Counted from the stretch's first letter, positions 1 through 41,879 are shown. The stretch is 41,879 bases of DNA from Promethearchaeota archaeon (GCA_019058295.1 JAHPZI010000016.1:58021-99899), one strand, 5' to 3'. Notes: a model not told the origin generated them from the sequence alone. Numbers and translations: made by a program.

Positions 1-3000
1 TTCTTTGGCGGGTTTTTTAATTTTTTTCTCAGTGGGTTTTTTAACTTTTTTTTCCTTAGGTTTTTTAACTTTTTTTTCTGTAGGTTTTTTAACTTTTTTT
101 TCTGTAGGTTTTTTAACTTTTTTTTCCGCAGGTTTTTTAATTTCTTCTTTAAGTATTTTATCAGGTGAAATAGGTTTCTTTGTTGGTTTTGTTGGTTTTG
201 ACAAAGGCGGTACTATTAGCGCGTGTTCTTTAAATTTATCATTGAAACCCTCTTCACGACTAGTAATATCCACGCTCGGTGCTTCTTTCTTTTTCAATGT
301 TTTTCGATATTTTCGAACTTTTCTAACAGGTTTTGGATATCTTCCTACGTAATAGTAATAAAGGAAATAAGTAGCTAATGCGCCAATAGCTGCGGCAGCA
401 ACGATGAAAAGGATAAGCCAGAGTAAAAATTCGCCCTCTTCTCGTCTAGCAACCAAAGTAACTTTATAATCCTCAAATTGATAAAGACCACCCTCTTTGA
501 AAACTGTAATTTCTATTTTATGCGTTCCTTCCGGAACATCTTCTAAAAGTACTTCGTATATTCCATCATCAGTCTCATCAAGTTCTCCATCCCCAAATTC
601 CCAATCATACGAAACTTCTGCATCTTCAATTTTTCCTCCAAAATCTAAGTCGTTTAATTCTATTTCTAATGTGAAATCTTCACCAGGCTCAATTTCAAAC
701 TTACTCTCTCCTTCTGTTGTTGTTACGTCAGTATAAATTTTTCTTATTTTAAATCCTATATTCACTGTTAAAGGTTCATAATTATTTTTTGAAGCATCGA
801 TTGTTAAAGTTTTTGTTCCAAAACCAAGCAAACCTGTGTTAATTACAGTTGAATACTGACTGTTAACAACATCTTCCGGTAAAGGTTCACTTAAACCCTC
901 ACCACTTAATCTCACCGTTGCATCAGAGATATGATTTCTACTTGTATCATTATATTTAAAATCAACTGCTATTTTGGTTGTAATCGGAATGTCATCAAGA
1001 AAAGGACTATCTGTTTTATTAACTCTATCTAACCATAGTTCGTAGGTAGTCTTTCTTTCTGTAATTTCGACAAGAAAACTAATAGTTTGAGGGTTGTACC
1101 CGCTTTTATTGGCAAATATAGTTAATGTATCAATCCCCGAACCTAAAATTGTAGCATTTATTATAATATCATATTGATTATTTTTCTCTATTAACTTATC
1201 GATTCCCAATAAAGTAACATTAGCCTTACTAAGATGATTTCCCTGAGAATCCTCATATTTTATTGATATATTAATATCGTCCAAAACTTCAGTATAGTAT
1301 ATCTCATCTGGGTCAAAATCCGTACCATTCACCTTTAATTTTAAAGTCGAAGCTAATTGACCTACAACTATACTAACTGGAATAGATTTACTCTCATATC
1401 TAAACTTCTTTATGGTTATAATTAATGTATGCAATTGATTTGTAGCATAATTTTTTGGATTGCCAGTTAGATTATATCTCCCCTCCGAAATTCTATATAT
1501 AGTATAATTATCCCAATTCGAAGATATATCAGTAGTATTAATACCTTTTTGAGGAAAATTCAATTCTCTGTAGTTAAACTGAACTGAAAAATTTTGATTA
1601 ACTGGAGTAGGGATATAATCATTGTCTACAGTTAAAACTGTCTGTTTGGTAACATCAATCGTTATATTTATCACTTTATTAGTATAAAATGTTGAGTTAG
1701 CATATATTGTAAGGGTATTATTTCCTGCAAGAGCTTTTCTAGTATCATATTCGTATAAATAAACACCTGGACTTTTCTCAAGGAAAGTCAGAATATCATT
1801 AGTTGAATTTTTTGTGTATACAAGCGCATTTTCTATAGCTGTGTTATCTTCTTTATCTGTATATTCCACTTCTATATTAATAATACCATAATCAATAATA
1901 TTTTCAATATAATAATTACCATCTTCTGGCTTAAGAACCGAATCATGTATTACAGTAAATTCTTTAGATATAACTCCGGATTCATTCAATCCATATATAG
2001 AATATGAATTATTCCATGTAACTATTGCCTCATACTTTCCTGCTTTATAATCTGAACCTGATATATATGGTATTCTAAAGGAGCTAAATTTAACGATTCC
2101 GTTACTATCAAGTTTTACTGATTGAATTTGATCTGTCCAAATTGTACCGTTTGGAAATCTTATATAGAGATGAGCATAAGTCTCATCAATGTAATTTTGT
2201 ATTATTGAAGATTTCGTTATTTTTGCTGTTATATTAAGATAATCTCCACTTAATAATGTAGAATTAAGCTCCCAGATTCCAGTCACATTATTATATATAT
2301 TTAAATCCTCACAATAATTAGGTGAAATTCCTTTAATATTCCAGAAGCCGCTTGGAGAACTTGTTATATCTTTAACAGGAATTTCTAAAAGACCTGGAGT
2401 TGAATTGTCGCATTGGTCTAAAATATTAATTGCTGGTTCCTGATTACTCGAAACCCATGTGATATTCACATCTTTAGGAAATCTAAGACTCATGTTTGTC
2501 TCTTCATATTGATCTAGTACAGTTATCTGCCCATAAGTTTCCCAATTTACTGCACTATTATTCTCTACATTGAACTTAGTTCCAATAGAATCAAAATTTT
2601 TTTCATAATACGAATATTGATTAAATTTTCTTGTAAAAATATTCAAGTCTGTTTTTAATTCTACGTCATAATTACCAAGTGTCCAAACCTTATCGCAACT
2701 GAAATTAGCGGACATATCAATATTTTGATTAGGGTCATACCAATCTCCCTCTATGCCTATGCTTCCCTTACCCCAATCGACATCTTTTACGTTTGTACCA
2801 TTAACTTTTAAGCCAATTTGTTCTGGTTTTGCTTCTGCATTCAAAATTAACGATACATTATCAATTAAAACCTGCTGAATATCCCCGTAATCGGCATAAG
2901 TTTGAGAATCACCAATTCTTATTAATTTTACTGATAATTCTATCGTATTACCATCTAATGGATCTGGAAATACATTAGGATCGTCTAGCCATTTAGTTAA

Positions 3001-3897
3001 TGGATATTGGATATAAGCCCAACCTCCGTTGCCTACATCTTCTAGTTCTACTAGACTGTTAGCATCAATTACAACATCATTCAGTAAAATTTGTACATCC
3101 CAATGGGTTCCGAAATAGCCAGTTCCTGAACCACTAGGATTATATTGTGTTTCAGGATATAACGCAACGTATAATTCGCCATATTTTATATTTCCACGAG
3201 GAATATTGAGTGTTGTATTCCAACTACAAAAATCTCCTTGATCATAATAGGTATTACCGCCACCGCGACCTCGCATTCTTAACTCTAAAGTATCGTTGCC
3301 TTTAACTGGAAGATAATCTGCGTCATAATAATTACCGGACATATCATTATTATTTCCTGGGTCGCGTTCACTGAAAGTCCAATTTTGAACATAACTACTA
3401 TCATCATCTGTCAATCCAGCACCATTGGGGGATTCTTGATTAGAAAAATTTCCACAATGGAAAGTTCCATTAACCCAATTTCTTGTCTCATATAAATCCT
3501 TTATAGTAGCATTAAATTGATATCCTGTCCAACCTTTTCCTAGAGGTACTGATGCCGTATCATCATAGGAATCACTCGTAAAATCTACTGGTAAGTCATA
3601 TTCCGTTCGATTAGTCCAATGACTTACATTCCAACTGCTCCCTATTCCGCTTAATATATTATCATTATCGATGGGTGGATCAATTCCATTATTATTTAGT
3701 GAGTCATTGTATAAAATATTGTCTTTATCGTTAAGATCTGAATCAATTTCTTTAATAGCATTAAAACTAGCGAAATTAAATAATAAAGAAATTAAAATGA
3801 TAAATAAGATAATAAACCTATTAATTTTAATAGGTTTTAAACGTCTAAACGTTGCACCTTTACGCTTAAATTTATTGTATCTTCTTTTATTTAACAT
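1..3897 (-). CDS. Large membrane-anchored cell-surface protein (>=1299 aa, 3' end runs off window); paralog of 3920..7708
   Basis: Not in ORF track because there is no stop in the window. Manual translation from ATG 3897 gives MLNKRRYNKFKRK...RFIILFIILISLLFNF (signal/TM), then SGIGSSWNVSHWTNRTEYDLPVDFTSDSYDD...GWTGYQFNATIKDLYETRNWVNGTF, collinear with the upstream paralog. C-terminal TM is followed by RYPKPVRKVRKYRKTLKK and a KKPTEKKV-repeat tail. Frame is consistent at the start, the shared tract and the window edge. Confidence 0.9.
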   Translation of the reverse strand, partial: MLNKRRYNKFKRKGATFRRLKPIKINRFIILFIILISLLFNFASFNAIKEIDSDLNDKDNILYNDSLNNNGIDPPIDNDNILSGIGSSWNVSHWTNRTEYDLPVDFTSDSYDDTASVPLGKGWTGYQFNATIKDLYETRNWVNGTFHCGNFSNQESPNGAGLTDDDSSYVQNWTFSERDPGNNNDMSGNYYDADYLPVKGNDTLELRMRGRGGGNTYYDQGDFCSWNTTLNIPRGNIKYGELYVALYPETQYNPSGSGTGYFGTHWDVQILLNDVVIDANSLVELEDVGNGGWAYIQYPLTKWLDDPNVFPDPLDGNTIELSVKLIRIGDSQTYADYGDIQQVLIDNVSLILNAEAKPEQIGLKVNGTNVKDVDWGKGSIGIEGDWYDPNQNIDMSANFSCDKVWTLGNYDVELKTDLNIFTRKFNQYSYYEKNFDSIGTKFNVENNSAVNWETYGQITVLDQYEETNMSLRFPKDVNITWVSSNQEPAINILDQCDNSTPGLLEIPVKDITSSPSGFWNIKGISPNYCEDLNIYNNVTGIWELNSTLLSGDYLNITAKITKSSIIQNYIDETYAHLYIRFPNGTIWTDQIQSVKLDSNGIVKFSSFRIPYISGSDYKAGKYEAIVTWNNSYSIYGLNESGVISKEFTVIHDSVLKPEDGNYYIENIIDYGIINIEVEYTDKEDNTAIENALVYTKNSTNDILTFLEKSPGVYLYEYDTRKALAGNNTLTIYANSTFYTNKVINITIDVTKQTVLTVDNDYIPTPVNQNFSVQFNYRELNFPQKGINTTDISSNWDNYTIYRISEGRYNLTGNPKNYATNQLHTLIITIKKFRYESKSIPVSIVVGQLASTLKLKVNGTDFDPDEIYYTEVLDDINISIKYEDSQGNHLSKANVTLLGIDKLIEKNNQYDIIINATILGSGIDTLTIFANKSGYNPQTISFLVEITERKTTYELWLDRVNKTDSPFLDDIPITTKIAVDFKYNDTSRNHISDATVRLSGEGLSEPLPEDVVNSQYSTVINTGLLGFGTKTLTIDASKNNYEPLTVNIGFKIRKIYTDVTTTEGESKFEIEPGEDFTLEIELNDLDFGGKIEDAEVSYDWEFGDGELDETDDGIYEVLLEDVPEGTHKIEITVFKEGGLYQFEDYKVTLVARREEGEFLLWLILFIVAAAAIGALATYFLYYYYVGRYPKPVRKVRKYRKTLKKKEAPSVDITSREEGFNDKFKEHALIVPPLSKPTKPTKKPISPDKILKEEIKKPAEKKVKKPTEKKVKKPTEKKVKKPKEKKVKKPTEKKIKKPAKE
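11..140. repeat. 24-bp tandem repeat, ~5.4 copies, encoding KKP(T/A/K)EKK(V/I) in the cytoplasmic tail
   Basis: Units start at 11, 35, 59, 83, 107 and 131 (ggttttttaacttttttttctgta and variants). Confidence 0.95.
1979..2327. repeat. 349-bp direct repeat, copy 1 (identical to 5829..6177)
   Basis: Base-by-base visual comparison; first mismatches at 1978/5828 and 2328/6178. Confidence 0.9.
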
Positions 3898-3919
3898 ATC
3901 TTTTTGTTTTTTCTTACAG

Positions 3920-6900
3920 TTATTTTTTTGTTTTTTCTTTAAGTTGTTTTTTTGGTTTTTCTTTCGATTTTTCGATTGTGGATTTAAGTTTTTTTTCTGT
4001 AGCAATCGGAAGAATTGGTTTTTCGAGAGCTTTAAGTTTTGGGATACTTTTCGTTTTATCTGAAAATGTTTGACTAAAAGCCTTATCTCTGCTCAAGATA
4101 TCTGTTTTCGGAGCGCTTCTCTTCTTTAAGGTTTTTCGGTATTTTCGGACTTTTCTTACTGGTTTTGGATATTTGAAATATAATTGATAGGCAATAATAT
4201 ATGTTGCAAGCGCAGCTCCAATTAAACCAGCAATGATAAATAATATAAGCCAGAATAATGGTTCCTCTGGCTCTCCAGAAGCATCTAAAGTTATTTCGAT
4301 CTCAATAAAATTATATTTTCCAGTTAAATCAGTAACTGATATAGTGATAGTGTATGACCCTTCTGGCACTTCCTTTAATTTAGCTTCATATAATCCATCA
4401 GGAGTTTCATCAAAATCACCATCTTTTAATTTCCAATCATATTGAACAATCATTCCTCGAATACGAATGTTATTATCAAGATCAAATAATTCTATTTCTA
4501 ATTTAGCATCTTCTCCAGGATCAATCTCAATAGTATCATCATCAATTAATATTTGCGTTTTTATTTTTCTGACTACAATTCTGAGATTTTCATCTTGAGA
4601 TTCAAAATTAGTTTTTTCCGCAGTAAGATGAATAATATAAACTCCGATACCTAAATCTTTAGTATCTAGCGTATATTCATAATAATTAGAGGTTTCAGTT
4701 AAATTCGCTGAATAATCCCCCAAAAGTTTCAACATACTGCCACCTAAATGGATACCATTTGTTGTCGTGTAATTTACAGTAATATGTATAATTGAGTCAA
4801 TCCAAATCTCATATGATAGATCTTTTGTTATATTCACGCCATTTGCAAATATTTCCATCATTGTCTGATTTTCACTGATCTGGACAATAAAAGGAATATT
4901 ATTTGCCCTATAATTAATACTTTCGGCATAAACATTCAATAAATCTATTCCTTCTGCTAAATCACTCACATTTACTATTGCAGTATAGTGTTTGTATTGT
5001 GATTTATACGTTAAATTCGCTTCAAATCCTTGTGTTCCTTTTACGGTTACATTTGCTCCTAAAATACTATTATCGTTGATATCTTTGTAAACTGCAGTAA
5101 TATTAATTTTTTGCCAAGCTTCAACTGAATAAACATCATTAGGATTAAATTTTGTACTATTTACATAAAGTACCATCTTAGAATCCAATTCAGTTATAAG
5201 AAATGGTATTTGTGATGATGTCTGAGCTTCAAATTTATAGACATTCACAGTAAAATTAAAGGTGTGATATACATTTGGAGTATAGCCCGTTGAGTTGCAT
5301 GTAAAATTATAACTATTGTCTGGATTTTTAATAATTTGATATTGACCTGTAAATGAAGTTGATACTTCTTTATCGAAGTCAGTAATTATAATCTCATTTG
5401 AAGGATTGTTTTTCCTTGTATAATTAAACCTGATAGTAAAATTTTGCTCAAATTGAACGAAATCTCCAAGGGAATCTACAATAAGAAGTGTTTCTTCAAT
5501 TACATCTACAGTTATATTAATTTGTTTATTAATATAGGAAGTTGAATTGGCAAAAACTCTTAAAGTTACATTGCCCGTAACGTATTGACTAGCGTCAAAT
5601 ATAAGTAAATACAACCCTGGACTAGATTCGCTAAAATCTAATTTTAAAGCTGAAGGATCTAGAGCATAAACTTTGGCATTTCTTATATTACTATCATCTA
5701 TTTTGTCCTTAAACCTGACTTTTATATTTATCACTGTATTATTAATAACATTCTCAATAAAATAGATACCATCTTCAGGTTGTAAAATGGATTCATGTAT
5801 TATGGTAAATTCTTTAGATATAACTCCAGATTCATTCAATCCATATATAGAATATGAATTATTCCATGTAACTATTGCCTCATACTTTCCTGCTTTATAA
5901 TCTGAACCTGATATATATGGTATTCTAAAGGAGCTAAATTTAACGATTCCGTTACTATCAAGTTTTACTGATTGAATTTGATCTGTCCAAATTGTACCGT
6001 TTGGAAATCTTATATAGAGATGAGCATAAGTCTCATCAATGTAATTTTGTATTATTGAAGATTTCGTTATTTTTGCTGTTATATTAAGATAATCTCCACT
6101 TAATAATGTAGAATTAAGCTCCCAGATTCCAGTCACATTATTATATATATTTAAATCCTCACAATAATTAGGTGAAACTCCTTTAAAAAGCCAATAACCA
6201 CTCGGTAAACTAGTTATATTCTTAACGGGAATTTCTAAAAGACCTGGAGTTGAGTTGTCGCATTTGTTTAAAATATTAATTGCTGGCTCTTGATTACTTG
6301 AAACCCATGTGATATTCACATCTTTAGGAAATTGAAGACTCATGTTTGTCTCTTCATAATTATCTAATAAACTTATGTGCCCATTTGTTTCCCAATTTAT
6401 TATACTATTATTTTTTACCTCGAAATAAGTTCCAACTGAATTGAGGTCCTGTTCGTAATACGAGCCCTGGTTAAATCCCCTCGTAAAAAGACTTAAGTCC
6501 GTTTTTAATTCTACGTCATAATCACCAAGTGGCCAAACCTTATCGCAATTGAAATTAGCTGACACATCAGTATTTTGATTAGGGTTATTCCAACTACCCT
6601 CCACACCCACTCTTCCCTTACTCCAATCGATATCTTCTACATCTGTACCATTGAGTTTTAAGCCGATTTGTTCTGGTTTTACTTCCGTTTTCAGTTCTAA
6701 TGAAACATTATCAATAAAAATTTGCTGAAAATCCCCGTAGTCGGCATAAGCAAGTGTTGCCCCAAGTCTTATCAATCTTAAAGTAAGATTTATTTTATTT
6801 CCTTCTATTGGATCTGGAAATATAAGAGGATCATCTAACCACTTAGTTAATGGATATTGATAATTGACCCATCCTCCATTACCCAAATTTTCTAATTCTA

Positions 6901-7708
6901 TAAGATTTTTTGCGTCAATTAAAACATCATTCATTCTAATTTGAAAAAGCCAATGACTTCCATAATCACCATTTCCTAAAGTTGCTTCATCATGGTACTG
7001 CGACCACGGGTACACAGCAATACTTATTTCTCCATCAATCACATTACCCCTTGGTATAGTTATGTTTGTATTCCACCAACAGGCATCTAAACGATCATAT
7101 CCATCATTATCTCCATTCATCCTTAATTCAAGAACATCATAACCAGGAACTAAAGTATTACCACTATCGAAATAATTTCCAGACATAGCATTTTCATAAG
7201 GAGGGTCACCTCCTCCACTAATATCTCTATACCCAAAGGTCCAATTTTGAAGATAATCACTGTCATCCTCAGGGCAACTGCTATCTCCATCATCATTTCC
7301 GGCATTGAAAGTCCCATTGACCCAATTTCTTGTCTCATATAATTCTTTTATAGTAGCATTTAATTGATACCCTTCCCAACCCTGTTTTAAAGGAATAGAT
7401 TGAGAGTCATCATAGGAACTGCTAGTAAACTCTACTGGTAAGTTATTATCTGTTCGATTAGCCCAATGACTTACATTCCAAGGAGCACCTATTCCACTAT
7501 AACTACTATCAGAAGATAAATCTTGTTTCTTTAGATCATTGTCCTGGAAATCATTTCTAATATAATCGTTTTCATTATCATTGTCATTATCATTAATGTA
7601 AGAATTGTCATTAAAAATTAGATTTGATAAAAAAACATTCGCTAATAAAAAGAATAATAACAAACCAGCGAATAATATCCTCTTTTTGCGAATATTTTTA
7701 GATTTCAT
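3920..7708 (-). CDS. Large membrane-anchored cell-surface glycoprotein (1262 aa): N-terminal signal/TM, beta-rich head, Ig-like stalk repeats, C-terminal TM, basic tail
   Basis: Hydrophobic N-terminus; many N-x-S/T sequons; repeated beta-sandwich-like units (INITAVYKD...GANVTV, ITVNYTT...YIIHLTAEK); TM LFWLILFIIAGLIGAALATYIIAY then KYPKPVRKVRKYRKTLKK; AGGTG SD upstream. Confidence 0.9.
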   Translation of the reverse strand: MKSKNIRKKRILFAGLLLFFLLANVFLSNLIFNDNSYINDNDNDNENDYIRNDFQDNDLKKQDLSSDSSYSGIGAPWNVSHWANRTDNNLPVEFTSSSYDDSQSIPLKQGWEGYQLNATIKELYETRNWVNGTFNAGNDDGDSSCPEDDSDYLQNWTFGYRDISGGGDPPYENAMSGNYFDSGNTLVPGYDVLELRMNGDNDGYDRLDACWWNTNITIPRGNVIDGEISIAVYPWSQYHDEATLGNGDYGSHWLFQIRMNDVLIDAKNLIELENLGNGGWVNYQYPLTKWLDDPLIFPDPIEGNKINLTLRLIRLGATLAYADYGDFQQIFIDNVSLELKTEVKPEQIGLKLNGTDVEDIDWSKGRVGVEGSWNNPNQNTDVSANFNCDKVWPLGDYDVELKTDLSLFTRGFNQGSYYEQDLNSVGTYFEVKNNSIINWETNGHISLLDNYEETNMSLQFPKDVNITWVSSNQEPAINILNKCDNSTPGLLEIPVKNITSLPSGYWLFKGVSPNYCEDLNIYNNVTGIWELNSTLLSGDYLNITAKITKSSIIQNYIDETYAHLYIRFPNGTIWTDQIQSVKLDSNGIVKFSSFRIPYISGSDYKAGKYEAIVTWNNSYSIYGLNESGVISKEFTIIHESILQPEDGIYFIENVINNTVINIKVRFKDKIDDSNIRNAKVYALDPSALKLDFSESSPGLYLLIFDASQYVTGNVTLRVFANSTSYINKQINITVDVIEETLLIVDSLGDFVQFEQNFTIRFNYTRKNNPSNEIIITDFDKEVSTSFTGQYQIIKNPDNSYNFTCNSTGYTPNVYHTFNFTVNVYKFEAQTSSQIPFLITELDSKMVLYVNSTKFNPNDVYSVEAWQKINITAVYKDINDNSILGANVTVKGTQGFEANLTYKSQYKHYTAIVNVSDLAEGIDLLNVYAESINYRANNIPFIVQISENQTMMEIFANGVNITKDLSYEIWIDSIIHITVNYTTTNGIHLGGSMLKLLGDYSANLTETSNYYEYTLDTKDLGIGVYIIHLTAEKTNFESQDENLRIVVRKIKTQILIDDDTIEIDPGEDAKLEIELFDLDNNIRIRGMIVQYDWKLKDGDFDETPDGLYEAKLKEVPEGSYTITISVTDLTGKYNFIEIEITLDASGEPEEPLFWLILFIIAGLIGAALATYIIAYQLYFKYPKPVRKVRKYRKTLKKRSAPKTDILSRDKAFSQTFSDKTKSIPKLKALEKPILPIATEKKLKSTIEKSKEKPKKQLKEKTKK
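5829..6177. repeat. 349-bp direct repeat, copy 2 (identical to 1979..2327)
   Basis: Direct comparison. Confidence 0.9.
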
Positions 7709-7920
7709 AAATTATTTTTACACCTAGATCAAGGTGAATCTAGATATTAATGAGATTAATTTAATTTAAAATGTTATAGTTTAAAAATATTATATTATAG
7801 TTTATAAAATTTTATGAGTTTAATATACTATTTAGTGATAAATTATTTTAAAGTAAAAAATAATTATTATTATATTAATCATAATACAAATGCTATAAAA
7901 AAAATAAGGCGATTATAAAA

Positions 7921-9201
7921 TTGATCCAAGGTATATTAACATTTCAATTTGTTTTAAATACAACTGAAGGTGGGGAAATTTCCCCCGAATTCCGACCAAT
8001 ACAAATTGTTTTTAAAGAAGGAGAGGATCGTTTTACAAAAGATAATTTTGCCGATTTAATTATTGAGAACGATCTTTTTGCTACTTTTTATCAGCATACA
8101 ACTGGAATTTACAAACTTGAATCAGGGGTTAGTAATTTTTATACTGGGCGCCTAAAAGAAACTCCTTATCAAGCTTTTTCTTATTTTCGACAAGAAAATG
8201 ATGGTTCACAATTTATTACAATTGCAATTTTTGAATTAGACGATGAGATCGAGCTATTTGAGGATATAATTAAAGATTTAGCAACCAGATTGGATGTTAT
8301 CTTCCAGACACTCATAAGAGCTCAAAATGCAAAACAAATCTCTCAAATTTCTAATGTGAATATCAGGCTGGCTAACGAACTCAAATTCACCATCTTTCAA
8401 ATTGAAAGATTAAGTAGATTAGACAAACTTCAGAAAGTTGCTTTAATATATAATAGTCCTGAGCGATTAAAAATGTTAGAAATTTTACGCGAAAGGCCAA
8501 TTTTAAAAGAAGAACTGAAAAGTTCTATTGAAAAAATAAAGCCTACTATAAACATTGATATACTTCTTAGACCGTTTTTAGAATTAAATCTAGTTCGGCG
8601 TGATTGGAGCAAAGGGGAAAAAGATAAAAAAACTGGTATAATTACAAATCAAGGCGAATTTTTATTTTTAGTAAAAGATCTTGTATTAGCACGCATTCCA
8701 AGTGCATATTTATTTAATCATTTAAAAGAATCGAAAAGCGAATTATTTGAATTATATAGAGAAAAGGTAAATGAATTCTTTTCAAAATACGATCCGCTAA
8801 AAGAACCTATTGAAGAAACAAGAAAATTAGCTTCAATACTTTTGAATCCGGATATATACGATTTTTTTGCCCTTCTGCGCTCTAATTACTATCCTTTGGA
8901 TAAAATTCCTAAAGTTTTCTCAGATTTTGCTGTGACAGATATTCTTTTAGATAATTTAAAGAAATTAAATATCATAACTGAGATACCTCTAAAAGAAAAA
9001 ATAGAAGGAGAAGAACAAGAACGAAAATGGATAGCATTATTAACAGATATAGAGCCATTAGTAATATTTCCGGAATACATTCTTCCGTATATTCGAAATT
9101 CTTTTAAAACTCCCGAAGAAGAAATACGAATATCCTATGAAATAGCTAAGAAAGCATATGATCTTTTAGAAACTACATATCCAGAGAAAATTGAATTTTA
9201 A
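7921..9201 (+). CDS. Hypothetical protein, possible N-terminal longin-like domain plus C-terminal winged-helix domains
   Basis: 426-aa ORF, TTG start. N-terminal beta-beta-alpha-beta-beta-beta-alpha pattern (ILTFQF...YQAFSYF...FITIAIFE..helix); wHTH-like ERLKMLEILRERPILKEEL...LLRPFLELNLVRRDW. Fold call by eye only. Confidence 0.55.
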   Translation: MIQGILTFQFVLNTTEGGEISPEFRPIQIVFKEGEDRFTKDNFADLIIENDLFATFYQHTTGIYKLESGVSNFYTGRLKETPYQAFSYFRQENDGSQFITIAIFELDDEIELFEDIIKDLATRLDVIFQTLIRAQNAKQISQISNVNIRLANELKFTIFQIERLSRLDKLQKVALIYNSPERLKMLEILRERPILKEELKSSIEKIKPTINIDILLRPFLELNLVRRDWSKGEKDKKTGIITNQGEFLFLVKDLVLARIPSAYLFNHLKESKSELFELYREKVNEFFSKYDPLKEPIEETRKLASILLNPDIYDFFALLRSNYYPLDKIPKVFSDFAVTDILLDNLKKLNIITEIPLKEKIEGEEQERKWIALLTDIEPLVIFPEYILPYIRNSFKTPEEEIRISYEIAKKAYDLLETTYPEKIEF

Positions 9202-9236
9202 AATAGATTGAACCATAAAAGAGTTGAGTTTAAAAG

Positions 9237-11633
9237 TTGTATTTATTTAAAGATCAAAATGAAATTGAAATCTCTCTTAATTGCAAATTATGCCTAAAAG
9301 AAATTAAATTTCTAATATCTGCTGAGGAATATAAAAAAATAAAGAAGTTCCCCTTTAAAAGAGAAAGCGTTCACGGAACGCCAAAACATCGTTTGGTTGC
9401 TTACATTAGTAAAAACCTTGATGTCGATAATTTTAAAATAGAAGAAGTAGAAATAGATGAAGAAAAGGCAACTCAAGATGAGGAATTAACTAGACAAGTG
9501 TTGAGTAACCTAGGTTTATCTAATGAAGAAATTGAATTATATGTTCGAATTACTGGGCGAGATGCGGTTTCTCTTGGCGAATTAGCGATTTTAGCTGATA
9601 AACCTAAAGAAGCAACTAAGAAAATGGCAGATCTTTTTGTTAAAAAAGGGTTATTTAGAGAAATTGTTGGAGCAACCCCACATTATACAGCATTGCCTCC
9701 TTATGCTGCCCTGGTCAGTCAATTAGAAGATTTTCATACTTATATAGTAGATTTTAAGAAAAACGCCCCGCTTGAATTAAACAAATCCTTTTCTCGCCTT
9801 GAAGCACAAGCCGATGGAATTAAAAATATTAAAGAATACACCGATTTCATGTTAGATTTAAAAGAAAAAACACTTTCGGATATTTTAACCCAGAGGAAAA
9901 AGTTTGATCAGACTGCTTCTGTAATGGAAGAAATTAGTGGACTTCATGATTTCATTCTCAATCTTGAAGACGATGCAAAAAAAGTTATGGATAAGCAGAC
10001 AGGTGCGTTAGAGAAACAATTTGAAGGTCTTGGTGATAAAATATCTCAAGCTATGGATAGTCAAGTTGAAGATTTAACTGGTCAATTTGACAAAATCAAT
10101 TCCCAAATAACTGGGATTGTAGAAACTCAAATCGATAATTTTAAAAAGCAATTTAATGATATGAAGTCAAGGGTTTCAAAAAATCTACAAAAATTACGTT
10201 TAGGAGTAGTCCAACAAGCCGTAGATAAAGTAATTGAGACGAGTTTTACAGAATGGCTGGCAAAAATAACTGAAAATCTAAATGCACAACTAGGTGAAAT
10301 TCAGAAAGCTTCCAAAGATGGATTAGTTAAAACAAAAATCGGTCTTAATAAGCAACTGGGTGAAATTCAGAAAATTCAGAATGATGGACTAAAAAATATG
10401 ACTGATCAGTTTAATAAAGAATTAATTTCGAAATTAAAAGATTCAATTGAAAGTACTGTTAGTAATATTAAAGGAATCACTTCATCAACGGCTGAATCTG
10501 GTGATGCAATAAAGCAGCTCTTCGGGGACATAAGTAAAAACTTTAGTAAAGCTGTAACAATGGCTGAAGAAAAACTCGGCGGAATGTCGGAAGGTGTCTT
10601 TGAAAGTTTTGACAATTTAAAAGATACTTTTTCTTCAAAAATCGTCGAATCATTAAACAATATTCTAAACGATATTTTAGAGAGATTAGAAGTAAGTGAA
10701 ATGGCTACAAAACAATTCTGGGAACAAGCTGCACAAGGAGGCGGTGGTGCGGCTGCATTAACAATGAAAGATATATGGTTTATACGTTCTATAGAAGGGG
10801 CAAAAGCTCATGTTAACGATGAAGTGGCACAAGCTAAGATGAGGGTACTGATCGTAGCCCCTCAAATTACGGATATCAATCTTGATTCAATTAAGGCATG
10901 CAAAAAACATGTAAACATTAGAATTGCAACAAGTACAGATTTATCTAATTCGGCACATGTAGCAATTTTAGAAGAATTAACTAAAATGCAAAATATTACT
11001 GTTAGAAATCGCAAATTACAAAATTTATGGGGGATCAATCGAGATTACGAAGAAGTTATATTGTGTGTAATCTCACAGACAGATACTGGTACTGAAATTG
11101 CCGGGATCGGTAGTATAATTCAAGAACATATAAAGATATTTGTTCCTATCCTAGAGGATGCATGGGTTGGATCTCAAAAAGGATTCGCACCTTCAATGGG
11201 AACAGTTGAGGTGAGTGAACCAATTAAAGCAACAAAAGCACCTAAACCAGTTAAAGCAAGAGAAGTCCCTAAACCAATTCAAGCAAAAGAAGCACCTGAA
11301 CCTAAACCTTCTCAAAAATTAAAAAAAGTAAAAACACCTACAAAAGCAGTATCCAGTGTTTCAGCAGGAACGCCTCTACCAAAAGACGCTTCTTTGAAAC
11401 AAATATTTGATCATCTCTTAAATAATGCTGATAACATGACAGGAGCTCAAATTGCGTCAATTTTAGATCAACTCAAAAATGATATTGAGAGCCAAAAAGG
11501 GTATTCAGGGGTTATTGCTCCAATTAACCTTGCTATTGCCAATTTAAAATTTGAACAAACTAAATTAAATGCAAAAGAGATAGAACAATTATTAAATAAA
11601 GTTAAATTTTGGCGTAAAAAACTTCATGTCTAA
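9237..11633 (+). CDS. TrmB-like regulator with long helical/coiled-coil insert
   Basis: TrmB-type HTH (LSNLGLSNEEIELYVRI...SLGELA...LFVKKGLFREIVGATPHYTALPP); ~350-aa amphipathic helical region; PLD-like TrmB effector domain (QAKMRVLIVAPQI...WGINRDYEEVIL); Pro/Lys linker; N-terminal CxxC...H-x3-H. Confidence 0.7.
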   Translation: MYLFKDQNEIEISLNCKLCLKEIKFLISAEEYKKIKKFPFKRESVHGTPKHRLVAYISKNLDVDNFKIEEVEIDEEKATQDEELTRQVLSNLGLSNEEIELYVRITGRDAVSLGELAILADKPKEATKKMADLFVKKGLFREIVGATPHYTALPPYAALVSQLEDFHTYIVDFKKNAPLELNKSFSRLEAQADGIKNIKEYTDFMLDLKEKTLSDILTQRKKFDQTASVMEEISGLHDFILNLEDDAKKVMDKQTGALEKQFEGLGDKISQAMDSQVEDLTGQFDKINSQITGIVETQIDNFKKQFNDMKSRVSKNLQKLRLGVVQQAVDKVIETSFTEWLAKITENLNAQLGEIQKASKDGLVKTKIGLNKQLGEIQKIQNDGLKNMTDQFNKELISKLKDSIESTVSNIKGITSSTAESGDAIKQLFGDISKNFSKAVTMAEEKLGGMSEGVFESFDNLKDTFSSKIVESLNNILNDILERLEVSEMATKQFWEQAAQGGGGAAALTMKDIWFIRSIEGAKAHVNDEVAQAKMRVLIVAPQITDINLDSIKACKKHVNIRIATSTDLSNSAHVAILEELTKMQNITVRNRKLQNLWGINRDYEEVILCVISQTDTGTEIAGIGSIIQEHIKIFVPILEDAWVGSQKGFAPSMGTVEVSEPIKATKAPKPVKAREVPKPIQAKEAPEPKPSQKLKKVKTPTKAVSSVSAGTPLPKDASLKQIFDHLLNNADNMTGAQIASILDQLKNDIESQKGYSGVIAPINLAIANLKFEQTKLNAKEIEQLLNKVKFWRKKLHV

Positions 11634-11763
11634 AAAATTAAAAGAAAATCCTTTTATCTTTTAAGTATTTTTTATTTCTTTTTTTGGTATTTTTTCCTTA
11701 AAGTCTAAAATCAAAGTACATCATTTTAGATTAAAAATAATACATTTATTCTTTCTTTTTTAA

Positions 11764-12228
11764 TTATTCTTCTACAAGTATCTTTTTCATCTCAATTAAG
11801 ATAATATCTTTTGTTTCTGCTGGTATTGCTATTTCCTTTATTCTCTTAAATCCAAATGATTTATAAAATTTTTCTGCATAGAAGGTAGACAATGTTAATA
11901 CACTTTTTATTCCTTCTTTTTTTGCTTTAAATAATACTTTTGTAAGTAATTTTTTACCAATACCTTTCTTATGATAATTAATATCCACAAATAGAGTATG
12001 AATTTTTTTTTTATCATAGCCACAGATACCAATAATTTTATCTTTTTCTGTAGCAACATAATAATGTATATTTTTTGATCTTTCAATTAAATTTATAGGA
12101 CTATTTCCTTCAATTTGTAAGCGAATACCTTCTTTGGAATGTCCGCCTAAGTTTATTTTTCTATAATTATCTTTAATTATCTGACTGACTTTTTTTGCAT
12201 CTTCAGTTTTAAATTTCCTTATCTCCAT
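11764..12228 (-). CDS. GNAT family N-acetyltransferase
   Basis: Acetyl-CoA motif LFVDINYHKKGIGKKLL and AEKFYKSFGF. Confidence 0.92.
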   Translation of the reverse strand: MEIRKFKTEDAKKVSQIIKDNYRKINLGGHSKEGIRLQIEGNSPINLIERSKNIHYYVATEKDKIIGICGYDKKKIHTLFVDINYHKKGIGKKLLTKVLFKAKKEGIKSVLTLSTFYAEKFYKSFGFKRIKEIAIPAETKDIILIEMKKILVEE

Positions 12229-12349
12229 ATTTTTAATAAATTTTTATTTTAATTAAAATTAAAATTTCAACTCAATTTTCTTTAAAAACCATTGAACTTA
12301 GATTTAAAATAAAACATTTATTATTTCTTTTTTAATTATTTCTTTTTGT

Positions 12350-13345
12350 ATGGCACATAAATTAATAACAGTAGAGTCGGGGAAAATTAATGATTATATT
12401 CATCATCTTGACTTAAAAGAATTTGGCACAAGAAGAATTCTTTCCTCATTTATAGGAGAATTTGATGATTGTTCTATAATTCTTGATAGTGGCTCATCTC
12501 TTGAGGTTAACGGGCTTATAAGATATGCTAAAAAAAATCAAATTCCTTTATCATCCTTTAAATATCTTATAACAACACATCATCACTTCGATCACAATGG
12601 TGGGATGTGGAAACTTTACGAAATTATTAAAAAACATAATCCTAGTGTGAAAATTATTACAAATCAAAAGACCAAGGAGTTGTTAAACGATTACGAGTAT
12701 CATCTAAATCGAGCAAAAAGCACCTTTGGAAATTTTATTGGTGAAATGAAACCCATAGAAGAAAATGCGTTTAAAATTATTGAACCAGCTACGGACTTTG
12801 GTGTGAAACCGAATTCAATTGAGATTTTAGATACATTTAAGATAAATGGCAAGGAAATAAAATTTTCTATTATAAAAACGCCAGGGCATACGCCAGACCA
12901 TGAATGCCCATTATTCATCAAAGATGGAGAAATTGATTTTATTTTTTTCGGAGAAGCTATAGGGACATTATACCACTCTACTAAGCTATTAACGATGCCT
13001 ACTTCAATGCCAGTCTATTTTAAATATAATGAATATATGGAAACTCTTGAAAGATTGAAAAAATTGAGTCCTTTGAGAGCTGGCTTTGGCCATTTTGGTG
13101 TTGTCAACGGAAAAGACAATGTGCGTGAAATTATGATAGAAAATGAATCTTTTATGAAAGAATACAGAGCTAAAATAATCGAATTTTATGAAGAAAAACC
13201 TGAAACAAGGTATGTAGTAAATAAAATTCTACCAATTTTAGTTCCAAGGACGGATTTAATAGGTGGAGACCATCCCGTTCTTAAAAATATTGTTTTAGCT
13301 ATTGTCTATGGCATGCTGATTGATTTAGGATATAGAAAAATTTAA
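12350..13345 (+). CDS. Metallo-beta-lactamase fold hydrolase
   Basis: THHHFDHNGG, TPGHTPDH, FGHFG motifs. Confidence 0.92.
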   Translation: MAHKLITVESGKINDYIHHLDLKEFGTRRILSSFIGEFDDCSIILDSGSSLEVNGLIRYAKKNQIPLSSFKYLITTHHHFDHNGGMWKLYEIIKKHNPSVKIITNQKTKELLNDYEYHLNRAKSTFGNFIGEMKPIEENAFKIIEPATDFGVKPNSIEILDTFKINGKEIKFSIIKTPGHTPDHECPLFIKDGEIDFIFFGEAIGTLYHSTKLLTMPTSMPVYFKYNEYMETLERLKKLSPLRAGFGHFGVVNGKDNVREIMIENESFMKEYRAKIIEFYEEKPETRYVVNKILPILVPRTDLIGGDHPVLKNIVLAIVYGMLIDLGYRKI

Positions 13346-13518
13346 TTCTTAATTAAAACCTCTAAGAAATTAATTAATTTAATCGATCTACCTTAAAATA
13401 TTCCCAAAGACTAGAAAAGCTTATAAGAATAAAAAATATCATATGAAGTAATTAAAAAGCTTATGATCTAATGTAAGTTAGCTATGTTGAAAAAATAGTT
13501 TTTTAGAGGTGTTAAACT

Positions 13519-13860
13519 ATTAATAATGAATCCAATACTAATATAGATGAAAAGTTTAAAGGAAAATTTTTAAATACAATTAATGAAGTTTTTGAACAAA
13601 TGCATGACGACATTGCTCAAATTATTGAGGATCAAAATCAAAAGATTGCTGATCATTTTAATAATTTCCAAGGTAAACTTTTAATAACTGTGCAAAAAAT
13701 GCGTCTGGGCGCTCTTCATCAAACCTATCTCAAAATAATAGATACAATTCAAAATACAGAAATGGAAAGGATTAGAATACAATCTGAACATGATAATATA
13801 GCATTTCGAAAAATTTTTAGAGATGGATTGACAAAAATCATTTTTACGCTTCCGACTTAA
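13519..13860 (+). CDS. Hypothetical helical protein; probable start at ATT 13519 rather than ATG 13600
   Basis: The frame stays open for 27 codons upstream of ATG 13600 to ATT 13519, which lies 7 nt after a GAGGTG SD (13506-13511); in-frame TAA at 13513. Confidence 0.55.
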   Translation: MNNESNTNIDEKFKGKFLNTINEVFEQMHDDIAQIIEDQNQKIADHFNNFQGKLLITVQKMRLGALHQTYLKIIDTIQNTEMERIRIQSEHDNIAFRKIFRDGLTKIIFTLPT

Positions 13861-13957
13861 ATGCTAATTAAGATTAATCATTCTAACTAAATTGACTTTA
13901 TTAATTTTTTATTTAATTTTTCACTTAATTTTTCACTCTTTTTTTATAAGATATAAA

Positions 13958-14542
13958 TCATAGAATCTCTTCAATTATCAAATAAAAAGACTCATTTCGT
14001 ATAAACGAATTTACCTTACAATTCCAATTATCTCTCAATATCTTTTCAAAGTATTCAGCCCAAAAAGTGCTAAAACTTTTTGTTAAATCGTGATTAAATT
14101 TTATCTGAAAGATTCCCTTCTCGTTTTTTTCTAACTCTATGTTATAAAAATAGTTAGCCACTTCCCACATTCCCTTTAATCCATTTAAAAATTCTTCGAG
14201 ATTCATCTCATCTATTCTTTTACCATTATACCATTCAATAACTTCAACTGCGATGTTTTTAGAGAATACCTCCTCTTTTTTGCCTTTAATATAGGAAAGA
14301 AAAGTAGTTTTTCCAACTAAAACCATGTTCAATTCATCTCTCGCTCTACACCACATTTCCTCTATGGTTCCTAAATATGGTTTTTTGAATCTTTTTAATG
14401 TCTTAATGGCTTCGTCTACTACACCTGATTTCGAACCATACTCACCTTCATATTCTTCTAAAATATCAAAGGATTCATCTGAGATTGTAGCATGGACTGA
14501 CTTTTTATGACTTTTTTCGCGCTTTGTCATAATATTAATCAT
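13958..14542 (-). CDS. Ribbon-helix-helix regulator with V4R-like C-terminal domain (start possibly 14530)
   Basis: KKSVHATISDESFDILEEY...SKSGVVDEAIK is an RHH pattern; C-terminal FQIKFNHDLTKSFSTFWAEYFEKIL. Confidence 0.65.
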   Translation of the reverse strand: MINIMTKREKSHKKSVHATISDESFDILEEYEGEYGSKSGVVDEAIKTLKRFKKPYLGTIEEMWCRARDELNMVLVGKTTFLSYIKGKKEEVFSKNIAVEVIEWYNGKRIDEMNLEEFLNGLKGMWEVANYFYNIELEKNEKGIFQIKFNHDLTKSFSTFWAEYFEKILRDNWNCKVNSFIRNESFYLIIEEIL

Positions 14543-14679
14543 TATTCATAACAATTTAAATTTTTAATGTAATTATATTAATAATATGTGTCACAATATT
14601 TAAATATTAATGTTATCTATCATAATATGGATGACATAATTTTAATAATTAATTAAAAAAAATCTATTAGAAAATAAAA

Positions 14680-15459
14680 ATGAACAATTGCGTACATAGT
14701 GAAGAAAAAGAAAACTCTAAGAATTTTTGGCTTATGATTTTACTTTTTAATATATTTATTTTTTTTATGGCTTTTATTGATTCGGGGGTGATTATTGCCC
14801 TTTTCTATATGATATGGATTTTTATCTTATATTTGACGATATTTTTAATTTTTAGACATACTAAAAACTATGAGTTAAAAGAAGTTAAGAAAAAAATGAA
14901 TAATTATACTAATGGGACAGAAGTAATTAATGCAAGTTATACCACGGTAAAAAATAAAAATGAATTTATAATAGAAAATGATGAATCCCTTTTTTCTCAT
15001 CAAATTTTATTGATATTTATGATATCGCTGGTGGCAAGTGCCCCGATATATATTCTTGGTATTATCTATGAAGCTATTGAGCACTCGGAAGTAAGAGTTG
15101 ATCCCTCATATATAGCATTTATATTAATTTTTATTATGATTCTTAGTATACCTTTTATTATTGCATATCTATATTATAGAAATCGAATAACTCTATGTAA
15201 TATCGATAAAGCTTCCAAGGTAATTCTATTTAGAAAAATCTCTCCTAAACAAAAGGATCTAAAAAAAATATTTTTCTCGAATGTTGAGGATTTTGGATAT
15301 TCCGAAGATCCTATGTCTACATATTATTTGAAAGTTAGAGATAAATACGGAGTTAAGATTACTTTATTTGAAGGTTGGGAAGAAGAATGCATTGATATTT
15401 ATAATAAAATATCAGATTTTTTAGGATTTAAATTTCCAAATGAATTAGGGAATTGTTAG
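14680..15459 (+). CDS. Membrane protein with C-terminal PH-like domain
   Basis: 4 TM segments; C-terminal beta-rich region plus terminal helix, similar to 16073..16687. Confidence 0.65.
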   Translation: MNNCVHSEEKENSKNFWLMILLFNIFIFFMAFIDSGVIIALFYMIWIFILYLTIFLIFRHTKNYELKEVKKKMNNYTNGTEVINASYTTVKNKNEFIIENDESLFSHQILLIFMISLVASAPIYILGIIYEAIEHSEVRVDPSYIAFILIFIMILSIPFIIAYLYYRNRITLCNIDKASKVILFRKISPKQKDLKKIFFSNVEDFGYSEDPMSTYYLKVRDKYGVKITLFEGWEEECIDIYNKISDFLGFKFPNELGNC

Positions 15460-15507
15460 TTGAGAAATTTGATAAAGAATAAACTAAATTAAAAAAAAAG
15501 AAATCAT

Positions 15508-16056
15508 GTGAAAAATGAAATGTTCGATATAAACCCTGTAATGAAATATGATTTGTGTTATCAACATAAGGATTTAATAAAAAAAGGAATTGTAAAAATT
15601 ATTTTAATATGTCCGATGTTGTATTTAATATATAGTGGAATAATACCTATGTTTTCACTCCCTGTTATTATTGAGGTTTTGCTTTTTCTTATAGTATTTA
15701 TTTTATCAGAATCAGCTGTTATTTTTGTGGGAGTTTCCAATATAATTCAAGGAAGAAAAGAAATTAGATTCGAAATTGATGGTGCCGATATAAGAAAATT
15801 CGAAGATAAAAAATTAAAGATAATGACAACAGCAAAAGAACTTAAAAAAATAAATTATATTTATACCGAACCAGTAGAGTGGAAAACTATAACTTTTCAT
15901 TTATTGAACAAAAAAAAGATTAAAATAACCATTACTGAAAAGAATGAATTTCCTAAAATAGAGGAATTTCTTAAGTTTTTATTATATTATTGTAGAAAAT
16001 ATGACATTCCTTTTAAAAAAACTAAATTAAAACAAGAAATTGTTATAAGTTGTTAA
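15508..16056 (+). CDS. Membrane protein, 2 TM plus PH-like soluble domain
   Basis: Two hydrophobic helices, then IRFEIDGADIRKF...TITFHLLNKKKIKITI and a terminal helix. Confidence 0.6.
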   Translation: MKNEMFDINPVMKYDLCYQHKDLIKKGIVKIILICPMLYLIYSGIIPMFSLPVIIEVLLFLIVFILSESAVIFVGVSNIIQGRKEIRFEIDGADIRKFEDKKLKIMTTAKELKKINYIYTEPVEWKTITFHLLNKKKIKITITEKNEFPKIEEFLKFLLYYCRKYDIPFKKTKLKQEIVISC

Positions 16057-16072
16057 AATGAAATAGAGGCAA

Positions 16073-16687
16073 ATGAACGAATTTAATTTGGATGAGGAAG
16101 AAATAAATAAATTAGAAGGGGAGGAAATCATAAATAAATATTATTCGATTTTAAAGAGTAAGAATAAGTTAATAATTAGATTTAACCATTGGCTTTATGC
16201 TTTATTCGCTATATTGAGAATCATTTTATGTTTTAATCCGTTTTTGATTTATTTGTTAATATTACTATATATAGAGAGAGGTATTACAATGTTTTTTGGA
16301 ATAACTAGTATTTTTACTACTTATTTATTAATTTTAATAATTTTGTTATTGCCGATATCCTTATTTCTAGGTACTTTTAGACGAAAAAAAGAATTAATTT
16401 TAGATAAATTTTCAAAAACTCTAATCTATAATCAAACAACACCTAGATTTAGACAATTAGAAATAATAGATTTTCAAAAAATTGAAGAAATAATTTATCA
16501 GGATAATGAGTGCGGTTTTTATCTATTTTTTATCTTACAGGATTCGAAGAAAAGAGATATTTTCTCTGGATCAATAGAAGATTGTAGGAAACTTGGGCGA
16601 ATAATAGCAGAATTTCTAGATAAGCCTTTTTATTATTATAGATATAAATTTATTGGTAAATCTGAGAAAATTAGTCAAATGAGGTGA
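16073..16687 (+). CDS. Membrane protein with C-terminal PH-like domain, paralog of 14680..15459
   Basis: ILDKFSKTLIY...FSGSIEDCRKLGRIIAEFL vs NIDKASKVILF...FEGWEEECIDIYNKISDFL. Confidence 0.65.
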   Translation: MNEFNLDEEEINKLEGEEIINKYYSILKSKNKLIIRFNHWLYALFAILRIILCFNPFLIYLLILLYIERGITMFFGITSIFTTYLLILIILLLPISLFLGTFRRKKELILDKFSKTLIYNQTTPRFRQLEIIDFQKIEEIIYQDNECGFYLFFILQDSKKRDIFSGSIEDCRKLGRIIAEFLDKPFYYYRYKFIGKSEKISQMR

Positions 16688-16695
16688 ATAATAAA

Positions 16696-16947
16696 ATGTC
16701 CTATGGTGGTCCAGGTGGACTTAATTGCTGTCCACGATGTGGCGAACCTCTCCCCATCGATGTGGCTATATGCCATAGATGCGGATTTAAATATTACGAT
16801 CCATATTCAACAGTGAAAAAATCTTCTTTAAGGGAAGACTCTTACGTAGATGATTTTTCTTTTAAAAAAATAATAATGTCTTTCCTGAAAAATCCCTTAT
16901 TAATCTTTCTTTTAATTTCTCTTGCTATTATTATACTTATCCTTTAG
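16696..16947 (+). CDS. Small zinc-ribbon protein with C-terminal TM anchor
   Basis: CPRCG...CHRCG plus hydrophobic C-terminus; GAGGTG SD at 16681 favours ATG 16696 over GTG 16684. Confidence 0.75.
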   Translation: MSYGGPGGLNCCPRCGEPLPIDVAICHRCGFKYYDPYSTVKKSSLREDSYVDDFSFKKIIMSFLKNPLLIFLLISLAIIILIL

Positions 16948-17026
16948 TTTTTTCTAATATGTATTAATATATCTTTAAATTTTTTTATTCAAAAAATTCT
17001 AAATTCTATAATACTTATATCCTTTA

Positions 17027-18241
17027 ATGGATCAGAATATTCAGAAATTTGATTTAATCATAATTGGAGCAAGTATCTCCGGAAATTATCTCACATACTT
17101 ATTATCAAAAACTAACTTAAAAATTGCGATTATTGAGGAGCATAAAGAGATTGGGATTCCATTTCAATGTGCGGGAATTGTCTCTCAGAAATTAAGTAAA
17201 TTAATCAATTTACCCAAAAATATTATATTAAATCGTGTTAAAATTGCGAAGATTGTAGCGCCCTCTGGGAAATATATAAAGTTATCTGGAAATGAACAAC
17301 CTTTTATTATTGATAGAGTTGCTTTAGACCGATTTTTTTACGATAAAGTTAAGGATAAAGATAACATCAGTTACTTTCTTGGAGAAAAATATGAATCATT
17401 CAAATATATTAAAGATGGTCAACAAAAGTCTGTTTTAATAGAAACTTCAAAAAGAAAATTGAAGGCTAAAATATTGATTGGATGTGATGGCCCTCTTTCT
17501 GTTGTAGCAAGATCTTTTAGAATTAAAAATAAACTATTATATGGAACTCAAATCAGAATAAAGGGCAGCTTTAATCAAAATGAAGCTGTTATGTTTTTCG
17601 ATCCTCACTGGAAAGAATTATTTGGTTGGATAGTACCAGAAGGAAGCAACGATATTTATAGAATTGGGCTGGCATCCTCTAAAAATGTTAGTATAAATTT
17701 CAAAAATTTCTTAAATAAGCTCGATATAAATAGTGCCAAGAAAATCGATCAACAAGGAGGATTAATCCCTTATGGAGTTATGAATAAATTGGCATTTGAT
17801 AATGTTTTGCTGTTAGGGGATGCCGCAGGACAAGTCAAAGCCACTACAGGAGGTGGGATTATTATGTTATTAATTGCCGCAAAATATGCATCCTATTGCG
17901 TTCAAAAATGTTTTGATTTGGGCGATTATTCAAAGAAATCTATTAAAAAATATTATGAAAAACCATGCCTTAACTCTATTGGAAAACAAATAAGATTACA
18001 TTATTTAATAAGATTAATTTTTGAAAAATTCTCTAATTATGATTTTGAAACCTTTTTCCAGATTGTAAAAAGCAGTAAAATAGAGGAAATCATATCTCTA
18101 TATGGGGATATGGATTTTCCACGGAGCATAATGATTAAATTATTGAAAAATTCAATAGTGATAAAATTCTTAATCCGATTTTTTTCCAAAAATCCTTTAC
18201 TTATTCTTAAAATCTTAACAGTTCTTAAAAAGAGATATTGA
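17027..18241 (+). CDS. Geranylgeranyl reductase family FAD-dependent oxidoreductase
   Basis: Degenerate Rossmann IIGASISG, QCAGIVS, IGCDG, FGWIVP, GDAAGQVKATTGGGI. Confidence 0.88.
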   Translation: MDQNIQKFDLIIIGASISGNYLTYLLSKTNLKIAIIEEHKEIGIPFQCAGIVSQKLSKLINLPKNIILNRVKIAKIVAPSGKYIKLSGNEQPFIIDRVALDRFFYDKVKDKDNISYFLGEKYESFKYIKDGQQKSVLIETSKRKLKAKILIGCDGPLSVVARSFRIKNKLLYGTQIRIKGSFNQNEAVMFFDPHWKELFGWIVPEGSNDIYRIGLASSKNVSINFKNFLNKLDINSAKKIDQQGGLIPYGVMNKLAFDNVLLLGDAAGQVKATTGGGIIMLLIAAKYASYCVQKCFDLGDYSKKSIKKYYEKPCLNSIGKQIRLHYLIRLIFEKFSNYDFETFFQIVKSSKIEEIISLYGDMDFPRSIMIKLLKNSIVIKFLIRFFSKNPLLILKILTVLKKRY

Positions 18242-18242
18242 T

Positions 18243-18617
18243 CTATTTATATGGAGATTTCCAAGAAAAAATAGCAATCTCATTAAATAAGAGATACCAA
18301 ATTATAAATAAAGATATAATAAAAGCGTCAACTGCTAGACCGAATCCTTTGACGCCTTTTGGAATACCTAATCCTTCTTCATTTTTACACTGTACTATGG
18401 CTCGAAAACCAGCAACTAAATAGATTAAAGCTACTAATAATGATACAATATAAAAAAAGACTGCAATTAACGCAAAAGTGTAGAGAGGTCTTCCTTCTAT
18501 ATCAACCATTTTATTTAGCGCTATCCAATATTCGAATATCAAATAGGTTGGAATTAAGAAGCAAATAACTGCTGTCAAAAAGAAAACCATGCTCCAAAGA
18601 ATACCTTTCATCGCCAT
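18243..18617 (-). CDS. Hypothetical 3-TM membrane protein
   Basis: 124-aa ORF with three hydrophobic segments. Confidence 0.75.
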   Translation of the reverse strand: MAMKGILWSMVFFLTAVICFLIPTYLIFEYWIALNKMVDIEGRPLYTFALIAVFFYIVSLLVALIYLVAGFRAIVQCKNEEGLGIPKGVKGFGLAVDAFIISLFIIWYLLFNEIAIFSWKSPYK

Positions 18618-18691
18618 ATTTATCTTTTTCTTTCGTATTGGTTTTATTTAGTATATATGTGGTTAATTAAAAAATTTGTTGGAGTTAAGAT

Positions 18692-19201
18692 CTAAGGTTT
18701 GAAACCATTTTTTAAGATTATTTGTGTTGCGTATTTCGCAATAGTTCCTACTAGGTTTGGGCAATGATCTAACAAACCACCCGGTTTCATAGCTTTTTGT
18801 AATTCTTTTAAATCCCAAAGATTCCATGTTCTTCCCGTTAATGATTTTTGAACATCGTGACATCGGCAAGATCCATATTCTTTCAAATATTGAGAATGTA
18901 ATTTTTTTACAAGCTTATAGGATTTAATAGGTTTAGAGATATCTTTAAAATCTTTCCTTTCTCTTCCAAAAAGATAACTGATAACCATTGATCCCCCAAT
19001 TAAAGCGCCGCACGACCCATCACCGGTCAATCCTAAGCCATCAGCAAGACCGCTCGCTGCTTTGAAAACATTTTCATCCCAAATGCCTAATGCATCAAAG
19101 ATCGCTGCTATTGTGCTCTGAGCGCATCCCGTATAATTAGATTCATATTTCTTTCCAAGTTCGAAGGCTTTATTTAAAATTGAGTCTTTAGATTCCTCCA
19201 T
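18692..19201 (-). CDS. C-GCAxxG-C-C family putative redox-active protein
   Basis: GCAQST, GSCGALIGG, GSCRC, terminal HC motif. Confidence 0.9.
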   Translation of the reverse strand: MEESKDSILNKAFELGKKYESNYTGCAQSTIAAIFDALGIWDENVFKAASGLADGLGLTGDGSCGALIGGSMVISYLFGRERKDFKDISKPIKSYKLVKKLHSQYLKEYGSCRCHDVQKSLTGRTWNLWDLKELQKAMKPGGLLDHCPNLVGTIAKYATQIILKNGFKP

Positions 19202-19285
19202 ATTTCTTCATCTTAAAAAATATATATATATAATCTAAATTAAATTTATTAATTTATTAAATCAAAATATATAAAGGTTTTTAAA

Positions 19286-20434
19286 TTGAATTTTGAACTT
19301 ACAGAACAACAAAAATTGGTTCGTCGCAGTGTGCGAAAATTCGCTGAGGAAGTTTTAGCACCAGTAGCCCCAACTTTTGATAGAGAAGCGAAATATAATG
19401 GGTATATTGTAAAAGAATTATCAAAAGTAAATTTATTTGGGATTCAACTTCCAGAAAAGTACGGAGGTGCTGATTTAGATTCTATAAGCTATGCAATTAC
19501 CATAGAAGAGATTTCTCGGATATGTGCATCTACAGGACTAATGTTATCTGTCCATAATTCTGTAGGAGCGTATCCTATTTATAATTGGGGTACAGAAGAG
19601 CAGAAGGAGCGGTATTTGCCTGATATTGCTACAGGAAAAAAAATCTCTGGTTTTTCTTGGACGGAGCCTAATGCGGGATCAGATGCCCAAGGGATAGAGT
19701 GTATTATGGTTCAGAAGGGAAATGATTTTGTTTTAAACGGTTCAAAAATATTTGTAACTAATGGTGCTATAGGATCTGTTATATTAATTGGGACGAGATA
19801 TAAAACCAATGATGGGCAAAATGGAATAGCAACCATAATACTTGAGAAAGATATGGAAGGATATGAAATTGGACAGCCAGAAGATAAAATGGGAGTAAGA
19901 GGTAATATTACAACTAGTTTATATTTTAATAATATTCGTGTCCCCAAAGAAAATATATTAGGTTCGCTTAATGATGGTTTTAGAATTGCAATGCAAACTT
20001 TAGATGTAGGAAGGATTGGTATAGCTGCCCAAGCGTTAGGAATCGCTCAAGCCGCTTATGAACATTCAGTCGAATATTCTAAAGGAAGAATTCAATTTAA
20101 AAGACCTATTTCGCAATTTCAGGGAATTTCATTTAAGCTTGCTGAAATGTCAACAAAAATAGATGCGGCAAGGTTGTTAATATATAGAGCAGCGTTTATG
20201 AAGGATACCAAAAAGAGATTCTCAAAAGAATCCGCTATGTGTAAATACTATGCAAGTAAAATTGCACGCCAAGTGACTCAGGAAGCGATTCAAATTCATG
20301 GAGGTTATGGTTATATGAAAGACTTACCTCTCGAAAGATACTATAGAGATGCGAAAGTAACTGAAATTTATGAAGGAACTAGTGAAATTATGAAACTTAT
20401 AATTGCCCAACAGATTTTAAGAGGTAATTTATAA
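19286..20434 (+). CDS. Acyl-CoA (butyryl-CoA-like) dehydrogenase
   Basis: TEPNAGSDA, LNGSKIFVTN, QIHGGYGY, YRDAKVTEIYEGTSEI (catalytic Glu). Confidence 0.95.
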   Translation: MNFELTEQQKLVRRSVRKFAEEVLAPVAPTFDREAKYNGYIVKELSKVNLFGIQLPEKYGGADLDSISYAITIEEISRICASTGLMLSVHNSVGAYPIYNWGTEEQKERYLPDIATGKKISGFSWTEPNAGSDAQGIECIMVQKGNDFVLNGSKIFVTNGAIGSVILIGTRYKTNDGQNGIATIILEKDMEGYEIGQPEDKMGVRGNITTSLYFNNIRVPKENILGSLNDGFRIAMQTLDVGRIGIAAQALGIAQAAYEHSVEYSKGRIQFKRPISQFQGISFKLAEMSTKIDAARLLIYRAAFMKDTKKRFSKESAMCKYYASKIARQVTQEAIQIHGGYGYMKDLPLERYYRDAKVTEIYEGTSEIMKLIIAQQILRGNL

Positions 20435-21243
20435 TGTTGAAAATATTTGTTTTAATAAAACAAGTCCCAAGCCTTCATAATCTTCAAATTGATAAACAAA
20501 CGGGAACGTTAATTCGAGAAGGTGTTGAAAATATTATAAATCCCGACGATTTATATGGTTTAGAATTAGGACTTAGTTTAAAAGAACAATATGGTGGAGA
20601 AATCACTGCTATAACAATGGGCCCTCCACAAGCGGAATTTGCATTAAGAGAATGTTTGTCAATGGGCGTCGATAAAAGCCTATTAATAACTGATGAACAA
20701 TTTGCTTACTCAGACACGCTCCAAACAACCTTAGTCTTGAAAGAGACTTTTCATAAAATAAAAGATTATGATATTATCATTACTGGGAGCCAAACATCAG
20801 ACTCAAGCACGGGACAAATACCTTTTCAGTTATCTGAAGCATTAGATATCCCATTAATTACAGACATTTTTACTATGGAAATTGAAAATAATATCTTTAA
20901 ATGTCATAGAAATTTTGGTCACGAGTCTCAAAATATTAGTGTGGAACTTCCAATCCTTATCCGTGTCAGAAGACATTTTAATGAGCCAAGACATATCTCG
21001 TTATCTGGAATAAAAAGAGCATTTGAAAAGGAAATTGAATTTAATGATTTTAATACATTTAACTGCCCTGAATATCTCGATGGGTGCAATAAATCTCCTA
21101 CAAATGTTGTTAAAACGGAGAAAATTGTTATTAAAAGAAAAAATGAGATTATTGAAGGAAATTTTAATGAAAAAGTACAAAAGCTATTAAAAATCATGCA
21201 GGAGCATGGAATAGAGAGAATTTGGACCGGGGATATGATTTAG
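20434..21243 (+). CDS. etfB: Electron transfer flavoprotein beta subunit
   Basis: IKQVP, INPDD, TMGPPQA, SDTLQT, GSQTSDSSTGQ; overlaps the upstream stop. Confidence 0.92.
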   Translation: MLKIFVLIKQVPSLHNLQIDKQTGTLIREGVENIINPDDLYGLELGLSLKEQYGGEITAITMGPPQAEFALRECLSMGVDKSLLITDEQFAYSDTLQTTLVLKETFHKIKDYDIIITGSQTSDSSTGQIPFQLSEALDIPLITDIFTMEIENNIFKCHRNFGHESQNISVELPILIRVRRHFNEPRHISLSGIKRAFEKEIEFNDFNTFNCPEYLDGCNKSPTNVVKTEKIVIKRKNEIIEGNFNEKVQKLLKIMQEHGIERIWTGDMI

Positions 21244-21260
21244 TAAGAAGGTGGAAAAAA

Positions 21261-22268
21261 TTGAGTAATATCAATGAGTATAGGGATGTATGGGTTTTTA
21301 CAGAAATAAAAGATCATGTAGAAGTTCATGAATGTGCATTACAAATTTTAGGGAAAGCAAGGGAAATTGCAGATAAATTAGGTCAAGAACTTATCTCAGT
21401 TGTATTAGCTCTAGATGCCGAACAATATCTACCGGTTATTGAAGAACACGGTGTTGATAAAATAATTTATTTAAACCACCAAGATTTAAAACATTATCAC
21501 GAACGGATTTTCACTGATCTAGTCTATGATCTCATCGAAAAATATAAACCATCTATTTTCTTATTTCCTTCTACAGAAGCTGGGAATGCATTAGCTGCTC
21601 GATTGGCTTATCGCTGCCGCACTGGATTAGTTAGTGATGTTTTAGATTTAGAACTAAGTGATGAATTTGGAAATAATTTATTAATTGGCGATAAACCAGC
21701 ATATTTAGGAAATATTGTAGCACAGATAATTTGCCCTAACACAAGACCACAAATGTGCACAGTTACTATGGGGACTTTCCAAAAAACTAAGATGAGAAAA
21801 GAAAATGTTGAAATTATGAAAATAGATTATAAATTCGACAAAAGCAAGATCAAAATAAAAATTTTAGAGGCCCCTACTCGTAAAGACAAACCATCATCTA
21901 CCCTTTCAGATGCGAAGTTTGTAATCGGGGGTGGCCATGGTTTAGTTTCTAAAGAAAATTTTGATAAATTATTTGATTTGGCAAAATTAACAAACGGTCA
22001 AGTTGGGGGAACAAGACGTCCGATTCTTAATGGCTGGATGCCTGAACATCTCCAGATAGGAATAAGCGGAGAAAGTATTTTTTCAGATTTATATTTGGCT
22101 TTTGGTATCTCTGGTGCGATCCAACATCTTGTGGGGATCACTGCTTCAAAAATAATAATAGCAATTAATAAAGATCCAAACGCAGGTATTTTTAAAGTTG
22201 CCGACTATTGCGTAATTGGAGATGCTAACGAGATCTTAGAGGGTTTACTAAATTATTTTAGAGTTTAA
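21261..22268 (+). CDS. etfA: Electron transfer flavoprotein alpha subunit (TTG 21261 preferred start)
   Basis: RPQMCTV, GGGHG, GGTR, QIGISG, GISGAIQH, AINKDPNAGIF; AAGGTG SD before TTG 21261. Confidence 0.92.
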   Translation: MSNINEYRDVWVFTEIKDHVEVHECALQILGKAREIADKLGQELISVVLALDAEQYLPVIEEHGVDKIIYLNHQDLKHYHERIFTDLVYDLIEKYKPSIFLFPSTEAGNALAARLAYRCRTGLVSDVLDLELSDEFGNNLLIGDKPAYLGNIVAQIICPNTRPQMCTVTMGTFQKTKMRKENVEIMKIDYKFDKSKIKIKILEAPTRKDKPSSTLSDAKFVIGGGHGLVSKENFDKLFDLAKLTNGQVGGTRRPILNGWMPEHLQIGISGESIFSDLYLAFGISGAIQHLVGITASKIIIAINKDPNAGIFKVADYCVIGDANEILEGLLNYFRV

Positions 22269-23980
22269 AAACCAGGAATACCTAATCCGAATGAGAGAGG
22301 ACTTAGTGTACATATAATTAATAAAATAAACACAGTATTCACAAGTGCTCCAGCCAATATTTTTCCGGTGTGTTGATATAAAAGCGCAGAAAGAAAAACA
22401 GCTAACAAAAACATTGGAATAGCAAAGTAGAAGAACATGTCATAAAACATAGTCCCTAATAAAACGCAGAAAATCAAAATAAAAGTAATAAAATACACCA
22501 TTAAAACGCTATACTGTAGCAATGCAGCCTTAAAGAAATTTTTAATCCCTTTTTCAAATTTTTCTTGGATGACCACTTGAAAGAATATACTAAATATTAA
22601 GAGCATAAAGAAGCCAAGAGCCAAGTATATTAGAACCCATGGAATTTTGTTTAACGAGGGAATAATCCCTAAATAATTTAACCCAATTGAGAGATATAGA
22701 ATTGTATATAAAATTGATGCTAGTATCGCTCCTAATGCAATTTCTCTAAGTAAATCCTCTCGCTTACCTCTAAATGGTTTTATTAAAATTTGTTTAATTG
22801 AACGATCGTTCTTTTTTCCAATTCTCCATAATAATATCAATATGCCAAATGCCTGCCCAAATAAAACTGCTGTCGATAATCCAGCAGTAGTTAATGGTAA
22901 AAACCAAAAAACCGTAAAAAATATAATAGCCATTCCTGGAATTGCCAAAACAAATGAATAAATGAGCGCTTTTAGTGATAAAGTTGTTATAGTCTCATCC
23001 TCTGTTTTTATTTCAAAAACCTCTTCCTCTTCTTCTTCTTTCGGCTTTATAATGAATTTTGCGAGAGGTTTAATTATTAAGAAAAAGAATCCTATTCCCC
23101 CTATTAATTGCATTATTAAAATTAAAAACCTAAAATTCACATAAAAATTTTCATCTATAGGCTCAACCTTAGGAAAAGTATTTATTGCCCAATCCCTTGC
23201 TTCTCGTATAAAATCTTGATCATATGCAGTTATAAAATGGTCTGAATTATCGTCGTAAAATAACATTGTAGCATTATCGTCTTCGAAACTTCCATATAAT
23301 TTGTTTACATGGACATCATCATCATCTATATTTAATCTATCTGCAATTTCTTCTTTACTTTGTTCAAGCTCACGACCTTGATCATATTTCGCAAGAATCA
23401 TGAGAATATTTAAATCTCTATTTTTACAATCTTCATAATCTAAGGCTAAACCTGTTCCAACTCCAATAAATAATTTAAAATCATTATCATCCTTAACAAC
23501 ATCATTTCCAGCAAACCCCCCCATAGAATAACCAATATAACCAAAACTATTTGTGTCAATATTTCCTTTATCTATTAAATACTGCTTTACTGCTTTTACA
23601 TCATTTTTTAATTTATTTCTTTCAACTTCACCACTACTTAATCCATGCCCTCTAAAATCAAGTGTTGCCACAAAAAATCCCGAAGTAGCCAATTCTATTG
23701 CATAATCTTTTAACATTTCCTTGTTCACCATTACTCCATGGCCAATTATTATGGCCGTCATCTTATCATTATGCCTGTCAATTGGTTCATATGTGTTGAA
23801 TGAAATTTGTTCGCCATCTTTTGTCTCTACCGTTAGATTATATTTAATTTCGATATTTGAAGGTGTAGTACAAATAAGAACTGTTCCAAAAATGAAAATC
23901 AATAGAAAAATAGATGATAAAATTATTCTCTTTTTATCTAAATCTCTTTTTTTTTCGGAATCTCTCTCAACAGGAGTCAT
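22265..23980 (-). CDS. Membrane-bound alpha/beta hydrolase with multi-TM C-terminal domain
   Basis: N-terminal TM, GHG oxyanion motif, DFRGHG, nucleophile GYSMG, SDH; ~8 C-terminal TM helices. Confidence 0.88.
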   Translation of the reverse strand: MTPVERDSEKKRDLDKKRIILSSIFLLIFIFGTVLICTTPSNIEIKYNLTVETKDGEQISFNTYEPIDRHNDKMTAIIIGHGVMVNKEMLKDYAIELATSGFFVATLDFRGHGLSSGEVERNKLKNDVKAVKQYLIDKGNIDTNSFGYIGYSMGGFAGNDVVKDDNDFKLFIGVGTGLALDYEDCKNRDLNILMILAKYDQGRELEQSKEEIADRLNIDDDDVHVNKLYGSFEDDNATMLFYDDNSDHFITAYDQDFIREARDWAINTFPKVEPIDENFYVNFRFLILIMQLIGGIGFFFLIIKPLAKFIIKPKEEEEEEVFEIKTEDETITTLSLKALIYSFVLAIPGMAIIFFTVFWFLPLTTAGLSTAVLFGQAFGILILLWRIGKKNDRSIKQILIKPFRGKREDLLREIALGAILASILYTILYLSIGLNYLGIIPSLNKIPWVLIYLALGFFMLLIFSIFFQVVIQEKFEKGIKNFFKAALLQYSVLMVYFITFILIFCVLLGTMFYDMFFYFAIPMFLLAVFLSALLYQHTGKILAGALVNTVFILLIICTLSPLSFGLGIPGF

Positions 23981-24077
23981 AAATTATCTCAAAAAACAAA
24001 TTAAAGATAATATATTTTTTATGTTAAGATTATTAAATCTTTTGTAATAAGAAGTTTTTTTAAAAAAGGATAATATA

Positions 24078-25895
24078 TTATCGTTTTCTTTTTAATTCAG
24101 CTAAAAGTTTCTCAGCATACTTCACAGTCTCTGCATGTTTAGTTTTCCATTTTCTTACTTCTTCTTCTAAATCTGATATATTATTTTTTAATCTTAATAG
24201 ATCCTCATCACTCGTAGCACTAGATTGCGGCATTTCTATTTCTTCCTTTTCCTTTAGTTTAAGATAGTTATATTTCTCTTTCCATACTTGAATTTCTGTT
24301 TTTAATTCTTTTATTGCCTCACTTTCATCCCCACTAAGAGTTGTAATACCCTTTTCCCCGCCTAAAGAAGCCGTTTGTAATCTCAATGATTCTACCTCCT
24401 TCTCAAGTTCTTTGATTCTTATCTTAAGTTTTGCGATTTCATCCATATAATCAGTAGCAGTCTTTGGTTTTTTCATTTCTTCGAACATTGATTTACCAGA
24501 TTCCAATTCTTCTTCCGTTTTCTTTCCTAGGATTTTATCTCTTCTTTTTTGCAACTCTTCTACTGTTTGTTCAGACAAGAAATCGAGCGGATTGAATCCT
24601 ACACCACCGTGCTTGGTTAATCTACGCCTCACCTTGACGAAAAGTGGTATACCCACTACAGCCTCCCCGCAAATTATACCTTCACCTTTATCTAGTCCAG
24701 AGATATCACCTTCATTTTCTTTACTCAAATCTTCAGCTGACTGTATTGTTATTCCGATATCTCTTACATCAGAGAGATTATGTACCACCCAAGTACCACT
24801 CTGAGCTCGAATTGTAACGTCTAAAAGTTGAGGACGCTGCGTACCAATTACTAAATTGGCGCCGAACTTTCTACCTTCCTGCGCAAACAATTTTACTACT
24901 TCAGATGTTTCAGTTTTCTTTTTTCCAGCAAATAAATGAGCTTCATCTAGAAATAAATAAAACGGAGGGATCTCTCGGCCAGTACTCGCTTTATATAACT
25001 TATTAAGAAGTTTCCCGGCTATAACCTCTTGAACTTCTAAATCGAGCCCTCTCATATTAATAATGGAACACAATCGTGGAGCAACTATATCTGTCGCCTC
25101 TAATGAGAAGAGATATTCAATGTCTACATCTCCACTAGGATTAATCTTTAGATCCGTAAATTCAACAATGTTATCAGCAAATTCACTTGCTCTTTCATCT
25201 TGAATCTTAGGAGCTTCTTCTGTAATATCTGTTTCTAGACTCTTGCCACAATGCTGACAAGTATTAGCATCTTCACTTACTTCTTCACCACACCAAGGGC
25301 ACACTCCTGATTTAACCGCAAAGGAAGCTGGTTTTTCTGCATCAATCTCTTCACTTGCGACTTTCAGGGATCCATATTCACCATGCCTATCAAGGATAAC
25401 CACAGGAATCCCTTTTTTCATGAATTCTTCGCAAAGCACACCCATAGTATAAGACTTACCGCTTCCAGATTTTCCAGTAATAAAAATACGACCAAAATTT
25501 TTTACTAAAAGATTAACTTCAAACCCATAACCAAGCAATTTACCTAAAGAAATTGATCTCTCTGGAGGGTTGAATATACCGAGTACTTTACTAATTTGTT
25601 CCATAGTAGCTAAATATACTTCACTTCCCGGTTCGAAAGGCTTTTTTGGACGTTCACCTAAGGCCATTAAATCGGCTTGCATGCCTTTCTTGTCAGTCCA
25701 CATCTCCAGAATACTCAATATATAATAATCCCTTGTCCCGTCTTTTTTTTCTTCTCCATAAATCGTAAAATAATTATTTCGTGAAACATTAGGATTTGTT
25801 ATAATCATACTTACTTGAGAAATTGTAGTTTTCCCAGTTAATCGCCCAACAGGTTCTCCAGCCCCTTCAATCAAATCTTCTCCTTCATCCGACAT
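24078..25895 (-). CDS. HerA/FtsK-like (DUF87) ATPase with zinc-ribbon insert and C-terminal coiled coil
   Basis: Walker A GKSGSGKS, ILDRHGEY, Walker B LFLDEAH, QEGRKFG, GTQRP; CPWC-x-CQHC insert; heptad-rich C-terminus. Confidence 0.88.
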   Translation of the reverse strand: MSDEGEDLIEGAGEPVGRLTGKTTISQVSMIITNPNVSRNNYFTIYGEEKKDGTRDYYILSILEMWTDKKGMQADLMALGERPKKPFEPGSEVYLATMEQISKVLGIFNPPERSISLGKLLGYGFEVNLLVKNFGRIFITGKSGSGKSYTMGVLCEEFMKKGIPVVILDRHGEYGSLKVASEEIDAEKPASFAVKSGVCPWCGEEVSEDANTCQHCGKSLETDITEEAPKIQDERASEFADNIVEFTDLKINPSGDVDIEYLFSLEATDIVAPRLCSIINMRGLDLEVQEVIAGKLLNKLYKASTGREIPPFYLFLDEAHLFAGKKKTETSEVVKLFAQEGRKFGANLVIGTQRPQLLDVTIRAQSGTWVVHNLSDVRDIGITIQSAEDLSKENEGDISGLDKGEGIICGEAVVGIPLFVKVRRRLTKHGGVGFNPLDFLSEQTVEELQKRRDKILGKKTEEELESGKSMFEEMKKPKTATDYMDEIAKLKIRIKELEKEVESLRLQTASLGGEKGITTLSGDESEAIKELKTEIQVWKEKYNYLKLKEKEEIEMPQSSATSDEDLLRLKNNISDLEEEVRKWKTKHAETVKYAEKLLAELKRKR

Positions 25896-26111
25896 GAAAA
25901 AATCACTTTTATTATAATTTTTAATTTTTTTATTTTAATACCATTAGATATTAACTATCATTGACAACTTAAAAAGAGTATTTAAATGTTTAATAGTCTA
26001 AATTTTAATTTTTAATTTTCAAATTAATTTTACATTAATTTACTTATCGTCTTAACCAAAAAAGAAAAAAATAAAAAAAATAATATTTTGTAAGTAAATT
26101 TAATTTAGATA

Positions 26112-27119
26112 CTATAATTTTTGGACGATCAGATCTGCCATTCTATTTGAATATCCCCATTCGTTATCATACCATGAAACTACGCTAATTAAATTACCAA
26201 TAGATTTTGTCCAGAGACTTGAGAAAATTGAACTTGCGGGATTTCCAACTATATCGGTACTTACGATTGGATCATCAGTGTATTCTAAAATTCCCTTCAA
26301 AGGACCATCGGCAGCTGCTTTCATTTTAGCATTAACTTCATTTGCAGAGGCTGCTTGAGCGACGTTAACTTTTAAATCTACGACACTACCATCAGGAGTA
26401 GGTACACGCATCGCAATCCCATCTAGTTTTCCTTGTAATTCTGGGAAAACTGAACCAATTGCTTTTGCCGCCCCTGTGGATGTTGGTAGTATATTTGCCG
26501 CAGCACCTCTTCCTCTGATCATTTTAACTGGATCCCCTGACCTTGCTGTGTCAACGGTTCTCTGATCTCCTGTATATGAATGGATAGTAGTCATTATTCC
26601 GTTTTGGATATTAAAATTATCATTCAAAACTTTAACAACTGGAGCTAAACAATTTGTTGTGCAGCTCGCATTAGAGATAATTTTATGATCTGCAGTTATT
26701 TTGTCGTCGTTGCATCCAATTACTACTGTTATGTCTGGATCTACAGCAGGAGCACTAATTAATACACGTTTAGCACCGGCTTGTAGATGTTTTGATGCGC
26801 CATCTCTATTTACAAAAAATCCTGTAGATTCTACAGCAACGTCAATGTTATTACTTCCATGTGGTAAGTTTGCTGGGTCTCTTTCAGCTGTTATCGGAAT
26901 TGTTTTTCCATTTACAATTAATGAATTTGATCCCGCCTCCACAGTTCCCTTGAATCTTCCGAATACTGAATCATATTTTAAACTATACGCCAAATACTTA
27001 GGTTCAAATAAATCATTAATAGTTACTACTTCAATTTCATTAGGATATTTCTCCGTAAGTGCTCTAAAGAAGTTCCTTCCGATTCGTCCGAAGCCATTTA
27101 TTGCAACTCTTTTTACCAT
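26112..27119 (-). CDS. gap: Type I (bacterial/eukaryotic-type) glyceraldehyde-3-phosphate dehydrogenase
   Basis: [45 protein letters not shown]. Confidence 0.97.
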
Positions 27120-27319
27120 TTTATTATCACTTTATTTTTTTAATGGTACTTTATGTGAAAATTAGTGATTTTATATTATGTTCACTAATTTATTAATTTT
27201 TTAGATTTCTAAGAACTGTAAAAAATAAGTCTAAAAAATGAATACTTCTTAACTTAAAAAAAAAAATCTAATTTCTAAAGAATAGAATCTAACCAATACC
27301 AAAGATATAAATAGTCAAC

Positions 27320-27964
27320 ATGAAAATAATATTCTATACAAAAAATTCCACAAATAACTTTCCGAAGTGTGAATTCATGAAAGATAAAAAAAGATCTAAG
27401 AAAAAATCTAAAAATTTTATGCCTGATCCTAACAGAAACCCATATAGGGTAAGAAATTCACCTCAATCTCCTATGCACACAGAAAATCTTGAAGAGCTCC
27501 TAAAAAATGCGGTGGAACTTGAAAATTTAGGGGATTTCGAAAAAGCTATTATGACATTTATACACATAACTGATAAAGATCCTACTAAATCGGAAGCATG
27601 GTATTACAGAGGAAAGGCACATTGTGCTTTAGCTGAATTTGAAAATGCGTTAAAATGTTTTGGGAAAGCACAACAATTAGGATTTCGGGCTATGCAGCTT
27701 ATGATGTATGGTGTAACTGCAAAATCAAATTTAATGAATTTTAAGAGACCTAATTTATCTCAATCTCATTTAGCAAAAGTTGAAGTTGAATGCCCTGACT
27801 ATTTTCCAAGTGAGGAATCATGGTTATTGACTGGTGCTGCCTATCAAATGTTAATGCAATATGAAGAAGCGTACAAGTCATATCAAAATTCTTTAGTGAA
27901 AAATCCCAATTTTGAACCCGCTAAGAAAAATTTAGAATTTATCGCATTTTTATCGCAGAAATAG
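27320..27964 (+). CDS. TPR-repeat protein (start uncertain)
   Basis: EAWYYRGKAHCALAEFENALKCF; SWLLTGAAYQMLMQYEEAYKSY...NP. Confidence 0.8.
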   Translation: MKIIFYTKNSTNNFPKCEFMKDKKRSKKKSKNFMPDPNRNPYRVRNSPQSPMHTENLEELLKNAVELENLGDFEKAIMTFIHITDKDPTKSEAWYYRGKAHCALAEFENALKCFGKAQQLGFRAMQLMMYGVTAKSNLMNFKRPNLSQSHLAKVEVECPDYFPSEESWLLTGAAYQMLMQYEEAYKSYQNSLVKNPNFEPAKKNLEFIAFLSQK

Positions 27965-28092
27965 GCAAACCTTAAAGTGAAGACAATGGAGTTTAATAGT
28001 AGGACTAAAAAGGACTATTAAAAGCACAGAGCATTGAATCAAAAATATGAAAAATATTTAAAATAAATAGATTTAAATAAGTATTAAATGAT

Positions 28093-28872
28093 TTAAACTT
28101 CGGGTTCTTCTTCCGTTCCTTTTCCCATTAACCTAAGAACAGAATCAGCTAATTTGTTTTGACTAAAACTCTTGATACCTTTGATTTTTCCTTCCTTTCC
28201 GAGAACGCGTAACATTATTCCATTCCAAACTGAGGATGCTTCTCCTTTTACTTTTTTAAATCGGTCTCTAAAGACTTTTACACTAATATTGTCGTAATTT
28301 TTTGATGCCTCACTACATTTATAACATAAAATACATTTGTCCTCATCCACTACCACATCATTTCCTTCCTTAGACAATGCACCTGTAGAACATTCCTCGG
28401 CAAATTTTTCTATTAAATTTGTATCTTTTTCAGTACAAGTAATTTTAATACTTCCTTCAACTACTTTACGAACTTCCTGACCACTTTCCAAAGTTCGCAC
28501 TTCTTCCTCAAATTCGGGAAGTGAACCATTATCAACTAAGTTTAATTTCTTTTCACCATTAATATACAACTCTAATGTATATCCGGGGCAGATCCATGTG
28601 CAGCATCCACACCATATACACTTATCAGTGTCAACTACAATTTTTAGGTCAGAGTCGACTCCCATCTCATCTGGTGTTCCAATTGCGGTTCTTTTCAAGG
28701 GTATCTCTTTTCCCTCAACTTCCATGGTTGTAACGGGACACACTCTATGACAAAATCCACATTCAATACATTTTTCCTCGTCGTATCTTAGAACCATATC
28801 ATGATTGAGCATCTTATATTCATAATTAGTGATATTTCCTTCCTTAATCGCTTTTTTTGATGGTAATGCCAT
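28093..28872 (-). CDS. 4Fe-4S ferredoxin / polyferredoxin-like protein
   Basis: CIECGFCHRVCP, CIWCGCCTWICP, partial CILCYKC and ECSTGAL. Confidence 0.9.
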   Translation of the reverse strand: MALPSKKAIKEGNITNYEYKMLNHDMVLRYDEEKCIECGFCHRVCPVTTMEVEGKEIPLKRTAIGTPDEMGVDSDLKIVVDTDKCIWCGCCTWICPGYTLELYINGEKKLNLVDNGSLPEFEEEVRTLESGQEVRKVVEGSIKITCTEKDTNLIEKFAEECSTGALSKEGNDVVVDEDKCILCYKCSEASKNYDNISVKVFRDRFKKVKGEASSVWNGIMLRVLGKEGKIKGIKSFSQNKLADSVLRLMGKGTEEEPEV

Positions 28873-28949
28873 TTTATCTCAGTTAGAATTTTTCTTATTA
28901 TAATTAATTATTAATTGAAAATAATAAAAAAATTATGATTATAACAATA

Positions 28950-28973
28950 TAAATTTCAAAAGACAAATTTTTT
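28950..28973. repeat. 24-bp direct repeat, copy 1 (taaatttcaaaagacaaatttttt)
   Basis: Identical to 29649..29672. Confidence 0.85.
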
Positions 28974-28990
28974 TATAGCATTGATTTTTT

Positions 28991-29500
28991 TTATTCTAAC
29001 GATTTCAAACCTTCTTTTGCTTGCTCATTATTTGGATTAATCTCAAGAACTTGCTTGTAACATTCAATCGCTTTCGGAGAATTTTGTAATTCTTTATAAG
29101 AATCTCCCATAATTCTAAGTACAGCCTCGTAGTTAGGTCGAACATTAGGCGTTTTAGGATCGACTTTAAGGGATTTCTCTAAACTTTTTATGGCTTCCTT
29201 ATAATTCTTTAAGTGATAAGAAGAGAACCCTACTCCATACCATGCAAGAACAAAGCTGGAGTCGACTTTAACCAATTTTTTATATGTTTCATATGCTTTT
29301 TGATAATTTTCTAAACTTAAATAAGCAGATCCTGTGTTATATAACGCCATACGAAGCTGCTGTTTATCTTTTAAACCGAGTTTAATCGCATTTTCATAAC
29401 TTTCAATCACTTTTTGATAATCTTTTGCTCTAAAATGAGCCCCTCCATCTCCGTACCAATATTCAGCATCTTTACCGTCTATTTCTTTAGGCATTTTCAA
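28991..29500 (-). CDS. TPR-repeat protein
   Basis: Four TPR units, e.g. AWYGVGFSSYHLKNYKEAIKSLEKSLKVDP, AIECYKQVLEINPNN. Confidence 0.92.
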   Translation of the reverse strand: MKMPKEIDGKDAEYWYGDGGAHFRAKDYQKVIESYENAIKLGLKDKQQLRMALYNTGSAYLSLENYQKAYETYKKLVKVDSSFVLAWYGVGFSSYHLKNYKEAIKSLEKSLKVDPKTPNVRPNYEAVLRIMGDSYKELQNSPKAIECYKQVLEINPNNEQAKEGLKSLE

Positions 29501-29648
29501 TATAACCCTTTAAATTTAAATTTCTTATTAATGCTAAAATTATTTCTTTTTCATTGTTTATAAAGTTATTTTACTAAGATCTTCTTATTTCTATCGGTTT
29601 TACTGGTACGGATATTGACACCCATCATGGAGACTATGTAAGAGTTCG

Positions 29649-29672
29649 TAAATTTCAAAAGACAAATTTTTT
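29649..29672. repeat. 24-bp direct repeat, copy 2
   Basis: Identical to 28950..28973. Confidence 0.85.
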
Positions 29673-29690
29673 CAATACAAACAGGGAGGA

Positions 29691-30140
29691 TTAATTTATT
29701 TTATCTCTCCGTCTACCATAAATAAGATAAGCAATAATTAATATTTCAAAAATTATTGCGGTATACGCGTATCCTGCTGCTGATTGAATCCAAAAATAAA
29801 GTATTAAATTCATACCTAAAATTATTCCAAAAAATATACTATCTAACAGGAATTTAATAAAACAAATAATACCACCCAAAATAATTGCATCTAGTGCCCA
29901 TCTTTCGGGAATTATTGGGGTATCCTTTTCGTATTTCCAAACATATATCGTAAGAAAAAAGAGAGCAATAACGAGATTTACTATAAATAAAATAATATAG
30001 AGAGGAAGATTAAGACTTTTATATAGTTCGTAAGTTGTAAAATCTACGAAAGCTGAACCTGTTATAAACAATGACCATACCCAGGAATCACAACCAAGAA
30101 TTATTGCTACTATTAAAGATTTAAAATTTATTTTTACCAT
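29691..30140 (-). CDS. Hypothetical 4-TM membrane protein
   Basis: Four hydrophobic segments. Confidence 0.75.
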   Translation of the reverse strand: MVKINFKSLIVAIILGCDSWVWSLFITGSAFVDFTTYELYKSLNLPLYIILFIVNLVIALFFLTIYVWKYEKDTPIIPERWALDAIILGGIICFIKFLLDSIFFGIILGMNLILYFWIQSAAGYAYTAIIFEILIIAYLIYGRRRDKIN

Positions 30141-30191
30141 TTAAATAACAGAATAATATTATTATTTAATTTCTCAAAAAAATTATTAAAA

Positions 30192-30407
30192 TTAATCTTG
30201 TGAATTTGTTTGGTTTTTTTTTTGATCGAGATCTAACGCTTCAGTTATCCCTAATTTTTCCTCAACTGAAAGGATTTGAGAATCTTCTAACTCATCACAA
30301 TCTTTTTTATCAAACTCAAACCCGCAAGATGGACAATCAAACGAATCTGTATAATCCACGATATCTTCATTGCCACATCGAGGGCAATGGTATTTTTTTT
30401 CTACCAT
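30192..30407 (-). CDS. Small stand-alone zinc-ribbon protein (TFIIB/TFB-type spacing)
   Basis: YHCPRCGNEDIVDYTDSFDCPSCGFEF followed by an acidic helix. Confidence 0.75.
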   Translation of the reverse strand: MVEKKYHCPRCGNEDIVDYTDSFDCPSCGFEFDKKDCDELEDSQILSVEEKLGITEALDLDQKKNQTNSQD

Positions 30408-30460
30408 CTTATAACGAATAATTAATTAGTAGAGATAGAAGAGTGATATCTTCAAAATAT

Positions 30461-31639
30461 TTAAACCTCTCCATTTTTGTCAATAAGATTTACAATCTCT
30501 TTCACTCTGTTTAAAAGACGTCTTTTGAACTGGGGAAAATCTGTAATCGAAGAAATATTATTAACAGCGTCATTTTCTATCTTTTTATCTATCTCAAGCA
30601 TATAATCGTGATTTTTTATTTTACTTTTAATACCTCCTAACAAATCGTTTGGAATGTTCAACTTATTAAAAATACGCTTAAAGTCAGAAACATCGATGTC
30701 ATTAAGTGTATGTCCCGTACTTTTCATATGAACCCAATCAATTAAGAACTCTTCTGGAATATTAACAGACCAATGATGATTCCTTAAATAATTATAGAGT
30801 TTATGCGGAGTATGTAGCTGTTCTAATTCTAAATTACTAGGATTTACATTTAGGCTTCGATATTGATAAAGCAACTGAACGAATTCCCTTCCTACATCAT
30901 CATTTTGTCCTACAATAAATCTGAATTCATCAGAATAGTCTTTCAATTGCTTCTTGCTTTTGTTAATCGGCTTAAAATTCTTTTTAGATTGGTAAAATCT
31001 ATAATCAAATTCAGGAAAATCAACTTTAAAGTACAATCCGGTGAATTTCATAATTTTAGGCCAAAACTTAGGATCATAATCCTCTAAAATCATAGGAAGA
31101 TTTCTCATTTCAGGGTCTTTATTAACTTCGCTAAACAACCTGGTGGCGGTAGATTTTATTTTTTGAATTTTATCTTGTAATACCTCTACAACATTTTTAG
31201 AATCAGCAATTAAATGCTCTTCAAAGGATAAGTCAGTATGTCTGGAGTTATAATTGATAAACTTTTTAGTTTTTTTATTGTAGAACACAAAGGAATCGCT
31301 ATTAGCAAGAGAACTTACATCTTCATTTGTATTCAGGATACAGTGTATATCCGATAGTTGCATAACCTCCTTAACTTTTTTACGATCTAAGTTATAAATG
31401 AAGAAAAAGGATCTATTTTGAGAATAAGAATTAAATGCCTCAAACTCAATAATCTCTCTTATGTTATTTAAAGCCGTGGTTTCTAAATCTATTGCATTAT
31501 ACCCTACTGTAAAACACTCCAATGCATGTAGATGCTTCAAATCGACATAGGGAAATATCACTAGGTTTTTCTGCTCAAAAAAAAGAATGTTAAGAAATTC
31601 TGGTTGAATAAAATCCGATCCTGTGTCCAAATTTCTCAC
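30461..31639 (-). CDS. Hypothetical protein (392 aa), third gene of the roadblock-GTPase operon
   Basis: Long ORF with GTG start, 15 nt downstream of the GTPase stop; no recognisable motif. Confidence 0.8.
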   Translation of the reverse strand: MRNLDTGSDFIQPEFLNILFFEQKNLVIFPYVDLKHLHALECFTVGYNAIDLETTALNNIREIIEFEAFNSYSQNRSFFFIYNLDRKKVKEVMQLSDIHCILNTNEDVSSLANSDSFVFYNKKTKKFINYNSRHTDLSFEEHLIADSKNVVEVLQDKIQKIKSTATRLFSEVNKDPEMRNLPMILEDYDPKFWPKIMKFTGLYFKVDFPEFDYRFYQSKKNFKPINKSKKQLKDYSDEFRFIVGQNDDVGREFVQLLYQYRSLNVNPSNLELEQLHTPHKLYNYLRNHHWSVNIPEEFLIDWVHMKSTGHTLNDIDVSDFKRIFNKLNIPNDLLGGIKSKIKNHDYMLEIDKKIENDAVNNISSITDFPQFKRRLLNRVKEIVNLIDKNGEV

Positions 31640-31654
31640 TTATAATTTTATAAA

Positions 31655-32323
31655 CTAATCTTTGGAATTAAAATAATTGTATATGACTTGAAGTACTATG
31701 TCTTCAAAGCAATCAACTACATTCTCACCATGTAAAGCACAAGTAGGGTAAACAACTTTAGATCCGTCAGGATACACATCCTCTAAAGGTAAACCAAGTA
31801 ACTTTTTGAAATCTTTAACAGAAATAGCATTATCTATGTCTTGTTTATTCAACTGTACAACAAAAGGAATGTCTTTAGGTTTAGCAAAATTAATAAGTTC
31901 CCGATAACTGCGTCTATTTTGCTCCCTTTTCTTAGGATCAGAATCGCCAACAAATACTATTCCATCAGCACCGTCAAGGACATATTCTCTAGTGGACAAA
32001 AACCTCTCCTGTCCTGTACAAGTGACCACTTGGGTTATGATGCTATAACTAATATCGTTAATGTCAAAATTAAATGTTAGAAAGAGAGAGTCTTGCCATA
32101 AGGTTCTACCAAAAGTAGTTTCAATGGAATATCCTTTAGTTAATCTGATAAAATTAAACTTTTCACGCAGCCTCATAAAGTTAGTAGTTTTTCCAGACTC
32201 ACCAGGACCCCAATAAACTATCTTAAATTGAATTATTCCTTCGGAAGAAACAAAAGTTACTTCGCTGAAGGTTTCTCCTTTATTTTTAGTAGAGTCGCTA
32301 GAATCTTTAGGATCTATTAGAAT
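31655..32323 (-). CDS. MglA-like small GTPase (extended to include the P-loop; non-canonical start)
   Basis: The frame extends 49 codons upstream of ATG 32176: ILIDPK...IQFKIVYWGPGESGKTTNF (G1). Also GRTLWQD (G2, intrinsic Arg), TCTGQERF (G3), LDGADGIVFVGDS, NKQD (G4), TCA (G5). Confidence 0.9.
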   Translation of the reverse strand: MLIDPKDSSDSTKNKGETFSEVTFVSSEGIIQFKIVYWGPGESGKTTNFMRLREKFNFIRLTKGYSIETTFGRTLWQDSLFLTFNFDINDISYSIITQVVTCTGQERFLSTREYVLDGADGIVFVGDSDPKKREQNRRSYRELINFAKPKDIPFVVQLNKQDIDNAISVKDFKKLLGLPLEDVYPDGSKVVYPTCALHGENVVDCFEDIVLQVIYNYFNSKD

Positions 32324-32337
32324 TCAAATCGCCTCGT

Positions 32338-32892
32338 TTAAGAAATTGTGCTAATCTTATCTCCAAAAATCTCCTTTTTAAGCCTTTTAATATGAGCTTT
32401 AAGTTCGTTCTCAGTCATTTTTAAGGTATTCTTAATTGAACTATTCCTCTCTATCTCAGATTTAATCTTGTTTGCAAATCTGTTCATCTGCAGAAGAATC
32501 ACTCCAATATTTACATCCTTATCAGCTAAAATTACAATAAGAACTTCTCTTACCGCTCTTCTCTCGTTAATGGATACTTCTCCTATAGACTTTACAAATA
32601 ACTGTAAATTGTTATATATCATTGCCGCTCTTTCCAAGTAGTCTGTCTCGAAAAAATCTTTACCTTGTCGCGCCACGCCATATAACGCAGCACCGATTGA
32701 GCTTAGATCCCAATAATTCAACTGTCGGTCAAACCTAGAATCAATCGCTATTATCTTTGCATCTTGGTCAATTGCGATCAAGCCGTAAATATATCCTTTC
32801 CTGGTGAGTATTCCATAACCATCTCGAATTTCGTCTAAAACATCAGTTATTTTATTTTCATATAAAATTTTTGGTACGGTATTAATTGTCAT
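32338..32892 (-). CDS. Roadblock/LAMTOR (MglB-like) domain protein
   Basis: IYGLIAIDQDAKIIA...LSSIGAALYGVARQG...LIVILADKDVNIGVILLQMNRFA is a roadblock pattern; lies directly upstream of the MglA-like GTPase. Confidence 0.8.
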   Translation of the reverse strand: MTINTVPKILYENKITDVLDEIRDGYGILTRKGYIYGLIAIDQDAKIIAIDSRFDRQLNYWDLSSIGAALYGVARQGKDFFETDYLERAAMIYNNLQLFVKSIGEVSINERRAVREVLIVILADKDVNIGVILLQMNRFANKIKSEIERNSSIKNTLKMTENELKAHIKRLKKEIFGDKISTIS

Positions 32893-32942
32893 TTTATTTT
32901 AAACCATTTTTTAGTTTTCTTAAGATGAAAATATTTTTTCAG

Positions 32943-32957
32943 TATTTAAAGAAAAAA
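32943..32957 (-). promoter_or_regulatory. Shared promoter motif TTTTTTCTTTAAATA (T-rich element plus TATA), 50 nt before the roadblock ATG
   Basis: Exact 15-mer also at 39714 and 41807. Confidence 0.6.
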
Positions 32958-32967
32958 TTAAATTTCT

Positions 32968-33915
32968 TCAATTAATTTCATTAATTTTATTTAGAATGCT
33001 TTTACTATGCAAATTTAAAACTTTATCTTGTAAATACTTATCAAACTTAATTAAAACATTATATAATTCGATATTATCTCCAACTGAAATGGTTTTGGCA
33101 CATTCAAGAGATTTTTCATTCCAAGCGTTGATTAAAATTGTAGAAATACTATCGGATAAAGTAAATTTAAGTAAAAGCTTAATATCTTTGTTCTTCTTAC
33201 TTTTAATCGGTAAAATAGGTTGAATATCAAGAATTTTTCCCCTAATTCTTCCACTGAAAAATCCCTCGTATTTGTGTAGATCGGCGATGGAGGTAAACTC
33301 TATTATTTTGGATGCATTTTTATTTGGTGAGAAATTACCTATAGTTTCATCAAGCTTAAGTATTCTTGAATAATCAACGTCTTCAGGGGCTAAAATGATC
33401 TTTCCGTTAAAACCGACATGTAATTCCATTCTTTCAGTATTATTGTATTTATTTAGCTTACATTGATTGGATATAACGCGCACTACTTCGTTAAACTTAA
33501 AGAATTTACTTTCAGATAGCTTTACATTATTGACTCCCCATAAAACAACTTTGCACTCTCCTGTATTATCACTAATAATAAAGGGTCTAAGAACATCGGG
33601 TGTTCCGTCTTTACGAATAAAGTTATGTGTGGGGAAAATTTTTTTAATCCGACCTAAAACGACAATGTTTGTCATGCCTTCTGTGAGTTTTGAAATATCT
33701 ACTCTAAATTCCTCATAATCAATCTCAGTTTCTTCACCTACACCGGAACTAATTGAGAAAGAACCAACTTCTAAGCCTAATTCTTTAGCTAAAAAAAACA
33801 ATGCTGTCTCTTCTGACATAAAATCTCTAAGTTCTTCAAGTCTTTGTTGAATATCATCATTATTATAACCCGCCTGTAAAATTAAATCAATTATATCGTC
33901 TACATGAGACCCCAT
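32968..33915 (-). CDS. RPA/SSB-like OB-fold ssDNA-binding protein (two OB folds)
   Basis: N-terminal helical domain (EETALFFLAKELG); OB1 IVVLGRIKKIFPTHNFIRKDG...ISDNTGECKVVLWG...ELHVG; OB2 IRGKILDI...LSDSISTILINAWN. Confidence 0.85.
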   Translation of the reverse strand: MGSHVDDIIDLILQAGYNNDDIQQRLEELRDFMSEETALFFLAKELGLEVGSFSISSGVGEETEIDYEEFRVDISKLTEGMTNIVVLGRIKKIFPTHNFIRKDGTPDVLRPFIISDNTGECKVVLWGVNNVKLSESKFFKFNEVVRVISNQCKLNKYNNTERMELHVGFNGKIILAPEDVDYSRILKLDETIGNFSPNKNASKIIEFTSIADLHKYEGFFSGRIRGKILDIQPILPIKSKKNKDIKLLLKFTLSDSISTILINAWNEKSLECAKTISVGDNIELYNVLIKFDKYLQDKVLNLHSKSILNKINEIN

Positions 33916-33936
33916 TCTTAATTTACCACTTCAAGA

Positions 33937-34524
33937 TCAAATGTATTTAGTTAAATTTAATTTGTTTCGAGCTCTGTGGAATGCATAAGCAGAGCAATTA
34001 CACAGCACTCTTATGTTTTTTTGAAGAATTTTTGGTTTAATTTTGCTTTTTTCATCAGTGATGTAAATAACTAAGGCAACTTGAGTTGTTAATTGTGGCC
34101 AAAAAGATGCCAACTTAAGCAACTTATGTAAAGCCTCTAAATTTACCCTCGCTCGTCTATAACTGAACACAGGAGCGATACGGTGAATTGTATGCAAGTG
34201 AGATCTAACTCGACAAAGTAATTTTTTAGGCTCATGAGACCACTTAAAGTTGCTATTCTGAACTATCTTTATATGGCATGCGGTTTCCCAAAAAAAATTG
34301 TGAATTTTTGACTGAATTAAACTTGGTTTAAAAGATGAAAAATCTCTGGAAATCTTTTCAATATAATACCGTGGTATCTTTGTTAAAAGTTGACCATTGT
34401 TATCTAAAATAGAAAAATGCCTAAATATTGAATTCAGAACTAAATACTTTAAATTCTTTTCGTTAAACTCAGGTTCTGGCATAAGGGTGCCCGACCTAAG
34501 GATTTCTTTCGTTATGTCACTCAT
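33937..34524 (-). CDS. Hypothetical protein with TFB/TFIIB-like C-terminal cyclin-HTH repeat, no zinc ribbon
   Basis: PQLTTQVALVIYITD...ILQKNIRVLCNCSAYAFHRARNKL aligns by eye with the TFB consensus P.GLAAAALYIA....[24 protein letters not shown]. Confidence 0.5.
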   Translation of the reverse strand: MSDITKEILRSGTLMPEPEFNEKNLKYLVLNSIFRHFSILDNNGQLLTKIPRYYIEKISRDFSSFKPSLIQSKIHNFFWETACHIKIVQNSNFKWSHEPKKLLCRVRSHLHTIHRIAPVFSYRRARVNLEALHKLLKLASFWPQLTTQVALVIYITDEKSKIKPKILQKNIRVLCNCSAYAFHRARNKLNLTKYI

Positions 34525-34590
34525 ATTAAAAAAACCAATTTAAGTTTAGATCTTATTATTTTGTCCATTTATAAATAAAAAAAAAGAAAC

Positions 34591-35685
34591 TCAAAAGATA
34601 GCATCTAAAGTTTTTTGAATTAAAGTTGAATAACCTTGATCAGATTTAAAGAATTTAAGACATCGATGGTAGTTATCGACTACTTTATTTATGTTATTTT
34701 CTACGCGCTCTTTATTTAAATGATGATCTTCACACATTAATTCAAAAACTTGTGATTTATTTGGAAGATCCCACCTTAGATCATCAAAAGAATTTGAAAC
34801 TTCAGGAAGTAAAAAAATTTTTCTAATGTATGAGATTAATTCTGAATCTAAGCTTGTAAAATCATAGTTCTCTTTTTCCGCAGAAATGATATTCTCTAAA
34901 TTGTGATGGTTTTCTAACAATTTTAAAGCTGTTTTAGGACCAATGCCTTTTATTCCCGGAAAATAGTCTGTTCCAATCAAGATAGCTAAATCGACTAACT
35001 GAAATATATCTAAGTTCAGCCTTTTTAAGTTCTGCTCTAAATTAATACTTAGAGGAACAATTTTCTGGTAATTCCATTTATTTTGAACTTTCCTTCTTAG
35101 CGATTTTGAAAGATTTTGAATGACTCTTGGGCACCCAAATAATAATGAATCAAAATCCTGCGAATTGGAGTAATGGGCAATGCCTTCTTTTACTAAATGG
35201 GCACATTGAGACTCAGCAGAAGCGGGAGAGTCAAGCCAAGGTACTCCTAAAGCACTTAACAGTTTTCTCGATTCTAAAAGAATGTTTGGCCATAAAAATT
35301 CTTTACTAGTAGCATAATACCTCGCTAAATTTCTATCGCCTGATTTTAAAGCATCTCGATACCATTTTGAAATAAATCTAAAGTCATTTAATTGGTCTTT
35401 TGTTACAATCCGCTTTAGATCTGATATCCTCCCGTCAAAACAAAAAATTGGAAAGATCTTTTTGGAATAATAAAAATTTATCCTGAACAAAATTCCATAT
35501 AAATGAGAAATTGCTCGCTGAGTGCGATCTGTCATCATTTCTTCATAAGAATAGATCTTATTTTTATAAGAGAAGTTAAAAAGCCCCATAATAATGTTTG
35601 GAGCATCAATTGTGATAATTTTTCCTTCTAACTGAGAAAAATCTACCTTTTTTCGCTTAATTATCTGTTGTAATTTAATTCCCAT
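34591..35685 (-). CDS. fen: Divergent flap endonuclease 1 (FEN1/XPG family) with C-terminal PIP box
   Basis: MGIKL start, IDAPN, SHLYGIL, CFDG, SPASAESQ, SQDFDSLLFG, GTDY.PGIKGIGPKTA, QKTLDAIF PIP box. Confidence 0.9.
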   Translation of the reverse strand: MGIKLQQIIKRKKVDFSQLEGKIITIDAPNIIMGLFNFSYKNKIYSYEEMMTDRTQRAISHLYGILFRINFYYSKKIFPIFCFDGRISDLKRIVTKDQLNDFRFISKWYRDALKSGDRNLARYYATSKEFLWPNILLESRKLLSALGVPWLDSPASAESQCAHLVKEGIAHYSNSQDFDSLLFGCPRVIQNLSKSLRRKVQNKWNYQKIVPLSINLEQNLKRLNLDIFQLVDLAILIGTDYFPGIKGIGPKTALKLLENHHNLENIISAEKENYDFTSLDSELISYIRKIFLLPEVSNSFDDLRWDLPNKSQVFELMCEDHHLNKERVENNINKVVDNYHRCLKFFKSDQGYSTLIQKTLDAIF

Positions 35686-35709
35686 TATCATATACTTACA
35701 ATTCAGAAT

Positions 35710-35724
35710 TATTTAAGAAAAAAA
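35710..35724 (-). promoter_or_regulatory. Variant shared motif TTTTTTTCTTAAATA, 24 nt before the FEN1 ATG (leaderless spacing)
   Basis: Divergent intergenic region, so not an upstream terminator. Confidence 0.55.
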
Positions 35725-35810
35725 TAAGAAAAAGATATTGCACCCAATCTTAATTTTTCCTTTAAAAACAACTAAATTTATTTAATATTAAAAAGAATAA
35801 GTGATTCTAA

Positions 35811-36176
35811 ATGCCATATAAAAGCGATGTAATAATAATTAAAAAGGAGAATAAAAAATCTAGTGTAATCTTTTGGATATTCTTTGGAATTATAGGATTT
35901 TTAGCGATATATTTTCCTCTTTTTGGATCTAATTTGAGATTCCAGACAGGCGCGCTGTTATCAAAGGCTTTTACAACTGTAGGAACGATCTTAGTTACTT
36001 TTGGCGCTCTAATGTTTGTCTGGGGTCTTTTTACACTATTTTGCGGTAAATCAGGTTCAGGGGTTAAGGTAATGATTTTAGGTTTTGTTATGGTGTTTCT
36101 TGGGAGTTATTTCATTAATCCGGCATTATTAGGTGTCGGTAGCACAGGAAAAGAAGTTCCTAAAGGATACCACTGA
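35811..36176 (+). CDS. Small 3-TM membrane protein, possibly VirB2/TrbC/CedA-like pilin
   Basis: TM1, then Gly-rich helical hairpin TVGTILVTFGALMFVWGLFTLFCGK-SGSG-VKVMILGFVMVFLG; pilin resemblance by eye only. Confidence 0.6.
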   Translation: MPYKSDVIIIKKENKKSSVIFWIFFGIIGFLAIYFPLFGSNLRFQTGALLSKAFTTVGTILVTFGALMFVWGLFTLFCGKSGSGVKVMILGFVMVFLGSYFINPALLGVGSTGKEVPKGYH

Positions 36177-36225
36177 ATAAATTGGATTCAGAATATATAT
36201 AAGTTAGGATTGAATAAAGGTTTTT

Positions 36226-36450
36226 TTAATGTATGCGAAAATATTTTAAGCCTCTACCATAACCACCGCATAAGCTCAAAAGGATAATTGATATTATAAT
36301 TAAGGTTACATAACTGACTCGATACTTTGAACCTCCCCAAATAAATAGAATTATCCCAAAAACAAGACCTAACAATCCAATAATAGATCCTAGCGCTAAT
36401 AGATATTCAATTCCTTCGCCTATAGAATCAAAATAACCTGAAAATATCAT
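36226..36450 (-). CDS. Small 2-TM membrane protein, possibly pilin-like
   Basis: 74 aa, YLLALGSIIGLLGLVFGIILFIWGG-SKYR-VSYVTLIIISIILLSL; own promoter motif. Confidence 0.65.
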   Translation of the reverse strand: MIFSGYFDSIGEGIEYLLALGSIIGLLGLVFGIILFIWGGSKYRVSYVTLIIISIILLSLCGGYGRGLKYFRIH

Positions 36451-36474
36451 AGTAAATTATACTATATCCTTATT

Positions 36475-36488
36475 TATTTAAAGAAAAA
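36475..36488 (-). promoter_or_regulatory. Shared motif TTTTTCTTTAAATA, 24 nt before ATG 36450
   Basis: 14-nt match; divergent intergenic region. Confidence 0.6.
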
Positions 36489-36496
36489 TTTCGCAG

Positions 36497-36513
36497 TTTT
36501 TTTCTTTTAAATA
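36497..36513 (+). promoter_or_regulatory. Variant motif TTTTTTTCTTTTAAATA, 48 nt before ATG 36562
   Basis: Back-to-back with the 36475 copy. Confidence 0.45.
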
Positions 36514-36561
36514 AGGCTAAAAGAATCAAAATTAACAAAAAATTATTGGGAAAATTATATT

Positions 36562-36879
36562 ATGAAAAAAATCGAAGAGATTGGAGAATGCCCTAATTGT
36601 GATTGTTCATTATACATTTACAAAACGAGTAATTATAAACGATTTGCTAAATGTGAAATTTGTGGATATTCATACCCATTACCTAAAAGTGGTGTGATTA
36701 GCAATTCTGCAATGTTTTGCCCTCAAAAAAGAGTACCTATATTAATCGTAGAGAAAAAAGACCAGAAAGCATATTTTTGGACTGACTGTCCTTGCTTTAC
36801 TTGCATTAAAGCTGATAAATGTGAACAAATAAACGAACTTATAGCGGAATTTGAAGAATTAAAGGTGTATGGATATTAA
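36562..36879 (+). CDS. Stand-alone topoisomerase IA C-terminal-type C4 zinc-ribbon protein
   Basis: IGECPNCDCSLYIYKTSNYKRFAKCEICGYSYPLPKSG...CP...PILIV matches the TopA Zn-ribbon repeat pattern. Confidence 0.7.
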   Translation: MKKIEEIGECPNCDCSLYIYKTSNYKRFAKCEICGYSYPLPKSGVISNSAMFCPQKRVPILIVEKKDQKAYFWTDCPCFTCIKADKCEQINELIAEFEELKVYGY

Positions 36880-37954
36880 AAAAAAAATAATGTTTATATT
36901 AATAATTTCTTTAGTGTTTGTAAGTTTTATTATATATCTTAATTTTGTAAATAGCAGCAACAGTGATTTAAGCCACGATACTGAAGATTGTATTAATATT
37001 AATAGTGAATCGATTGATTCATTAAAGGTAAGTGATTTAGAACTGCCTGATAAAGTTTATACTTTTCTTGCGGGTGCTGATACGAAAAATTTCGAACTCT
37101 ATCTGGAAAAACATTATACATATTTAATATATATTGAACTAGTAACGCCTCATAATATAACGAATATGAAAATTTGTATATGGGATCCGGATGGTGAAGT
37201 TTTTAAAATATTTGAAAGTGAAATGTTTTTTAATCCTGAGTATGGAAGATTTTTTGAAATACCTTTCGGAACTGTAATGTCAGGAGATTATATTTTTGAA
37301 TTTTGCGCAAACGCACCGACCAACTTTAATCTTCATATCATAATAGAACAAGGACCTGAATGCCTACACGATAAAATAGACTCACAAGAGCCTGATAATA
37401 TAATATTATACAAAGTAAACAGATTTAGTAATGGAGATTATATTGACCATGATGTTGATTTGGAAACCGATATGATGTATAAATTCTATATTGGGAGAGT
37501 TTCTGCGATTGCGATAACACAAAATAACGAGGTAAGGATAACTTATAAAATAGAAGATCCTAACGGTATTGAGTTTGATATTTATAACAACGAGTTAATT
37601 GCTGACATAGATGGATTAAATTCTTTTTCTTTTGGTACAGCTATAGAAGGAGAATATATAATTAAATTAACAGTCTATTGTAATGTTCCAAATGTTAATA
37701 TTGCCTATGTTATTGTCGAAGATTATGAAATTGGTGATGTTATCGATGCCAACGAAACTAAACCAGTAGAATCAACTTCATTTATAGAAGAAGCTGAAGA
37801 AGAATTAGATGATGCCTCTGCTAATTTACCCACTGAAATGGTTGTTGGAACGTTAATATCTGTATTTGGAATTAGTGGAGTAGCATTAACGGCTTTGATG
37901 GTTCATCGAAAAAGATCTGGTGTCGATGTTAATATAAGAAAATTGCATAAATAA
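36869..37954 (+). CDS. Extracellular protein with N- and C-terminal TM anchors and two repeated beta-sandwich domains
   Basis: Internal repeat LEKHYTYLIYI...DPDGEVFKIF...FGTVMSGDYIF / LETDMMYKFYI...DPNGIEFDIY...FGTAIEGEYII; C-terminal TM plus HRKR. Confidence 0.8.
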   Translation: MDIKKKIMFILIISLVFVSFIIYLNFVNSSNSDLSHDTEDCININSESIDSLKVSDLELPDKVYTFLAGADTKNFELYLEKHYTYLIYIELVTPHNITNMKICIWDPDGEVFKIFESEMFFNPEYGRFFEIPFGTVMSGDYIFEFCANAPTNFNLHIIIEQGPECLHDKIDSQEPDNIILYKVNRFSNGDYIDHDVDLETDMMYKFYIGRVSAIAITQNNEVRITYKIEDPNGIEFDIYNNELIADIDGLNSFSFGTAIEGEYIIKLTVYCNVPNVNIAYVIVEDYEIGDVIDANETKPVESTSFIEEAEEELDDASANLPTEMVVGTLISVFGISGVALTALMVHRKRSGVDVNIRKLHK

Positions 37955-38032
37955 TCTTTTTTTGTTTTTCTTAACTTTATATTTTAAATTAGTCTTTATC
38001 TAAAAAAATCCAAAAGGTAAGTTTGAGTAAAA

Positions 38033-38404
38033 ATGAATGATTCTGATCTACATAATCTTAATGAAGCAAGGATAAAGACTCACATTCATAGCATTTTACA
38101 GAATATTAAGGAACTTGAAAGAAAAAAGTTCCAAGGAGATAAGATCAATTACTTAGCCAATATATATGTGAGCATGTTGGTCTTAGAAGATTATTATCCT
38201 GATATTTATGACCAATGTAAAAAAGAACTCGGCATAGACTACAAGGAATTAGTTGATTTGATCAGAAAAAATACTCCAATCTTGCCGTTGAATGAGATAA
38301 AATTGTTAGAGGGAATAATTAATAGAAAAATTGAGGAAATTATTAAAAAAATTCCTGAAATTAAAGAATTTATATTAAGATATTTTAATATCAATCTTGA
38401 CTAA
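38033..38404 (+). CDS. Hypothetical helical protein
   Basis: 123-aa ORF filling an intergenic gap. Confidence 0.65.
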   Translation: MNDSDLHNLNEARIKTHIHSILQNIKELERKKFQGDKINYLANIYVSMLVLEDYYPDIYDQCKKELGIDYKELVDLIRKNTPILPLNEIKLLEGIINRKIEEIIKKIPEIKEFILRYFNINLD

Positions 38405-38450
38405 TATAATAAATTAAAAAAGAAAATAAAAGAAATATAAAAAAATAATT

Positions 38451-39665
38451 TCATACTAATGTTTTAGCAGATTCTTGCATCTCTAACACTTTTTTAGGAG
38501 ATAATCCGCTAATTTGAGAAGCTATATCTTCTGGATCTGCCGTCAGTAAATCATCTACGCTTTTTATACCCAGTGAACTAAGGTTATTTGCAGTTCCCTT
38601 ACCAATTCCTTTCACGTTTGTCAGCGAAACTCTGCTAGAATCTTCTTGCTTACTGCTTTCCTCATAAAGAGTTTCGACCTCGAAATCCAATACAGGGGCA
38701 TCCACGGATGGCATCTCAACTTTATCAGTATCGGCAATTCCGGCAGAAGTTATAAAAAATTCACATTCTTCGGGGGGTAAATCGGGAGCGTCGACTATTA
38801 TGGCCCTTCGTTTCAATGAATTATTAGAAGAAAAGCCCTTTGTCTTAAACATTACCCTAAAATGTGCGGCGTGAGCTAATATATTCCCACCGATAGCATC
38901 TTCGGAAGAAAACATCCCCATCATTTTGACTGTCACTTGATTCGTAAGCAACACAGCACAATTATATGTCTCTGCAATCCTTGATAAAGCGTGAAGCATG
39001 TTATTAAGAACACTCTGACGTTTTGCTAACACTCCTATACCTACATACTCCGCACGCATAAGGGACATTAAGCTATCTACCACTATCAATCTTACATTAC
39101 GGGTTTTACACATAGTCTCTGCTTTCATTATCATCTGTGCTTGATGATCTGAACTATAGATCCTGGCGTGATAAATTTTAGAAAGAACTTCAGAAGGATT
39201 AAGTCCAAATCTTTTTGCGATACGCTTAATCTTCTCTTTTGAAAAGGTATTTTCTGTATCAATATATACTACAGCACTTTCAAGCCCCCCTCGTTTTTTA
39301 GGTAATTGAACTGTGACTGATAAAGTATGAGCAAGATTAGTTTTACCAGATTTAAATGGACCATAAACTTCTGTTAATTTTCCAGTTTGAAATCCGCCGC
39401 CTAAAATTCTATTTAATTCAGAGGAACCAGTAGTCATAAACTCGACATTCTCATCAATATCTGAAGCAGTAACAAAATCAGTCATTCCTAAAGCGTTTCT
39501 TGCGTTCCATATTAGTTTTTTTGCAGTTTTCTCTCCAAGTCCATCGATTGAAGACACTGATTCACCATTAGACATTGCTAAAGCTTCGGCAGTACTAATG
39601 CCATTTTCTTGAAGTAGTTTTATCTGCCGAGCGTTAATTCCTTTAATTTGACTAAGATCTGACAT
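38451..39665 (-). CDS. radA: RadA/Rad51-family recombinase paralog with additional C-terminal HhH domain
   Basis: N-terminal HhH domain, FxxA (FVTA), TTGSSELNRILGGG, Walker A GPFKSGKT, YIDTENTF, Walker B LIVVDS, RAEY, TNQV, GGNILAHA; C-terminal LTNVKGIGKGTANNLSSLGIKSVDDL. Confidence 0.9.
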   Translation of the reverse strand: MSDLSQIKGINARQIKLLQENGISTAEALAMSNGESVSSIDGLGEKTAKKLIWNARNALGMTDFVTASDIDENVEFMTTGSSELNRILGGGFQTGKLTEVYGPFKSGKTNLAHTLSVTVQLPKKRGGLESAVVYIDTENTFSKEKIKRIAKRFGLNPSEVLSKIYHARIYSSDHQAQMIMKAETMCKTRNVRLIVVDSLMSLMRAEYVGIGVLAKRQSVLNNMLHALSRIAETYNCAVLLTNQVTVKMMGMFSSEDAIGGNILAHAAHFRVMFKTKGFSSNNSLKRRAIIVDAPDLPPEECEFFITSAGIADTDKVEMPSVDAPVLDFEVETLYEESSKQEDSSRVSLTNVKGIGKGTANNLSSLGIKSVDDLLTADPEDIASQISGLSPKKVLEMQESAKTLV

Positions 39666-39713
39666 TTTTTTTTCAATAAAATATAATTATTTAATCTTAG
39701 GTAAAACTCTGAA

Positions 39714-39728
39714 TATTTAAAGAAAAAA
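39714..39728 (-). promoter_or_regulatory. Shared motif TTTTTTCTTTAAATA, 48 nt before the radA ATG
   Basis: Exact 15-mer copy. Confidence 0.6.
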
Positions 39729-39737
39729 TATATAAAT

Positions 39738-39837
39738 AAAAAAAAAGAGTAGAAAAAGAAAAATAAAACGCTACTGACAAGGAAAGGATACTTGGGGGGA
39801 TTAAGTTGATTGAATGCGTTTTATTACCTTCTTCTAC
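39738..39837 (-). ncRNA. Candidate ~90-100 nt structured small RNA
   Basis: GC-elevated island with paired ends (aataaaacgc 39762-71 / gcgttttatt 39816-25; gtagaa 39749-54 / ttctac 39832-37). TATA (TTTATATA, 39868-39861) lies ~24 nt upstream and a U-tract follows downstream on the minus strand. Confidence 0.45.
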
Positions 39838-39916
39838 GTGACAATTAGATATTTTAAATATATATAAAAAAAAAAAGAAAAATAAAAAAGCTCAGATGTA
39901 AAAATTGAAGAAATTA

Positions 39917-40627
39917 TTAAACAAATTTAAGGCCTGTATCACCTAATTGATATTTAAAACCATAAGTAAAATCTTCGCATTCTACAGTCATTTGATTTCT
40001 CCCATCTCTGAAATCTTTAGATAAAAAGATATTAAGACAATCAATTCTGGAAAATAGCTTATTTAAAAAAGGCAAGATCTTATCTGAAGCTGGGCTATAA
40101 GAAACTTCGTGAATAATAATAAGCTTAATTGATTCTCTTTCGCAAAACATAATGAGGGGATATAGTTGCTCACTAAAAAATGGATTTACAAGAGCAGAAT
40201 ATCCGCAAAAGCCTTCAGCTTTCATGATTTCAAATCTTAAATAGTGTGATATGTTATCAATAACGATAAATTTCAAATTATAAGGAAGAATTGAATTTTT
40301 CTTGACAAATTTACTAATAACATCTGCTTGTTGAGAATATGACATGCATGGTCCATCAGAAGGAATTACAAAAATATTTTTAGTCAAATAATCTAATTTA
40401 CTAGGCTTATCCTTAAACATTTGATATAATCTTTGCTTAGAAAAAGCTTCACTTGCTTGAAACCATACACAGCAATCCTCGTAAGGCTCTGAGTATGTTA
40501 AAAGGGTCCCAATAACCTGCAATGATAAAGTAGATTTACCCGTTCCGGAAGCTCCATATATCGAAATAACAGCCTTTCGTGAAAATAATCTATTAAAATC
40601 AGTAAAAACTTTATCTTGAGTTATCAT
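39917..40627 (-). CDS. RadB/Rad51-paralog-like RecA-fold ATPase (core domain only)
   Basis: ISIYGASGTGKSTL, WFQASEAFSKQRL, Walker B FIVIDNISHYLR, IIIHEV. Confidence 0.8.
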   Translation of the reverse strand: MITQDKVFTDFNRLFSRKAVISIYGASGTGKSTLSLQVIGTLLTYSEPYEDCCVWFQASEAFSKQRLYQMFKDKPSKLDYLTKNIFVIPSDGPCMSYSQQADVISKFVKKNSILPYNLKFIVIDNISHYLRFEIMKAEGFCGYSALVNPFFSEQLYPLIMFCERESIKLIIIHEVSYSPASDKILPFLNKLFSRIDCLNIFLSKDFRDGRNQMTVECEDFTYGFKYQLGDTGLKFV

Positions 40628-40631
40628 AAAT

Positions 40632-40988
40632 CTAATTTTCTAGTAGTTCAAGAATTTGTCTTTTAGTCCTTTCAATTTGTTCTTCCCTATCATCGGGCTC
40701 ATCTTGATAAAAATCGTTATACTCTTTACTGGAAGTTGAGTTAATCAATTGTTGGGCAACAACTAAGGTAACTAAATCATCCACTCTATTATCCCTTAAA
40801 GAATTGCTACCTTTAAAAAAACCTCCCCGCCCTTCCTTACGTCTCCCCTTTCTTGCTTTAAAAAACAAGTAAAGAGCAAGAAAAATTACAACAATAACTA
40901 CGGTTATTACAGGATCTTTCTGATAATACATCAAAAACGCAATTATCAACACAAAAAATAAAAATATTTTCATTTTTTTCATCACCAA
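40632..40988 (-). CDS. Small 2-TM membrane protein with helical cytoplasmic tail
   Basis: Two N-terminal hydrophobic helices; overlaps the upstream stop and sits 4 nt from the downstream start. Confidence 0.75.
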   Translation of the reverse strand: MVMKKMKIFLFFVLIIAFLMYYQKDPVITVVIVVIFLALYLFFKARKGRRKEGRGGFFKGSNSLRDNRVDDLVTLVVAQQLINSTSSKEYNDFYQDEPDDREEQIERTKRQILELLEN

Positions 40989-41785
40989 TGAGGTTCTTCT
41001 ATTCCTAATTTATAAGGTTTAGCTGGTTTAAACCTTTTCCGAGTAAATGCTCCAAGCTTGACTCTATTAGACGTACTTAATCCTTCAGACCGAGACAAGA
41101 AAATTAATTTGTTAATACCCCTAAATAGATATTTAAGAATAAAATATAAAAAGCCAATAATCACGAAGTATAGAAAATTAAAAGCTAGTCTGATATTATA
41201 ATACGTAGTGATTAGCCATATTGACAAACCAGATAAAAGTACTAAAAAGATTTGATATATCGAGTAACGAGGATCGCTTTTAAAAGAGGCAACCATAGTT
41301 ACGAAATCTTGGTGAGAAGGAGCAGCTCCCATTAATAATGAAGCACAAAATAAACCTGCTAACACTCGAATAAAATCGTCAAATGAGGGAGTTAAAACAA
41401 TGGAGAGGGACCAAAAGAAAAGCCAAGTAGATATATACAAAGGCGCAAAAGTAACCATGAAATCTTGCATAAAAGACATTTTTTTATCGTTTTTTAAAGA
41501 GACAGAACCGTGAGGGTTGACTTGCCTTGTAACTTCGTCTAAAAGTTTTACTTTAATTTTGTCTGTTGGAACACCAAGAAGTTTGCATATGAGAAAATGG
41601 CTAAGCTCATGAACTATAACACCAACAAACGCTAAACCATTTACAATATGCCTAAACGGACCTATTTTATTACGAGCACGCATTAATATACTCCACAATG
41701 CATATGATACAATAAAAGCTAATGGAAGAATAATCAAAGGACCAAACATAGGATCAAGTAATAAATAAATCAACACTTCGAGCAT
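40982..41785 (-). CDS. Membrane zinc metalloprotease (M50/M50B-like, HExxH)
   Basis: GVIVHELSHFLIC within TM context, FAPL, APSHQD; multiple TMs. Confidence 0.75.
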   Translation of the reverse strand: MLEVLIYLLLDPMFGPLIILPLAFIVSYALWSILMRARNKIGPFRHIVNGLAFVGVIVHELSHFLICKLLGVPTDKIKVKLLDEVTRQVNPHGSVSLKNDKKMSFMQDFMVTFAPLYISTWLFFWSLSIVLTPSFDDFIRVLAGLFCASLLMGAAPSHQDFVTMVASFKSDPRYSIYQIFLVLLSGLSIWLITTYYNIRLAFNFLYFVIIGFLYFILKYLFRGINKLIFLSRSEGLSTSNRVKLGAFTRKRFKPAKPYKLGIEEPHW

Positions 41786-41806
41786 GAAAAATAATACTTA
41801 CGAAGT

Positions 41807-41821
41807 TATTTAAAGAAAAAA
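41807..41821 (-). promoter_or_regulatory. Shared motif TTTTTTCTTTAAATA, 21 nt before ATG 41785
   Basis: Exact 15-mer copy. Confidence 0.6.
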
Positions 41822-41879
41822 TAAGGATTGGGTACCAAATTCAGTGATGATTCGATGATTTAATCATAATTTGTGTAAT

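Follow-up and report, generated by a model that had tools for sequence, protein, structure and literature searches.

Positions 30192–41821 of the window, by which we mean the whole 41,879-nucleotide stretch of DNA that was analysed, probably represent the left two-thirds of a conserved, dispensable accessory gene island in the genome of an Asgard (Loki-type) archaeon. As part of the same reading, the island is probably one transcriptional regulon that encodes a second, divergent toolkit for homologous recombination and repair, together with its own TFB-like reader. Because nearly all of the divergent gene copies share one unusual promoter sequence, a separately controlled recombination or repair programme is suggested.

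The island contains a divergent RadA, a RadB-like ATPase, a divergent FEN1, a two-OB RPA-like protein, a Roadblock/MglA-like pair, a TFIIB-like cyclin protein, zinc ribbons, and membrane proteins. All of the genes named in the first-pass annotation were found where it had placed them. One third of the island proteins have no recognisable function. The genes and other elements are as follows.

30192..30407, minus strand: 71-aa zinc-ribbon protein (CxxC...CxxC; ORF and sequence), left border of the island
30461..31639, minus: 392-aa protein, third gene of the Roadblock-GTPase operon, no family match
31655..~32260, minus: MglA-like small GTPase, start codon uncertain (Pfam Arf, 42 bits; cut-off 22)
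32338..32892, minus: 184-aa Roadblock/LC7 (MglB)-like protein (language-model (Atlas) features only)
32968..33915, minus: 315-aa RPA-like protein, N-terminal helical domain and two OB folds (NCBIfam, Pfam)
33937..34524, minus: 195-aa protein, TFIIB/TFB-like cyclin domain in the C-terminal half, without a Zn ribbon (fold match)
34591..35691, minus: divergent FEN1 of the Fen1-2 type, PIP-like C-terminus (XPG_I, TIGR03674)
35811..36176, plus: 121-aa multi-pass membrane protein (sequence)
36226..36450, minus: 74-aa two-helix membrane protein (sequence; 45–52% identity in relatives)
36562..36879, plus: 105-aa double Zn-ribbon protein, like the archaeal TopA C-terminus (NF005555, E 2.5e-8, weak)
36869..37954, plus: 361-aa protein, N-terminal signal/anchor and C-terminal transmembrane anchor, predicted extracellular (sequence)
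38033..38404, plus: 123-aa ORF without a motif (ORF call)
38451..39665, minus: RadA paralog (RadA-C) with HhH, RecA core, acidic linker, and second HhH (Pfam, NCBIfam)
39738..39868, minus: stem-loop followed by a U-tract, downstream of the RadB-like gene (−21.1 kcal/mol, z −3.9)
39917..40627, minus: 236-aa RecA/KaiC-superfamily ATPase, RadB-like (TIGR02237, weak AAA matches)
40632..40988, minus: 118-aa membrane protein with an acidic cytoplasmic tail (sequence; conserved in relatives)
40982..41785, minus: 267-aa polytopic membrane protein, HELSH inside a helix, weakly M50/site-2-protease-like (PF02163)
41806..41879, no strand: multi-copy element of ~73 nt ending the contig

The last element recurs at four contig ends, namely both ends of C16 and the right ends of C6 and C11, and has a depth of ~5x in the source metagenome. 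The window ends inside it, at the end of both contig and scaffold; therefore, the island beyond position 41879 is visible in relatives only. There, the continuation comprises a divergent TFB-like gene encoding a Zn ribbon and genes for Hef-like and Hel308-like helicases. The shared promoter motif also precedes a further gene of the relatives' loci, which encodes a membrane-anchored protein of 762–782 aa containing a prenyltransferase-like toroid domain.

The shared motif is a TATA-containing 15-mer, TTTTTTCTTTA[A/T]ATA, located about 20–60 nt upstream of almost every transcription unit of the island in this genome and in relatives. In the window, the motif or a close variant precedes 8 of ~9 transcription units, 18–50 nt ahead of the start codon.

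32943..32957, minus: exact motif TTTTTTCTTTAAATA, 50 nt before the Roadblock-like gene
34568..34582, minus: variant TTTTTTATTTATAAA, 43 nt before the 195-aa gene
35710..35724, minus: variant TTTTTTTCTTAAATA, 18 nt before FEN1
35754..35768, plus: variant TTTTTCCTTTAAAAA, 42 nt before the 121-aa gene
36475..36489, minus: motif ATTTTTCTTTAAATA, 24 nt before the 74-aa gene
36499..36513, plus: variant, about 49 nt before the 105-aa Zn-ribbon gene
39714..39728, minus: exact motif, 48 nt before radA-C
41807..41821, minus: exact motif, 21 nt before the HExxH gene

The earlier claim of a common promoter motif holds above chance: allowing up to two mismatches, the window has 15 matches against 4.1 expected, a number reached by 0 of 100 shuffles. 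Nine of these matches are located in the cluster, as are three of the only six exact copies in the 3.2-Mb genome. The positions are also conserved. The motif stands at the same place before the Roadblock-like gene in G022, G010, G004, and G001; the 195-aa orthologs of G022 and G004 carry ATTTTTCTTTAAATA; and exact copies precede the 105-aa Zn-ribbon gene in G022 and G011. Across ten genomes, the radA-C motif is a conserved island within diverged upstream DNA, and seven relatives' loci contain 51 promoter-positioned instances with unconserved flanks. Cluster-bearing genomes have 14–15 exact copies genome-wide versus 3–5 for a control pattern; copies also occur in the island-less G007 (6) and G006 (4).

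The archaeal BRE is purine-rich, and the upstream half of the motif at this position, TTTTTTC, is unlike that. Among 170 7-mers taken from just upstream of the TATA boxes of long ORFs in this genome, it was found once, and the set has no T-rich consensus. The motif accompanies the island genes where they are dispersed. Outside the island, 19 motif sites were examined in G022, G019, and G011. Downstream of six of them are homologs of island genes, namely a Hel308-like and a Roadblock-like gene, the gene of the 125-aa Zn ribbon, a DUF1922 fragment, and genes for an HhH protein and a membrane protein; most of the others are followed by short ORFs or by none.

RadA-C matches Pfam Rad51 (E 2.4e-73) and NCBIfam NF003301 (342 bits, cut-off 259), and HHH_5 is found at both ends, giving an extra C-terminal HhH domain. 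The suggestion that RadA and FEN1 are second copies proved correct, since two canonical radA genes (C1 and C26) and a canonical FEN1 gene (C19) lie elsewhere in this genome, apart from the cluster. RadA-C has about 41% identity to both canonical copies and forms its own clade in the tree with 100% support. Branch lengths within this clade are similar to those of the housekeeping clade, which suggests that RadA-C is under purifying selection. It is present in 27 of the 40 sampled family-f1 genomes and in none of the 157 genomes of families other than f1 and f2. The RadB-like ATPase scores only 48.6 bits with TIGR02237 (cut-off 172) and is 34–44% identical to the relatives' copies. The RPA-like protein gives partial matches to NCBIfam RPA models (E 4e-21 to 2e-16), far below the cut-offs, and weak OB matches in Pfam. 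Separate radA and fen1 genes were thus found in this genome itself, and separate canonical rpa genes in relatives: G006, G007, G022, and G032 encode a canonical RPA of 580–590 aa, and G022 carries both types.

The divergent FEN1 matches XPG_I (E 2e-21) and TIGR03674 (276 bits, under the cut-off of 352), and its C-terminus contains the PIP-like sequence QKTLDAIF. One of the seven active-site carboxylates is replaced, from Glu to Ser: all five family-f1 Fen1-2 copies in the alignment have SPASAESQ, compared with SSEGESQ in the canonical copy, and the remaining carboxylates are invariant. Short of one catalytic Glu, Fen1-2 might not be a nuclease. The family-f2 ortholog has a eukaryote-like APSEAEAQ motif. 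Among 24 family-f1 relatives, 13 have both RadA-C and Fen1-2, seven have neither, and four have only one.

In the Roadblock-GTPase operon, the GTPase P-loop (GPGESGKTT) precedes the listed ATG in the same frame, no ATG, GTG, or TTG lies ahead of this loop, and the G3 motif is T-x-x-G-Q, like that of MglA. The Roadblock-like protein has no Pfam match; its Atlas feature matches (0.90–0.93) are to clusters partly bearing Robl_LC7 or MAPKK1_Int, and it is 59–77% identical to the relatives' copies. The 392-aa protein is conserved in G003, G004, G011, and G022, and no match was found in Pfam, NCBIfam, PHROG, PADLOC, or Atlas (AF2 pLDDT 39). The claim of a TFB-like factor is supported by two proteins. 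The fold of the 195-aa protein resembles TFIIB cyclin repeats, and relatives have a 406–419-aa protein with a weak TFIIB Zn-ribbon match (E 2e-4) and a weak TFIIB repeat match. Its gene sits just past the position of the contig break and is not in this genome's assembly; its promoter lacks the shared motif and has a conserved ATTTAAAAAG-type box. About nine canonical TFB genes are present in this genome. The 105-aa Zn ribbon has 55–70% identity in relatives and is linked to RadA-C even in family-f2 G038. In relatives, the slot of the stem-loop is occupied by a 125-aa Zn-ribbon gene; here the slot has no Rfam match and no remnant of that gene.

The 121-aa membrane protein has 30–39% identity in G010, G011, G017, G019, and G022. 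The 361-aa anchored protein (27–53% in relatives) has no family match, and the HExxH protein (26–37%) matches PF02163 with E 0.0068, under the cut-off. The 123-aa ORF was not found in the relatives' loci and may be lineage-specific or no gene. The description of some of these proteins as pilin-like was not borne out: they are only small multi-pass membrane proteins, and no class III signal peptide was seen on reading the sequences.

Gene order is kept across genera. All 14 genes are collinear in G022, G011, and G010, which represent three other genera; the cluster is rearranged or partly recovered in seven relatives (G001, G003, G004, G016, G017, G019, and G023), and in G038 linkage persists among RadA-C, Fen1-2, and the Zn ribbon. 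The 71-aa border gene adjoins RadA-C in G001, G004, and G023 and is also present, in a collinear position, in the cluster-less G007. The distribution is patchy, and the closest relative (99% complete) is without the island. A provirus or plasmid module had been considered for the flanks; in relatives, they contain repair helicases and the TFB-like gene and no provirus or plasmid functions. With separate canonical copies, synteny in relatives, and flanks of this kind, the first-pass reading withstood all three outcomes that it had named as refuting it.

From the promoters, we infer that the motif-bearing genes would be co-induced. The motif would be read by the island-encoded TFB-like proteins, namely the 195-aa cyclin protein and the relatives' 406–419-aa Zn-ribbon protein; therefore, one upstream signal would turn on the whole set. 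Alternatively, any of the canonical TFBs could be the reader. RadA-C would form strand-exchange filaments with the RadB-like ATPase and the RPA-like protein, and flaps and branched intermediates would be processed by Fen1-2 and the helicases. Since Fen1-2 has a PIP box, PCNA binding is probable. The membrane proteins, the HExxH protein, and the Roadblock/MglA-like switch may tie the programme to a change of envelope or polarity or to signal sensing. Candidate triggers are DNA damage, replication stress, and a special life-cycle state.

The full reading of the first-pass annotation, parallel to the TFB3/Ups/Ced system of Sulfolobales, was DNA uptake or cell-to-cell exchange, with the membrane, anchored, and HExxH proteins forming or controlling a DNA conduit or cell-contact structure and the toolkit integrating the incoming DNA. 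Six conserved membrane or surface proteins are indeed interleaved with the DNA enzymes under a common promoter, and the relatives' toroid-domain protein is under it too. A patchy, dispensable distribution suits a facultative trait, in Sulfolobus the ups and ced genes are switched on by a TFB paralog when DNA is damaged (PMC6101594), and elsewhere in the genome a motif-bearing gene adjoins a CoiA-nuclease-like gene. However, the membrane proteins match no known family, and neither a VirB4/HerA/FtsK/CedB-type or pilus ATPase nor a ComEC-like channel, DprA, or class III signal-peptide pilin was seen in the island, in the window and ten relatives' loci. The sole HerA/DUF87-like ATPase (24078–25895) is in the conserved flank, which the cluster-less G007 has as well. 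We consider this reading unlikely.

Descent from, or identity with, an integrated plasmid or provirus with its own recombination-replication module and promoter type is improbable. Second copies of housekeeping genes, a private promoter motif typical of viruses and plasmids, and the multi-copy repeat at the island end would agree with it. So would the patchiness even inside one genus, where G006 and G007 (98–99% complete) lack the island; the variable nature of the region, in which G007 has sulfatase, enolase-superfamily, and FrhB-like genes; and the weakly supported placement of G000 apart from its genus mates in the RadA-C tree. However, the scans of island ORFs, here and in relatives, revealed no gene for an integrase, a capsid, a terminase, a replication initiator, a primase, a polymerase, or partition; no tRNA is present in the window; and neither RadA-C nor the Roadblock-like protein matched an IMG/VR viral contig. 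The GC content equals that of the host. Genome pair by genome pair, RadA-C identities (70–77%) follow those of housekeeping RadA (74–80%), congruence is also seen for the f1/f2 split and several sister pairs, and the genes and motif are spread over chromosomal contigs in G001 and G019. A left-end remnant persists in G007, which suggests loss rather than gain of the island there. Hardly probable is a transcription wave linked to the cell cycle or replication, as reported for TFB2 of Sulfolobus, in place of stress or exchange. According to the abstract of a preprint (bioRxiv 10.64898/2026.09.06.749720), cyclic transcription in Sulfolobus is driven by a TFB paralog. The PIP box of Fen1-2 would agree with such a wave. 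On C11, an anaerobic ribonucleotide reductase/MazG pair is preceded, at a distance of ~380 nt, by a motif variant together with the same upstream repeat, but this nrdD link is uncertain because the distance is long. Moreover, such a function should not be absent from a third of the family's genomes, and at the sites examined the motif was not seen ahead of core replisome genes.

The recombination or repair regulon favoured here can be compared with several known systems. The first-pass annotation was not aware of an earlier description. This holds for the island and its promoter, on which we found no paper, but not for Fen1-2 and a second Asgard RadA clade, both reported in 2025. The accessible part of the Fen1-2 report (Nat Ecol Evol 2025, PMC12680538) describes, next to the universal Fen1-1 of Lokiarchaeia, a second FEN1 that is divergent and long-branched, like that of the island. 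RadA is not mentioned in that part, and its two "gene cluster" passages concern other things; thus, the genomic context, the co-regulation with a RadA paralog, and the family-f1 Glu-to-Ser change were not found described there. The second RadA clade (Genome Biol Evol 2025, PMC12722695) likewise consists of paralogs branching off the copy common to other archaea. As far as the accessible text goes, it comprises mainly Heimdall-, Njord-, and Gerdarchaeia and "less robustly" Lokiarchaeia, whereas RadA-C was found, among the genomes sampled, only in two Loki-type families; helix-hairpin or C-terminal domains are not mentioned in that text, nor was the C-terminal HhH of RadA-C found there.

TFB3 of Sulfolobales acts in the DNA-damage response, ups pili, and Ced DNA import (PMC6101594). 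In both cases, an archaeal TFB paralog that departs from the architecture of a Zn ribbon and two cyclin repeats is linked to damage- or recombination-related genes and membrane proteins. However, TFB3 keeps the Zn ribbon without the cyclin core, and the 195-aa protein is the reverse. No ups or ced homologs were found here, and the paralogous recombination enzymes of the island are not among the TFB3 targets. The island targets lie together on the DNA and have in common a sharply delimited TATA/BRE-position element of 15 nt, while damage induction is known for TFB3 only. As in bacterial SOS and competence regulons, one cis-element would coordinate recA-type recombinase, ssb-type, and nuclease genes. 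In the island, however, this element lies in the core promoter (BRE position and TATA box) and not in a repressor operator, and the genes are extra paralogs whose housekeeping copies are outside the regulon.

The sequence of the island at positions 30192-41821 of the window supports its reading as a dedicated recombination module, made up of second-copy genes under common regulation together with a TFB-like factor. The gene calls of the first-pass annotation were borne out by the ORF listing and family scans, and the main island genes are as follows.

30461-31639, minus strand: 392-aa protein
31655-32176 as listed, minus strand: MglA-like small GTPase; the listed ORF is truncated
32338-32892, minus strand: Roadblock-like protein, recognized from language-model features alone
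32968-33915, minus strand: RPA-like protein with two OB regions; partial matches to RPA models
33937-34524, minus strand: 195-aa protein with a TFB-like cyclin domain
34591-35691, minus strand: divergent FEN1 (Fen1-2) with a PIP-like C-terminus; under the archaeal equivalog threshold
36562-36879, plus strand: double zinc ribbon resembling the TopA C-terminus
38451-39665, minus strand: RadA-C, a full-length RadA; Rad51 domain (PF08423), E = 2.4e-73, 247 bits
39917-40627, minus strand: RadB-like ATPase with weak resemblance to RadB; Walker A GASGTGKST
40982-41785, minus strand: HExxH membrane protein, the last island gene before the contig end

The products of the other island genes are membrane proteins, small or anchored, and proteins of unassigned family.

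RadA-C has a RecA-fold ATPase core with Walker A and B motifs that scores above family thresholds. It exceeds the cut-off of NF003301 (342 bits, cut-off 259) and lies under that of TIGR02236 (307 bits, cut-off 361). The HHH_5 domain is found at the N-terminus, and an additional match covers residues 348-401. The FxxA polymerization motif reads FVTA and is located in the linker. Neither identity nor phylogeny identifies RadA-C as an ortholog of the housekeeping archaeal radA. It is approximately 41% identical to each of the two canonical copies of the source genome (G000), and among 43 RadA sequences of G000 and its relatives the tree places it in a separate clade with 100% support. The branch leading to this clade exceeds 3 substitutions per site, and the branch lengths within it are similar to those of the housekeeping clade. 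The two canonical copies are encoded on contigs C1 (336 aa) and C26 (positions 148-1383, minus strand), the latter with an N-terminal extension composed of a CxxC zinc ribbon and an acidic stretch. This extended form is order-wide and has a length of approximately 410-445 aa in relatives. A canonical FEN1 is encoded on C19; the earlier proposal that the island carries second copies was thus upheld for RadA and FEN1.

Fen1-2 scored 276.5 bits against TIGR03674, the archaeal FEN1 equivalog, which has a cut-off of 351.95. Its XPG_I domain is above the Pfam cut-off (76.7 vs 24.9), and XPG_N is slightly under it (21.5 bits vs 22). In the alignment, six of the seven active-site carboxylates are invariant, and in all five copies from f1, the Loki-type family of the source genome, Ser stands in for the first Glu of SEGE, a metal-binding motif. 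The PIP-like QxxLxxxF is retained in the f1 copies. The copy from the second Loki-type family (f2) reads APSEAEAQ, which is eukaryote-like.

The RPA-like protein gave partial matches to RPA models (E = 4e-21 to 2e-16) with scores far under the cut-offs, and a zinc-finger OB domain was not seen in the family scan. A search of the 79%-complete G000 assembly with PF08646, PF16900, NF012035, and NF006255 found no canonical RPA. In relatives, including the 100%-complete G022, a canonical RPA of 580-590 aa accompanies the short one. Because the assembly is incomplete and the gene is present in relatives, its absence from G000 is probably an assembly gap. The RadB-like protein scored 48.6 bits against TIGR02237 (cut-off 172.4), below the level expected of RadB, and is best called a RecA/KaiC-superfamily ATPase. 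The small GTPase scores above the Pfam cut-offs for Arf and Ras, and its G3 motif reads TCTGQ, that is, TxxGQ with Thr in place of Asp, as in MglA. Its P-loop is encoded at 32177-32260 (minus strand), in frame before the first ATG; no ATG, GTG, or TTG lies upstream, so the gene probably has a non-canonical start. The start codon may be ATA or ATT, or the gene may be truncated in the annotation. The Roadblock-like protein has no Pfam match, and its Atlas feature matches are to clusters in which 13-41% of members carry Robl_LC7; its profile gave nothing significant against PDB sequences. The 392-aa protein had no match in a profile search of PDB sequences and no usable Atlas match, and its AF2 model has a pLDDT of 39. 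The Atlas leads for a 361-aa surface protein were all under 0.9. A reading of the island as a defence system was rejected, PADLOC having returned one weak RecA-fold match only.

Neither 29000-41879 nor the contig ends with the repeat gave a match to a known RNA family. A stem-loop at 39738-39868 (minus strand) has a 21-bp long-range stem, a 44-nt loop, a U9 tract, and a z-score of -3.9, and it has no Rfam match. In relatives, this slot is occupied by a 125-aa zinc-ribbon gene. The stem-loop could be a small RNA or could terminate the RadB-like operon.

Co-regulation is indicated by a 15-mer promoter element, TTTTTTCTTTAAATA, which combines TTTTTTC at the BRE position with a TATA box. Allowing up to 2 mismatches, it occurs 15 times in the window against 4.1 expected, and nine of the 15 matches are inside the cluster. 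The whole G000 genome contains six exact copies, half of them (3/6) in the cluster. The motif or a close variant precedes 8 of the approximately 9 transcription units of the window, 18-24 or 42-50 nt from the start codon. In seven loci of relatives it stands before nearly all island genes, with 51 promoter-positioned instances in which position 12 is A or T. These counts confirm the common motif reported in the first-pass annotation. Alignments of the regions upstream of the orthologous radA-C, Roadblock, and fen1-2 genes show the motif as a patch of identity amid diverged DNA. Exact whole-genome counts reach 14-15 in G022, G019, and G011, against 3-5 for controls; G006 and G007, which have no cluster, contain 4-6. 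If the motif were a generic strong promoter, the TATA-upstream sequences of the genome should share its consensus. Among the 7-mers ahead of TTTAWATA boxes upstream of long ORFs in G000 (n = 170), a T-rich consensus was absent and TTTTTTC occurred once. Degenerate matches elsewhere mostly have no downstream ORF, and the generic explanation was rejected.

Exact sites outside the island point in the same direction. Six of the 19 examined lead into homologs of island genes relocated elsewhere, namely a Hel308-like gene, a Roadblock-like gene beside Fen1-2, the 125-aa zinc ribbon, a DUF1922 fragment, an HhH protein, and a membrane protein. The motif thus travels with the gene set, as a regulon predicts. 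At further sites the downstream genes form a second module (ThiF-like, PP-loop, and GNAT-like), and for most of the remaining ones the downstream ORFs are short or absent. The second module was observed at three loci, L058 (G022:C62:1-10000), L060 (G011:C158), and L033 3254-9230 (G016:C35). It contains a ThiF-family E1-like protein, a PP-loop ATPase (QueC/argininosuccinate-synthase-like), and two proteins of 390-420 aa with weak GNAT matches, and in G016 it adjoins the recombination island. Another occurrence was found in the source genome in locus L054 (G000:C28:102000-117000), where a gene with the upstream motif variant ATTTTTCTTTATATA forms part of the following arrangement.

2896-3726 (minus strand) and 3961-4662 (plus strand) of L054: divergent pair comprising this 233-aa protein gene and a CoiA-nuclease-domain gene

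Homologs of the 233-aa gene are located beside RadA-C in G038 and beside an island remnant in G007.

A promoter element common to the island targets is established, and dependence of these targets on a TFB paralog is proposed from sequence. The 195-aa protein does not show the TFB/TFIIB architecture of an N-terminal zinc ribbon, a B-reader/linker, and two cyclin repeats. Its profile gave nothing significant against PDB sequences, and a Foldseek search of the PDB with its model returned nothing at E <= 0.001, the cyclin and TFB rows being weak. The islands of relatives encode an additional TFB-like protein of 406-419 aa with a weak TFIIB zinc ribbon and a weak TFIIB repeat; one example is G022:C49:11429-12649. 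The gene of this larger protein does not carry the regulon motif and has its own conserved ATTTAAAAAG-type box upstream. The larger regulator would be made from an ordinary promoter and would then activate the motif promoters. G000 (3.2 Mb, 79% complete) also has approximately 9 canonical TFB genes (17 TFIIB-repeat matches), on C6, C8, C15, C19, C21, and C23.

Synteny was investigated by tblastn of every window ORF against the loci around RadA-C orthologs. From the 392-aa gene to the HExxH gene, order and orientation are identical in G022, G011, and G010, which belong to other genera of the same family; the cluster proposed earlier is thus syntenic across genera. In G001, G003, G004, G016, G017, G019, and G023 the island genes are clustered but rearranged, or the cluster was partly recovered. 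G038 of family f2 retains the linkage of RadA-C, Fen1-2, and the zinc ribbon. The island occupies different neighbourhoods among genomes, because none of the window genes of 1-30140 recur at the RadA-C loci of relatives. Beyond the HExxH gene, the island of relatives continues with the 406-419-aa TFB-like protein, a membrane-anchored protein of 762-782 aa with a prenyltransferase-type toroid, a protein of 191-220 aa, a Hef-like SF2 helicase, a DUF1922 zinc-ribbon protein, and a Hel308-like helicase; G022 and G019 additionally have an HhH protein of 640-692 aa. No orthologs of these genes were found in the G000 assembly, which is 79% complete and in which the window ends at a contig break.

RadA-C is present in 27 of the 40 sampled genomes of family f1 and in 1 of 3 of f2; it was not found in any of the 157 genomes sampled from further families of the phylum. 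Among 24 f1 relatives, 13 have both RadA-C and Fen1-2, 7 have neither, and 4 have one alone. The island is absent from the closest relatives, G007 (at 99% completeness) and G005, with a housekeeping RadA that shares 95% identity with that of G000. The window is collinear with G007:C27 over 24379-30421 (87-93% identity), through a 71-aa zinc-ribbon gene. Past this gene, G007 continues with sulfatase, enolase-superfamily, and FrhB-like genes and then matches contig C20 of G000. A 77%-identical island remnant on G007:C70 consists of the C-terminal half of the 392-aa gene and a zinc-ribbon gene, and its neighbours are motif-bearing small genes, a split TFB, and an NAD-dependent ligase. In this locus (L043), a TFB is apparently split into a zinc-ribbon ORF and a single-cyclin ORF (7266-7968) and is followed by a bacterial-type, NAD-dependent DNA ligase with BRCT (8430-10340); both adjoin motif-bearing zinc-ribbon genes.

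Such a patchy distribution raises the question of a provirus or plasmid, which the first-pass annotation had named as an outcome that would overturn its reading. The island in G000 has no right border for an att-repeat comparison, so the tests rest on ORFs, tRNA, and IMG/VR. Among the ORFs scanned in the window and in relatives, Pfam and PHROG detected no integrase/recombinase, capsid, terminase, primase, polymerase, or replication initiator, and the window has no tRNA. A viral origin was rejected, since IMG/VR scans with the RadA-C and Roadblock-like profiles gave no viral relatives. These tests gave no sign of an integrated provirus or plasmid. The GC content is host-like. Between genomes, RadA-C is 70-77% identical, in step with the housekeeping RadA (74-80%), and the main splits are congruent. 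Because mobile genes, tRNA, and viral relatives were not found, the GC content is like that of the host, and RadA-C follows the housekeeping gene, we favour a chromosomal accessory island that is frequently lost; transfer within the family may also have occurred.

The window is the third and last contig of scaffold C16 and reaches the scaffold end. Its last ~73 nt recur at the left end of C16 and at the ends of C6 and C11. The repeat comprises a block of 54 nt and, after it, the promoter motif. In the source metagenome its depth is ~5x the local depth, and the last ~70 nt are multi-copy in the source and sister DNA runs. The two ends of C16 have 54 nt of inverted identity in common, as a circular or TIR-bounded scaffold would. 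This structure was rejected because the same sequence also terminates C6 and C11; furthermore, 54 nt is the length that a k=55 assembly-graph break would be expected to leave. In our reading, the assembly broke here at a short, multi-copy element close to a promoter, and the contig end is not the terminal inverted repeat of a replicon. The four copies (window 41806-41879, C16:1-78, C6:143845-143915, and C11:24482-24554) face outward, each to another gene: HExxH, a 230-aa protein, a 110-aa zinc ribbon, and nrdD-mazG (380 nt off). A copy in G007, 82% identical, is located at the site orthologous to C11.

Together, the window and the relatives provide a recombinase, a candidate RecA-like mediator, a flap nuclease, a protein that binds ssDNA, and helicases of the Hef and Hel308 types. 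These enzymes are of the homologous recombination and fork/flap processing types, and the best-supported theme of the island is recombination or repair. DNA uptake or exchange, as proposed earlier, would rest only on the co-regulated membrane proteins. In the window and in relatives, scans of the island ORFs gave no HerA/VirB4-family translocation ATPase or channel of the Ced or conjugation type. Outside the island, at a distance of 4.3 kb, there is a 605-aa DUF87/HerA-domain ATPase with an inserted zinc ribbon (24078-25895, minus strand), and after it comes a 571-aa protein (22265-23980, minus strand) that matches alpha/beta-hydrolases weakly. This pair is in the conserved flank common to the cluster-less G007, and a NurA/Mre11/Rad50 context was not seen. 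Two very large ORFs occupy 1-7708 (minus strand), one of >1335 aa and one of 1262 aa; the latter has no Pfam match at E 1e-5. A far-reaching interpretation, which we consider unlikely, is that this Lokiarchaeia family possesses a recombination programme that is facultative and under a switch of its own, comparable in a prokaryote to the way Rad51 and Dmc1 divide their labour. The specialized recombinase RadA-C, the eukaryote-like Fen1-2, the Hef/FANCM-like and Hel308-like helicases, and the surface proteins would then be co-induced by a private TFB-like factor reading a variant BRE, and the programme would serve cell-cell DNA exchange or a distinct life-cycle state.

Published work already covers 'Fen1-2', a divergent Asgard FEN1 (PMC12680538), and a second clade of RadA that part of the Asgard archaea have (PMC12722695); both have so far been treated only as branches of gene trees. 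Full-text literature searches found no paper on the island or its promoter. Both paralogs are now placed in one module whose genes are physically linked and apparently co-regulated, and which has a promoter element of its own as well as candidate initiation factors. The module offers a testable system for asking how TFB paralogs select promoters in archaea other than Crenarchaeota and haloarchaea and what purpose a 'second' recombination kit has, and the 15-mer is a simple genomic marker for more regulon members in uncultured Lokiarchaeia. In function, the TFB3-dependent damage response of Sulfolobales (PMC6101594) comes closest. That response differs from the island in its targets and in the architecture of its factor, and it has no defined core-promoter element of the kind found here.
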